This document shows positions 1 to 64,000 of a DNA stretch of 64,000 nt, piece after piece. This DNA comes from Raillietiella orientalis (Eukaryota): positions 2,790,001 through 2,854,000 of the forward strand of contig JAYWIR010000026.1 of assembly GCA_036172245.1 (NCBI GenBank), in the 5' to 3' direction. A program made the translations under genes and the position numbers. The notes under the pieces were generated by a model. The model was not told the DNA's origin, did no database searches, and saw only the letters and a program-made list of their open reading frames with translations. Each line of letters begins with the position of its first letter. Positions within the stretch are counted from its first letter, which is position 1.

Positions 1-95
1 TCAAAAAAAAAAGAACGCCGACTTGAAAAGAAACTCGCGTACCCAAGGAAAAAACAGGAGGGTAGAGAGATTATAAAAGAATGCAGCGTGGTCGT
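1..95 (+). mobile_element. Fragment of family B LINE ORF1, the target of a family A insertion
   Basis: Translates SKKKERRLEKKLAYPRKKQEGREIIKECSVV, homologous to SKKERRMKKKLAYRHKKQQASEQIEECSVV at 48373-48462. Confidence 0.8.
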
Positions 96-2034
96 TTATT
101 TTCCGGTTGCGCCTGGACGTTTATTGTATAAATCATCTGGGAACTGTATTCGCAGGCAAGGGGAACAGAAGATAGGGAGGTGGTTTCCCGGCACGCAGAT
201 CGGACACACTGAGAGTTCGGAACGGGAGAAAGGGGACAATAAATAAATAAATATGGTGGGAGCGTGAAGATAAGGGTCTGCAATTCAGCCTTTCCTATTC
301 TCAGACCCGCTGTGAATGCCGGCAATCTCCGTTCTCACTTCTGCGTCCGGTGTGGCCACCAGGCAGCCAGTTGCAGGCTGCAGGCTGCACTGTTTAGGAA
401 CGATGTTGGGACCGTAAGCATCTGCAATATGTGGCGGGCCCTGACAGTGGCGCCGACGCAGCAGATGTTTGCGACGACCGCTCCCAGAGAAAGACCGCCA
501 CGCGTAAAATAGCGCCGCATTCAATCCATTGCGGAGTGTCCGGGGTGCAGGAGCGCTGAAGACAGCCGCCTATACAGCTCCTGGAGGGCAACGCATTCAA
601 ATAGCAAATGCGGAAGCGATTCCACCGCTTCGCATGACGCACAGTTCGGGGACGGAACTCCCCCGGAAACCAGGTGCGCGCGCTGGTTGCAGTACAGACT
701 CCAGTGCACCAGCCGAAAAGCGTCCTGTTTCCACCTAAGGGGAAAGACAGTCGCGTCCTGGGACGCACAAAAGACCACAGGTTCTAAGGTGGGTACCCCA
801 AGGAGCTTGCTCCACCGAATTCCCTTGCCAAGGAGGAGAGGCGTGGCAGCGTCTGCCAGCTTCCAGGTCCTCCAGCCGCCCAGAAATCGGGTTTCGACAG
901 CGATAGCGCAAGCGACCTACCACCTCGCTGGTAGGTAACTGTCGTCTCGCCCCCTCAAGGCAGACAGTGCTTCGTCCAGGGGCGTAGCGGCTAGGCGTGT
1001 CCACTGGTCCTGGTCTTCCCCCACCGGACATCATGGGGAAATGTTTGCGCAACGAAGTTCCAGACGGGGCACTTCCTGTTGCGCTGCCCAGGAAGATAAG
1101 GCTTCCTGCCTCCAGGTGTTGAAGTTCGTCGGCCGGCAGGATATCCACGAATGCTTTCCCAGAAGCGAGGCGAGCTGCATCAGAGGGAAGCCGAATCCTC
1201 TCAAGACGCGATCCGGGCGCAAATGCAACGAAGGCAGTCTGTCACCATCCGTGCAGCGCTGCAGCAGCAGCCACGCTGGAGCACACCAGAGAGTAGTGCA
1301 AATCTGGGCGCAAAGTAGCATGCGGAACTGCACTAGCAGTCCGATCCACTCCAGCGTCAGGATGCCCAATCCTGCATCCTGCTGAGCAGCCGCCAAGTCC
1401 TTGAGGTGGATCCTGGACCTCGCCTGTCATCACAAGGCGTTTCGCAACAGGCGTTTCGTTCAACGCTTAACCAAGAAGGGAAAGGGACAAACAAAAAAGA
1501 GGTGACGGAGGAGGGGGCAACGAAAAGGCTCCACACGATGGCCCGTTCCGACAGGAGGCACCTGCCGCCTTCGAACGGGCACAGAGTAGTCTCGGCCTTG
1601 TGAAGGTAGTTCGACCACGCTTCTGCTGGACAGAAGACGCCAAAGGAAACGCCAAGGTACTTGAAGCACCTGCTTGTTGGGATCTTCAGGCAGATCGAGT
1701 CATACTGCCCCTCCCACGTAGACCCAACTGGTACAACGGTTGATTTCGTCCTGTGGACACTCAGGCCCGCTCTCCGACGAAAGAGCTCCAAGAAGTCTTC
1801 TAGCCTGGACGCCAAGGTGGACATGGGCAGAAGCAAGAAAAGGTCGTCATCATAGCCGGCCACGACCGAAGTTCCCGGGCAAAAGCTCTGCTGGTTGGCC
1901 AGCCTCAGCGTGTAAGCCCTCAGCACCAACTCAAAGAACAAGCTGAAGAGCAGAGGGCTTAAGCTGTCTCCCTGCCTGGTACCCCGACGTATGGGAACGC
2001 TGTATACGTGGCGGTCGCTGAAAGAAACACAGCA
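96..2034 (-). mobile_element. Tx1/L1-like non-LTR retrotransposon, family A, 3' half (RT to 3' UTR), decayed
   Basis: RT motifs GTRQGDSLSPLLF, GYDDD and FKYLGV. C-terminal PNCASCEAVESLPHLLFEC. The 3' UTR and terminus are collinear with 48463-48670. Confidence 0.92.
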
Positions 2035-2035
2035 T

Positions 2036-4370
2036 GAGTGGCACGACACTGGATGCCGGGCAGAGGGGACGGTCCGTTGAGGAAAGACAGTGTCACCCAC
2101 GATCGAATATGACAGCGTTATACAAAATACTGACGACCAACGTGTGTCTCACCAGAAGCAAGCAGAAGAAATTCCGACCTTCACGAAAAAGCAGAGCAGG
2201 AAGAAAACTTTGTCCAAGGGACGTCCCGTGCTTTTTGTAAGCTTCCAGGAGGCAGTGTCGTTCGCTATCAAACGTGGCAGTCTTCCTAAAGAATTTATTC
2301 TGCAAAGAATGCTTATTATATAAATTACTGTATAGATTTTTTATGGAATATTAATTATCATGAAGATTATAGAAGGATGTGTGAAAGACTCGAACGTCTG
2401 TTATCACCACTCGGGCAGCTGAGCTCGTCCCAGTACTCCTAGTTATGGACAGTGCTCCGAGACCATCTGGGTTCGGGTCGTTCGAACTTAAACTACGAAA
2501 TGATTCTTTTTACAATTGATTTATCCGAAACGGAGACCATCTAGCTCTGCATGCTGCTTGGCGCAGCATTTCAATTTACGCCTGGCAACGGCGTAGTGCT
2601 TTAAAGGGACCTTCAAACACAGCTGTCTGGATGTGACTGATAAGCCCCTCTCAGCTGCCGTTCCATTCTGTGGATGGAAAACGGTTAGGAGGAGGAAAAC
2701 ACGGCTAGTGCGGGGGATGGTCCGACGTCCAGATGTGTCTTCGCGCCAGGGACTCGCCCGTCTCCTTGCTTTGGCGACACGAAGCATGACGGCAAAGTGT
2801 GCGCGAAGTTTCCGGTGTGCCCAAAGTGTACACCGTCATTCGGATATCCTCTTTGAGTCGTTTTGCACCGGCAACGACCTCATCATCGGGTTCTCTTCGC
2901 CAGTGTGCAACCGCTGCGTTCGCTGTGCTCTCGCCGACCATCTGTCTTCCGTTTCGAAGCCGCCGAAGAATGTTTGGAGGGTTCGTGGCTGCGTCTCCGC
3001 GGGATTTTTGAACCGGTGTCGCTACGTCCCGAGCCACCACCTCGTTCCTTCACGGAAATTTCGCCAGAGGGCGAAAACACCGAAGTCGCCGGATACTCTT
3101 CTTTTAAACAAAAACGAAACAAGAAGTCAGGCTAGTTGTTTTGTGCACCATTTAAGGAAGGGGCATAGCACGAGGTCCCGATGCCCGCCGGTATTCGGAA
3201 TGACCACTGAGGCATCAGAAAATTCAATGCGCACTTATCACTTATAGCTCTGGCTGCGTACATTTCTTTACATCTTTTAGCTGGTGGCGTCTATTACACC
3301 CTCTTTCCTGCAGTACGTTTTTTCAGAATGAATCACAGATGGCAGAGCGGTTCCGCAGGCTTTGGCAACGTAACCAAGGCAATGGATGTATTTCCTTTTC
3401 GATTTGCGCTTGTATTCTTTAGCAACCGAAGGAGTTTCCCTCTTCTGAATCTATTCTGTCACCCACTCGCTGCAAGCAGCTTCCTTGACGCGTGGTCGCG
3501 GATATGAAAATTCTCACGGCTGCATTGAGAACGATGAACGAAGTGCTTCCTTCCACTCTTCGAAGAGGTTCTTGGCGTGTCCCTTACTTTTCAGCTCCCT
3601 GCGTTCTGCTGCTTGGAAGTTCTTCGAGCGGGCAGTCCGAAGCGCGAAGAGCGTGCAAGGATTTTGTGAGACCCAACTGCGTAGAAGAAAGCACAGCGTG
3701 ACAGAAACGATGTGTATGTGGCCGTGACTCTGGAAAGCGGACTGTTTTCGGTGGACGCCGCGGTCAGTTGCCAGGTGGATGCCAGCCGTGTGAACTCTTC
3801 GATTTCCTCGACCGGGTTTTCCTTTACGGAACGGAAGACGGCAGAGCAAAGTGGGCGCTAGATCTGACCGGTGCGGAGTTTATTCCGAAAACTGTGGTGC
3901 CGAGAAGCGCCTTGGCAGAGCGCACAAGTGCTGGAGTCTTCCTGGAGGATGAGGTACCAAGGAGAAGGGTGTGACCAAGTAAGTTAAGCCTCTTTTGCTG
4001 TTGCGTGAATCGGCAGTGCTTCGAGTGCCCCCAATTCCTTGCTGTTCTTACGTCACGTTAAATGATGCAGATAATAAAATGACTTGAGTGGTCAGACGGT
4101 TTGCCGACCACGTTACATGTGGATGGGTACTGATAGCTGAAGTGCATTTTCTTTTTTCTTTGATACAAGTCGGAAAAAGTCATGAACTCCCAGACGAGCG
4201 CTCGCAAGTGCCTTACGTTTTTGGACTTTCAGTCAAAGGCGGGAAGTATTTCCTCGGCACGTTTGAAATGGTGGCAATTCTTTCGAAGGAAAAGTCTCCC
4301 ATGGAATAATTTCGATGTGATCGTTCGACAGGATTCGAGACTGTTGATGTCTGCTGGTTTGGGTGGGCTG
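2036..4370. repeat. Left arm of a ~2.3-kb inverted duplication (partner 22221-24564)
   Basis: Reverse complement of 22221-24564. Paired ORF translations are identical or near-identical (4088..4309 vs 22282..22503; 2633..3247 vs 23344..23958). Confidence 0.95.
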
Positions 4371-4974
4371 TATTAAAAGGCTCAAGAGGCGGAAAGCACC
4401 AGGGGAGGACGGCCTGCCCGCGGAGTTCTTCCAATGCTCCGCGGCAGAGTTGGCACCCCTGGTGCTTCAGTTGACCAGGCTGATCAGAGACGAAGGTGAC
4501 GTTCCCGCTTCGTTTCGGTCAGCCAGAGTGAGGCTCCGACACCCTTCGGCCAGCGGACTCCATAGCAGCCTTGTGCTGCCTTCACGGAATCGTCGCCGCA
4601 TGGAGCACAGCTACGGGTGGACCCCGCGATAAGCATGCCATCCAGGGCCCCGCCCAATTTCTGAGGAGGGCGTTGCGATGGCCCCTCCTGAATCCGCCAA
4701 TACAGGAAGAGCTTGCCGGCATCTTGCGCAGCATGCAACGGCCCAGCAGGTACTGTGATCCCTTCCCTTACCCTCCCATCTTTTCTTTTCCTTTGTTAAT
4801 TTTTTTTTGTTTATCCCCTGCTTTCCCTGCTGCCGTGTTGGACCGTACCGGTCTGCGAACCGGTGACCTGGCAGGCCGTGTGTTTCTTCGTGTGTGCCTG
4901 AAGCACTGGTCCAGCCACTGGTCTTTGTTAAAGTTTGTTTTTATAATAAACGCCCCGGCGAATCCCAAGTGAAA
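4371..4974 (+). mobile_element. Family B LINE fragment: RT N-terminus fused by internal deletion to the C-terminus and 3' UTR
   Basis: IKRLKRRKAPGEDGLPAEFF...SFRSARVRL is joined at ~4540 to sequence matching 58187-58627. Ends AATAAACGCCCCGGCGAATCCCAAGTGAAA. Confidence 0.85.
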
Positions 4975-5795
4975 ATCAAGCGCCTTATGGAGATCGACGG
5001 CGATCGCTAGGGCCCCCATCCCCGCCCAGGAGTCCCTTCCCTGTCCCACTGGCGGCCCTAAAATGCGTTTGCAAAATATATCTTTCCATTCCCTTTCACT
5101 CCTCTGCGCGTGCAGCCATGTGCTCGCGAAGAAGAGGTTGGCATCCATACTTCGCATGGGACCAGCGTAAGTCTGCTCCGGGCTAATCATGGATTTTGCC
5201 ACCTGCCTCAAACGCAAAGCCCACAGCCCTGCAATCGACTTGGCGTCCGTGTTCACGATCGTGATCGGACGCCAGTTGTTCGGTTTCTAAAGACTCCTCC
5301 CTTCGGAAGGAACCTCAGCCTGGCTCATCGAAACGAGGCGGGACTATCGCTTTTGCCTCGGAAGAGCTTCGTCAACTCGAACACCAGGAACGTCAGCTCT
5401 TCCCCAAAGCATTAGAAAAATTTTGCGGGCAGGCCATCCTCCCCTGGCGCCTTACGCCTCCTGAGCCTTTTGATACCGGCGAGAATTTCGCCGATCGTAA
5501 AAGGCTCTTCGAGGCTTTCCTTCTCCTCCTCCTTTATTGCCGGGTCTCCGTCCGGTAGCAGGAGCCAAGAGGCCTTCCGCTCCGGGCCGCCCTGGCGTAA
5601 AGGGATGAATAATATCTCCGCACGAGATGCCGTACCGACGCCGTGAACGAACATTCCCGGCCCTTGTCCTCCAGTAAGCTGGTCGACCCGGATTGCCAGG
5701 CTTGGTGCTCGGCCCGGCTCGATATTCGGCCAGGCGATGGGCATTGAGGGTTTTCTCGTGACAGCGGGCGTGTAAATACGCGCACTCTTTACGAG
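4975..5795 (-). mobile_element. LINE ORF2 fragment (linker and RT N-terminal motifs up to AVDLHKALD)
   Basis: KRLRRRKAPGEDGLP, NTDAK, ISPEQTYAG.RSMDANLFFA and ALAIAVDLHKALD. Confidence 0.88.
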
Positions 5796-5799
5796 CGGA

Positions 5800-7272
5800 C
5801 GGGGAGATCCCCGACACGCAGGTCGGTAAACCGAAAGTCCGGAACGTGAGGGAGGGGAACACAAATCCACATATAAAGTATAGAAATAATGATATAGGGA
5901 GGGTAGAGGACAGAGGTCTTTGGATTGGCCGTTCCTTTTCTTCAGAACCGTCTGTGGATGCCGGTGATCTCGCTCCTAACGTCCTCTGGAAGATGAGCCC
6001 TCTTGGCAGCCGACTCCATGTTCACATTGGCTATTCCGGAGACCTGTCGACGAATCGCCAGCTTCTCCAGCTCTCGGTCGGCCTTGTCGATTGCGCGGGT
6101 GCAACAGACCGTTGCGATGACAGCACCTAAAGACACACCGCCTGGCGTGAAAAAGTGGTGCATCAAGTCTCCTGCAGTGTCATCCTGATGCTGGAGAGCT
6201 GAGGCCAGCCTCCGCCACAATCCTTAAAGTGCACCGCAGTCGAGGAGCAGGTGAGGGAGCGTTTCCACTTCTCCGCACCGCTTACAGTTCGGGGAGACAA
6301 CTCCCCCGGAAACACGGTTCGTCCGTTGGCTGGTGTGAAGACCCTAATGCACCAACATGATGACGTCCTGTTTCCAAGTTAAAGGGAACACAGAAGTGTT
6401 CGAACAGGAGGAGGGACCACAAGTTCTTCGGAGAGCACACTCAATTGTTTGCTCCATCGAAGGAGTCCCTTCTGGATGTTGCGAGGCATGGCGGCGTCTG
6501 CCAGCTCTCAAGTCCTCCAGCCGCCTGTGGGTCGGGTTGCACCTGCGATGGTGCAGGATACCTCACACCTCGCCGGCAGGCAGCTGTCATCAGTGTCCCT
6601 GAGGGCTGACAGCACGTCGGAGAGGGGCGTGACGGCCAAGCGTGTCCAATTCTACTGACTGTCCCAGAACTCATCCATCGTACAGTACGGGGAGAGGTTG
6701 GCGCAACGGAGTTCCAAGAGCTCAACATCCTGTTGCTTTGCCCAGGCATGCAAACATTCCTGCCGCCATTCTTCAAAGTTCGTTGGGCGGCATGATATCC
6801 ATGCGTGGGCTACCAGGAGCCTGTACAGAGGTTTCATGGGGAAACCGATGCTTCTCGTGGCGCGCTTCGTATGCAGCCGGAGCGACAGAATGCCATCGCT
6901 GCGTGCAGCGCCGCAGGAGAAGACGCGCGGGAGCACACCACAGAATAGACCAGAGGTTGGCTCACAAGGCCAACATTCGAAGCTGCACCTGCAGCTCGAT
7001 TCTCTGCAGCGACAGGATGCCCAACTCGGCATCCCGCCGTGTAGGCGGCAAGCTTTTGAGGCGGATCCTGGACCTCGCAGATCCCCACATAGCGTTCCTC
7101 AACTGGCTTTTCGCCTGGAGCTTGGCCGAGTAGGGGGTCATACAGCAAGGGACGTAAGAGGGGAGCAACGGTGTTCCAGACGGTGGCTCGCTACGGAAGA
7201 TCCTCCCAAGGTGGAACGTGCTTAAAACACTCGTAGCCTTCCGAAGGAAGTCCGACCACGCTTCCACTGGGC
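5800..7272 (-). mobile_element. Family C LINE, 3' part of ORF2 and 3' UTR, decayed
   Basis: Collinear with 45300-46800. Contains RRDAELGIL, WISCRPTNF and the C-terminal CKRC..E..PHLL.DC motif. Confidence 0.88.
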
Positions 7273-8112
7273 CGATGGTGGTGGCCAAAGTATTTGGAAG
7301 ACATAGCGGTCGGAGCACCTCTTTTTCAGGTGGTCCGATGTATTGCAGAAGCCTGAATATTTCGTCTTCCCTATATACCATAGTCGACCGTTTCGCCGGC
7401 AACCACCAGTTTGTGGGGAAGAGAACAGCCCTCCCGGACGGTGACACATGCACCCGTAAGGCCGCATTGCATTCCAGTGTAGTCCACAAAGATACTAGGT
7501 TTGGACCACATTGCACGGACCGTCCCGTGTTGATCCAACGAGGGGCGTACGCTTTCACGACGCATGCGCGCTGTCACACCTAACAGGTGGACTACCATAC
7601 TGCTGTCCACCGTAATGGGAAGGAGTCTGCGTGTCCCCATCACCATGGAGGTTTGGAGCAGACTCTGGGCCAGATCTGCTGTTTGCAGATCACATCCACG
7701 TACTGCCATCCACTGCGGATGGTCAGAGCGCTGAGCTCCTCCTCTTTTACATTGAGAGCGCGCATCCCTTTCGAGAATAAGCGCGCGCTCTCGGAACAAT
7801 ACAGATTGCCTACCTTGTAGAGTAGTGTGAGGTAACACCCTCCTCCACGTAGGCAGATAATTCCGCCGCGGCTGCAGGCGATGGAGCCGCCACGACGGCG
7901 CTTCACGTCCACGCTGCAGCGGGGACCGATTCTGTGGGGGCGGATGCCCCAACCTTCATCATCTCTGGGGGCGACGTTGCCGCCGCCACCTGGCACTCAC
8001 TGGTGGTCGTGTCTGGCATCGCTTCCTGAGCGACCACCGAACCACCCGAAGCTTACACTCAAAGAGGGTTCCTGGCACGAGGAGCACTGAGAAAAGACGT
8101 GCGCCATGCGCG
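7273..8112 (-). mobile_element. Family B LINE 5' end and ORF1 (gag-like), decayed
   Basis: Reverse-complement match to 47310-48150 and 58643-59480 (LYKVGNLY..ESAR.FSKGMRAL, VREGCSLPHKLVV, FCNTSDHLKKRC). Confidence 0.9.
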
Positions 8113-10167
8113 CATAAGGCGGTCGGTTGCATCGGCCAGATCCTGCTAGAGCTTCTGAAACGCTTGGGCTTCCCAGGATTTTCAATGGTTTTTCTTTGCT
8201 CTTGCTGGCGCGAAGCGCTAACGAGCGTGTCGTTTGGAGAAAGAAACGTGTTCTATGTGCCGGTGCGCCGCGGGATGCGGCAGGGTGAGTCCCTTGCTAT
8301 TTCGAGCTGGTGCTGAGGGCGTACAAGGCGACTCTAACTCGCCTGCCGCGCATGTGCCCAGGTACACAGGCCGTGGCGTGGTATGCGGAGGATCTTCTGA
8401 TGCTGCTTCATATGTCTACCCCGGCGTCGGTGTTTGAATACTTTTTCGAGCTGCTGCGTCGCAAGACAGGTCTGGAGGTGAGCAGAGCTAAATCGTCCTT
8501 GTTTGCACTCGTTTCGTTGTGGGCAGGACAGCAGAACTGGTTTCTCTTGGGGATCCCCACGCTGCATTACTTCAAGTACCTATTATGCCGTTGGGGGAAT
8601 ACTCTCAGGCGGAGGTGTGTTCTTGCTGCCTCCTGAAGAACGAGAAGGCGATCAGCGAATTCCTGGATTGAGAGTTTTTCTTGCCTAGACGGACCGTGGT
8701 GTGGAACACGTTCGTGGCCCCCCTTTTTCCCACTTGCTTTTTGTTTGCTCCTCACTCTGCGGTGTGAAGAGGAGGACGAAGGACCTCCTGAGGATCGCTC
8801 TTTGGGGCAGAGGAAAGCCCCGAGCATGTCTAAAGGACCTCCGTGCTCCGCATCGTGATGGAGACCTCGGCCTCCTACCGCTAGAGAGGCTGGAGCTGCA
8901 GCTGCAGTTCATGATGCTAGCCCTAGTGGCGCAGTTGTGGAGCATCAGCAGGAGCGAGCCAGCGGCTGCGTTTCTGCCTACCTGCCTAGCGTGCCCAAAC
9001 GCCGGTAACTGTTCCACTGCGGAATGGCACTTCGGCGAGTGGTCAAGCTGACCAGAATGAACAACTGAATCTCTTGCCGTCCCGTGAACGGCACTTCCTG
9101 GTTGCAGGAAAACCTTCACAAGTGGGCCTGGATTGAGGAACCGAGCCCGGAATTGCGGTAGCGACTGCTGCACTCCTTTTACAACAGCCGCTGGCTGCAG
9201 GACATCATCGTGCAGCCCTCGAGTGCGTGGGTTGATAAAACCTCCTTTTCCGTGGCTCTGCCTTACCTCATGGAGCACCTGGGCAGTAGTCAGCCGGCCA
9301 AGTGGCAGGTCCATTTCAGCATCTTAAGAAGAGAGAAGGAACAAGGTGATTGGACCACGGGCCAGTTGACTGACGCTGAGACCCCAAGTGCCCCACCGAA
9401 GGGACTATTGCGCCGGGGCGAGCTGCTGAGCATCCCACTGGATGTACTCGACTTGTCTCCAGTGCTGAGGAATACCCAGATCCTCTCCCTTAAATGGCAG
9501 GAGTCTGCGTTTCTGGTGTTGCATTGGGGACTCCACAGCAACGCCCGACTATCTCACTTGACGAGGGAAGCTGTGGACCCAAACTATGTCAGGTTTGGGG
9601 AACGGGAATCCCTCCGCACCTGCTTTTTGACTGTGTTGCTTTCCGGCTCGTGTGGTTGCGTTTCGCAACGGCTCTTGCTGCAACTATGAACAGTCCCAGG
9701 GGCGTATTGAAGTGCCTCTTTGTGCGCGACGCCCTTTCGCCTGCCGCAGCCTTGCAGCTCTTTGCTGTCTACGAGGGATTGTGGCGGCCTGGAGCACCGC
9801 CACTGGTAGACCGAACGATAGGGACATCATCTGCTCTTCTCTGCGCTTCCTGAGGACGGCAGTCGGATGGTCCCATCTGGTACGTAAGCGGAATGAACTT
9901 GCCGGCATCCTGAAGAGGATGTAGAGAATGACCCCAGCGAAATGTGATCCCTTCCCCGACCCCTCCCTGCGTTTGTAAATAGTGTTCTCTTCTTTATGTT
10001 TTGATTTGTCCCTTCCCCCTCCGCTGCCGAGTCGAACTCGCCGGCCTGCGCGCTGGCATCTCAGTAATTTCAAAGTTTTTTTTTTGGACGCTGTAGGGGC
10101 AATGGCCCTACACATGCTTGTTTGTTTTTTTCAGAAAAATAAACTCCCCGGCGCACCCGGGTGGGAA
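8113..10167 (+). mobile_element. LINE ORF2 from the HKAFD-like motif to the 3' end, decayed
   Basis: HKAVGCIGQILLELLKRLG, YAED, FKYL, RDGDLGLL.LERLELQLQF and LKWQESAFLVLHWGL. Terminus AATAAACTCCCCGGCGCACCCGGGTG. Confidence 0.9.
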
Positions 10168-11034
10168 CGGAGATGGTGCGGAAACCACGACGCTTCGCTC
10201 TTCGCCGGCGGCGAGGAGGATCCCTAGGGAGTGGGAGCTTCGGATTCTGAGGGGACGGTATCCAAAAATTCAGAAACGTGTTCAGTTAATATGGTGATCA
10301 TAGTGTATGAACCTAAAATACGGCATAGGCAGATTGATTAAAATAATCTAAGCAACATTAAAGGGAAATAACTCTTTCAGGAATAATAGGCACATTATCT
10401 GTTAAAGTGTGTGAACTCCATGCTATAGAATGCAGTAATCCCATTGTGAAGTTAACGAATGTTTCTCAAAAGTAGAAATCTTATAACTGCCTTCACATCC
10501 CTAAATATGCCAACACATTACCATATTTAGTTACATAAAAATCCTTAGTTATACAGATAACATTTCCAGCACATGTTATCACAGATGATACGTTCCATAG
10601 AGAATATCGGTCATATCGACTTTAGAAACCAATTTGCACTTTGCATATGCCAGAAATTAACACCATTCTGACTTCCGGAGAACGTAGAATTGATTCCTGT
10701 AGTACAATTAAGCGCCTAGAATGGACGCTGATTTTGATACTTGATATAGTTTCTGCCTTCAGTCTTCATAAAGAATTCTTAAGAAATAAATGCAGAGATG
10801 ATGAGATGATAAATGCTGTTAGATACTCTGAAAGATTTCAGTGGTTGATTTTATTTCTTGTTCTTTATTCGCACATTTCACTTTTTTATTTCAAACTTTC
10901 TTTTCACTCTTCTATTTCGCAAGCTACACCAAACAACCAGTAGGGCAACACCCTTCGATGCCCATAAGTGGTTTGGACTGTCGTCTAAACATTCTATTCT
11001 GGAAGTAACTAATTGGACATCAACCATTTCTGAA

Positions 11035-12500
11035 ATGGTAAATGGTCAGTAGATCATAAAGAGACTTGCTCGTTTCCGTGGTTACCAACTATATATATTC
11101 CCAGTGAGCCAGAACCGAGAAGCTAGACGTCTAGAGAAAGATTACTTCGGAAAGAAGACTCTACAGAAAATCTGTCAACGTTCCACGTTGCACTACGTCG
11201 ACAAATGGATGGACTCACTCACAGAAGCTTTGCTTTGCTATGACTTCAGATATAAAGATGGATCATTCAGATCAGAAGCAGGTGGAGCAGGTTGTCAGAT
11301 GGCCTCCTCGTCAGTTAGACAGAACCCTTTTTCTACCCAGAAGATGATCTCATTGACAAACGGAGCAGCCACCAAACGCCGACCAGAAGTCCCACGCAAC
11401 AATTTTCTCTGGATACCCTACAATTTTTAAGGGGTAAAAAACTGAAGGAGATGTACTGGAACGCTCTGATAGTGTGACGAACATTCATCATGTGTGGAAT
11501 AACATTGAAAAAGGAAAGAGGTCACTTCCCTATGAGGCAATCTTTTGCAGAGCACAAATCTCTCAAACACAAAACAGGCTGCTTGCTGTCTAAGTCTATG
11601 CTATGGATTGGTTTCGTAAGGAAGCACGCTTCTGCTACATATTGGTCAAATAAATCAAGGGAGGCTTATCGTCATCACCACTAACTATTAATGTGAGATG
11701 GCCACTGGAGGGACAACTACGTCGAAGATATGCTCAACGATTTTCCTGGCGCCTTGGATGCTATTACGGACTGCAGCAAGTTTGAAGCTCTCATTCACAC
11801 ATGACTTTTACGTGATGTCTTTTCCATCCTTGATGAGGAGTATAGACTTTCAGCATGTAGTGGATTCCAGAGGGCTTGTATAGTCAGCCGTGCCTGACCA
11901 GTTACCAGTGATTTTAAAAGCTGGTGACATCTTTTACGGATACATCGGTTCATCTGCCTAATGGCAGGCGTTTTAAGATCGGCGGCGTCCCCTGCAGGTC
12001 AGAGTTCAACAACATAATTGACTCGTTAGTTAATATGATCATCACCAGATCATCATGCTTCAAATGCAATGTTTTTCTTCGCAGTCGTTTATTTCGGTGA
12101 TAATGCAACGATGTGCACGAATGAGATCATAAATCATTATGACTGGTAGGAAGCTGCTTTTGAAAAGTTTGAAATGATCTTGAACGCGAAGAGCTACGAG
12201 ATAAGAAATTAAACTAGTATGCACTTTTTCCTGGGATATTTCAATGTATGAAATCCGTTTAAATCACGAAATTTTGCGATCACATCCTTTATGTTCTCAG
12301 AAGCATATTGGGACGATTCTTTGCTAACAGCATCCCCAGCTCTGGGTCAACTAGAAAGTATACCGAATTCAAATGTTGCAGTACCTTGGCGTTGGATAAT
12401 TCGAAATCTAAGAACAAGAACGACTTATGTGAAGAAGCAATAAGTCCTGCGATGGAGGTCTGAAGATTCCGAATATCTAATTATGATCGGCTGGGATTCT
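11035..12500 (+). pseudogene. Endogenous partitivirus-like RNA-dependent RNA polymerase (non-retroviral EVE) with stops and frameshifts
   Basis: Manual translation gives ordered partitiviral RdRp motifs: SGYP.IFKG*KT.GDVL; CRAQIS..QNRLLAV*VYAMD...EARF (F); EMATGG; TDCSKFEALIHT*LLRDVFSIL (A); FTDTSVHLPNGRRFKIGGVPCRSEFNNIIDSLVNMI (B); YFGDN (C); FEMILNAKSY; HFFLGYFN (E); SFMFSE...ALGQ. Confidence 0.9.
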
Positions 12501-14316
12501 AGAACAATAGGTATTCGAAATGAGGAGTACACTGATACACCGAGTTGACTCCGACCTGATGGCTTGGAAGCGAAATGAGAGTCAGGTGTGCTAAATCGCT
12601 GACCTGATAAAGATTAAAGAATTTGAGCTTTTGTAGAAAGCTACGGTGATGTGCGCCAGAAGTTGCAGTCAAGTGAGTTTTGCAAATGATGGCAAGCAAT
12701 GGTGGAGGCAACAAAAATTTACCTGATACCTATTCTACCACCAGTGCTGCATGATGACATTCTATTACTGATCAATTAGATTTTGTGTTTTTCCAAAACA
12801 CCGAAAAATAATGCGCAATTACATGGTATGGGAAATACATGGCTTCTTGAGAAGAGAGACCAGAAGAAACTATGAATTCCACAGCGACAGTTCATCAAAA
12901 CATTTCAACATAACATATACTGATAAGATACAGCTGGAGACAGTGAGCCCTTCAACTTGATTTTTTTGGTTCTAGGCTCATTCCTCAAGAAAATATCTGA
13001 GAAAAATTCACCTGAGATGTAAATAGGAATCACATGCATGACAACATACTAAACAACAGAAGCCTCAACTAAAAAATCTAGATTGAGGTTAAAGAGTCAT
13101 GTCACTACACTTCTTCAAATGATAGTCACATTACCATCCAAAACACGTGCACTTCATGCAATGGGGTTTGGAAGTCTCATGATTGAATTAGCTGACTTCT
13201 TTCTTAAAACCATGAAACCATTTGTAAATACTTTCACACTCGCTAGCATGACTGCACTCTTAGCCCGAATGCCCACAGAAAAATACCCAGGAATACACAT
13301 GACGGCTTTCCTTGCAGATGTCCTAATAGATGACACGATGTAGAAACGATGGATCCCCCGTACCTTGATATACAATTTCTTCTTCCTATGTAGGAGAATT
13401 TCACATCACTGTGACTGTTCAATAAGGCAGGATCGACTGTTTCAATACAATAAAATGCTTGCAAAAAGCAACCAAGGATTCAGTGCGGAACTAGTTGCTG
13501 CCTTTAGTCTTTGCGAAGATTTCATTACAGTTAGACGCAAAGATCATATGGATTGCAATGCTGTAATAGACGACCTCCACAGGTAAAATTAGTTTCACTG
13601 CTTTCTCTCGTTTTCCCTATCTTTTGTTTATTCTTTTCCAACATACTTTTTTTTTCACCGCCACTTTTTTTGACACCTTTCAATGTTCGAGGACACTAAA
13701 AAGGGAATCCAGAAACATCAAGAAGGAAACAGCCTTCTTGCAATCGCACTCGGAGTCTTTTCCCACGCGCGTGAAAATGGATAGAAGTGCTTCCTGAATT
13801 AATTTAATTTGCTCAGGAAGCACGCAAACTTAGAAAAGCGGGAAGTTCCCAACAGCGATCTAAAGGACACTGGCGTAGGTCGCTTCTTCGCCTTTGAACA
13901 TAAGCGAGAAGCCCATGTGCCTCTGCTCAGGGTTCTTGCTTGCGATCTTCTCCCATCAGCTGGTGAAGAATGAAGTACCAATAATCGCTTCCTTGTGTCT
14001 CCTTTTTTCATCGCCATCATGTGATTTTATTCATAGTTCATAGAAAATGGCAACTGGTTTTCCGCATAATAAACGGTTTGTACTATAACTTCCTGATCTC
14101 ACGGTGGACGTCCAGATGAGAATTACTACGAGTAGTCATGTATCTCTGCCAGAGAGTCAGAAGTTGCGGACTTCGACTCTAGGACGACTTCCGAAGAAGC
14201 ACCAGTTCATATATGCTGCGAAATGGACAATGCACATCCAGTGAGATACTTATGAGATTAAACCCATACTTCGAAAAAAATGCTACGCGATACTGGCCTT
14301 CAATGATGAGATTACC

Positions 14317-15703
14317 TCTATTACATCCGGATATGCCAGGGCATTTATTTTTGAAAAATAAAAATACACTCAATTTTCGCGTGGCGAACCCAAAGGCTCA
14401 CAGCTTGCTGCTTGCCGGTGCTGGGCCGGAGAGGTCCAATCGACGCGCAGGGATGGGCATAAAAAACAAAAGAAACAAAAAGTTCAAACGTGGGAGGGCA
14501 CTAATGTTTTGGGGATGGGAGGGCGGGGAAGGGATCACAGTGCGCGCGGAGAGGTCCTCTAGATCCTGTTCAGGATCCTCACAAGCTGCGTCCTATCTGC
14601 GCCCCAATAGCGCCACTTGAAGATGTTCCTTACAAAAAGGCGGGTCCAATGTAAGGCGTTGCTGCTGACCTGACTCCTGGTGGTGTTCCAAGCCACCACG
14701 ATCCCTCGAATGCATCAGCGAACTGCTACACTAGCGGATGGGACAAAGCGTCACGAGAGAAGTGCCGCCTAAAAACGTCCTTAGGGGCGCCTCCGCGAAT
14801 GGCAATGATCGCCGCAAGACGATCCCAGAGAGGGCGGATGGCACTGCATTCTACATGAAGGTGGGGGAATGTCTCTTTTTCCTCGCACCGGTCGCACTGG
14901 GAATCCACAGCCCGCCGTGTCCAGTGAGAGAGGCGTGCTTTGCAGGGTAAATTTCAATGCAAGACAAGCAACGCCGCCTTCTGCCATTTCAAGGGGAGGT
15001 AGCCACTGTTCCGGGACGCTGAGGGCCACTTCATCTCCTCCGGAGATAGTCCGAGTAGCTCGCCCCAGCGTCGAATTCCGTTGGGCGGGACACTCGGCGT
15101 CGCAGCATCCGCTAGCTGCCGAGATGTCTACGCCTTGATCAGTTGTGTCCTGCCGTCAATAGTGCAGGATACTGTTCATTTCCCCTGCTCGCTGCTGTCC
15201 CTAGAATCCACAAGAAAGGGTAGCACTGGGGCAAGGGGAGTAATCAGAGCCCACAGAAGCTGGTCGTGGGACTGCACGATCTCCTGCAGTGTCCAGCGGG
15301 CGTGCCTTTTCAGGCAAGTGTTCTTTGTGCCCACCGAAACGTAGATCTTTTCCCACGTAAAGACTGACTCGTGTAGCCATGCAGAGTAGCTCCCGGGGAG
15401 GCAGGAGATCCAGGCGTTCTCCCGAACCACGACGACTATGCGACGCAAGTGAAAGCCGCAGTGTGCTTGTCTGCGGTCGCGCGCCAAAAAAAACGACGAA
15501 AGTCCGCCATATCCCGAGGCTCGTTGGGCCAGGAGGCGTGCTGCAACGCACCAGGGCGTGTCCTACAGTTCCGCCGCAAGGGCGAGAGTCCTGAATCGAA
15601 GTTGCAATTTCATGCGCTCCAGCGTAAGTAGGCCAAGTCCGCCGTCCTAACGTGGTGCTCACAAGTCTTTAAGACGCACACGGGACTGAGAGATGAGATT
15701 CCC
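14317..15703 (-). mobile_element. 5'-truncated LINE with a 13-bp target-site duplication
   Basis: C-terminal CDRCEEKETFPHLHVEC and AWISCLPGSYSAWLHESV. 3' terminal motif at 14317-14350. TGATGAGATTACC at 14304-14316 and 15704-15716. Confidence 0.9.
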
Positions 15704-18700
15704 TGATGAGATTACCATGCTAGAGGATGGACAAAAGGGACCAAACAGTGACTGACATCATGTCAATGAAGCCTAAAGGGCTTCTAAATCTTAAAGAACG
15801 CATTTTACCTCCCAGATCAACCAGCTTATGGCCAAGATGTTTGTCCTTTGGATGTCAGCAAATGCATCGTACTGGATGTGCCATCACTATGTAAGAGTGG
15901 TGGACAGTGAGAGCAAGGAAAACGCTACCCTCTCAAGGTGGTAATACTTTCCTATCCACTGGTATGTTTCAGACAATGTAGTAAGTTTGACACCTGAACT
16001 CGGCCACTATGGGAGCACGTGTTATATGCAGCCGGTATTCAACACATTGTACCTACGACTAGGGTTGCTTTAGGAGACATTGCCCAGAAACATTGACAGA
16101 AAGGACCAGATGAACTCAGAAGATTAAGGCCAGCACCTGCTCGCTGTCATTGCGACTCAGAGGCGTTTCGGCGCTCACCAGCATCTACCAAATTCACGCT
16201 ATCGCTCTTGCATATCCGAAATGGGGCAAAAAGATCACACCACCGGAAAGGGAAGCAAATGCTAGCAGGCAATCAGTTGTTGCTAAGTAATTGGCCGGAG
16301 AGGGTCGAGCAGATTTTACTGACAAGGACGCGGATTCATTGTTGATCGTTTAAACTCCTACATAAAGAACCGACACCCAAAATCAACGCTGGGGAAATTG
16401 TTAAATTCTCCAACGTCTTCTATAGGATCGAAAAAAAACTTGGATCTAATCTGGGATTTTTCCCGTAGGACCGTTTTTCGGTATGAAGCAGCTAAGCCGC
16501 CTGCTAGAAAGCTGCAAATCACGAAGTAGCATGGTTGAGCTTCGATATGTTCTCCTGAGACGTAAACGCCAGCTGGCTTAACATTATCATTGCACAAGAA
16601 GGTGCTGTTCTGGAAAACATGGCAGCCGAAGTCTGCTTCTCGTAAGGGAGGAGCAGAACTCTGACTTGTGGATAAACAACTGAGAGCACACTTTTCTATA
16701 TGGATGAGTGCCAACTCAGGGATGGCGGAGTCCGATCGCAGTAGAACAAAGAAGGATGTCGAAAACTGCTCACGGGGGCGTCAGAAATTTGTAAGAACTG
16801 GTCGACGTCGAATCTGCAAATGAGTCCACCGCGCACTCGTAAAGCTCATGATGGTTGCATCTGCGAGTGCTGCAGACGGCTCGTAGGAGAGTGATTTGTG
16901 CGTGGTACTTGTACGAATTTCTCACTACACGCTAACACAACAGCTATACTTTCCACATCGTTGAGCGATTTATCCACCAAATTAAGCGCAACTAATGTCA
17001 CACGTTTGGAGGCATATGTTCCAATAATGCATCAAAGAAGAAGATACATGCTCCGTGATCCGAGGCGGTGAGTGGGAGTGTAATCTCCAGCACCATGTCT
17101 GCATTCCAAGCCAATTGTGGACGTTACGGAGGATGGTTTGAATTCACTCGCACGCCACTCATTGCATGGCAATGGCCAAACTCGGTCCACAGAACTAGCA
17201 ACTCATACCACTCGACATCTTATGGAAGGAAGTACATCCCAGAAACATCCGGCACCGTCGGCGACTTCGACAAGACCACTTTCGCCAAATTGATTTGGTT
17301 CACATCAGACTCCGCTTACAAAATCGGCTGTGCAGTCCCCTAAGAAGATGCCGCATACTTTTACAACGCACAACAAACCAACCTCTCCAATACGGATTTA
17401 CAGGCAGCCACCGAGATTACCGTCCAATACGGATTGTTCCAAGGTAACAAAAACACGTGTCACCTATCCAATTACCAAGAATCTAGCGAATTATTTGACC
17501 TCCACACGTTATCGTCAAGGCAAACTGGGACCAGGACATCTGCAGACCATCCGGTGGCTCATGGATCATCAGACTACAGAATGACAAACTTCAGCGTGCA
17601 AGGCAACAGAGAAATTGTCCTTACAGCAAACGTAGAACGTAGAACAATAACGCAGAACATGTTAAACCCCCAATTAACGAATAGCAAATAAACCATCAAC
17701 ATTTATGAGAAGACCCACTTCCAGCCAAGATTCTGGGGGCAGCGGCTGAATAAGATCTGCATTTCAAATACAGCACCTCAAATACGTTCGTATACTTGAT
17801 CAAATGATACGTACCAAAGGAGATCTGAGCAGTTAACTCTTTCTCACCTTCTCACTGCAGCCAAAGACACTTCATTGTACGACTCTTCTTGCCACTTTCA
17901 CACATTCTTAACAACTTTACACAAGCACTTGTATGGACTTTAGGGAACCACAAGTACCGCACACGCCCATACTCGTAATCAGTGACGACGACACTTATCC
18001 ATTTGCTTCTTTACATCCTCAAAAGCACCATTTTCTTAACTTATAATATCTTGCTCACAAACTGGACTAGCTAAACAAAAATAATTCCTCATCCCATGAT
18101 AGTCCTTCTTATACGCTTTATTGGTCTGATCAGCAGAAAACACGACAACGGCTCGATAACACGCTCTAAACCACTTGGTTTCATAAGAAAACAATTCCAA
18201 ATCCTTAAAATGCAAATTTTGGATACATTGGCAATGAAGACCCAGGGACGGTTGTAGGCACGATTGCGAAGAATAAACCCAAAATCACCGCTCTCTAGAT
18301 CTTATTTGACACGAATAGCCATAGAATCAAAAGAAGACCACGAACGAACTTGTTAGTAAGTTCATGGAGGTCTACCCAGTGAGAGAACAAAATCCACTCG
18401 TGGACTGTTACCATTAGAAGAACGAGGCAAACCAAAGAGAAGAGAAACGATGTTCTCCTGAAAGACCTCGCCTGAGATCTGCGAATACTAATACGACAAC
18501 AGTTATAAAAAGATGCTGGCCAGAAAATGCAAAAGACACCTAAAGAAAACACATTTCAAAATTCTTCAACCTCAAAGGAAACTCCATTCACATGCAAAGC
18601 TGCAAAAAGGCAGATGCTGCTTTCTGTACAAAGGTGAGGAGCTTCCCATCAGTACACTTTGAGCAAAACAAGCCAGACACACAGACCAGTACGGTGCCAT

Positions 18701-21700
18701 AGTCTTTAAGAAACGGAATTATGTGAGATTTCAAATATCAGGGATCCCTTCAATACTTCTAACTACTCAACGTCATCTTAGTAGCAAATTGGCCTCCAGA
18801 TTAACAAAACGTGTTTGCCAACTTCCGGAGTCGTAACCATAGACTCATCCAAACGAAAACAAATGCCATGGACCATGAATGAAGGAGATATATCATCTGA
18901 AAAAACAGCAACAACCCAAATCAACATTTATTTTCAAACCAATAGCCACTTTTGTATTTAATACTTCATGGAAAAGCGTACTTGATGTTTAAACAACAGG
19001 ACATCTTTTGGATCAAATCAAACAGAGAATTCTCCCCGCGACCATCAGACTTGCACGGCTGCGGAATTAGAGAGCAGCTAAATGCTAAGCTTTTTTCCAT
19101 GCATATTAGGCTTCACATGGCCTTTTTCCGTTTCAAACCAAAGAAACCTCACACGCATGAAATCCTGCGTCTCCCCTCAAAAGGACAACAGGATCTCCAC
19201 ACAATATGTGAGGGCACCGCAGACACGCGAACCAAACCTCTTGTACTTCTTGTTGCGAATCAAACTTGTTTTCTAGTTTCTACAAACTTCCTCGGAAAAA
19301 GTCAATCGGAGCCTCCAACTTTCACATTTCACAGTTTCACCATATGCAACCCTAGACGTGAGGAATGAGACTACAGTAACCGCTTAATTGAACACATTTA
19401 CGATAATGACTAGCAACACGGCTCCTCATTGTACGCCATTTGTACACTGCGTACTGACAACCTATCGCTACCTTCCTTCTTTGTCTGGGGATCAACGATA
19501 TAGTTTCCTTCTTTCGGCAAGACTCGACTTCCTACCAAACTAGAATTCAATAACCATTACTAAACCTGGCAACCTGTTTGACTCCGAACCACGAATTAAC
19601 ATAGAGATAAAGATATTCACAAACCTTCACTGAGCATTTTCACTGATGCTAACGGATATTACCAAGAAATTGAGATACAACGACGTACATGCCTTAAATG
19701 AAGACCAAAGATCAGCTGATCGCAATGCTGAAAAGATCTCGCGCCACCACGCGTAGAAAACAGGCGGCTTCAAAAGACCAGCTGAAAATTGCGAAGCAGA
19801 ACACTTCAGCAGAGGCAGCTATGAAATCACAACGTACACCTGAAGACCAAAGTGTTTCAGAGAACCTTTGCAGAGAGCATCAGAAGGGAGATTTTCCAGA
19901 CACTATGCTAAAAGCACAGTCGCTACTTTTTCAATTGAGAAGATGGGAGTGCATTTCCTTACCGTCACCGCATACCCATGAACATGACCAATCAAAAAAA
20001 AACAATGAAACAGAATTACCAGAAAACTCCATTTAGAGAATTTCCATCATTCCATAATTTCAGAGAATAACATGGAACCAGAACGGTGAAACCGAACAGT
20101 GGGTCCTGGGAAAATCAAACCAAATTCTACTCCAGAAACCAACTTCGTTGAAGAATGCTTTCTAATAACAAAATCATGAATACACAAAAAACCAATGGAA
20201 GGAACAGAATCCCTACATCTAGAGGTTCTCGATACTTAAAAACGGCCATCACGCACGAGTCACCTACTAGATACTTAATCCGCTCGAAACTGCAAGCAAA
20301 ACATTCGCCAAATTTTTCTGACTCAAGTGCAAATTTCAAATGAATGCAGTTATGCAGGAAGATTGATGCTATTCATCTCTGCAACCAACAACTATCACTG
20401 ACTTCACCAGAAACAAAGGCAAAACCGCACAGTACCACTTCCCTCTGAATGTTGCATCACATCCAAAAAGCCACCGGAGGCGCCAAAGAAAATTTTGCGA
20501 CCCATTCATTTGGAATAGGTACTTTGCCAGCATCAAGTTGCGGGCTTTATCTGCTCAGCTTTGCGAAATTCCTTCTAGGCGCTCAGGAGCATTGGATGAG
20601 GTTTTCCTAGAACATCACTCCATGTGAAGCTCAAGAATGGTTTTCAGTGCTATATATTTCCAGAAATAAAAATAAAGCGCCGCCACTACAGCAGCAAACT
20701 AATTGCTGTTACTTGTATCAAGTATTTTAGGAAGCATGCCATTGCCACCAAATCCTAGAACAACGCCTTGCTTGGCTAAAATGTTGACATTCTTCATGCA
20801 AATGCATACCTTTCGACACCTTGACCGAGTTCTGAAATTATTTACCACAGCACGTACAGCACATGAGAAATCCATGCATATCTCGTATTCCAAACTTTGG
20901 CAGGGAGAAAAGGAAGTGAATTTCACAATAGAGTGCCGATGCAATGACCGATTCGGTCCAAACATATTTCATACCGTCCCTACCCCATCCTTCTCACACA
21001 GCATGCAAGTGAGATACGCTCAAAACCCCCGATAATTGTCGATAGAGATGATTAGCAAAATTCGACTCCAGGCAATCCAACTTGGGCCATTGACAGGCTG
21101 ATCCTCCGATGACCATTACACGCAACAGAAAAAGGTTTCTTGCTGTCAGACGACAATTATCTACTTTTTCAAGGAGTTACGAGCTCGGAAAAAGCATCAG
21201 ATGTATCTTGAATTGCATCACCAGCTCCATAGCTTCAAGTGCCACATACGGCGGGAAAGCCAGAGTGACCACTGGTCAACCGATCTTGTTTGAACTACAA
21301 GAATTACGTACTCGCGTCGCCCCGAGACTCCACAGAGCTTCAAAATCCTAAGGAAGACAGCTACGAACTTTCCGTAATTGTGCCCTGCACCGGATTCAAC
21401 CTCTGGTGTTCTCGATCGTTGTCCACGATGCTCAGTCAATTCCCGACTTTTAAAGTCGAAATTTGCCGCCGAATGATAATGCCACAATGAGCATGAAGAC
21501 CAAGCCAGTTTTAGAAGTGTAAGAACATCTGATGTGAGCCAGAAGAAGTGCATAGGCCATATCATCGGTTCAGCCTCTATGGGTGCCGTAGTTATCTTCC
21601 GCTTTTCATCATATAAGGAGTCAAGACGAGGGGACTTCACAGACAGCAGTAAAGAAAGCAGAAGTGGTGCAGCACTTCCCCTCAAGTAAGTGAGAGCGCA

Positions 21701-22220
21701 CGTTCTGCATGATGGAAGCTTCTACCACATATACTCCATTCCCAAGGTTTTTGTTGATGCAACCGCTATGCATCATCAACACTGGATCAACACTGAGCAT
21801 CTGAAGTTATGTAATAGTAATGTAAGCATATCTTATACTAAATACTCTTGTAAAACCAACACCTGCATCACAGAAAGTACGTACATACTTTTGTGCACGA
21901 GCTCTTGGAAGGACAGACATTCCTTAAGAGCACTTTTGACATTAGAAACGCCATTTGACTTTACGACTGATTAAATTGGTCGTATTTTCCAGAAACCAAA
22001 GAGGCACCAGCAAGGAATGAGCGAATTCCGAAAAAAAACGAAATTCGACACTCTGATGATTGCATCTGCTTCGATCCACTACAATTCACACGTGCACCAC
22101 CAACTCAGGCACCACCACCTACACTTATCCAGCACAAAAAGTCCACCTTACCAGCCGTGCTAAATAAACAAAAACGGACGTCTCTTGACACGGGGCTGCG
22201 GTAAGCTTTCCAAGGCTCCG

Positions 22221-24564
22221 CAGCCGACCCAAACCAGCAGACATCAACAGTCTCGAATCCTGTCGAACGATCACATCGAAATTATTCCATGGGAGACTTT
22301 TCCTTCGAAAGAATTGCCACCATTTCAAACGTGCCGAGGAAATACTTCCCGCCTTTGACTGAAAGTCCAAAAACGTAAGGCACTTGCGAGCGCTCGTCTG
22401 GGAGTTCATGACTTTTTCCGACTTGTATCAAAGAAAAAAGAAAATGCACTTCAGCTATCAGTACCCATCCACATGTAACGTGGTCGGCAAACCGTCTGAC
22501 CACTCAAGTCATTTTATTATCTGCATCATTTAACGTGACGTAAGAACAGCAAGGAATTGGGGGCACTCGAAGCACTGCCGATTCACGCAACAGCAAAAGA
22601 GGCTTAACTTACTTGGTCACACCCTTCTCCTTGGTACCTCATCCTCCAGGAAGACTCCAGCACTTGTGCGCTCTGCCAAGGCGCTTCTCGGCACCACAGT
22701 TTTCGGAATAAACTCCGCACCGGTCAGATCTAGCGCCCACTTTGCTCTGCCGTCTTCCGTTCCGTAAAGGAAAACCCGGTCGAGGAAATCGAAGAGTTCA
22801 CACGGCTGGCATCCACCTGGCAACTGACCGCGGCGTCCACCGAAAACAGTCCGCTTTCCAGAGTCACGGCCACATACACATCGTTTCTGTCACGCTGTGC
22901 TTTCTTCTACGCAGTTGGGTCTCACAAAATCCTTGCACGCTCTTCGCGCTTCGGACTGCCCGCTCGAAGAACTTCCAAGCAGCAGAACGGAGGGAGCTGA
23001 AAAGTAAGGGACACGCCAAGAACCTCTTCTAAGAGTGGAAGGAAGCACTTCGTTCATCGTTCTCAATGCAGCCGTGAGAATTTTCATATCCGCGACCACG
23101 CGTCAAGGAAGCTGCTTGCAGCGAGTGGGTGACAGAATAGATTCAGAAGAGGGAAACTCCTTCGGTTGCTAAAGAATACAAGCGCAAATCGAAAAGGAAA
23201 TACATCCATTGCCTTGGTTACGTTGCCAAAGCCTGCGGAACCGCTCTGCCATCTGTGATTCATTCTGAAAAAACGTACTGCAGGAAAGAGGGTGTAATAG
23301 ACGCCACCAGCTAAAAGATGTAAAGAAATGTACGCAGCCAGAGCTATAAGTGATAAGTGCGCATTGAATTTTCTGATGCCTCAGTGGTCATTCCGAATAC
23401 CGGCGGGCATCGGGACCTCGTGCTATGCCCCTTCCTTAAATGGTGCACAAAACAACTAGCCTGACTTCTTGTTTCGTTTTTGTTTAAAAGAAGAGTATCC
23501 GGCGACTTCGGTGTTTTCGCCCTCTGGCGAAATTTCCGTGAAGGAACGAAGTGGTGGCTCGGGACGTAGCGACACCGGTTCAAAAATCCCGCGGAGACGC
23601 AGCCACGAACCCTCCAAACATTCTTCGGCGGCTTCGAAACGGAAGACGGATGGTCGGCGAGAGGACAACGAACGCAGCGGTTGCACACTGGCAAAGAGAA
23701 CCCGATGATGAGGTCGTTGCTGGTGCAAAACGACTCAAAGAGGATATCCGAATGACGGTGTACACTTTGGGCACACCGGAAACTTAGCGCACACTTTGTC
23801 GTCATGCTCCGTGTCGCCAAAGCAAGGAGACGGGCGAGTTCCTGGAGCGAAGACACATCTGGACGTCGGACCATCCCCCGCACTAGCCGTGTTTTCCTCC
23901 TCCTTACCCTTTTCCATTTCCAGAATGGAGCGGCAGCTGAGAGGGGCTTATCAGTCACATCCAGACAGCTGTGTTTGAAGGTCCCTTTAAAGCACTACGC
24001 CGTTGCCAGGCAGAAATTGAAATGCTGCGCCAAGCAGCTTGCAGAGTAAGATGGTCACCGCTTTGGATAAATCAATTGTAAAAAGAATCATTCCGCAGTT
24101 TAAGTTCGAACGATCCGAACCCCGATGGTCTCGGAGCACTGTCCATAACTAGGAGTACTGGGACGAGCTCAGCTGCCCGAGTGGTGATTACAGACGTTCA
24201 AGTCTTTCACACATCCTTCTATAATCTTCATGATAATTAATATTCCATAAAAAATCTATACAGTAATTTATATAATAAGTATTCTTTGCAGAATAAATTC
24301 TTTGGGGAGACTGCCATGTTCGATAGTTAACGACACTGCCTCCTGGAAGCTTACAAAAAGCACGGGACGTCCCTTGGACAAAGTTTTCTTCCTGCTCTGC
24401 CCTTTCGTTAAAGTCGGAATTTCTACTGCTTGCTTCTGGTGAGACGCACGTTGGTCGTCAGTTTTTTGTATAACGCTGTCATATTCGATCGTGGGTGACT
24501 CTGTCTTTCCTCAACGGACCGTCCCCTCTGTACGGATTGCCCGGCATCCAGTGGCGTGGCACTC
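22221..24564. repeat. Right arm of the ~2.3-kb inverted duplication (partner 2036-4370)
   Basis: Reverse complement of 2036-4370, with a small indel near 24531-24539. Confidence 0.95.
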
Positions 24565-26033
24565 TTTAGGTTCCTACTTCTAAAGCTCACACGGGGAGAT
24601 GCTGAGATGTTGCAGAAACTGCTCTGGCTTCGAGGTTAAGATTGTCGGTCCACTTCGGGAACTTTTTTCTGTGGCAGGTGATGGCCCTCTTTGCAGTCTT
24701 GAGAACTCTTGTGATTCATGGGCCTCATTATCGTGTTGTGTGGATTTTTGCATGCCAAGTTCTCCTGCAGGCCTACGAAAGGGGTTGCTGTTTGCTGTAC
24801 GTGGGGCAACTCGGAAGCCATCGCACTCCTCTGGTCACAGCTGAGGTGTCAGGTCCCATGGGAAGCATCATCTAAAGGCAGCTGTTGCTGATCGAAATCG
24901 GATGGGCAAATGCGACCCGAGTTCTCAGCGATAGGACGCGTGCGCAATCGCCTCTCAAGTGCGAAAAATTTCCCTCCTCATGCGCTTCGTCAGCAAGGAA
25001 TGCCAAGTGCTCGCGTGCAGTTCCAACGTTATCTTGCGTCATCTCAGGATTTTGGGGACCTCGTTCAGTTTCCCAAGTGGCAGTAACTCGTCATCTTGAT
25101 GACGAAGCAGATGCTCATGCCCATGAGTCACACCAATCACCTTCGGCAAACCTCCATTGTTTATTGATCTTTATGAGATATTACGCACTAGTATTAAGCT
25201 TCATCTCATGTCATTGATCAAATCAGTACGTTTATTTTCTTCCCATCCAGAACGTGCGGTGAGAGGATTGAATGTATACGCTTTATCGTGTCAGTGCCTT
25301 CCAGCTTTCGTGGCGTTGCCGCTGTCACTCAGATAGGATACTAGAGGCTGTTCATCTGCTCCGTGTGCAATCATGTCATTGCTCACCTCATCTTCTGCCA
25401 CTCCGGTTTAAGAAGCCGCTTGGGACGTTGCTCGCTGATTGATATCTGAGCACAGAGAGCCCAGTTGTTCCAGAGCACTAGCCAATGCTTGCTTCTGGCA
25501 TCAAGTAACGAACGACCCCGCGTTTAACGCGCAGGTTTGCTTTGTCCACGTGATGCTGGGAAGTTCACTGTAGCCAGGCAACCTTGGAATCCAACTGGAG
25601 AGCGCAGCGGTCCGCATTCTCTCGAGTAGCATGCGCCCTAAACCTTTTCTGGAGTTCTCTTGGGGAAGGTTCCTTCCGAAAAGATTCCTGCTTAAGATAG
25701 ACTTCGGCTAGCCTCGAGGTGATTTTTTCTGAGAATACACGACGCAGTAATAGCTCACGACTTTTCCACTAGCTTGCAAAGAAAACTCTCAATTCTGTGA
25801 GTTTTGTTACAGAAATCTTCAAGGTATGGCCATCAAACGATGGACGAAGAGAAGACATCACGTGGCTGTTTCCATCGTTGTCAAAGTCGGTTTCGAAGGG
25901 ACCGTCTTCGGCATATTCACGGAAGTTCTCATACCCCGCGAAGCATCTTATTTCCAGTCTACAGCAGCTCTGTAGATACCTCGCTGTTGATGCCGAGAAG
26001 ATTGTGCCTCGAAGCTGAAGTCACTATGGTTGG

Positions 26034-27200
26034 TACCCGGTCTGGGCAGGACGTTCATTTAAAAAAGGTATAAATTACAAGTTGGATGGAACGGTGTCCC
26101 GTAAATACAAGATGTCAAAAAAATTAGTCCATTAGGGATAAACATTGGCACACAGGCCGGCTTATAGTAAAGTCTAGAACGGGAGCATGAGGACAATAAA
26201 TAATTTAAAAAAGAAAAAAGGTGATAGGCTCAGCAGGGGTCCCAGCAGTCACTTCTTCCTTCCTAGAGCTGGCCCTGAATGCCTTCTGTTTTCCTGGCTA
26301 CTTCTTCCAGGTGAGGCTACCTCGTATCTACCCTTATCATTGGAGATGTCATGCGTGTGGCCTCCCTTCCCTGCGCTCGAGATCCAAGCGCAGAGGGAGC
26401 GGGGACGATGCTGCGGACGCAGCAACTCGTTCCTATCACTGCGCCTGCCGTAATCCCTCCCTGCGTAAAGAAGTGCCGAAGCTTGAAAGTGTCCTAAGGA
26501 TAGCACAGCGCTAAAATTACTCCCCGCCAAATATCCTTGAGGGCACTGCAACCAGTGAGAGATGCAAGGTGTGTGTGTGCCGTGTATCTGCACCCCAAAC
26601 AGTTCGGGGAGGCGAATCCCCGGAGAACCATGTGCCTGCGCTAATTTTGCTGGATCCCACCAAGACAGAAACAGCAAATTCCTTCTTTTAAATGCAAAAC
26701 GTAGCACCGTTGTGTCCACACACGGGAGATGCACTACGAGTTTTGGGAAGATCCACCGAACAGATGGCCCCAACGAAGAAGTCCTTTCCCCGGGAACGAG
26801 GAGCGCGAGTGAAGCGACCAAAAATTCGTTCCCGTTTCCCGAGGGCACTCAGATGCAGGCGTTTACGCCATCCTGCTACGAAATGCGGACTCCAGTGCAA
26901 CCAGTTCGTCTTGGAGCTCATTTAACGCTCGCTGCAGAGAACCATTCCGCCTTCCTTCTGGACGTGGATCAACCATGGTGTGACTCGGCCACCAGCTGCA
27001 CCGCGACGAGTTCTACAGCGCCACCGAACCAGCGCTGCTGCTGCTTGGCTTCCAGTCAGTGCCGACTTGGTCTGCGGAGGCGCTCGATTTTTAACCTGCT
27101 TCGCGCTCCATAGGACCGAGTCGCGCACGCGGCTACCGGGCAGGCAACGCCCCTCCACCTTGCCTAAGCGTTTTTTGCGATAATGAGAGCGAGGAAAACG
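26034..27200 (-). mobile_element. Strongly diverged LINE 3' part
   Basis: Minus-strand GFASPNCLGC...LHLTGCSALKDIWRG matches the ORF2 C-terminal motif. Terminal AATGAACGTCCTGCCCAGACCGGGTA at 26034-26059. The 5' limit is uncertain. Confidence 0.65.
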
Positions 27201-27559
27201 AGAGAGGCATCCAGCAGTTAGGACAAATGCCTCAGGGGGTAGCGTAAATCAGTCTTCCTTCGTCGGCAACGGCGAACGAAGCCCTTCGCTTCAGCTCATG
27301 GACGAATGGTGTATCGTATAGGAGCACACCACGAGGAAGCCCACAATTTCCTACGGAGTTTTCGTGGACGGATCTGAGCTTGCCGTTCTACTTTGTGGAA
27401 ATTTAGGATGGCCATGCCGGAATCCTGGGGTGGCTGTTCTCAGGTACGTGAACCAATGAAGAGATTTTCGCATTTTTCTAAGAGTGGACTGCTTGAGCAA
27501 CACTGTCTGTTCTCTCCAAACTCGATCACAATCCCGAGAGCCCAGAACTCGAAAGATTA

Positions 27560-28340
27560 TGTAATAAACACATATCTGTATTATATATATTAATACAATT
27601 AATAATATGTCCATCACATATGTGAATATGTATAATTATATTTGAAGTAATATATGCATTAATATGTGTCATAACTATTAAAAATTAAATATATAAAATG
27701 GAAATACCACTTCATTTTAACATACATATTAATATATTGAGAAATGTCATTCAATACATGTATTCGATTTTGTCAATATTATTAACAAAATTTGTAAAAT
27801 GCATTAGAATATTACTTTTACTTTATAAAGATTACAAAAACCAGTATATGTGTACTGACTATATACATAATAAACACATGTTGAATGAGTATGTAAATAT
27901 CAAATTATAAAAAGGCGAAGGTGACGACTACAGATGATGGAAAAAATAAAAAGCAAACGAATCAAGGGAACAAGAAAAGGAATTTGGTATTTCATTCCTT
28001 GTCGTCTCCAACAGTCAACAAAGTAAGCTTCCATAGCAACTTACGAATTTCGCACGTGGCGCCTTCCTCGTTTGGCATATATGTTTGTGTGTGTGCTTAT
28101 AATCCGATATTTATGTAGTCATCCCATATTGCTGTATTATATAGAAAAATATGTACTAAGATATATATTAGACATGTTCCTAATCTTTAATATACGTTAA
28201 TACATATTGATTGTATCAATATGTATCTTAGTATCAAGAAATACATGTGTCAAAATAACGTGTCTGTTGATAAATATTGATGAATGCGTATGTTAAAGCA
28301 AGTAAATAAATATATGTAATTATTAATACTTTGTGGATGA
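27560..28340. other. Very AT-rich low-complexity non-coding tract
   Basis: TA/AT runs and no credible ORF. Confidence 0.7.
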
Positions 28341-31300
28341 GCATAAATTTTTTTTGTGGCATCTTCTAGATTTCAACATTCGGTATTTTTGAACGAAATC
28401 CCTGACTCCCGAAAGCTAATTCCTTAATAAGAGCAAGGAATTCATCTGGGAGTTTTCATCAGTTTTTCGATATGCACAAAACTCATCGATTTCTCGGAAT
28501 TCTCTTGCAAAGTCCACTGCTACTCATTCATGTGGGAGCAAGATGCTGCATGTCAGCAGGAAATGCTGTCTCGCGCTCGTGAACTCCTGTACTCTGGTCA
28601 CGAACATCGTACGGCTAAAATGCCTCGAGCAGCTTACTGGTTCGTAGCGGCAGAGAACGAGGCAGGTGATCAAATGGTGGTAAATGCGAACAGTTCCTGG
28701 CATTTTGCCACCGAGGATGAGTAGGCAGCAACCAAGGCAGCTGAGAGAGACTTCCTCTCGGACGAAGCAGAGGCTGAATTGTCTGCAACGTAAGGAAACA
28801 AGTGGTGTGCCTGCAGCTTTCCCGCAGAGACGGAGCGAGAGGCACATCGACCTGGCCCAGTGAGCCGCAAGGCACGATGCATTTCAGGGATCGAAAAGGA
28901 TGCAGAGGAGCAAAGATCCACACACGCGCTTTCAACTCACATTGACTTTCAACCTCCATAAAATTCAGTGATCTTTAAACCTAATTGATGTGGAGGTCTC
29001 TCAACGCAAACTGAGTGTTGCAAGTGCGCTGGAAGTCGTTCAATGGCACTTGGAAGCTCTCAATGGAGAAAATCCTTGGGAATAGAAATGACACCTGGAG
29101 AAAAGGGTTAGATGAAGAAATTCTTTCCGAATCCAATGAAGGATCAGCAAAAGAACAATTCAAGGAACAAAATAAAAATAACAATGCTTGGGATGCATCA
29201 TGAACTTCTTCTTGAGATGGCGCTTTTTCCGGAGCAAGGAACGGTGTGCAAGTTTTGGGTAATGCAGAATCGCAGCCAATCCTTGTGAGTACAGCGCTTT
29301 GCATGCCTCAACTCTGATCACAAGTGCAGTTTGGGGAAGTGAGGCCTCACAGCAAACAACCTGGACTCTTATGAATTGCATCTCAACGAATGGTGGCGAG
29401 GCAGAGGGAATTCCTCTGTATGGAATGCATAAAAACCGTCTCCGAGGTCTTCGTCCTATCTCCGTTTCCTTGACTAGTTCTCCGAAACGTCATACCTCAA
29501 CTCACATACGCAAATCCTGCGTGCCTTAAGCGTGAGGCAATTTCTCCCTCGCTGCTCATTGCCAGAAGAAGATGCCCTTTTTATTCGAGGCTGCAAGTCT
29601 CTGACAGTTTACTCTGTCTCGCGTTTCCAGTGACCACCCTGACTCCAAGGCGAGCAACTTCAACAACACACTCACGAATTTGCTTCCAAAAATACTGCAT
29701 GCTGCAGAATTTGGAAAATTACTGAAAAATGCCCAGGGGATACCTAGAGTTTCGGTTCGCAGCACGCGTGTTGCAGCTTGTTGATTCTCTAGAAATTACA
29801 TCATGCCGCTGGCTGCACGACCTTGTGAGTTGATCTGTGTTTTAAGAGCTGCACACAGCCGAGACGTTCAACAGCATTTTGTTTACATACCAGGACGACT
29901 TCGGGAACGCTCACGCATGCGTGCTTTCGAGGCAGAGCAACCTGCGTGTTCACAAACGAGCTATCGGCGTAGAGAAAAAGGCAAAAGTCCATCGTGGGCC
30001 GGGAGTGAACGCCGGCGCTCTTTCACTTGTCAAACGAGAAAACGAGAAAAGTGCGAGTTCGCATCCTCTCCAGTAGATCCCCCACTCCTTCCATCGTCCA
30101 CGAACGACTGCTGTTTGCCTCTTGCTTGCCGCACTATCCATCATGCTTCCAGCACGAGCGTTTGGGCAGTGCCGAGCTTTCCGGTTCCCTTTCGACGCTT
30201 TCTCGTTCGCCCTGTGGCGCGTGAGGCTAAGAACGGACGCGCGCCGGCAGTCAGACTGGCGTGCTGAGATAAAATCGAGACCAGTGAGCAGGCAAGTCGG
30301 TGAATATTGCGTGGTTTCAATTCAGATCTCCAATCCTTAGTCCTGAGCGAGGCTCGAGGAAATGCTTGTGCACTTGATCTCGTTTTCAGTAAGAACTTCA
30401 CTTCGCCTCTCCCGTGCTGTGTGATCCTTTGGTGCGCACATGAACGAGTGCTGTGTTTTTGGAGAATTGAATTGTTTTTGGCAAGTTCCTCCTATTGGGA
30501 AGAAGATCACCATACCACCTTTTCGAAGGCAATTGCTGAATCAGGCAGAAGTTGTTGGACGCGCCTGCAAGAATTCAATTATTTTTCCGAATCGCATGCT
30601 ATGTCTGCACCTGAGGCGATGAGCAATATTCGACATTCGGTTGTTAGCAAGCAGCGAATCTGCAAGAAATAATTCTCTGTAAGGTTTCGCAGCTGATCTG
30701 AATCGATCATTTTTGCAGAATCATGTAATTTTAGCCTGCTGATGGAAGGAAGCAGACCAAGAAGCGTCCGTTATAAAAGCGAGGTGGATCAGGGTGGAGG
30801 AGCCAGTGTCACCGGACCAGCTGGCTGCTTTCATAGGGGGAAACGAGAGTCCACCAACCAAAGATGAAGATCGTCATGCTGTACTCGCAGTTGCTGTTCC
30901 TCCTATGGTAAGAAGTTACTCTGGACCAGCGGGGGTTCCTAAAGCTTTCGCTAGCAGCACTGCACAAGCGCTTTCTTCACCCCGCCAGAGACAGTTGAAA
31001 AAGGGTGAAATCATCTCGATGAATTCAACGGAAGAAGTAAGCAACCCTTGTCGACCCTTCCGAGCACTTTGCATCCTTGGCAACGCCGAGAATACGTTGT
31101 TCTGCGCGGACAAACTTTGATTTGTTTCGTTTTCTTCTGCGAAGCTGCCTGTCCATAATGGAATGGCGCCTTCTATCCGGTGATCTTGCTCGCTTTCTGT
31201 ATTTTCTCGATAGAAGGTCGCTCGATTTCATCCTGAAGTACAGAAGAAGCAGGGCCAGAGGGTTCCACGCAGGCACTGCTACCTGGCGTTACTCCGTTGC

Positions 31301-31889
31301 TTCTCCCACCTACCTGTAGCGCTCGGCTGTGAGACGGAAACTCCAAGATCGGTGGCTTTAACTGGAGACTCCTTGCGCTCACACACAACGCAACGACTTT
31401 GGCTGTCATCGAACCATGCGATGTATTTTCTGAAGGTTTCCTAGCTAGGTAATGCAGGCTATTCCAATGGCACCGATCTCGGTTCCCGCTAGAGACCACC
31501 ATAGTGAGTTGCTTCGTCGGGTAGTCTGCGTGTGATGCTTGGTCATTTGCGCGCGTGCGGATGTCGTTGCGAAGCATGGAAGGAGAGCGCTTCTAAAGAG
31601 AGAAAGAGGCAAGTGGAGTTGCTGCCACCGCCGGGAACGATGATTACCTTGTGACTTACGTGTGGGAAAGTTTTCTCTTTTGACACCCACGTATGTTTAT
31701 GTCATAAAGCGTGCCGAAAAATGAAGTTCACAGAGTCTAAGAGCGTGGTCGTGCATTCATCCGATTTCCTCAGGTGAATTTCTAGCTGACGAATTCTTAG
31801 ATGCCCTCCGACTCAACATTGACATCACACCCCAAGGCAACGGTTCCTGCTGGTAAATCAGCCTCAGTTCTCATCCGCGAAGAGTGCCT

Positions 31890-32066
31890 GTTCTTCTTTT
31901 CTCCCTTCTCTCTTCTTTCTTACCTTCTCCTTGCTCCATCTTTTTTTTTCTCTTTTATATTCCTCCTGCCCTTCTTCCCTTCCTGCTGCTATTTTTTCCT
32001 CATTCCTTAACTCTCTTCTTTCTCCTCTGGTTTCGTCCTCTCACCCTGATCCACTCCTTCTCTCAG
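31890..32066 (+). repeat. Polypyrimidine (CT-rich) tract ending in a candidate splice acceptor
   Basis: Long C/T run terminating in TCTCAG at 32066. Confidence 0.6.
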
Positions 32067-32219
32067 GCAATGGTCCTTACCCTAGTGCTGTTTCTTTTGA
32101 AACCAGTACGTTTAACCCTCATTGCTCGATAGAGACGCAGAATCTCTTCTGCGTCTGGAATTGTCTGCAGTACCGAAGGAGTCATTATCCCCATTGTTCT
32201 CACCCTTTTGTCTTTCTAG

Positions 32220-34057
32220 GGCATCTTCACCTTTTCGATTAAGGTCGGCACTCCTCCTAAGCAGTTTTTGGTGCTCCCGTCTTCGCAGACGTCGTATACC
32301 TGGCTGCCCTGGAAGGAATGCGGAGCGACATTCTGCAGTAAGTAAATTCCGGCGTCGCCCGAGAAACGGCCGGCAGACCTGGACGTTGCTTTCTAGAGCA
32401 GCGCGAGAAGTTCGACTGTGATGCGTCCTCGACGTGCACATTTCTAGATAACCTCGCCATTGAAATGTTCTTTGGAGAAGAATTCGTTGGTTACGAATTG
32501 ACGGACACGATCGAGGTCAGCAAACGCACACTACCTGCCACTTTCTTCCTCCGGGGTTTGTTTCCTAATCATCCCTTCCTACCTCCTACAGTTCCCTTCT
32601 CTGTCTGCGAGGACTGTGAGGCGAGCCGTGGGCGTTTGCAATCGCCCGTGCTCGCTCGCGCTCTCTCCTGGTGATTGCCGCTCTTCTGCACCGCAGCCTC
32701 TGGGGTCTTGCGCACGGGCAAGAGAACGAAAGGCACCCGCCGACTGCCCATAATAGAGGGGAGGGGCAGCAGCAAACTCCTCATGCGCGTTCTGAGGTCT
32801 CTATGCGATCTTTTCCAGGTCGGCTCCATGTCCATTAAGAGCGTCAGCATCTCCGAAATCGTCCTAGACGGCGAGAAGGACCCCTTCCCAAAAGAGCAGC
32901 ACCCAGAGGACGGGTTCTTGGGCCTTGACCTTACGAGTAAAGACGTTACTTCTGCCGCTAAGAGCCCTCTGGTAAAGAAGCTGCTCGGGGACTGCGACGA
33001 AAAAGTGCTGGGTTTCCACCTCACCAGGCACGTTGAAAAACCTCCTGACCTGCCTTCCTACGGCATGAGAAGGGCCGGGAGGAAAAAGAAAAGAGGAGAG
33101 GAGTACAGCGCCATTTTCTATCCTGCTTTTTTTTTCAGACCACTGGGATCACTCGCAGTGTGCACCTTGGACCGGAAAGCCTTCCATTATCCCATCTACT
33201 ATGTGATTACTATAGGCGAGCAATGGACCCTCCTCAGCACGAAGTAAGTAGGCCTCTTTTTAAAAGGGAGCTCCTTTGCAAGGAAAGATGTCTTTGCTTT
33301 TGCTGTCCCCCGTTTGACCAGCACCACTCCGACAAGCAACGGCCCATCCTCAGTTCCGTGCGATCTTCGCTTCTCGAAGGACGGACGGGAGCTAAGGATT
33401 GGCGCGCTGCCGTCTCCAATTCTTTCTGCCCTTCCTTCCCGGATCGCGTCCCTTGTCTCATTCTTTCATCTCTTCTCGGTGAAGGGAAAGCCGCCTCTCC
33501 ACCACATCCTTTTTTCCAGGGTGACTCTAGGAAACGTGACCTTTTGCAAGGGGGAGTGCTACGTGTCGATTAAAACTGGGTCACCGACTTCAGAAGTACC
33601 CCTGAAGCTTTACCGGAAGCTGGAGGCCGGACTACAAAAAAAACTTCTTCGGAAAGGGAAGGTGGATAGCATCAGTCGGGTGAGGTTTTCTTGAGAAAGG
33701 CACTGAGGAGGGGTCCAACTGGCATTTTGTTTCACAGGATACGGCCCGCGACAGCGACTCTCAAGACTACTTTTTGGTCTTCGAGTTCTCCAACTTCAAC
33801 CTGACTTTCCGTGAGCTGCAAAAGTGCAACCAGGTTCGACTTTTTATCCTCCTCTCGGGCATTCTTCCTGCTAGGAATCGCTCGATGCCTATCAGGACGG
33901 CTCCTGCAGCCTTCTGGTCTCCCCCAACAAAGGGAGTCGCAGCAGCGACAAATTTTTCACCTTAGGGACAGGACTCCTCGAGCAATACTACACGATACTG
34001 AACCTAAGCGACCTTCTGGGCATGCAAGCGGTCGGCTTTGCGAATCTGAAGCACTAA
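32220..34057 (+). CDS. Spliced pepsin/cathepsin-D-family (peptidase A1) homologue, predicted catalytically inactive; 5' exon(s) uncertain (candidate 32070-32105)
   Basis: Exons 32220-32337, 32397-32515, 32819-33027, 33139-33243, 33520-33661 (or -33679), 33738-33833 and 33896-34057 splice in frame without stops. Protein: GIFTFSIKVGTPPKQFLVLPSSQTSYTWLPWKECGATFCKQREKFDCDASST...LTDTIEVGSM...DGFLGL...VLGFHLTR...QWTL...VTLGNVTFCKGECYVSIKTGSPTSEVP...FFTLGTGLLEQYYTILNL...AVGFANLKH*. Confidence 0.88.
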
Positions 34058-34106
34058 GAGAGGGCCTTTGGAAGGGAAAAACCTCGAGGTTAAGATTGAC
34101 CACGAA

Positions 34107-34112
34107 AATAAA
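34107..34112 (+). promoter_or_regulatory. Polyadenylation signal of the aspartic-protease-like gene
   Basis: AATAAA lies 50 nt after the TAA stop at 34055-34057. Confidence 0.6.
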
Positions 34113-34319
34113 GAGATCGGTGCGCCCAGAACCTTTGCCTACGGGTGGTTGAATCTTTCCAAGTATAGGGGGCGAAGAAGGTGAAAAGAAAGATGTTGGA
34201 CCCCCTTTTCTCCAACGCCAGGCAAGCCGACTGCAGCGTCGCCCAATTTTGGAAGGCAACCACGTGTGGCCGTCGCCTCTTGCGGCGGCGGGAAGCCCCG
34301 AGTGGCGCCATTGGTCGAT

Positions 34320-34430
34320 TCCCCCTCCCCGATCCGTACTCCCGGCAGGTCCGGTGTTGTGTTGGCCGTTACTGGGACCTCGTACCACGTTATGTTGAGC
34401 TTTCAATAAACGCCCCGATTAACGCGGATG
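34320..34430 (+). mobile_element. Short LINE 3' terminus
   Basis: TTTCAATAAACGCCCCGATTAACGCGGATGG resembles the conserved terminal motif. Confidence 0.5.
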
Positions 34431-35830
34431 GTAACACCTATCCGTGCAGGAACCACTCATCCTTTCCTGGAATCAGTACTCTGTTCCGTTACCATCCTAA
34501 CCACCATGCAGTCTTTCCCAGCTTCTGGTCGGGTAGCATCGTTGTACAGAGTCCCGCTTCGGAACACCCGCCCCTGCGTGCGGCAGATTCTCTGCCGTCG
34601 CCAAAACGCTTTTTCCGGAACCGCTAAGAGTCCGGCTTCTAGGAAACAGCCTCCTGGGTTTTCTCTCCTCCCCTTTTGGAAGAGAAGCTGCAGGTTATCT
34701 TCTGCTCGCTTCTCCGTCGCCCGTTTCTCCCTACCAGGGCGGGATGGTCTCCATGGGAGTCCAGAGCCCCGCATTCTCTGGTCTCCAGCGACGGTTTCCG
34801 AGAGTGTTTGGTCCCGGACGCGAGAGCTGAAGTTTCACTGGGTCCCGTCTTTGAAATCAGTAAAGGTGGACACGCGACTCCTCACGTATTTGCGACACCG
34901 CACAATCAAAGTAGCGTTTTCCCAGCGCGTTCTTTTTCCTCGGCAGCCTGCTTGTCGAAGATTATGTGTATCTCTTACAGGAGCGCGAGTTCGAAAGAGC
35001 ACAGGGCGTTTGCTATCGATCTCCTCTTCTCGTTGTTCTGCAGTCCATTCACGTTTGAGCACGCAACGGACAAACGACGAGAAGACGCGATTCCCCACAT
35101 TACTGATGATAAGGCGACCTTGTTGCTCGCATTATTGGACGGTGAGCAGCACTACTGCTTGGAGGATACGGTCGCCATCGGCCTCCATCGTGCTGCATGC
35201 AGGCGTATTCTCTACCCTATAAATTACTCCCTTGGGTTTCGGGGAGACATCCTATTGCTTCGCGGCTGATGTTTCCCTCCTGCCTGCTTTCGAGCGGCTC
35301 GCACTCGCTTGCAAACGAAATATTCTCCGTAAGAAGATCAAGTAGGCCTCCGGTTCGCAGTAGTTCGGCCTCCAGTTCTCCTGGTGCTCTCTGGACTGGC
35401 AATTTGCTTGCTGCGAGGAATTCGCATAGTCTGCTGGCTTGACAGCAGTCTTGCCCTTGTTTTCCGCAACCATTGTGTCGCTTTTGATGGTGGATGGTTT
35501 CGCGGCGCGCGTGAATTAGACAACGGATCGCTCAATTGCAGGGCAAACCTTGGCGCCAATTTTCATCGCCCGACGCTTCTTCACTTTATAAAGGGGCATA
35601 GACAGAGGTTGTGGAGAGTTGTTTGGAGCTTTTCTTTTTGTGCCGCTCTCCACAGCTGTCCACCTTTTGTCTTCATCGTCGAAGGCGATCGCGACTTTAG
35701 ACGCAATCACTTCCGACGGGTCTTAACGATGGCGCAACTACAACAGATCGTTGCAACCATCACGCCAACCGAATGTCCGTTTCGAGTGGAGAAAATCAAA
35801 ACACGTCTTTACAGAGTCTCCCTGTAACGA
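34431..35830 (-). mobile_element. Heavily decayed LINE: ORF1 C-terminus and endonuclease region
   Basis: 35075-35215 matches 37945-38095 and the APE CGVAFLV region. DKRWTAVESG.KRK resembles the ORF1 DRWTFVEKGRK at ~38520. Confidence 0.6.
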
Positions 35831-38800
35831 AACATCTAAAACCAGACTGCGCCACAGGTAGCTTAAGTCATCGCGTTCGAGCAAAAGGTGCGGGAACGAC
35901 TTGATCGCTCCGCCCCCAGAGCAGTTTGGAAAAACAGCTCCATCGGGAACGATGTTTCGCCCCTGATTTCAGTGGAAACTTCAGTAAGAACAGCAGCAAA
36001 TCTCGCGTTTTACTTCAAGAGGAACACGGAGCTGTCATGGCAAGCAAAGGAACCATTATCTCTCCGGTGGGCACAATGAATTAGTCGCTCCAACGAGAGA
36101 GTCCCGTCGCCCCATTGGAAGCAGTGACAGTAAGCTCCAGCTCTTTTATCCGCGGGCCGACAAGGATTGTTTTTCTCTCCTGAGAGGCTGCAAGCAAATT
36201 CACACCTCGCCGGTAGTCTAGTGTCATTGTTTGCAATGAGGACAGACGGCGTTGAAGCAAGGGGTGTGGAGGCAAGGCGATCGCATTTCTTTTTGTCATG
36301 CATGATGTCTTTCAGAGGTTGACTCAGGAGGAATGGAAGGCCTCAAAGTTCTTCCGGGCACATCCTTTCGTATTCAGCCCACGACGCAACCGACTCTTGG
36401 AGCCAAGCATTATTGCTCATAGGGTGGCAGGAGATCCAGCGTTGAGCTTCCCGTAACGAAGACAGTTGCCGCAACGGGAAGCAAATATCTTCGCTTTGTG
36501 CCCAATGTGTGGCAGAAACGACAGGATTCCTTCGCTGCCAGTGCAGCACCGAAGAATAAGTTGCGCATCAAGGCACTAAGGCGTCCACCAGAGTTTCCCT
36601 TATTGTGCCAATACTCAAAACTGCACCTGCAATTCGATTTTTTCCATCATCAGGATGCCTACACGGGTATCCTGTTCCTGCACCACCAGATCTTTGAATC
36701 TGATCCGGGACATTTCATGGTCTCACAACGCTTTGCGAAGGAGGTTGTGCGCCTAGATCTCGATCGCCTAGGAAAGTGGGCAAAAAAAAACAAAAGGTGG
36801 AGGAGAGGTGCAATGAAGCTGTTCAAAATAACCGCCTGTTCCGGCCAGACGAACTCGCTACCAAGGAATGGGCTCAGAGCACGCTCACCCTTTTGAAGGC
36901 ATCCCAACCATGCTTCTAGAAGTCGTCCAGCGGTACGCCAAGGTACTTGAAGTATCTGCCCGTGGGAATCCCCAGGTGGATCCAGTAGGACTGCCCCTCC
37001 CACGTCGTTCCCACAGAGACGACCATGCACTTCTGTTGATACTCACGCCTATTCCGCCATGGATCAGCTTGAAAAACTCTTCGAGTGAGGCCGTCGGAGT
37101 GGACATGGTCGACAGAAGGGGCACGTCATCCGCGTAGGCTGCCACGGCCTGCTTGGCTGGGCAGGAACTTGAGAGGCAAGCCAGCGTCATCTTATAAGCC
37201 TTTAGCACCATCTCAAAGAAGATGATGTACAGCTAAGGCCTGAAACTATCTTCCTACTGATTGCCCAGCCGCACCGACACGCAGTGAACAGGACAGCTGC
37301 TGAGGAAAAGGCTGGTAATCGCGTAGCGCCATCAGAAGCCTAGGTGAGCAAACAGGTTTGCTTGGAAACCGAGACGTTCCAAGAGCTCCAGAAGGAAGTT
37401 CTGGTTTCCTCAGTCGAATGCTTTGTGCAGGTCGATTGAGATTGCAAAGACCTCCGGCGTTTCTTCTTGCTGCTTATGTTTGTGCCTGTGGTCGTTACAA
37501 GCTCTCACTGCTGCTCCACCATCCAGCGGCACGCGATACGCAAATGCAGCCATGTCCGCGCATAAAAAAAGCTTGCTTCAATGGACCGCCCGGAAACAAC
37601 GTACGTTTGCTCAGGACTTATGCGGCGATCACAGATCCTTCCAGCCGCGCGACCCAAAAGTTTCGATACAATTTGTCCGAATTCACTAATGTGATCGGAC
37701 GCTAATTGTTCAGTTGGCGCAAATCTCTGCCTTGCAGCAGGATGTCCACTCTCCCTGAGCGCAGCGAAATGGGGACATTGCCTGTGTCTCGCATCAGCCA
37801 CCAGAAACGCAGCACCATTTCCGGCGCCTGCTCATCGGAAATCATGCGAATCTCCTGCTGGAGCGTCATTTAGAAGGGACGCAGGGCGTTAGCTACCGAT
37901 GGTCTCTTGCCGTCGTCATGTGGCCCGAGAAAGCTCGCCACGGAAAGACGACGAGAAGACGCAATTCCCTGTATCACAGCTGGGGAAATGAGCCGTGTTG
38001 CTCGTACCATCCGGCGAGCGGGCAGTTAGCAGCACTTAAAGTTGAAGGGCGCTGTCGCCACCGGTCTCCTCCATGCTGCACGCAGACGAGTGCTCCTTCC
38101 CAGGTTGCGTTGGGTCAGGGTCCGCGGTTGACTCGCGCTATTTCGTGGCAGGTGTTGCGCTCTTTTTTTGCTTTCGCTCGGCGTGCTTCCGCTTCCGCGC
38201 GTGCGACGAGCCGCTGATCGGTTCCGTCAGACACCGATTAGCAAATTGATTGACGCGCGAGCGACTGGCGCTTCTACTGCCGAGTTTCTTGCTCAGTATC
38301 TGCTGATTTCTCCGTGGACCTGCTTTCATTCACCTTTGACATTTACGGGCCATGGTTCCCGGTGACTGCAGCTTTCGCGTTGCACGCGATAACGGCGGTG
38401 TCTTTTGCGAGAGCTGAAGGAACTTTCGTGCGAGTTTTCTTTAGCACTGTTCCTCGCCTTACACAGGCTGAGGGACGGAGGTGTAAAGCATTCCAGGGAG
38501 TTTCTGGTTTTCTCCCCTTCTCCACAAATGTCCATCTGTCTCCACCAGACATAGCAGCGTCTGCGTCGTTTGACACAAACGCTTCCGTGTTTGTCGCTAC
38601 GTCCTCAAGAGGCGCTGTTTTGGCATTTTTGTTGGCGGGGTTGCCTCGACGGCAGTCGCGATCTTGCGCTCCGAATGCTAAGCATGAAAACGTGTGAGTG
38701 CCTGCGGCGCCATTTCGCGCGAGGGGCTGCCGCTTTTTCCTGCTTTTGCTACAGGATTGGCAGTTGCATTCTTCTTTTCAGGCATGGAAACCTCAACGAG

Positions 38801-40010
38801 GCACGGCAGGGTGACTGGAGCATATGTCGCTGTACAGCGATCTCCCCGACTTACTTTCTTTGCGTCCACCGTCTTCTTGGACTTTGTTAGCCCGATACTG
38901 GGCGCGGGCATCTCGCATCTAGCAGCGAAGGCACCCGCGGAACGCGCGAAGCACTCACGCTCTTTTTTAATGAGCTTCCCTGCTGCGCGGTTGCCCGTTC
39001 GGGGCTTCGCAGGCAGGGACGCCTGCTGAGTGCTGGCCACCCGCTCCGCATTTCTGGGGAGCTTCCGTGTGCTTTCAGCAATTCTGGGGACAGAGTTTTT
39101 TGTTGCCAGGATTTCTTTTTTGCGACGCATCCTCCTCCTGTTTTTCATGTTCCGGGCAATTTTTCAATTCGTGCCCGGTCTCCTTGGAATAGCGGCATTT
39201 CGGGGAGAAACATTTTTTAGGTCGATGACCCTCTTTGCTGCACTGCCCCAAACAAAAGGTTTTCCCGCAAACTACAGGTAGACGATCGTTTCGTTTATCT
39301 GCAGCTTGTAGGCAGTACTTTTCCGTTTGGCATTGTGAGCGGAGCCGTGGCCAACCCGTAGCGGACAGAAAGAAAACCCTTTAGCGAATTCTCTCTCCTC
39401 TACAACGCTTGCACAGCAGCAAATTTTGCCAACGCGATAACCATCTCGCGGTCTTCGATTTTGGACTCGATGTCAGAGATGTAGACAACAAACGAGTCGT
39501 CCATCGCAGTTGGAATGTACTGCTTGCCACCAATGGATAGTAAATCATGGAGCAGGAGCTCCACAAGAGCTTCGTGCCGCCACAAATTCCATGCCCCTCG
39601 CGGGCATGATAGCAAGAAGGTCCTCATCGCGGACACCTCTCCGGACTAGCTCATCGTTGAGCTCTCGTTCAGTTCTCCTCGTCAATTTCCCGCTCACCTT
39701 GTATCGGAGTGCAGAGTTGTGGCCTAGAGCTACGTATTCCTGCAACTCTGCTTCGCTGGGTGCTGGTCCGTGGAAAGAGACGGTGGCATACGTCCTAGCT
39801 AAAGCAGAGGAAACTACCTCGGGTACGGACGCCACTTCCTCCTCAGCTGCAGTGTAGGCGACGGCTCCGATCTTTATACCTTACTAATGGCAGCCATTCT
39901 TTACGATGGAAAACACTGTTGGTCCAAACACAGGAAAACACGCGCGCCAGCAAAAACTCACGCACAGAGTTCCTCGACGACGCACACGTTGAACGACGGA
40001 AAAGCACGTC
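35831..40010 (-). mobile_element. Near full-length but decayed family-A-like LINE (ORF1, EN remnant, RT, C-terminal motif)
   Basis: ORF1 AELQEYVALGHNSALRYKV...ELVRRGVRDEDLLAIM; SPEQTY..GRSIEA; AYADD; WISCHP..NAWLQESV; PNCSGGGAIKSFPHLL. Confidence 0.82.
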
Positions 40011-40039
40011 CCCTCAGGAGGACGGCTTTCGTCGGCGTC

Positions 40040-41000
40040 GCGTCTGCGGCATTCAAGAGCTTGCTTTTTCGACTTTCGAGCCGTGGACCTCTCCGTTTTC
40101 TGCATCTTTATTCGTGGCGCGCTTCTTGATTTATCAACTTTTAAAGTCGGATCGGAGCCATCATTCCAATTTCTTTTTTGCTTCTTAGCCACTGAAGGGG
40201 GCAAAAGAGTGAAACACCTGGGCTTCTCTTCTTCGCAGTTGCCGTTCTACTTTTTTCGTCACCGCTGGCTCCTCAGGCTTCCTTGATCGCGAGCGTACAA
40301 GGGCGGTTCCGCGATCGCTTGCCGAAGGACTCACCGCAAGCGAGGTGCTCTCACGTTTTTTCCTCTGCGGCTTCGCTGTTGCAAGGGGCGCGCAGGGCTT
40401 AGTGGGCCAGGACTCCTGCTGCTTGTTGGCACTTTACTCCACTTTTTTCAAGCTTCTGCAGCGCGCTTTCTTAATTTTTCGCGGTGTACCTTTTTACAGC
40501 GACTCTTTTCGCGCAGCGAAGCCTTGCGGCTCCCTTTCCACGCCAAAGTTCCGCAGACTTTCTTTAATCGTGTCCGGATAACTTGCAGTAACGGCATTTA
40601 CCTGAGGGGCATTATTCGGAACTCTGCTTTTCTTTGTTACGTTCCTCGCATAATCGACAATAGCACGCGTATCACTGGAGAAACGACCGCATCTTTTATT
40701 TGTATCCTCGCCAGGAGGAGACGGCTGTCCGGCATGGTAAGGCGAACCGCGGCGATTCCGCTGTGTGTGGACGGCAAGCCCTTGTGGGTGCTTCGAACCC
40801 TTTACAGCGCGTGGACCGTGGCGAATTCCGCCAAAGCGTTCCCTAAATCGCAATCAGAGATTTTCGACTCCATGTCGAAGTTCTCCACCACGAAGGAGTC
40901 ATCCATAGCGGTACGACAGACCTTCTTGCCACGGATGGACAATGTTATGCAAAGCAAGCGCTGCACATGTGGAGCGTCCTTTTAGCCCACCTTCAAATAG
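40040..41000 (-). mobile_element. Decayed LINE ORF1 remnant
   Basis: TVHAL*RV...HSGIAAVRLTM and zinc knuckle CRYCKLSGHD. Confidence 0.7.
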
Positions 41001-41480
41001 TCTTTGCTCTTTACGGGCATAATGGCGGGAAGGTGTTACACACGCACACCAATGCGAGCAGTTCATCATGAAACAGATTTCCCTCGCGGGCAGAGGGAAA
41101 CCCACCCTCCTGGTGACGGATTGCAAGCAAGAAACCCTGGACTACGCATTTCGGTGGCCCTTGTGACTTCTTGATTACCCATGTCCCATTCCCCTCCGCT
41201 CAGTTGTATTTTCGGTGCTAGTTTTTTTATCCTGGTGCCTTCTGGACTAATTCCAAAGACTTTTGTCCCGTCCCACCTCATGTAATGTTTTTCTTTTCCT
41301 TTTTTTTGCTTGTTTTCTTCAATCCCTCACAACGCTTCAAACTCTGTTATTCCAGCCTGCGTGCCAGGAGAATTTCTCGTAATCTTTGTCGACTTGTCAG
41401 CTGGAAACTTTCTTAACTCGTTTATTTTGTATCATCTAAATGTTTATATAGAATAAACGCCCCGAAGTAACCGAGTGAGA
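41000..41480 (+). mobile_element. LINE 3' UTR and terminus
   Basis: T-rich UTR ending AATAAACGCCCCGAAGTAACCGAGTGAGAAA. Confidence 0.6.
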
Positions 41481-41499
41481 AATCTTGACAGCCTTCGAT

Positions 41500-43110
41500 G
41501 AGAGAAAGAAAGATACTGGGGGTGTGTGGTAAGCCCGTGGTCCAATCACCTTGTTCACTCTCTCTCGTGGAGATTCTACAACAGACCTGCCACTTGGCCG
41601 GCTGACTAAAGCCAAGTGCTGCCCAGGTGCTCCCTGAGGTAGGACAGAGCCGCGGTAAGGGAGGTCTTCTCAGTTCACGCACTCAAGGCGGGCTGCACGA
41701 TGATGTCCTGCAGCGAGCGGCTCTTGTAAAAGGAGTGCAGCAGTCCCTGCCAAAACTTCAGGCTCGCTTCCCCAATCTGAGACCATGTGCGAAGGCTTTC
41801 TTGCAGTGCCGTTCGCAGGCCGGCAGGAGATCCAGGTGCTCATCCTGGTCAGCATGACTACTCGCCGGAGCTCCAGTCCGCAGTCGAACAGGTACCGACG
41901 TTTGCGAAGCGCTAGGAAGGAAGACAGTACCGCGAAGACGCTGGCTCGCTGAATCAAGTATCCCGCAGCCTCAAATCAGCTAGTGCTCCACGACTTCGAC
42001 AATAGGGCAAGTATACTGAACTGTAGCTGAAGCTTCAACCGTTCCAGGAGACCAAGCCCGCCGTCCCAATGCAAAGCTCAGAAGTCCTTCAAGAGGACTC
42101 GGGTCCTCCTGTCGCACCATAGGGCGATACGAAGGAGGTCTTTCGTCCTCTTCTTGATCCTTTTTGCGGGAAGACAAACAAAAGCAGAGGTCGGAGAAGA
42201 GGATCAGCGAACGCGTTCTAAACTGCCTCCCGTTCCTGCACGAGAAACCTGCCACCATGGAAAAAGCCGGTCAACGTATCCACTCTATGAAGGCAGCTGG
42301 ACCACGCATCCTCAGAGAGATAATCTCCCAACGGTACACTGAGGTTTTTGAAGTACAGTATCGTGGAGATCCCTAAGCGGATCCTGTCCTGCTGCTCTTC
42401 AAACGCAGCTCCTACTACTGGCAACACGGAAGACTTCATCTTCTTCACCCTTTGCCCTGTTCCCCGACCTAGAAAGTTCAGGAACTTCTCGACTGCCGAA
42501 GCCGGGGTGGACATAGGAAGCAGGAGCAGAGAACCGTCCGCGTACGCTGAGACCTTAGGCGTATCGCGCAAATCGCATGACAGGGGCGCCAGAGTTCCCC
42601 TGTGTGCTCACAGCACCAATTCGGAATACGTGCTGAAGAGCAAGGGATTGATGCTGTAGCCCTACCCATTGCAGCATCGCACCGATACGCCATACACGGT
42701 ATGCCCGCCACGGAAGAACCGCTGTAAAAGACGTCGATGAGCGCTTCACGACAGCTTGAGCTCAGATAGGCCATCAAAGAGGCCGTGAAGCGCAAGCGTT
42801 TCAGGAGCTCCAGGAAGAGCCTCTAGTCGACGTAGTCGAATGCTCTATGCGAATCGAACACGACCGCGAGGGTTCCCTTTCCATTTTCCAGCAAAGGACG
42901 TTCATTAATTCCGAATGCTCATCCTGTGCTTTCCCTGATAGAGTGCGAATCAGGTGCTGGCGAGGAACAGGTTGGAATCCACGCTTCGCCCGAAAGCAGC
43001 AAATGTCTGCTCCTGGATAATGAAGCTTTGTGCAAACCGTCTCAAACGTTTTGTCCACAACTTCGCAATCAACTTGGCTTTCAGACGTGTTCTTGTTGTG
43101 CCCCGACTAC
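41500..43110 (-). mobile_element. Decayed LINE RT fragment
   Basis: QEQTFA..GRSVDSNLFLAST, SAYADG.LLLLPMSTP and QPAKWQV...EQGDWTTG. Related to 8113-10167. Confidence 0.85.
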
Positions 43111-43114
43111 GCTT

Positions 43115-45230
43115 GTTGGAAAGCTTTCTTTTCGTGCTTGTGAGCATGCGGTACATCGTCGGTGTCCCATAACAGCGATGCCTGAGGACACCGCGATAGA
43201 AATCGGGAGTACAGAGATGCTAGCACCTCTCCTCAGCCCACGGAGGACTAGGCGACCGCCTCCATGGAAGCAAGAACAACCTCCTGCTTGGAAAAGGGGG
43301 CAACCGTTCCCTCTCAGCCGTCTTCGCCCACGATGAGGACCTGCAGCGCCGTGGCTGAAGCACCATCCGCTGCTGCCATGGCCGAACAAGCCGCATAAAA
43401 GGAGCAAGGATATAAGCCGTCCTTAATCTATAAGGTAGGCAATATCTTTGTTGGCAATACCGCTCGCAACTTCGAAAGGGAGCTGCAGCAGCTTAACGTA
43501 AAGGAGGAAGAGCTGGAAGGTCTTTCCGTTGTCAGTGGGAGTCAGCGGGTGGAGTTGACTTGCAAGGATGCAAGCCTGGCTCAACGGCTGTTAAATACCC
43601 CCATTACGTAGAAAGGCAGAAAGCTCTTCCTGGTAACTGAAGACCGCTCCGTAATCGTGCACCTCACTGGAGTCATCCTCATGTCAAAAACTGTCGTTCA
43701 ATAGGAACTCAGCGAATACGGCACAGTATGCACACGCTCTAAACCAAGTTAAACGCTTTTCAAACCTATGAAGGGCTCTTCAGTGGCATGGTCGCAGCCC
43801 ATGTAATCCTCCACGAGAAAAGTGAGCTTCCCCACAAGCTGTACATTGGCAACCAGACGGTCGATGTATGCTACGTGGGCAAACGCAAGTTCTGTGGACA
43901 ATGTGATGCCACAGGCACCTGAAGCAACGGTGCGCTTAGATCCAGTGCTTCCTCTGAGGAACAAAGAGCTACCTCCATAAAGTGTGCTGAAAGCAAGAAA
44001 CTACGGCTAGCCCAGCTTTGAAAAAAGACAAAAGGAGACACGCGCAGCAAACGAAGAAACCCAAATAGGCATCAGAAAGGCGAACACAGAAGCCAGAGGC
44101 AGAACCCTCCCAGCAAACGTAGGTTTAGAAAACTCCCGACGACGCTGGTGAGAACGAGGGCTGGCGAACGGTGAAGCCAAAGAAACCAACGAAAACCAAA
44201 GGCCCAAAAGCGGAGCCAGCGGCAAATCCTCTGAATAGGAGACAGCGCCGCACATTACTCCGCGAATGCTCGGTCACTTTGGAGCGCGTGGGGGCCTTAG
44301 AGGCCGCCACCGGGGGAGATAACCACTGCCTCTTTTGTGTCCAAGCCGCAATTCCCGAAAGCGAAACCTCTGTGCAAACAGAGGGGGAACCATGAGACCC
44401 ACTCGCCTTAATCGAGGACGCAACCTCCGAACAGGCGGCGGAAGAGCTCGCGGCTAAACTCGTCGGCCGTGGGAACGCGCCGCGAAAGACCTTGAGAAGG
44501 CCGGCCGCGACGAAGGCACCTCAGACAGGGGAGCAGGATCCGGATGCCGGTAGAGCGCCCTCCTCTGTGGAGGCTTCTCCTAAAAAGACAGGACGGAAGT
44601 CGAAGAATCCGAGGAGGCGCATCCCGACGAAGAAGGAGGGGGACGCACCGGTAGCCTAGGGAAAAGCCGGCAGCGTGGGAACGGATGAAGGGAATTTCCC
44701 ACTCTCCGCTTCCGAGCAGCTGGCCACACCCATGGAACAGGGAGAGCGGTTAGGTGACTCCCTCCCCCTTCCAGCGATCGGCCCTGCGGACGAGGCGACA
44801 GCAATGGATTTGCGGGAGACGATACGTCATAGCCAGCCCCCTGTCGACCTGTACAGCCGACGAATCGGCCACAATGGAAGAGGGGGAGCAGGTGCGTGAT
44901 ACCCGTCCCCTTCCACCGATGCGGAATGCAGAGGAATAGTCCCCCATGAAGGAGGGAGAAACGGAGCGCTATGCTCTTCCCCCTCCTCCATCCGCCCCGC
45001 CCGACCAGGTGGCGAGAGCCCCATTGCCACTTTCCCGAGAATAACACCTTGGCTTGCCTATCGCCGTCGATTGCGGGTGGCCTGTTGGAACTCAGCGGGC
45101 TGCGCGACGAAGGCAACAGACGAGATACGTCCGACACCCTGCGTGAGTTCGAACCGGCCCTGCTGCAGGGGACCCACGTGATCTCCGCGGCAGACGTCCA
45201 GGAGATCGAGACGATCGCAAGAGGTCAGCT
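43115..45230 (+). mobile_element. Family D LINE 5' part (ORF1 and endonuclease start), decayed
   Basis: Collinear with 60036-62030. Contains LLRECSVTLER, ACWN.SGLRD and HVISAADVQEIETIA. Confidence 0.88.
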
Positions 45231-47309
45231 GTTTATCACCCGGATGCCCCAAAGCGTTTATTGAAAAACTATCCGGAAACAGAATTCCCGGGCAAAGGAT
45301 ACACAAGAGACGAAGTGGGTTGGATCCCGAGACGCAGGTCGGTATACCGAAAGTCCGAAGAGGGAGGGAGGGGACCACAAATACACTACTATAAAAAATA
45401 AAAACAAAAATATGGAGGGCAGAGGATAGGGGTCTTTGGTTCGGCCATTCCTTCCTTTCAGAACCGGCGATGGATGCTGGCCATCTCTCTCCTCACGCTC
45501 TCTGGTAGATGGGCCCACACGGCAGCGGACGACATGGTCGCGCTGGATAATCCGGTGGGATGACGAAGGATGGCCAACTTCTCCAGCTCTCGGTGGGCCT
45601 GATCGATGGCGCGGGTGCAACACACGGTTGCAACGACAGCACATAAAGACAAGCCGCCTGGCGTAAAAAAGCGGCACATCAAGTCGGTCGCGGTGCCTCG
45701 CTGGTGCAGGAGAGCTGAGGCCAGCCTGCACCACAGTTCTAGGAGGGAACCGCAGTCCAGAAGCAGGTGCGGCAGCGTTTCCACTTCCCCGCACCGTTTA
45801 CAGGTTGGGGAGACAACTACCAGGAAACATGGTTCGTCCGCTGGTTGGAATGAAAACCCCAATGCACCAGCATGATGACGTCCTGCTTCCATGAAAGGGG
45901 GAACACAGAAGTGTTCAAACAAGAGGGAGGGAGCACAAGTTCTTCGGGGGGCACACTCAAGTGTTCACACCACCGAAGGAGTCCCTTCGGGATGTGGCGA
46001 TCCGTGCCGGCTTCTAACAGCTTTCAAGTCCTCCAGCCGCCAATAAGTAGTGTTGCTTTTGCAATGGTGCAGGCGACTTCCCATCTAGCCGGTTCGCAGC
46101 TGTCATCTCTTGCTCCGAGGGCTGACAGCGCGTCGGCGAACGGCGTGACGGCCAGGCGAGTCCACTTCTCCTGGCTGTTGAACACCTCATCCACCGTGCA
46201 GTACGTGGAGAGGTGAGCGCCACGGAGTTCCAGGAGGACAACATCCTGGTGCTTTGCGCAGCCATGCGAAGGTTCCTGCCACCAGGCTTAAAAGTTCGTT
46301 TGGAAGCAGGAGATCCATTCGTGGGCTGCCAGGAGCCGGTATGGGGGTTTTCGCGGGAAACCAAAGCTTCTAGTGGCGTGCTTCGTATGCGGCCTCAGCG
46401 ACAGATGTCCATCGCTGCCGGTGCAGCAAAGCAGGATCAGACGAGCGGAAGCGCACCACGGAGTGGACCAAAGATTGCCGCACACTGCCAACATCCGAAG
46501 TTGCACCTGCAGCCCGATTCTCTCCAGCGTCAGGATGCCTAAACCGGCATCCCGACGCAGAGCCGCCAAGTTTTTGAGGCGGATCCAGGACCTCGCAAAA
46601 GGTCCCTCAACAGGCTGTAAGCCTGGAGCTTGGTTGAGTAGGGGGACGGGAAAACAAAAAGGAGGAGGCGCAACAGGGGAGCAACGAAGGAGTTCCATAT
46701 CAAGGCCCGCTCCGACAGGAGGAACCTGCCATCGTGGAACGGGCTCAGAGCACTCGTAGCCTTCCGAAGGCAGTCCGACCACACTTCCACTGAGCTGATG
46801 TTCCCCAGCGGAACGCCTAGATATTGGATGGACGAAGCGGTCGGCATTTCCAGGCGGATCCAGTCGAACTGCCCCTTTCACGAAGCACCAATAGGAATTA
46901 TCACGCTCTTGCTCCAGTTTACGCTCATGCCCGCTCTTCGGCGAATGAGCTCAAAGAAATCCTCGAGACTGGACGCCAAGGTGGTCATGGGTAAAAGGAG
47001 AAGCACGACGTCAGCATACGCCGCCAAGGACGGCGTTCCTGGACAAGTAGACGGCAGGTTGGCCAGCGTCAGCCTGAACGCCCTCAGCACCAACTCAAAG
47101 AAGATGCTGAAGAGCAACGGGCTTAAGCTGTCGCCCTGCCTGATGCTCCGCCGCACCGGCACGTCGTGCACGTAACAGCCGTTGAAAGAGATGGAAATGA
47201 GCGCGTGGCGCCAGCAAGCGTGCAAATTCGCCACGAGGTGCACCGGGAGACCAAGGCGTTCCAGAGGCACCAGCAAGATACCCTGATTTGTGCAGTCGAC
47301 CGCCTTGCG
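45231..47309 (-). mobile_element. Family C LINE from RKAVD to the 3' terminus
   Basis: SIRQGDSLSPLLF, AAYADV, QYLGV and CKRCGEVETLPHLLLDC. Terminal motif at 45231-45262. Confidence 0.92.
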
Positions 47310-48669
47310 TGCTACAGGATGGACGTGTTTTCTCGGTGCTCCTCGTGCCAGGAAGTCTCCCCCAGTGCAAGCAACGTGTGGTTCCGTGGTCGATCAGGCA
47401 GCGATGCCTGACGCGAGCACCAGGGATGGCCAGGGGGTAGCGGAAACGCCGCCCTCAGAGGCGATGGAGGTGGGGGCATCCGCCCCCACAGAATCGGTTC
47501 CCGCTGCAGCGCGGGCGTGGAGCGCCGTTGTGTAGGCGCCATCGCCTGCAGCCGCGGCGGAATTGTCGGCCTATGTAGAGGAGGGGTACAACCCCTCATT
47601 GTCCTACAAGGTAGGCAATCCTTATTCTTTAGAGAGCGCGCGCGCCTTTTCGAAGATCATGCGCGCTCTCGATGTGAAAGAGGAGGAGCTCAGCGGTATG
47701 ACCATCCGCAGCGGGGGTCAGTACGTTGAGCTCATCTGCAAACATGCAGAGCTGGCGCAGCGACTGCTGAAAACCCCCGTTGTGATGGGGACGCGTAGGC
47801 TCCTCCCCACTACGGCGGACCGCAGCATGGTGGTCCACCTGTTAGGCGTAACCGCGCGAATGCGCAAAGAACAGGTTCGCGCCGCTCTGGAACAGTTCGG
47901 AACGGTCCACGCGCAGTGGACGAAAGTTAGTCCTTTCGAGGACTACAGGATGCTGCAACACGGCTCCACGGCTGCGCGCGTGACCGTTCGGGAGGGCTGC
48001 ACCCTACCCCACAAACTGGTGTTCGAAGGCGAAACCGTCGACCTCTGGTATGCGGGGAAGCCGAAATACTGTGGCTTCTGCAATACGTCGGGCCACCTCA
48101 AAAAGAGGTCTCCCAATGTGCAGTGCCAAGTATACGGAACCATAGGACACACGAGGGAGGTGTGCTCTAAAGCAGCAGTGCGGGTGGTTTCCAAGAGAAA
48201 CCTTCAAAAACGTGCCCGGCTTCTGCAGAAAAGGCTGGCGTCGAAAGCTGCCGCGAAGGCTGTGCCACCCGCGCCCAAGGCCCAGGCCGCACCAGAAACC
48301 CCGGCAAACAACGCCGAACAAGTGGAGAGAACAAGCCAGGAGCTTGGGTGGCAGGTGGCTACGGCCAAAAAATCAAAGAAGGAGAGGAGGATGAAGAAAA
48401 AGCTCGCGTACCGCCACAAAAAACAGCAGGCAAGCGAGCAAATTGAAGAATGCAGCGTTGTCGTTTATTACCCGGTTGCGCCGGGACGTTTATTAAAATA
48501 TCAACTGAGAACTGTGTTCCCAGGCAAGGGAAACAGAAAATGGGAAGTAGATTTCCCGGAACGCAGTCCGGGCACACTGAGAGTTCGGAACGGGAGGGGG
48601 TAAGACAATAAATAAATAAACTGGGTGGGAGGGCGGGGACAGGGGTATACAGTCTAACCGTTCCTATTC

Positions 48670-51600
48670 TCAGAACCGGCGGTGAATGCCGCCTATCTCC
48701 GTCCTCACTTCTGCTCTATGATGTGGCCACCCGGCAGCCATTTGCAGGTTGCAGGCTGCGGTGTCGGAGACCGATGTTGGGTCTGCTCGCATTTGCAATA
48801 CGTGGCGGGCCCTGACAATGGCGCGGACGCAGCAGATGATTGCGACGACCGCTCCAAGAGAAAGATGCCACGCGTGTAGAAGCGGCGCATCCAATCCAGT
48901 GCGGTGTGTCCAGGGTGCAGGAGCGCTGAAGACAGCCGCTGCCACAGCTCCTGCAGGGCACCGCACTCAAACAGCAAATCCGGAAGCGATTCCACCGCTC
49001 CGCATTTGGCACAGTTCGGGGACGCAACTCCCCCGGATATCAGGTGCGCCCGCTGGTTACAGTACAAACCCCAATGCACCAGCAGAAAAGCGTCCTGCTT
49101 CCACAGAAGGGGGAAGGGAGTCGCGTCCAAACACGCAGAAGGGACCCCAAGTTCATCGCAGGGCACCCCGAGGAGCTCACTCCACCGGAGAAGCCCCTTT
49201 GCAAGAATGCGAGGTGTGGCAGCGTCTGCCACTTCGCAAGTCCGCCAGCCTCCTAGCAGTCGGGTTTCGCATGCGATTTCGCAAGTGATCTCCCACCTCG
49301 CCGGCAGGTCACTGTCATCTCGCACCATCAGTGCACACAGTGCTTCGGCGACTGGCGTAGCGGCTAGGCGTGTCCACTGGTCCTGGTCTTCCAGCACCTC
49401 CCCCAATGGACAGTATGGGGAAATGTTAACGCAACGGAGTTCCAAACGGGACACATCCTGTTGCGCTGCCCAGGACGATAAGGCTTCCTGCCTCAGGGCG
49501 TTGAAGTTCGTCGGCCGGCAGGAGATCCACTCATGCTTTCCCAGAAGCGCGGTGAGCTGCTTCAAAGGGAAGCCGAATCCTCTCTGGGCGCGCTCCGTGC
49601 GCAGATGCAACGAACGTAGTCCGTCGCCACCCGTGCAGCGCCGCAGCAGCAGCAGCGCTGGAGCACACCAGGGAGTAGTCCAGAGCTGCGCACAAAGTGC
49701 CAGCATGCGGAACTGCACTAGCAGTCCGATCCGCTCCAGCGTCAGGATGCCCAATCCTGCATCCCGCCAAGGAGCCGCCAAGTCCTTCAGGCGTATCCTA
49801 GACCTCGCCGGTCCCCACAGGGCGTTACGCAACAGGCGCTGCTCCCGGCGCTTAGAAGAGTAGGGACGGGGACAAACAAAAAAGAGGGAACGGAGGAGGG
49901 GGGCAACGAAAATGTTCCACACGAAGGCCCGTTCCGACAGGAGAAACCTGCCGCCTTGGAACGGGCCCAGAGCAGTCTCGGCCTTGTGAAGGCAGTCCGA
50001 CTACGCTTCTGCTGGACAGGAGGCGCCAAAGGGAACGTCGAGGTACTTCAAGCACCTGCCCGTGGGGATCCCCAGGCGGATCCAGTAGGACTGCCCCTCC
50101 CACGTAGAGCCAACCGGTACAACGGTTGATTTCGTCCTGTGGACACTCAGGCCCGCTCTCCGACGAAAGAGCTCCAAGAAGTCTTCTAGCCTGGACGCCA
50201 AGGTGGACATGGGCAGAAGCAAGAAAAGGTCGTCATCATAGCCGGCCACGGCCGGTGTTCCCGGGCAGGAGCTTGGCAGGTTGGCCAGCGTCAGCCTGTA
50301 CGCCCTCAGCACCAACTCAAAGAAGATGCTGAAGAGCAGGGGGCTTAAGCTGTCTCCTTGCCTGGTACCCCGCCGTATGGGAACACCGTACACGTGACGC
50401 CCGCTGAAAGAGATACAGCATAACGCGTAGCGCTAGCAGGAGCGCAAGTTGGCGATGAGGTGCGTCGGAAGGCATAGATGTCCCAGAAGCTCCAGAAGGA
50501 GGTCCTGGTTTACGCTGTCGAACGCTTTGCACAGATCGACGGCGACCGCTAAGGCTCCCGGCGTTCCATCTTGTCTTGAACATCGCCGCTTTCCTTTGCC
50601 AGCGGCGATTTCGGCTGCCTGGCTCTGCTGCGCCACGCGCTGCTGCAACTCGAACCATGTTCGCGCGAAGAAGAGATTCGCGTCCATGGACCGCACCGGA
50701 ACAGCATACGTCTGCTCCGGACTTACCAAGGACTCTGCGATTCTCCCCAGGCGCGCGACCCATAGCCTGGAGTACAACTTGACGTCCGAATTCACCAATG
50801 TGATCGGACGCCAGTTGCTGAGGTGGCGCAAATCATCGCCTTTTGGCAGGAGCCGCACCTTTGCTGAGCGGAAAGAAGCGGGAACATCTGCCGTCTCACG
50901 CATCAGTGAGGAAAGGCTTGGCACCAGGGGGACGAGCTCCGCCGCGAAGCACTGAAAGAACTCCGCGTGCAGGCCATCCTCCTCAGGCGCCTTACGCCTC
51001 TCCAGGCCCGCTATGGGAAAAGATACTTCTTCCGCCGTGAAGGGCCAATCCAATCTGGCGCGTTCCTCCTCGTCGATAGCAGGGTTGCCTGTCGGAAGAA
51101 GCAGCTCGGAGAGACTGCGTTCCGTGGGCTCCTCCGCGTACAACGAGGAGTCGTAGCGCTTGACTACGCTGTGTACTTCGGCTGCAGCCGAGCATTCGTG
51201 GCCAGCGTCATCGAGCAGACAAGCCGCTCCAGACTGCCAAACCTGGCGCTCGGCCCTGGCCTTATACTCCGCCAGACGCCGGACGTCCGGGCATCGTGAA
51301 AAGGTACGCGCCTGCAGATAGGATCTGCTGTTGGCGACACCCTCCCGGAAGCCGCGGGGAAGCAGGTGCAAGGAAAACCGGCAGCAGAACTCGCGGACCG
51401 ATCTTTTCAGATCGTCCCAGTCCTCGAGTTCACAGATGGCGAAGCCCCGGAGGTGTTGGCGGAGATGCTCCGCCGCCTCCGAATTGCAAAGCCAGTCGGC
51501 CGGCAATCTCCAGACATTCATCGGAGGCCCTTTGCCAGGCGGGAGGAGCTCGAAATCCAGTCTAGGATGATCCGAAATCGCGGACAGCAGGCGTCCTCTC

Positions 51601-52232
51601 CGACCTACTCGTGAGAGCAGGTGTTCATCGAGGAACGCATGGTCCGGCGATCTCTCCATCCCGGGCTCACCAGCAAGCAAGTTTTGCACGCGCACGGACG
51701 CGCATACCTCGCTCACCAGTTGCTTCTCCCTCAAGCGGCATCTCTCCTCTGTTAGCAGGTGGACGTTGAAGTCTCCTGCAAGGAGGTGCGCCACGTTAGG
51801 GCCGGAGTCAGCGAGCCAGCGGCTGCGCAGGCCACCCAGGAATGCAAGTCGCTGGGCGCAATGCCGGCCTCCCCTCGGCGCGTAGATGTTCGTAACGACC
51901 AGGTCGATCGATTCGGACCACTTGAGGACAAGTTGGCCCACACGACCTTCCTCGTCGAAACAAACGTTCCGCACCGCCTCCGCCACCCTGCCTCGGACGA
52001 GGAACGCGACTCCGCACGTGTGCGCGGTGCCTTGCCGCCAGTGTAGCGCCCCGCCCGCGCGCTCTTCCAGATCCGATGCCTGCCTTACGGAAATGCTATG
52101 TATCTCCTGCAGCAGCACCAGATCGAACGCGCGCAAAGCGTTGGCTCCCGTCCGCCTTTTGTCAGCATCACGTAGCCCGTTGACATTCCAACAGGCCACG
52201 CTGACGCGACGAGCGGACGCGAGTCCACGCAT
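48670..52232 (-). pseudogene. Family A ORF2 (APE endonuclease, reverse transcriptase, C-terminal Cys/His motif), with few in-frame stops/frameshifts
   Basis: WNVNGL, LQEIH, NIYAP, GDFN, SDH; NWRPITLVNSDVK, VDLCKAFDSV, GTRQGDSLSP, YDDD, KYL; CAKCGAVESLPDLLFEC. Confidence 0.93.
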
Positions 52233-54175
52233 CACTGCTGCGGACATGACGGCGTGCTCCTCGCCCCGTCCGGCGAGAAGTCAGCTGGTAGGAGAGCGGA
52301 TTGGGAAGCGGAATCGCTCCCGTTCGCCGCCACATCGCGCCCAGCTGAGTCCTGGGAGCCGAGGATCATCGCCTCGGTCTCCGTGCAGGAGCCGGAACCG
52401 CCTCCGGCAACAGGCTCGTGCTTTCGCACTTTAGCCCGGCGCGCTACCGGCTTACCCCGGGATGCGCGCTCCATTTGTTTGCACTCGGACTCCACCTCGG
52501 AGTCCGAGTGCCTGGCGCGAGACTGGCGTTTTGCCAGTCTCTTTTTGTTTCGGCAGGTGGAGGCTTGCCCTGCCCGCGCGGGGGTCGTCGCAGTTGCCAA
52601 CGCAGCTTCCGGAGCTTTGGCTTCCGCAGCCGCTCTCTCGCGCGAAGCGACGGAGACAGAGCACGCAGCCGTAGTGCGTACCTGGGTACGCACCTTCTTC
52701 GGCGTGCTTCTCTTTTGCCTCCCACCTACTTTAAGGATGGGGAATATTGAAGGGTCAACCTTCTTCTTCCCCTTTGTGGGCGTCCTGGAGACTCGAGTCC
52801 AGCCCGCGTCGGGGACGCCCTCCTGGCAGGCCGACGCCTCCCTCAATTGTTTGGCCGGAGATGCCGGCTCACGTTTCGCGCTCGCGGCGGGAGACGGCTC
52901 CGTCCCCGTTACGCACTGCACCTGCTCCTTAGCCGATGCGGGCGAAACGGCGGTCATTGCCGTCGTCCCGCGAGGCGCTATTGCAGCCTTCGCTGCTCGT
53001 GCCTTCGGCGTGGAAGACGTGATCTCCACCGCCGTAGGAGGAGACTGCCGTTCAGAGGCATCTCCGAGGGTACCCGCGCACGGTTTCCCGTGTGCTGCGC
53101 TGGACGCGCAAGCGGACGCGGACGGTTCAGCAGCCTTGATTGAGTGTGTGCCCGCACTCTTAGGCTGCTTCGAAGGGGGCGATTTGCCCCCAGGGCGACG
53201 TGGCGTCTTTCCCATCTGCGCGGTTCTCTGGGATGGTGGCTTTCCTGAAGCAACCGCGCCCTTTTTCGCAGGACCGCCACTCGAAGATGATCCGCCCTTT
53301 GCGCTTGATTTCTACCGTGGCACAACGGGGGATCTTTTCGGCGCGGACGGGGTAGATTGTTGGCGGCCTTTCGCCTGCCGCTTCCTCTTCAGCTCGGCGC
53401 ACTCTTTGATGGAGTGGCCGAGCTGTTTACAATAGCGGCAGTTGCGTGAAGGGCACGTCCACGGACGGTGGCCCTCGGCACCGCAAATGCCACAAGCCGG
53501 TCGCTAACCGGCAAATTTAAGGTGGACGATCGCATCGCCCACCTGCAAGTGCGGAGGCATTTGCCTCCTATCCTCCATGGTGACACGCGCCATGGCAAGT
53601 CCGCTGTGGAGAGATGCAATCCTTTTGATCGGATTGTCTGCTCTCCACAGCGCGTGAACCGTGGCGAATGCACTTATGGCAGCAACGAGCACACGATCGG
53701 GCGTGTCCACCTGGACGGCGGATAATCGGACCACGAACGACTGGTTCATGGCCGACGGGACGACCTCCTTCCCGAGGATATTTAGCGGGGTGCGGAGAAG
53801 GCGCTGGACTAGGGATGCCTCCTTGCAGTGCACCTCCCAGTGTCCGAGCGCGTTAACCTGCATGACGGCCAGGAGGTCGTCCTGTCGGACCCCGACGCGC
53901 AAAAGCTCGTCCCACAAATTCTCTCCGACCCCGTCGGAGATCGCAGCACTCACCGGATAGCAGAGCGCAGGCTTGTAGCCATGGGCTGCATATGCCTGCA
54001 GCTCCGCTGCGTCGGGCGGTGCTCTGTTGGCTGCCGCCGCCTTGACGACGGCGGCGAAGCTTCTCGCCGGTGGCGAGACACAAGAATCAGAGGCGGACCG
54101 GACATCTGGAGTAGAGTCTCCACTGCCAGTAGCAGCCGCTACATCCAACTTTTGCTGCAGGGGCTTCGTGGACAT
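52232..54175 (-). pseudogene. Family A ORF1 (gag-like, two CCHC knuckles), with stop/frameshift
   Basis: RSFAAVV, TVHALWR, CGICGAEGHRPWTC and CRYCKQLGHSIKEC, followed by a long A/S/P/K-rich tail. Confidence 0.85.
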
Positions 54176-57100
54176 CCCAGTGGACGCACTCGGGCACACC
54201 ACACACAAGAAGACGGAAAGGAATCACGCTCGTGGAGCAACACAGAACACGTCCGTGCGCCGTCGTAGTGGAGCGTATTCCCGACCGCTGCGAAAAAGAA
54301 TTCACCGCTACCGACGACAACCCCTCTGTTGACTTCGTCAACAGCGAGGGGAGCGAGCCGGCGGCGGCGTCCGTCATCGACATCACCATCGATGACGTAG
54401 CCTTCGCGGGAGCCGCGGAGGAGCTGGCAGCCTCGTTGCAGCCAGAACCCTCCAAGGCTGGCAAGAAGGCCGTAAGGCGCTTGGCCTCCCATCAGGAGTC
54501 CCCCACTACCGACCCCGAGGTGGAGGCCGGAAGCGGAGACTCCGTTTCCACGGCACCGCGCAAGAAGGCTGGACGTAAGTGCACAAAGCCAAGGAAGCTC
54601 GTCTCCCCCGTCGAAGGGAAGGAGATGGCTTCCGCAAGCGAGGGTGCCATGAGCGTGGTAAACTCTCGGGACCCGTCGCCCGAGAGACTCCCACGCGCCG
54701 ACACGGAAGGGATGGAAAGGGTGGAGGCCGAACAGGTGCCTCAGGTGCCTGAGAAGGCCGAAACTTCCATGGACCTTTCGACTGCCTCGCAACAGGAGGG
54801 CTCCCTCACACATTAATCTTCCCAGCAGTAATGCCGGGAATCTCCTCCCGCCGTCGTCTGCGCATCGCCGTTTGGAACGTAAACAACATGACAGACGCCG
54901 GCAGGTGAGGAGACATGGCCGCCCTTCTGAAGTCCTACGAACTTGCGCTGCTGTAGGAGATCCACGTGATCTCTGCAAAACAAGCGCAAGAGATCGAACG
55001 GATCTCCGGAGGGCGGCTGTGGTACAGGTGTGGGAGAGCGAAAAGTTGCGGTGTCCCCTACCTGCTTCGGCCAGCCGTCGAGGCCGCGGCTTGAAACGTG
55101 CGGTTCGACGATCACGGTCTTTTCAGCCAGCTGACTCTCAGGTGGTCCGACTCGATCGATCTGATCGTCACGAACGTGTACGCACCGAGCGGCGCGGACC
55201 TGATGACCAGCAAGGCGATGAAAGAGTTCTTCCTTGCCCTCCGGCGAGACTGGCTGACCGAAGCAAGCGTGCGGAATGCCCATCTGGTTGCAGGCGATTG
55301 CAACGTTTGCCTGAAAGCAGATGGGCAGAATCCCGAGCGTGACCTGGTCAACGAGGTGTGCATGGCAGTGCACACCTGTAATTTGTTGGCCAGTGCACCG
55401 GGGATGGAAGACAGCATTGACCACGTGTTTCTTGACGAGCACCTGTGCTCTCGCGTGGGCAGGCGCGGCAAGTTACCGTGCGAGCTGTCCGACCATCGCC
55501 CGCTAGTCCTCGAGATCCATCTGCGCGACAGGGGCCTGCCCTCGTCAGCGTGGCGTCTCCCAGGGGACTGGCTGAAGCTCCCGGATGCGGCTGAACATCT
55601 CCGCACGTTCATACAGAGCTTCAGGCTGCGGACACTCCAGGATTGGGACCGCTTCAAGCGTTCCGTCAGGAAGTTCTGCGACCAGTTCCCTCTGCGCCGC
55701 CTGCCTACGGGTTTGGGACCGGGGTCCGTAACTAACGAGCCAAACTGCAGGCCCGTCGTTACCCCAGGACCCCCGATATCCGCAGGCTGGCGGAATACAA
55801 AGCGGGAGCCAAGAGGGAAGCCTGGCAGTCCGGATCGGCCAGCTTACTGGACGATCAGGGCCAGGAGCACTCGGCACCTACCCAAATCCGCGGCCTGCTG
55901 CGGAGTTACTACTCCTCCCTGTATGCCAGGGCACCTTCGGAGAGGAACGTCTCACGACTCCTGCTTTCGGAAGGCGCTCCAACGATCGGGGAGGAGCAGA
56001 GAAAGACCCTCGACGAGCCTTTCACGATGGACGAGATCCTCTCGGCCATCGGAAAGCTCAAGAGGCGAAAGGCTTCAAAGGAGGACGGCCTGCCCGTGGA
56101 GTTTTATCAAACCTTCGCGGCTGAGCTTACCCCACTGGTATAGCAACTCACCTTGCTGATACGCGAAACATGGGACGTTCCCGCCTCGTTTCGTTCGGCA
56201 AAGGTGCGGCTCCTCGCTAATGGAGGAGATCTGAGGAGCATGAACAACTGGCGTCTCATCACAATAGTGAATGCGGACGCCAAGTTGCAAGCAAAGGTTT
56301 GGACAGAGCGTCTGGGACGGGTGGCTAACGCCTTCATCAGCCCGGAACAGACATATGCTGTTGCCGGGCGAAGCATGGAGGCGAACCTGTTCCACGCTTT
56401 TACCTGGCTAGAGCTCCAACATGAAAGGAGCTTGGTGCGCAGCCGGAATTAAGGTGCGTGCGCCGGCAAGGGGTTGGATGGTCGGGTGAAGGAGGGAGCC
56501 CTTGCGGTCGCAATCGACTTGCGGAAGGCATTCGATTGCGTCGACCAGAATCTCCTTCTGGAGCTTCTGGAACGCTTGGGCTTCCTCGCCTCATTAGTGG
56601 CCTATCTGCGCTCCTGCTGGTGCAACGAGCTCATCAACGTCACTTGCAGCGGGCAGACCGTGCACGGCGTGCCGGTGGGGCGTGGGATCCGGCAGGGAGA
56701 CAGCCTGAGCCCCTTGCTCTTCATTTCCTACTTTGAGTTGGTACTGAGAGCGTACAGGGGAACTCTGTGGCACCTGCCTCACGACTGTGCCGGTACGCCG
56801 GCCGTTTCAGCGTACGCGGACCACCTTCTGCTGCTGCTCCCCATGTCCACCCCGGCTTCGGCGGTCGAGGAGTTTTTCGACCTGCTGCATCGGGGAACCG
56901 AACTTACGGTGAACAGGGCGAAGTCGTCCGTGATTCCAGTTGGTGCGGCGTGGGAAGGGCAGCAGGGCTGGGTCAGTTTGGGGATCCCCACGGTGAGGTA
57001 CTTCAAGTACCTTGGTGTGCCGTTGAGGGACTACTCCCCTGCAAAAGCGTGGTCCGGCTGCCTCCAAAAAGTAGAGACGGCGATCGGCCCGTTCCGAGGC

Positions 57101-58642
57101 GGCAGGTTTTTCCTGCCTGAACGGGACGCGATTTGGAACACGTTCGCGGCTCCTCTTCTCCGCCCCCTGCATTCTGTTTGCCCCCCCACAGAGAGAATTA
57201 AGAAGCGGACAAAGGACCTTCTCCGTATCGCCATTTGGGGCAACGGGAGGGCCCGAGTCCGCTTAAAGGATTTGTGCGCTCCTCGTCGGGACGGTGGTCT
57301 GGGCCTCCTGACGCTGGAGCTGCTGGAGCTTCAGCTCCAGTTCCGTATGTCGGCAGTTGTTCCAGAGTTGTGGTGCACCTGTTGGTGCGTCCCTGCACGT
57401 CTCCTTTTCCAGCAAGCCACCGGCAAGACGGGACTGAAGTCGTTTGTTGCACTCCGTCGCCGCGTCAACCGATGCGGACTCCAGCTACGGATGGTGGATG
57501 CGCTGTATCGGAAAAACTCAGGATTGCTCACCTGTCTCCCTTTGAACGGTAGTGCCTGGTTGCAGGAAACCGTTCGAACGTTGGGACAGTTCGGCATGCA
57601 ACGCTCCCAACAGGAACGAAGGTTCCTGTTGGGGGGTTACAGTAGTTACACGCTCCGCGAGATCCTGGAGGATCCAATGAAGAGAGCGTGGGCAGGAAGA
57701 ACGCCCCTCGCTCTGAACTGCCCTCCCTGATGACAGATCTGGACAGCGATGTTGCGGCGAAGTGGGAGGCTTCAGTTGCAATCTCCGGAAAGGAGTAGAA
57801 GATAGGAGAGTGGAAGACGAGCCAGTTAACAGACGCTGCGTCCCCGAGTACGCCTCCCAATGGACTTCTGCGCTGGGGCGCGCTGCTCGATGTTCCCATT
57901 GAACATCTGGAGTGGTCCCCGGTGCTCATGAACTCTTCCGCCCTCCCCTTAAAATGGCAGGAGTCGGCTCTCCTGTTGCAGCACTGGGGACTCCCCTGCA
58001 ACGCCCGCCGACAACACTGGACCTGGGGAGCGGTGGATTCCAATTGCGTCAGGTGTGGGGAACGGGAGTCCCTCCCCCACCTGATTGCGGATTGTGCTGC
58101 CCTTCGGCCCCTTTAGTTTCGCTTTGCCGCCGCCATCGGAATCCCCTGCGGCAAACCCAGGGACGCACTGAAAGCCCTCTTCGTTGCCGACGCCCTTCGG
58201 CCAGCGGCCTCATTAGCAGCTTTGTGCTGCCTACGCGGGGTCGTCACCGCTTGGAGCAAGGCTACGTGAGGACAACGTGACCAGGGTGCCATCCAGCCAG
58301 CCTCCCAGTTCCTAAGGAGGGCGTCCCGATGGCCCCACCTGGATCCAGGAAAACAGAAGGAGCTTGTCGGCATCCTGCAAAGGATGCAACGGCCCCACCA
58401 GCAACTGTGATCCCTTCCCTTACCCTCCCAACTTTTCTTTTCTTTTTTGTTTTGTGTTTTGTTTTTCCCCCTTCCCCCTGCTGCCGTGGTGAATCGTACC
58501 GGTCAGCGAACCGGTGACCCGGTAGGCTCTGTGTTTCTTCGTGCGTGGCTGGAGCAATGTTCCAGCCACTCTACGTCTTTGTAAATGTTTGTTTTATAAT
58601 AAACGCCCTAACGAAATCCGGGTGAAAATCGAACGCCTTGTG

Positions 58643-59995
58643 CGCTCTAGGGCGGACGTGTTTTCTCGTTGCTCCTCGTGCCAGCAAGTCTCCCCCAGTG
58701 CAAGTGTCGTGTGGTTCGGTGGTTGATCAGGCAGCGATGCCTGACGCGAGCACCAGGGATGGCCAGGGGGCAGCGGCAACGCCGCCCCCAGGGGCGATGG
58801 AGGTGGGGGCATCCGCCCCCACAGAATCGGTCCCCGCTGCAGCGCGGGCGTGGAGCGCCGTTGTGTCGGCGCCATCGCCTGCAGCCGCGGCGGAATTGTC
58901 GGCCTATGTAGAGGAGGAGTACAACCCCTCATTGTTCTACAAGGTAGGCAATTTATATTCTTTAGAGAGCGCGCGCGCCTTCTCGAAGGGCATGCGCGCT
59001 CTCGATGTGAAAGAGGAGGAGCCCAGCGCTATGACCATACGCATTGGGGGTCAGTACATTGAGGTCATCTGCAAACAAGCAGAGCTGGCCCAGCGACTGC
59101 TGAAAACCTTCGTGGTGATGGGGACACTCAGGCTCCTCCTCATTACGGCGGGCCGCAGCATGGTGGTCCACCTATTAAACGTCAACGCGCGCATGCGAAA
59201 AGAACAGGTTCGCGCAAGCGTTGGAAGAATGTGGAACGGTCCACGCGCAGTGGTCGAAGGTCAGTCCTTCTGAGGACTACACGGGGCTGCAGCACGGCCA
59301 CGCGGCTGCACGCGTGACCGTTCGGGAGGGCTGCACTCTTCCCCACAAACTGGTGGTCGATGGCGAAACCGTCGACCTATGGTATGTAGAGAATCCGAAA
59401 TACTGCGGCTTCTGCAATACATCGGACCACATGAAAAAGAGGTGTCTTAACGTGCAGTGCCAAGTATGCGGCACAATGGGTCACACGAGGGAGGTGTGCC
59501 CAAAAGCACCAGTGCGGGTGGTTTCCAAGAGAAACCTTAAAAAACGCTCCCAGTTACTGCAAAAAAGGCTGGCAGCGAAAGCTGGTGCGAAGGCTATGCC
59601 ACTCGCGCCTAAGACCGTGGCTGCAACTGTGTCCTTGGCGACCAACACCGAAAAAGTAGAGGCATTTGGCCAGGAGACTGGGTGGCAAGAGGCAACGTCC
59701 AAATAATCAGAGTAGAGGAGGATGGAGAAAAAAATTGTCGACCAACAGAAGAAGAAAGAGCAGGGTACCGCAATAAAGAGTGAGTGCATGTCGTCGTCGA
59801 ACGCGTTCCCGATGTTGCCGAACGTTCCCAGAAAGAACTCGCCGATACTGACGACCTCTCCTCTGTTGACTCTGTCAACAGCGAGGGGAGCTAGCCGGTG
59901 ACGGCGTCCGTCATCGACACCACCATCGATGACGTAGCCTTCGCGCGAGCGGCGGAGGAGGTGGCCGCCTCGTTGCAGCCAGCCTCCTCCAGGCC
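58643..59995 (+). mobile_element. Second tandem family B copy (B2): 5' UTR and ORF1, truncated
   Basis: Near-identical to 47310-48460. Contains CGFCNTSDHMKKRC and CQVCGTMGHTREVC. Confidence 0.92.
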
Positions 59996-60029
59996 AGTTG
60001 GAGGAAGTGTTTTTCCTTCACTCCTCAAA

Positions 60030-62641
60030 GGGTAGTAGAAAAGCGCTTTCTTGAGTGTGGTGTTTTGTGTACATCGTCGGTGTCCAATGGCCACGACGCC
60101 AGAGGACACCGCGATGGAGGTGGGAGTGGGGGAGGCTAGTTCGCCCCCACAGCCTACTGGAGCAGGGGCAGCCGCCCCGGAATCATCCCCGGCCACGCCG
60201 AGGACATGGAGCGCCATGGTGGCCGCGCCCAGCGGAGAAGCCATGGCGGAGATGGCCGCATACAAGGCCTCCGGGTACAAGCCATCGCTTGTCTACCAGG
60301 TAGGCAACTTGTTCGACGGCCGGACAGCGCGCGCCTTCAGCAAAGCGTTGAAGGACGCGAATGTTAATGAGAAGGATCTGGACGGCCTCTCCGTCCTCAG
60401 CGGCGGGCAGCGGGTCGAGGTGGTCTGCAAAGATGTCACCTTGGCTCACCGCCTAATCCATGCGCCGCTGAACGTAGACGGCCGCAAGATCCTGCCAGTA
60501 TCAATGGACCGCGCCGTGGTGGTCCACATGACTGGCATCACCAGCCGCATGACGCGGTCAGCGGTTGGTGAGGAATTAAGAAAGTACGGTGAGGTGCACG
60601 CACTGTGGCCGAAACCCTCCATTTTCGACGGCTTCGATAGCCTTTTTGGTGGGCAGGCTGCAGCGCGGGTCACCGTACGGAAGAATTGTGGGCTTCCCCA
60701 CAAACTACAGGTGGCGCAAGAAAACGTCGACCTGTGGTATGTAGGGAAGCCCCGGTATTGCGGGCATTGTGATGCCGTGGGACACCTACGTAAAAGGTGT
60801 CCCAATATACAATGCCATTTGTGCGAGGAGCGGGGCCACGTTCGGCGCTTGTGCCCCAAACGCCCAACCCCGGTTCCCCCTGCCGCGGAAAAAGCGCAAA
60901 GAAAACGTGCTTCAAAGGTCTCTAGACCTAAAGTAGAAAAGGGCCAGCACAAGCTGCCAACACCTCAACCTCCGGCACGTAAGCCGGAGGATAAACCTTC
61001 TGAAACGGTGGAAGGCGAAGAGGGATGGCAGCTTGTAGAGGCCAGAAAATCAAAGAAACTCCCACCCGCGGAGAGCAAAGAGCGCAAGACGGCCGGTAAG
61101 CCGAAAAAACCCGGTCCGCGCTCGAAAACTCTGCGCGAGTGCACGGTGGCACTAGAACGAATCGTCGTTCCCGAGATTGCCACCCGGAGCGTCGCTCCTC
61201 CCCTTGCCGCTTCCGCTGCGTCCGAGGCTCGCGACGGCGAACCCTCTGTTTACACAGAGGGTGAGCCGCGCGCCATAGCGGCGGTCGAAGCCGCGGACGC
61301 CGCGTTCGCGCAGGCGGCGGAGGAGCTCGCGGTCACGCTGGCCGAGCGTGAGAACCCCTCGCGCAAGGCCGTGCGAAGGCCGGCTCCGGCGAAGAAGGCC
61401 CCAACAGGTGAGTTAGACCTGGGGGCCGGAAGCACATCCTCCTCCTCGGAGGCAACCCCAGGAAGTCGGGACGCAAGTCCCAGAAGCCCAGGAGGCGCCT
61501 CCCCTCCACCAGCGAGGAGGAGAAGACGGAAGCCGTCGCCAGCGTGGGAAATTCGGAGGAGGAAATCCCACGCTCGGAAGCCGTCGATGCGGCCACCCCC
61601 ATGGAGGAGGGTGAACAGGGTAGTGAAGTCCCCCCTGCAGGCGCCGACCCTGAACAGCCCGCCCCCATGGAGGAGGGCGAACAGGTAGGCGCGACTCCAC
61701 CTGCGGGTGATCCGGCCGACGCGCCGGCACCGATGGAGGAGGGGGACCAGGTGCCTTCAGCACCTGACCCCCCTCCTCCACCTAGCGTCCCGCCCCAGAA
61801 GGTGGCGGACGCCACACTGCCGTCTTCCCAGGAGTAACACCTGGGCTCGCCAGTCGCCGTCGGATTCGCGCGGCCTGTTGGAATGTCAACGGGCTGCGCG
61901 ACGACGGTAACAGGCGTGATACAGCCGACAACCTGCGGGAGTTCGACCTGGCCCTGTTGCAGGAGATCCACGTGATCACCGCGGCACACGTCCAGGAGAT
62001 CGAGACGATTGCGGGGTGTCGGCTGTACTGGCAATGCGGCATCCGCAACACCTGCGGGGTCGCGTTCTTCGTGAAGCCGGCCATCGACGCTGCCGTGAAG
62101 GGCGTGCGCTTCGATGACGACGGTCGGGTCGGTCAGCTGACTCTCGGCTGGTACGACTCGATCGATCTGATCGTCACGAATGTGTACGCCCCAACCGGTC
62201 AAAAGGGATACAGCAACCGTACCAGGCTGCTTGAATCCCTGAAGCGCGACTGGCTGGCGAACACGAGCGTGCGGAAGGCTCACCTGATAGCGGGAGATTT
62301 CAATCTCCGCCTGCTAACAGGTGAGCCGGAAACACAAGTGAACGCGATGAACGAGTTGTGCGCCGCCATGCGTGCGCGCAACTTGTTCGCAGGTGAGAGG
62401 GGAATGGTCCGCAGCATCGACCACGTCTTCCTCGACGCTGACCTGTGTTCACCGGTCGGCAAACGGGGGAGGGTTGCGTCAACGTTCTCGGACCATTCCC
62501 GGTTAACTTTTGAGATGCGGCCTCGCGACAAAGGACCGCCATCCAGGGACTGGCGTCTACCCTGGGACTGGACGCGACTCTCAGGTGCGAAGGAACACCT
62601 TCGCGAATACCTGAGAGGCGTCACGCTCCGGAATCTCCATT
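60030..62641 (+). mobile_element. Family D LINE 5' part (ORF1 plus APE endonuclease), cut by the family E insertion
   Basis: ORF1 (see next feature). EN motifs ACWNVNGLRD, LQEIH, TNVYAP, AGDFN, IDHVF and SDH. Confidence 0.93.
60087..61837 (+). CDS. Family D ORF1, gag-like nucleic-acid-binding protein (one frameshift near 61500-61545)
   Basis: MATTPEDT..., RTWSAMVAA, CGHCDAVGHLRKRC, CHLCEERGHVRRLC and an acidic repeat tail. Confidence 0.85.
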
Positions 62642-64000
62642 GAAACTTGGGTGCGCCGGGACGTTTATTCTAACGAATAAACTTATACAATCTGTGACTG
62701 GACCAGTAGTCCAGCCACGCCCTGGAAAGATATAGCCTGCCGGGCTACCCGTGCGCAGACCGGCGCGGTCGACCTCGGCAGCAGAGGGGAGGGGGAACGA
62801 AACAAAAAGAAAAGAAAAAAATCAACAAAAATCAGGGAGGGAGCGGCAAGGGATCACAGTCTGCTTGGAGGGCCCGTCATCCTCTGGAGGATGCCGACAA
62901 GCTGTTTCTGCTTGTGTGGTTCCAGATGGGGCCATCGCGTCGCCATCCTGAGGAAACGGGCAGCATACACGTTGGCATCCCTGTCGCTGGATCCTCCCGT
63001 CGCTTTGCTCCATGCCACGACGATCCCGCGTAGGCAGCACAGGGCTGCAAGCGAGGCCGCTGGAGGCAAGGCGTCACGGACGAAGAGAGGGCGCAAAGCG
63101 TCTCTGGGGTTGCCTCCGTGGATCCCCAGGGATGCGGCAAAGCGTTTCCACAAGGGACGGAGGGCAACACAATCCACTAACAGGTGGGGGAGGTATTCCC
63201 TCTCCCCGCACCTGACACAATTAGGGTTGACACCCCCCCGCGTCCAGTGGTGTCGGCGGGCGTTGCAAGGAAGCCCCCAATGCAACACCATCAGTGCCGA
63301 CTGTTGCCACTTCATGGGGAGGGTGCGCGAGTCCATGAGCACCGGAGGCCACTCGAGATGTTCCTCTGGAACATCCAGTAGCTCTCTTCAGCGCAAAAGT
63401 CCATTTGGGGTGGTCCTCGGGGTCGCAGCGTTGGTGAGCTGACCCGTTCTCCAATCCCCGATCTTCTTTTCCCTGCTGGCGATCTTCACAGTTACCTCCC
63501 ATTGTGCCGCGACGTCGCTGCCCACATGTTCCCGTAGGGTAGGCAGTACCGCAGCAAGGGAGGTTCTTTGTGCCCACGCTCTCCTTCGGGGATTCTCGAT
63601 GATTTCTCGGAGCGTGCGGCGGGCATGCGGCCCGAACAGAGCTATTCGCTCGTGTTGCGGGCTCTGCTCCTGAATCATCGCCCACGTGCGGACGGTTTCC
63701 TGCAACCAGGCAGGACCGTTCGCTGGGCGTACGAGGATCCGCGCCGAGTTGTTCTTCACGAGCTTGGCCGCCCTCCGAAGTTGAAGTCCGCAGTGGCAGA
63801 TGGGGCTTCCGAGTGCAAAGTAGGACGAGAGTCCCGCATTGCCGGTGGCCCGCTCGACGAGGAGACGTGCAGGGAGGCACCAAGGGGTGCACCAATTTCC
63901 TGCCATAAAGGCAACAACTCGGAACTGGAGCTGTAGCTCCAGCCGCTCCAACGTCAGGAGGCCCAGACCACCATCCCGACGAGGAGCGCACAAGTCCGAA
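62642..64000 (-). mobile_element. Family E LINE 3' part (continues beyond the window)
   Basis: RRDGGLGLLTLERLELQLQF, KWQQSALMVLHWGLPCN and CVRCGEREYLPHLLVDC. Terminus AATAAACGTCCCGGCGCACCCAAG. Confidence 0.92.

Follow-up and report, generated by a model that had tools for sequence, protein, structure and literature searches.

How does the gene for the polymerase of a dsRNA virus come to lie in a stretch of DNA packed with retrotransposons, and does it still encode anything? The question is raised by positions 11017-12557 (+) of the window (the whole stretch of DNA analysed, 64 kb in length), where a first-pass annotation, made by reading through stops and frameshifts, had seen a near-complete partitivirus-like RdRp. 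Comparison at the sequence level confirmed that this part of the window, from here on called the element, is a decayed copy of a partiti-like RdRp gene and by descent a member of the family RdRP_1 (PF00680).

Homology and anatomy of the element

The homology became visible with phmmer, using as query the read-through translation of frame 3 (11319-12443, stops written as X) in an exhaustive search of 1.84 billion representative proteins, which gave 22 matches at E ≤ 1e-3 and 4 at E ≤ 1e-10. The top match, P0001 (545 amino acids; E = 5.1e-20; query residues 134-363 aligned with target residues 218-451), is according to its source records the RdRp of Beihai barnacle virus 12. When 16 of the phmmer matches were scanned with Pfam, 14 contained PF00680 (E from 1e-29 to 1e-44); the matches P0002 and P0010, both short, showed no Pfam family. 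A search from P0001 found 205 relatives at E ≤ 1e-5. Among the best 120 of these 205 the named ones are almost all "partiti-like" viruses of invertebrates (Hubei partiti-like viruses, Vera virus, Nanning Parti tick virus 1, brine shrimp partiti-like viruses), and a few names point to fungi or plants. The resemblance to arthropod-associated partiti-like viruses, which had been put forward from motif wording, was borne out in that the nearest named relatives are invertebrate-associated partiti-like viruses. The contigs of the relatives of P0001 are 1,616-1,915 nt long among the matches listed. One of the sequences, P0104, goes in its source by the name "putative capsid" of Linepithema humile partiti-like virus 1; it carries PF00680 and aligns as an RdRp, and the name is likely a mislabel in the public record.

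Of 137 partiti-like RdRps compared with the 64-kb window by tblastn, 135 matched, all of them on the + strand within 11017-12557 (the extreme coordinates of the alignments), and none matched elsewhere in the window. Similarity can be followed for about 40-60 nt beyond 12500, the end given in the first-pass annotation. The Pfam search of the three single read-through frames returned no family at E ≤ 1, a result that was to be expected and is little informative, because the signal is distributed over three frames and each piece is only 47-153 codons long, and a word-index protein search with read-through frame 3 found no homologue. Membership of the RdRp family therefore rests on the relatives and on a family-specific profile. 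The homology check that had been recommended came out accordingly divided, with no Pfam match on single frames and with matches to RdRps by phmmer, tblastn and the family-specific profile.

This profile was built from 124 relatives of 470-600 amino acids, has 531 positions and was searched against the three forward frames of 10801-12900. It aligned five collinear pieces in three frames, which together score about 211 bits and extend from 11053 to 12536, covering positions 3-497 of the 531 (93%). The 1,484 nt of this path correspond to 495 profile positions, so that the copy has neither introns nor any large insertion or deletion. When all six frames of the entire window were scanned with the profile, these five pieces alone came up, and 200 shuffles of 11035-12560 (1200 frames) reached a maximum of 2.1 bits, as compared with 25-72 bits for the real pieces.

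Piece 1, the N-terminal region (11053-11457, +, frame 1; positions 3-129; 30.9 bits, i-E 1.6e-11), includes a stretch of 125 codons without a stop (11053-11430 in the list of open reading frames); just ahead of the first aligned position there is an ATG at 11035, followed five codons on by a stop at 11050. Piece 2 (11408-11671, +, frame 2; positions 113-202; 40.9 bits, i-E 1.5e-14; 3 in-frame stops) comprises the fingers and a degenerate motif F at 11549-11605 (+). Piece 3 (11715-11855, +, frame 3; positions 218-264; 16.5 bits, i-E 3.9e-07; 1 in-frame stop) contains motif A at 11769-11786 (+) and the LLRDVF stretch, piece 4 (11903-12070, +, frame 2; positions 281-337; 44.6 bits, i-E 1.1e-15; 2 in-frame stops) contains motif B at 11981-12034 (+), and piece 5 (12078-12536, +, frame 3; positions 342-497; 78.1 bits, i-E 8.2e-26; 4 in-frame stops) contains motif C in the form GDN at 12096-12104 (+), motif D at 12189-12197 (+), motif E at 12222-12245 (+) and the thumb. 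Aligned by hhalign with 18 relatives, piece 5 gave a probability of 99.35% (E = 6.3e-21, 37% identity, 145 columns).

Two short stretches in frame 1 fill gaps between the pieces and are backed by tblastn rows of P0032, P0026 and P0080. The first, at 11686-11715 (+), reads E-x3-GG, a motif that the relatives have at profile positions 211-216; it covers the conserved columns 211, 215 and 216, the motif match having been judged by eye, and residues 206-277 of P0032 match 11686-11901 in the same frame. The second, the IDFQHVVDS stretch at 11818-11880 (+), continues the alignment past piece 3 with a weak score (-0.7 bits, i-E 0.062, in hmmsearch), and residues 273-293 of P0080 match it with 47.6% identity. 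The strings quoted in the first-pass annotation (LLRDVF, IDFQHVVDS, GGVPCRSEFNNIIDSLVN, YFGDN and HFFLGYFN) are all found in translations of the + strand, in different frames and interrupted by stops, and the order F, A, B, C (GDN), D, E that it had described is kept, the motifs lying collinear on the five pieces over a polymerase of nearly full length.

Partitiviruses belong to the picorna-like class of polymerases. A profile of the 18 relatives matched solved polymerases of caliciviruses and picornaviruses (best 1khv, E = 6.6e-14), and the palm motifs are therefore those of this class; among the best 60 of its 79 structure matches there was no partitivirus RdRp. With the RdRps of the picorna-like supergroup (rabbit haemorrhagic disease virus, 1khv; picornavirus 3Dpol) the element shares the polymerase class, a likeness that is remote and at the level of the family only.

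Loss of the reading frame and of the catalytic residues

The claim that the near-complete RdRp is broken by stops and frameshifts held: on the path that covers 93% of the profile positions there are 10 in-frame stops in the 462 codons of the five pieces, and the frame changes at least 4 times, up to 6 times if both short frame-1 stretches are counted. The fixed frames of the same stretch contain 17-31 stops per 494 codons, as against 10 per 462 on the homologous path. Among 63 relatives, 65 columns are conserved to 95% or more; the element has a residue at 56 of these, with 35 matches and 21 replacements, and of the other columns 3 fall on a stop and 6 on a gap. Motif A reads D-x4-E instead of the D-x4-D of 63/63 relatives (columns 236 and 241), in motif B three positions that are invariant in 63/63 relatives are replaced (columns 312, 313 and 317), and motif C reads GDN, where 63/63 relatives have GDD (column 350).

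To function, an RdRp needs a single open frame and unaltered catalytic residues in motifs A, B and C, and the element has neither. Because of the 10 stops, the at least 4 frame changes and the replaced catalytic residues it can be neither a working polymerase nor a replicating virus. It is a dead pseudogene and does nothing as a protein.

Could the breaks be introns or sequencing errors in a domesticated and expressed host RdRp gene, comparable to the intact partitivirus-like RdRPs of Brevipalpus? That such copies exist is documented in the accessible part of the source (PMC13517406), and the first 125 codons of the element (11053-11430) are open. The frame changes, however, lie inside conserved blocks with collinearity kept (1,484 nt for 495 positions), so that no introns are skipped, the stops lie inside aligned conserved stretches, and motifs A, B and C have lost catalytic residues. 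We give this explanation next to no credence, and the domesticated gene was rejected on the breaks inside conserved blocks and the alterations in motifs A, B and C.

How long ago constraint was lost can be estimated in two independent ways. The density of stops implies about 0.145 substitutions per site (95% range 0.07-0.27), and the replaced conserved columns imply 0.20-0.22 substitutions per site; the two estimates, both of them rough, agree, and correspond to roughly 0.15-0.2 substitutions per site since the loss of constraint. Both ignore changes that preceded integration, and a divergent viral lineage could make the age too high; part of the long branch of the element (see below) and of its replaced conserved residues may be older than the integration. 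Typical rates in invertebrates are 1e-9 to 1e-8 per site per year. At such rates the element would be tens of millions of years old, with the proviso that the host's own rate may differ.

Retrotransposon surroundings and route of insertion

The window is packed with non-LTR retrotransposons (LINEs), whose open reading frames carry Exo_endo_phos and RVT_1 domains. By tblastn with the window's own reverse transcriptase reading frames about 20 LINE blocks (APE endonuclease plus reverse transcriptase) were located on both strands, for example at 48705-52277 (-), 54786-58185 (+) and 60039-62640 (+). Their mutual protein identity is 30-80%, and therefore several LINE families or ages have piled up here. 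The region from 44 to 64 kb, with a GC content of 0.58-0.63, consists almost wholly of LINEs. Among 47 further reading frames of the window, Pfam (standard code) found one weak match to RVT_1; Rfam gave 0 matches in the whole 64-kb window. There is also a recurrent family of long reading frames (up to 549 amino acids) without a Pfam domain that always adjoin APE/reverse transcriptase reading frames, at 60039-61685 (+), 47536-48600 (+), 43216-44614 (+) and 7309-7927 (-), and which probably encode the LINE ORF1 protein.

The pseudogene lies in a LINE-free island of lower GC content, 4.5 kb in length (10052-14516), which was delimited by self-blastn, the tblastn map of LINEs and GC. The GC content is 0.345 in the island upstream of the element, 0.42 in the element and 0.407 downstream of it, versus 0.55-0.57 in the LINE flanks. 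The upstream neighbour, at 8116-10051 (+), is the 3' part of a LINE (reverse transcriptase and C-terminal region), recognized by its blastn similarity to 56525-58486 (+), and the downstream neighbour, at 14517-15691 (-), is likewise a LINE 3' part, both with their 3' ends toward the island. An inverted repeat of 60 nt (9907-9967 and 14517-14576, 79% identical, 4.5 kb apart) marks these inward-pointing 3' parts at the edges of the island. The 14 flanking reading frames of the island outside the element gave no Pfam match at or above the gathering score (standard code), with weak sub-threshold matches only.

In the assembly, viral sequence is contiguous with host DNA, the element lying between fragments of LINE families that recur in the window. 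The endogenous status that had been claimed is upheld by this contiguity together with the stops, the frame changes and the replaced catalytic residues. The junctions between element and host are those of the assembly, and the element has about the size of a whole viral segment, as it would if a contig or cDNA of an exogenous partiti-like virus had been misjoined to genomic sequence (assembly chimera or contamination). Against such a misjoining, no virus could replicate with 10 stops in its frame, at least 4 shifts of frame and altered catalytic residues, for which reason a live-virus contaminant was rejected; moreover, the GC content of the element resembles that of the non-LINE flanks, and the character of the sequence is unbroken at the edges of the element. 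We consider a misjoining extremely improbable.

From the viral RdRp ancestry, the near-complete collinear coverage, the loss of frame and catalytic residues and the contiguity with LINEs we conclude that the element is very probably a non-retroviral endogenous viral element (EVE), namely a DNA copy of essentially the whole RdRp segment (dsRNA1) that entered the germline and drifted, unselected, to a non-coding pseudogene. A dsRNA virus has no DNA stage, and reverse transcription by a cellular retroelement is the established route to an EVE; we know of no other route to DNA for such a virus than reverse transcription by a host retroelement. In the mechanism that we propose, an enzyme of a host retroelement would have reverse-transcribed the RNA of a partiti-like virus (the window is rich in LINE reverse transcriptases), the DNA copy of dsRNA1 would have entered the germline of the host, and the copy would then have drifted without selection by about 0.15-0.2 substitutions per site.

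The capture by retroelement machinery that the first-pass annotation had proposed, and which we too infer, would fit the abundance of reverse transcriptases nearby, but the locus itself bears no visible hallmark of retroposition. No run of A or T of 8 or more lies beside the element (within 10,000-14,600 there are only a T10 at 10076 and a T9 at 13647), and a poly(A) tail is accordingly missing, which decay could have erased. At the element itself there is no retroelement junction: the nearest LINE ends at 10051, about 1 kb upstream, and LINE sequence resumes at 14517, about 2 kb downstream and on the opposite strand. An exact direct repeat of 10 nt, with one copy at 10989-10998 (+) and the other at 12757-12766 (+), is a candidate target-site duplication; a shared word of 10 nt or more was reached in 23 of 200 shuffles, and the repeat is not significant. 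Its copies bracket 1,758 nt, which falls in the size class of the whole dsRNA1 segments of the relatives (1,616-1,915 nt among the matches listed).

A further reading makes the element a full-length, end-to-end cDNA of dsRNA1 (1,758 nt between the 10-nt duplications). It would stem from a deep partiti-like lineage that has otherwise gone unsampled, and a LINE enzyme would have placed it in a graveyard of transposons serving as a putative piRNA cluster. This combination is quite unlikely; were it true, the locus would at once preserve an extinct lineage of viruses in a form that can be dated and serve small-RNA defence as a template.

The second part of this combination can also be considered by itself, namely that the fossil is not inert and lies in a putative piRNA-producing, transposon-rich locus, the small RNAs of which could target related partiti-like viruses (EVE-based antiviral memory). 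The accessible parts of four reports document EVEs in piRNA clusters of mosquitoes and ticks and describe arthropod EVEs as often located in such clusters and yielding piRNAs (PMC5497376, PMC7161354, PMC6797480, PMC6580184). The about 20 densely mixed LINE blocks of the window are the usual make-up of a piRNA cluster; they are, however, distributed over both strands and not in a single orientation, and with about 37% protein identity to the nearest virus and heavy decay, nucleotide complementarity to a circulating virus is doubtful. An antiviral memory at this locus is in our judgement unlikely, if less so than the two explanations by misjoining and by domestication, and the inert, unselected EVE is the reading that we follow below.

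Relatives of the virus and other integrated copies

An alignment of 64 rows, fitted to the profile, was used for a quick IQ-TREE analysis (LG+C20+F+G4, SH-aLRT only). In this alignment the element comes closest to Beihai barnacle virus 12 (37.0% identity, 419 columns); the viruses compared with one another have a higher median identity (41%, range 27-84%). In the tree the element fell inside a 61-row ingroup with a support of 100 and, with an SH-aLRT of 94, in a 17-row group, among the members of which are Beihai barnacle virus 12, Beihai partiti-like virus 1 and Hubei partiti-like viruses 9, 10 and 11. The terminal branch of the element measures 2.56 changes per column, six times the median of 0.42, and because this branch is so long the exact sister of the element is unsure. 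The tree left out the classical genera of the Partitiviridae and the ICTV type species, and since no named classical members are among its sequences, the assignment is "partiti-like", with no genus. In the accessible part of another study Beihai barnacle virus 12 was grouped with a gammapartitivirus-like cluster (PMC8623816).

Beihai barnacle virus 12 and its allies (Hubei partiti-like viruses 9, 10 and 11 and Beihai partiti-like virus 1) agree with the element in RdRP_1 family, length class (about 520-560 amino acids) and order of motifs. They are intact genes of RNA viruses, whereas the element consists of DNA, is interrupted by stops and changes of frame, and has had catalytic residues replaced.

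Integrated copies of such genes have precedents. In ant genomes a survey, as far as its accessible part goes, reported Partiti-Picobirna-like EVEs, four of them from partiti-like RdRps, in addition to capsid genes (Flynn and Moreau, 2019, PMC6540820). Like the element these are genomic copies of partiti-like RdRps, in this case in arthropods; the host differs from that of the element. In the mite Brevipalpus yothersi, Partitiviridae-like RdRp genes are likewise integrated in an arthropod genome; according to the accessible part of the report the catalytic motifs are preserved in them, they are expressed, and orthologs occur throughout the genus, which was taken to indicate domestication (PMC13517406). 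In the element, by contrast, both the frame and motifs A, B and C are broken. Partiti-like RdRp EVEs are thus already described in ants and mites, and the element adds another such case.

A further sequence came up among the relatives, P0062, a "hypothetical protein" of 512 amino acids from the leafhopper Homalodisca vitripennis that is encoded on a contig of 818 kb and shares 45% identity with the Beihai barnacle virus 12 RdRp across 92% of the query. Here a partiti-like RdRp EVE that is still intact has probably been annotated as a gene of the host.

The conversion of RNA viruses into DNA copies that subsequently decay is well documented, and the element thus has its value as an entry in a catalogue, unless its small RNAs or loci orthologous to it reveal more. 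What it adds is a record, dated by its decay, of a past encounter in the germline between an invertebrate-type host and a partiti-like dsRNA virus whose nearest relative is 37% identical. Such fossils calibrate the age of associations between viruses and their hosts, and they flag sequences that virome surveys could take for live viruses.

Follow-up and report, generated by a model that had tools for sequence, protein, structure and literature searches.

A LINE family that probably targets a conserved codon block in the reverse transcriptase genes of sibling LINEs

Among the safe sites known to be used by target-specific LINEs are host RNA genes present in many copies, microsatellites, telomeres and certain transposons, and R1, an element of the APE type, makes a 14-bp target-site duplication (TSD). 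For R1 and R2, annealing of a read-through tail to the target has been proposed. Tandem copies arranged around a TSD, and other transposons as targets, are described for target-specific APE LINEs in the relevant parts of two reports (PMC4494074, PMC4640811). In the sections on target choice, Tx1L inserts into the piggyBac-type Tx1D, Tx1-Mar into Mariner-N4_AMi, Tx1-8_Crp and Tx1-4_AMi into LTR retrotransposons and Tx1-9_AMi into Harbinger, while read-through or co-transcribed 3' sequence is said to aid the precise priming of R1 and R2 (PMC4494074). Zepp, as portrayed in the passages devoted to it, targets existing copies of itself, builds arrays of 3' ends (PMC8226300) and ends in poly(A) (PMC3747384). 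A literature search, conducted without the aligned target sequences for Tx1-8_Crp and Tx1-4_AMi, found no LINE described as targeting the reverse transcriptase (RT)-coding motif of another LINE.

Here we describe a LINE family, B, found in a 64-kb window (the whole stretch of DNA analysed, from which all evidence on the site is drawn). B is probably an L1-like LINE of the APE type with a specific target and a TSD of 14 bp, and within the window it fits such an element in having the same target and the same orientation. The anatomy of the junctions, their orientation, the duplication of the site and the presence of two host lineages can be read directly from the DNA. Two copies, B1 and B2, stand in an array with the following parts:

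45233-47295, minus strand: host LINE C, 3' UTR and C-terminal half of the RT, stopping at motif A
47296-47309, plus strand: left site copy, TSD of B1, TCGACCGCCTTGCG; R-K-A-V-D on the minus strand, continuing the frame of host C
47310-48467, plus strand: 5' part of B1, 5' UTR and most of ORF1 (self-alignment, tblastn, blastn, end profile)
48468-54285, minus strand: nested full-length LINE A (ORF1, APE, RT), not part of B
54286-58628, plus strand: 3' part of B1, end of ORF1, APE, RT and 3' UTR
58629-58642, plus strand: middle site copy, separating the end of B1 from the start of B2, TCGAACGCCTTGTG
58643-59990, plus strand: 5' part of B2 (self-alignment, tblastn, blastn, end profile)

B1 extends from 47310 to 58628 with the nested A included; its APE domain lies by homology at about 54786-55724 and its RT (RVT_1) at 56453-57727, and its ORF2 is broken into at least three pieces, so that it has no intact endonuclease. 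The last letters of the B1 3' UTR are GTGAAAA; the site comes directly after them, and poly(A) is absent. LTRs and TIRs are lacking in B, whose 3' tail is well defined and which shows 5' truncation and TSDs at its flanks. LINE A, which carries the Pfam domains Exo_endo_phos and RVT_1, interrupts ORF1 of B1 and is flanked by a TSD of about 12-13 nt; the empty counterpart of its insertion site is visible in B2. Staggered nicks of this size are thus normal for the group. The junction of A in B ORF1 is seen twice, at about 103 and at 48468, and a further LINE, D, interrupts B2 at about 59991 in the same orientation as B2. Host C matches residues 24-267 of the B1 RT at 46578-47309 on the minus strand (tblastn) and aligns with A at 70% over 45595-47308 (blastn). 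Its 3' tail is at 45233, and its N-terminal half should lie past the B array, beyond the window.

The remaining junctions lie near the left end of the window:

4536-4975, plus strand: B4, a 5'-truncated B copy (last 440 nt), 80.0% identical to the B1 3' end, nhmmer score 468
4976-4989, plus strand: site after the B4 3' end, TCAAGCGCCTTATG; H-K-A-L-D on the minus strand, with AIAVDL of H1 before it in the same frame
4990-5761, minus strand: host H1, ORF2 upstream of motif A, its 3' side cut exactly at the motif
7316-8112, minus strand: Bm, the 5' 800 nt of a B copy, 78.6% identical to B1, nhmmer score 451
8113-8126, plus strand: site at the Bm 5' end, CATAAGGCGGTCGG; H-K-A-V-G on the plus strand, in frame with H2
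8127-10166, plus strand: host H2, RT from motif A to the 3' end (tblastn, blastn)

All five B termini found in the 64-kb window adjoin a copy of the 14-nt site, at 5' ends 47310, 58643 and 8112 (minus strand) and at 3' ends 4975 and 58628. In self-alignments of 47296-48401 with 58629-59732 (86.6% identity), 7316-8128 with 59444-58627 (80.0%) and 4536-4986 with 58187-58639 (80.3%), B ends exactly at the site, and nhmmer profiles of the B ends placed all three high-scoring 5' ends (scores 451-475) and both high-scoring 3' ends (468-475) of the window there. The 3' tail is common to B1 and B4. The site corresponds, in antisense, to the H/R-K-A-x-D codons of RT motif A. At all three host junctions the host RT frame is in register across it (tblastn, translated flanks) and B lies antisense to the host RT, while the RT homology of the neighbours ends at the motif (46578-47309, minus; 8116-8298, plus; 4975-5304, minus; tblastn). 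An initial annotation of this DNA had read four junctions on one 14-nt site, antisense to a conserved RT motif, with B1 bracketed by it as by a TSD and B2 following directly. Each of these statements holds, since the strings lie where it placed them with B ending exactly beside them, the RT of the neighbours runs in frame through the site, where tblastn stops, and the site copies at 47296 and 58629 match at 12 of 14 positions. The test for enrichment of the site that it had proposed, run here within the window, was likewise positive. A degenerate site pattern allowing up to one mismatch matched 6 times against 0.52 expected, and since none of 100 shuffled sequences reached 6 matches, chance is no explanation. 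Four of the six adjoin B termini; the other two, at 50983-50996 and 54471-54484, carry no insertion.

H1 matches residues 324-588 of the A ORF2 at 4975-5304, 5283-5582 and 5594-5761 on the minus strand (tblastn) and carries the N-terminal part of RVT_1 (Pfam). It is 67-68% identical to the RTs of B1 itself, A and a further LINE, E; with another element, I, only 49 nt aligned. To our knowledge, copies made by target-primed reverse transcription are never 3'-truncated; H1, cut on its 3' side at the motif, is thus a host that was interrupted, as opposed to a neighbour inserted later. In silico excision of B together with one copy of the site joins H1 and H2 into one open RT frame across motif A. 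The 3' flank of H2 is unique AT-rich DNA. The hosts may already have been dead before B inserted, and their disruption by the insertion, as proposed in the initial annotation, is a possibility only.

The B copies at two 5' junctions are 78.6% identical (608/774), whereas their host flanks, C and H2, are only 63.8% identical (419/657), a difference of z about 6 calculated from these counts. C is closest to the A lineage (73.5%) and H2 to the B lineage (72.0%), and by these comparisons the two clearly belong to different RT lineages. Since the flanks are more diverged than the B copies, these 5' junctions arose independently. A single insertion, inverted afterwards, may account for both the 4976 and the 8113 junction as its two ends, and B1 and B2, with a single site copy between them, could be a tandem duplication, so that the independent events probably number two to three; judged from the sequence comparisons, independence holds for two events only. 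The proposal that B targets this RT codon block repeatedly and independently therefore survives in part. The fixed antisense orientation, the duplicated 14-bp site and the two host lineages (63.8% against 78.6%) favour it, while the count falls to two or three events from four or five and a suggested fifth case is lost. Descent of all junctions from a single ancestral insertion spread by duplication, the opposite outcome, is disfavoured by the unequal divergence at the two 5' junctions.

The fifth case had been placed at about 41481-41497. It is given here with the motif-A sites that carry no insertion:

41437-41500, plus strand: F, a short B-like 3' fragment stopping at 41482, and its flank, TCTTGACAGCCTTCGATG
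56522-56535, plus strand: B1's own motif-A codons, unoccupied, CGGAAGGCATTCGA
50518-50531, minus strand: motif-A site of A, unoccupied, TGCAAAGCGTTCGA in sense direction
37414-37427, minus strand: motif-A site of element I, unoccupied, CACAAAGCATTCGA in sense direction
42836-42849, minus strand: motif-A site of element E, unoccupied, CATAGAGCATTCGA in sense direction

The flank of F lies in the 3' part of the ORF2 of E (minus strand), about 1.3 kb downstream of the E motif A at 42836-42849, and is thus not a KAFD junction. All five related 3' ends that do not belong to B (B3, H2, 14324, 26045 and F) adjoin other sequences, none of them in motif A; B3, which is 73% related, is located at another sequence. 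With F and B3 elsewhere, the specificity of B may be a preference or may be confined to a narrow subfamily. A GGAGAT sequence that H2 and B3 share just past their 3' ends was considered as a second common target and rejected, the H2 flank being unique, AT-rich and free of LINE homology. A 3' hairpin was also discarded: it is predicted in A and H2 with non-significant z-scores and is decayed in the B copies. AAGGCG is present in all four occupied sites, and the four unoccupied motif-A sites, which differ by synonymous or other changes, read AAGGCA, AAAGCG, AAAGCA and AGAGCA. As the sites lack mutual independence, this contrast is no more than suggestive.

By the order of APE and RT in its ORF2, B is an APE-type non-LTR retrotransposon (LINE) of the L1 group. 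Among solved structures, human L1 ORF2p (E 1e-24) came closest; for the APE domains, the PDB matches included the human L1 endonuclease and did not include those of R1 and TRAS. A protein search returned a single close relative, P0001 (65%), with no other hit above 31%, and the closest named proteins were plant L1-like RTs (at most 31% identity). The APE and RT fall in generic protein clusters, and Pfam gave no hits in 62 ORFs at 9.7-34.4 kb. Among public sequencing runs, one DNA run, X1, shared 0.06 of the sampled words, and no RNA run was listed. With a cut-off of 80% identity, 449 contigs of X1 matched 46800-59400, of which 20 reached at least 99%, 58 fell at 95-99%, 123 at 90-95% and 248 below 90%, indicating that the source organism of X1 has many related copies. 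Among the matches listed (6 of 305 loose ends, 8 of 475 pieces) no X1 contig lay at a B terminus. In a metagenome scan the conserved B 5' motif gave no matches, and the B RT protein gave 37 pattern matches of which none was confirmed.

These features suggest a model in which an element of about 5.5 kb, with ORF1, an APE-RT ORF2 and a conserved 3' tail ending in GTGAAAA, would integrate by target-primed reverse transcription at a target that would read, in the orientation of B, 5'-TCRAVCGCCTTRYG-3', the antisense of the (H/R)-K-A-x-D codons in RT motif A of sibling LINE families. The first nick would fall on the host RT sense strand, right after ...TTCGA, and the freed 3' OH would prime cDNA synthesis on the 3' end of the B RNA; a second nick 14 bp away would then leave the 14-bp TSD on each side. 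Reuse of the duplicated site could yield head-to-tail arrays such as B1-site-B2. The order of the nicks is a presumption, and specificity might come from the APE domain, from pairing of a read-through 3' tail, or from both. Because the motif is conserved at the protein level across LINE families, it would offer a multicopy target outside host genes.

One alternative is that B has no real site specificity and that one or two ancestral insertions were spread by segmental duplication, inversion and unequal crossing-over. The region is LINE-rich, nested, heavily rearranged and probably heterochromatic, and the B copies are all old (79-90% identical), making later rearrangement plausible. The inversion considered above would reduce the junctions at 4976 and 8113 to one event; B1 and B2 are 89.5% identical and either is about 79% identical to Bm, as local duplication predicts; and the junction of A in B ORF1 is a second recurrent junction, showing that composite pieces recur. 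However, a duplicated unit should diverge equally throughout, and here the flanks of different RT lineages are at 63.8% with the B copies at 78.6%; chance would also not be expected to place as few as two independent insertions at one 14-nt sequence with matching orientation. We therefore regard this explanation as improbable. Still more strained is the proposal that C and H2 are 5'-truncated LINEs beside B, their cDNAs joined at motif A through the 14-nt microhomology. Microhomology at LINE 5' junctions is established, and within the window C and H2 do keep their 3' ends with nothing upstream of motif A, but H1 is the reverse case, its N-terminal half kept and its 3' side gone, which truncation cannot yield. 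Other LINEs would also have to target the flank of B repeatedly, and the site is found after B 3' ends too, all of which makes this account very unlikely indeed.

A variant of the preferred reading, rather than an alternative to it, is that the specificity of B derives mainly from base pairing and not from the endonuclease: the B transcript would read through the site, and its 14-nt tail would anneal to the nicked sense strand of whichever RT gene contains the site. The site follows every B 3' end directly, with no poly(A), the junction geometry would make the primer strand fully complementary to such a tail, and co-transcription of the target is described as strengthening targeting in the pertinent section of one report (PMC4494074). 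The occupied sites are mutually alike at 11-12 of 14 positions, which is what 3' site copies derived from the template would give, yet the upstream copies at 47296 and 8113 are host-derived and show the same pattern, and sister families with the same 3' tail architecture have different targets. Pairing as the main source of specificity seems rather unlikely.

If B does target RT codons, they would form a new class of target, a sequence maintained by the enzymatic constraint of the victim itself, and retrotransposon families would be in direct conflict; this could explain the build-up of LINE-only nests, such as the centromere-like clusters of some algae. Work on how endonucleases recognise their targets could also make practical use of an APE enzyme with a 14-bp site. 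A wider reading, which we offer tentatively, is that the sibling LINEs form a guild of mutual parasites at fixed coding sites, a site-specific hyperparasitism or competition with LINE-only nests as its by-product. The motif-A codons of other families would then be a landing site for B that the victim is unable to change at the protein level, A would use one fixed site in B ORF1, and B may itself escape through synonymous codons, its own site having GCA where all occupied sites have GCG.

Compared with the described systems, the style of site-specific insertion is already known and the RT-motif target would be new. R1 and R2 share with B strict sequence-specific insertion into a conserved multicopy target, which in their case is a host rRNA gene and not a retrotransposon. 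Zepp and ZeppL of green algae, as far as the corresponding text describes them, resemble B in being L1-group elements nested into LINE copies to form LINE-only clusters (PMC8226300). Unlike them, B has neither a poly(A) 3' end nor self-nesting: the motif-A site of B1 itself is empty, the hosts belong to other families, and a single 14-nt site is used. Closest in manner are the Tx1-clade elements, which, in the portions of the reports that describe them, are likewise APE-type, use a short fixed target within a mobile element in a fixed orientation, make TSDs of about 14-16 bp and form tandem copies sandwiching the TSD. Their targets are non-autonomous DNA transposons or LTR elements, whereas that of B, compared by description, is the codons of a catalytic RT motif in sibling LINEs of at least two lineages.

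The window is eukaryotic DNA containing two nests of related LINEs (1–10.2 kb and 34.4–64 kb) separated by mostly unique sequence. These LINEs encode an apurinic-type endonuclease (APE) followed by a reverse transcriptase (RT; Pfam Exo_endo_phos and RVT_1), and the nearest solved structure to their proteins is human L1 ORF2p (E 1e-24), with L1 EN matching as well. A search of a large protein collection returned a single close relative, P0001 (65% identity), followed among named proteins by plant L1-like RTs at no more than 31%. Hundreds of contigs related to the window LINEs were recovered in run X1, while two metagenome scans yielded no further copies of the LINE family studied here, family B. 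Its copies, and the sister LINE A that interrupts one of them, are as follows:

47310 to 58628, plus strand: B1, interrupted by A
48468–54285, minus strand: A nested in B1, a complete LINE with its own target-site duplication of ~12–13 nt
directly 3' of the second site copy, plus strand: start of B2, cut at ~59991 by LINE D
4536–4975, plus strand: B4, a 5'-truncated copy
8112–7316, minus strand: Bm, 800 nt from the 5' end of a B copy

The empty site of the A insertion is visible in B2. Leaving out A, B measures about 5.5 kb and is ordered 5' UTR, ORF1 (no match in a Pfam search), APE (~54786–55724), RT (56453–57727) and 3' UTR, the window positions being those in copy B1; the 3' UTR ends with AATAAACGCC, about 20 nt and then GTGAAAA, without poly(A). 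The B1 copy is dead because its ORF2 is broken.

The ends of B were located by self-alignment and with profiles built from family B ends, giving three 5' ends (47310+, 58643+ and 8112−) and two 3' ends (4975+ and 58628+) that score 451–475, against at most 230 for anything else in the window. The initial annotation held that B termini fall on one 14-nt site, antisense to the (H/R)-K-A-x-D codons of RT motif A of other LINEs. The four strings it reported, at 47296–47309, 8113–8126, 4976–4989 and 58629–58642, are indeed present, and every end scoring as family B in the window (5/5) adjoins the site, whose opposite strand translates as (H/R)-K-A-x-(D/G). The host RT frame carries on in register through the site at three junctions:

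left of 47296: host LINE C, RT in register with the site
right of 8126: host H2, RT in register with the site
right of 4989: host H1, AIAVDL directly upstream of H-K-A

Enrichment of the degenerate site pattern was likewise borne out within the window: with at most one mismatch it occurs six times against 0.52 expected, a number reached by 0 of 100 shuffles. Four of the six occurrences are B junctions, and the other two are empty near-matches.

Five related non-B 3' ends adjoin unrelated sequences, none of them in motif A:

62645, minus strand: B3, a related non-B element
10166, plus strand: H2
14324, minus strand
26045, minus strand
41482, plus strand: LINE F

The last had been put forward as a possible fifth case; its flanking sequence belongs to the 3' portion of the ORF2 of LINE E, ~1.3 kb downstream of E motif A, and matches the B site only partly (11/14 positions with a 2-nt indel), and F was rejected as a motif-A junction. 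Motif-A sites that are unoccupied carry other bases in place of AAGGCG:

56522: B1's own site, AAGGCA
50518: A, AAAGCG
37414: LINE I, AAAGCA
42836: E, AGAGCA

That all four depart from the occupied sites within AAGGCG is suggestive of a sequence requirement there, in a small sample of sites that are not independent; the differences could also be G-to-A decay.

The two site copies bracketing B1 are identical at 12/14 positions. The upstream copies (47296 and 8113) share the reading frame of the C-terminal RT half of the host, and the downstream copy at 4976 that of the N-terminal half of a host. Nothing of H1 remains on the 3' side of the motif. Target-primed reverse transcription begins at the 3' end, so an element without its 3' side, as H1 is, is a host that was interrupted rather than a neighbour that arrived later. 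Deleting B and a single site copy by script joins H1 and H2 into an RT frame that stays open through motif A. Staggered cuts of 12–14 bp are normal in this LINE group, as sister element A shows.

Several independent insertions had been proposed, the alternative being a single ancestral insertion spread by duplication. At the two host-flanked 5' junctions, 780 nt of B sequence are 78.6% identical (608/774) and 700 nt of host flank 63.8% (419/657); since a duplicated unit would diverge equally and the flanks diverge more, spread by duplication fails for this pair. H2 is nearest to B's own RT lineage (72.0%, vs 64.4% to A) and C to the A lineage (73.5%, vs 66.7% to B), and the two junctions are judged from these divergences to come from separate insertions, each into a different LINE lineage. 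The remaining junctions could be linked. Sites 4976 and 8113 both start CAT AAG GCG, and H1 and H2 fit together; the two sites could mark the termini of a single insertion, its left part inverted afterwards and a further LINE, C2 (5806–7354), inserted between them. B1 and B2, 89.5% alike, could be a local duplication or two insertions in succession. Counted from sequence, independent B integrations would number two to three, and the proposal stands at that figure, not at four or five. Directly left of B4 lies a 160-nt plus-strand RT fragment (4377–4537), an inverted copy (76%) of 5309–5476, part of H1 across B4; it could be an internally deleted B-like copy or else a remnant of that putative inversion.

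Another recurrent LINE-in-LINE junction is seen where A-family copies (24–2035 and 48392–54285, minus strand) have 3' ends, at ~103 and 48468, adjoining the identical position in B ORF1. The flanks are CGACCACGCTGCATTC and CGACAACGCTGCATTC, with an empty counterpart in B2 at about 59795–59810. Flank identity is 58/76 vs 84% for the A body, and the recurrence would come either from another site-specific family or from duplication of a composite. Two D-family 5' ends (43070–43085 and 59985–60000) carry a B/A-type start motif (GGACGTGTT-like) and sit at different targets despite it; D lies within B2 in sense orientation, and D2 adjoins the NTDAK..AKLW region of E RT in antisense. Nested pairs (34400–64000 and 1–10200) are mostly antisense (B/C, B/H, A/B twice, C/D2, B3/D, F/E), the two exceptions, D within B2 and C2 beside Bm, being co-oriented; numbers are small and events interdependent. 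The 2.3-kb element G occurs twice in opposite orientation (2036–4370 and 22221–24564; 97.9% identity), one copy between elements A' and B4. It is far younger than the window LINEs, lacks terminal inverted or direct repeats and has a 216-aa ORF without a Pfam match. All window LINE families share a 3' tail of AATAAACGYC, a CCCGG-loop-CCGGG hairpin and a short A run without poly(A), at 4975, 10166, 41482 and 58628 (+) and ~103, 45233, 48468 and 62645 (−). Such a tail recalls 'stringent' 3' end recognition. For A and H2 the hairpin is predicted, though without significance against shuffles.

We consider it likely, from this one window, that B inserts site-specifically, or with a strong site preference, into RT motif A of other LINEs. 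Junction geometry suggests that the host RT gene would first be nicked on its sense strand, just past ...TTCGA, that the nicked 3' end would prime on B RNA, and that a second nick 14 bp off would generate the site duplication. Specificity may reside in the APE domain, as with other target-specific APE LINEs, or in a read-through 3' tail that includes the downstream site copy and pairs to the nicked target.

According to two reports (PMC4494074, PMC4640811), Tx1-clade APE LINEs are target-specific for U2, U5 and 5S genes, microsatellites and other transposons: Tx1L inserts into Tx1D and Tx1-Mar into a Mariner family, while LTR retrotransposons are the target of two families and Harbinger of one; tandem copies with the duplication sandwiched between them are described for target-specific LINEs. 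Zepp and ZeppL, green-algal L1 elements, nest into existing copies (PMC8226300). A full-text literature search, whose scope stopped short of Repbase Reports and most subscription journals, returned no LINE targeting RT motif codons of LINEs. The poly(A) tail and self-nesting of Zepp are not features of B. As far as these sources describe them, B works like the Tx1 target-specific LINEs and Zepp/ZeppL and differs from them in its target, the catalytic RT motif codons of sibling LINE families.
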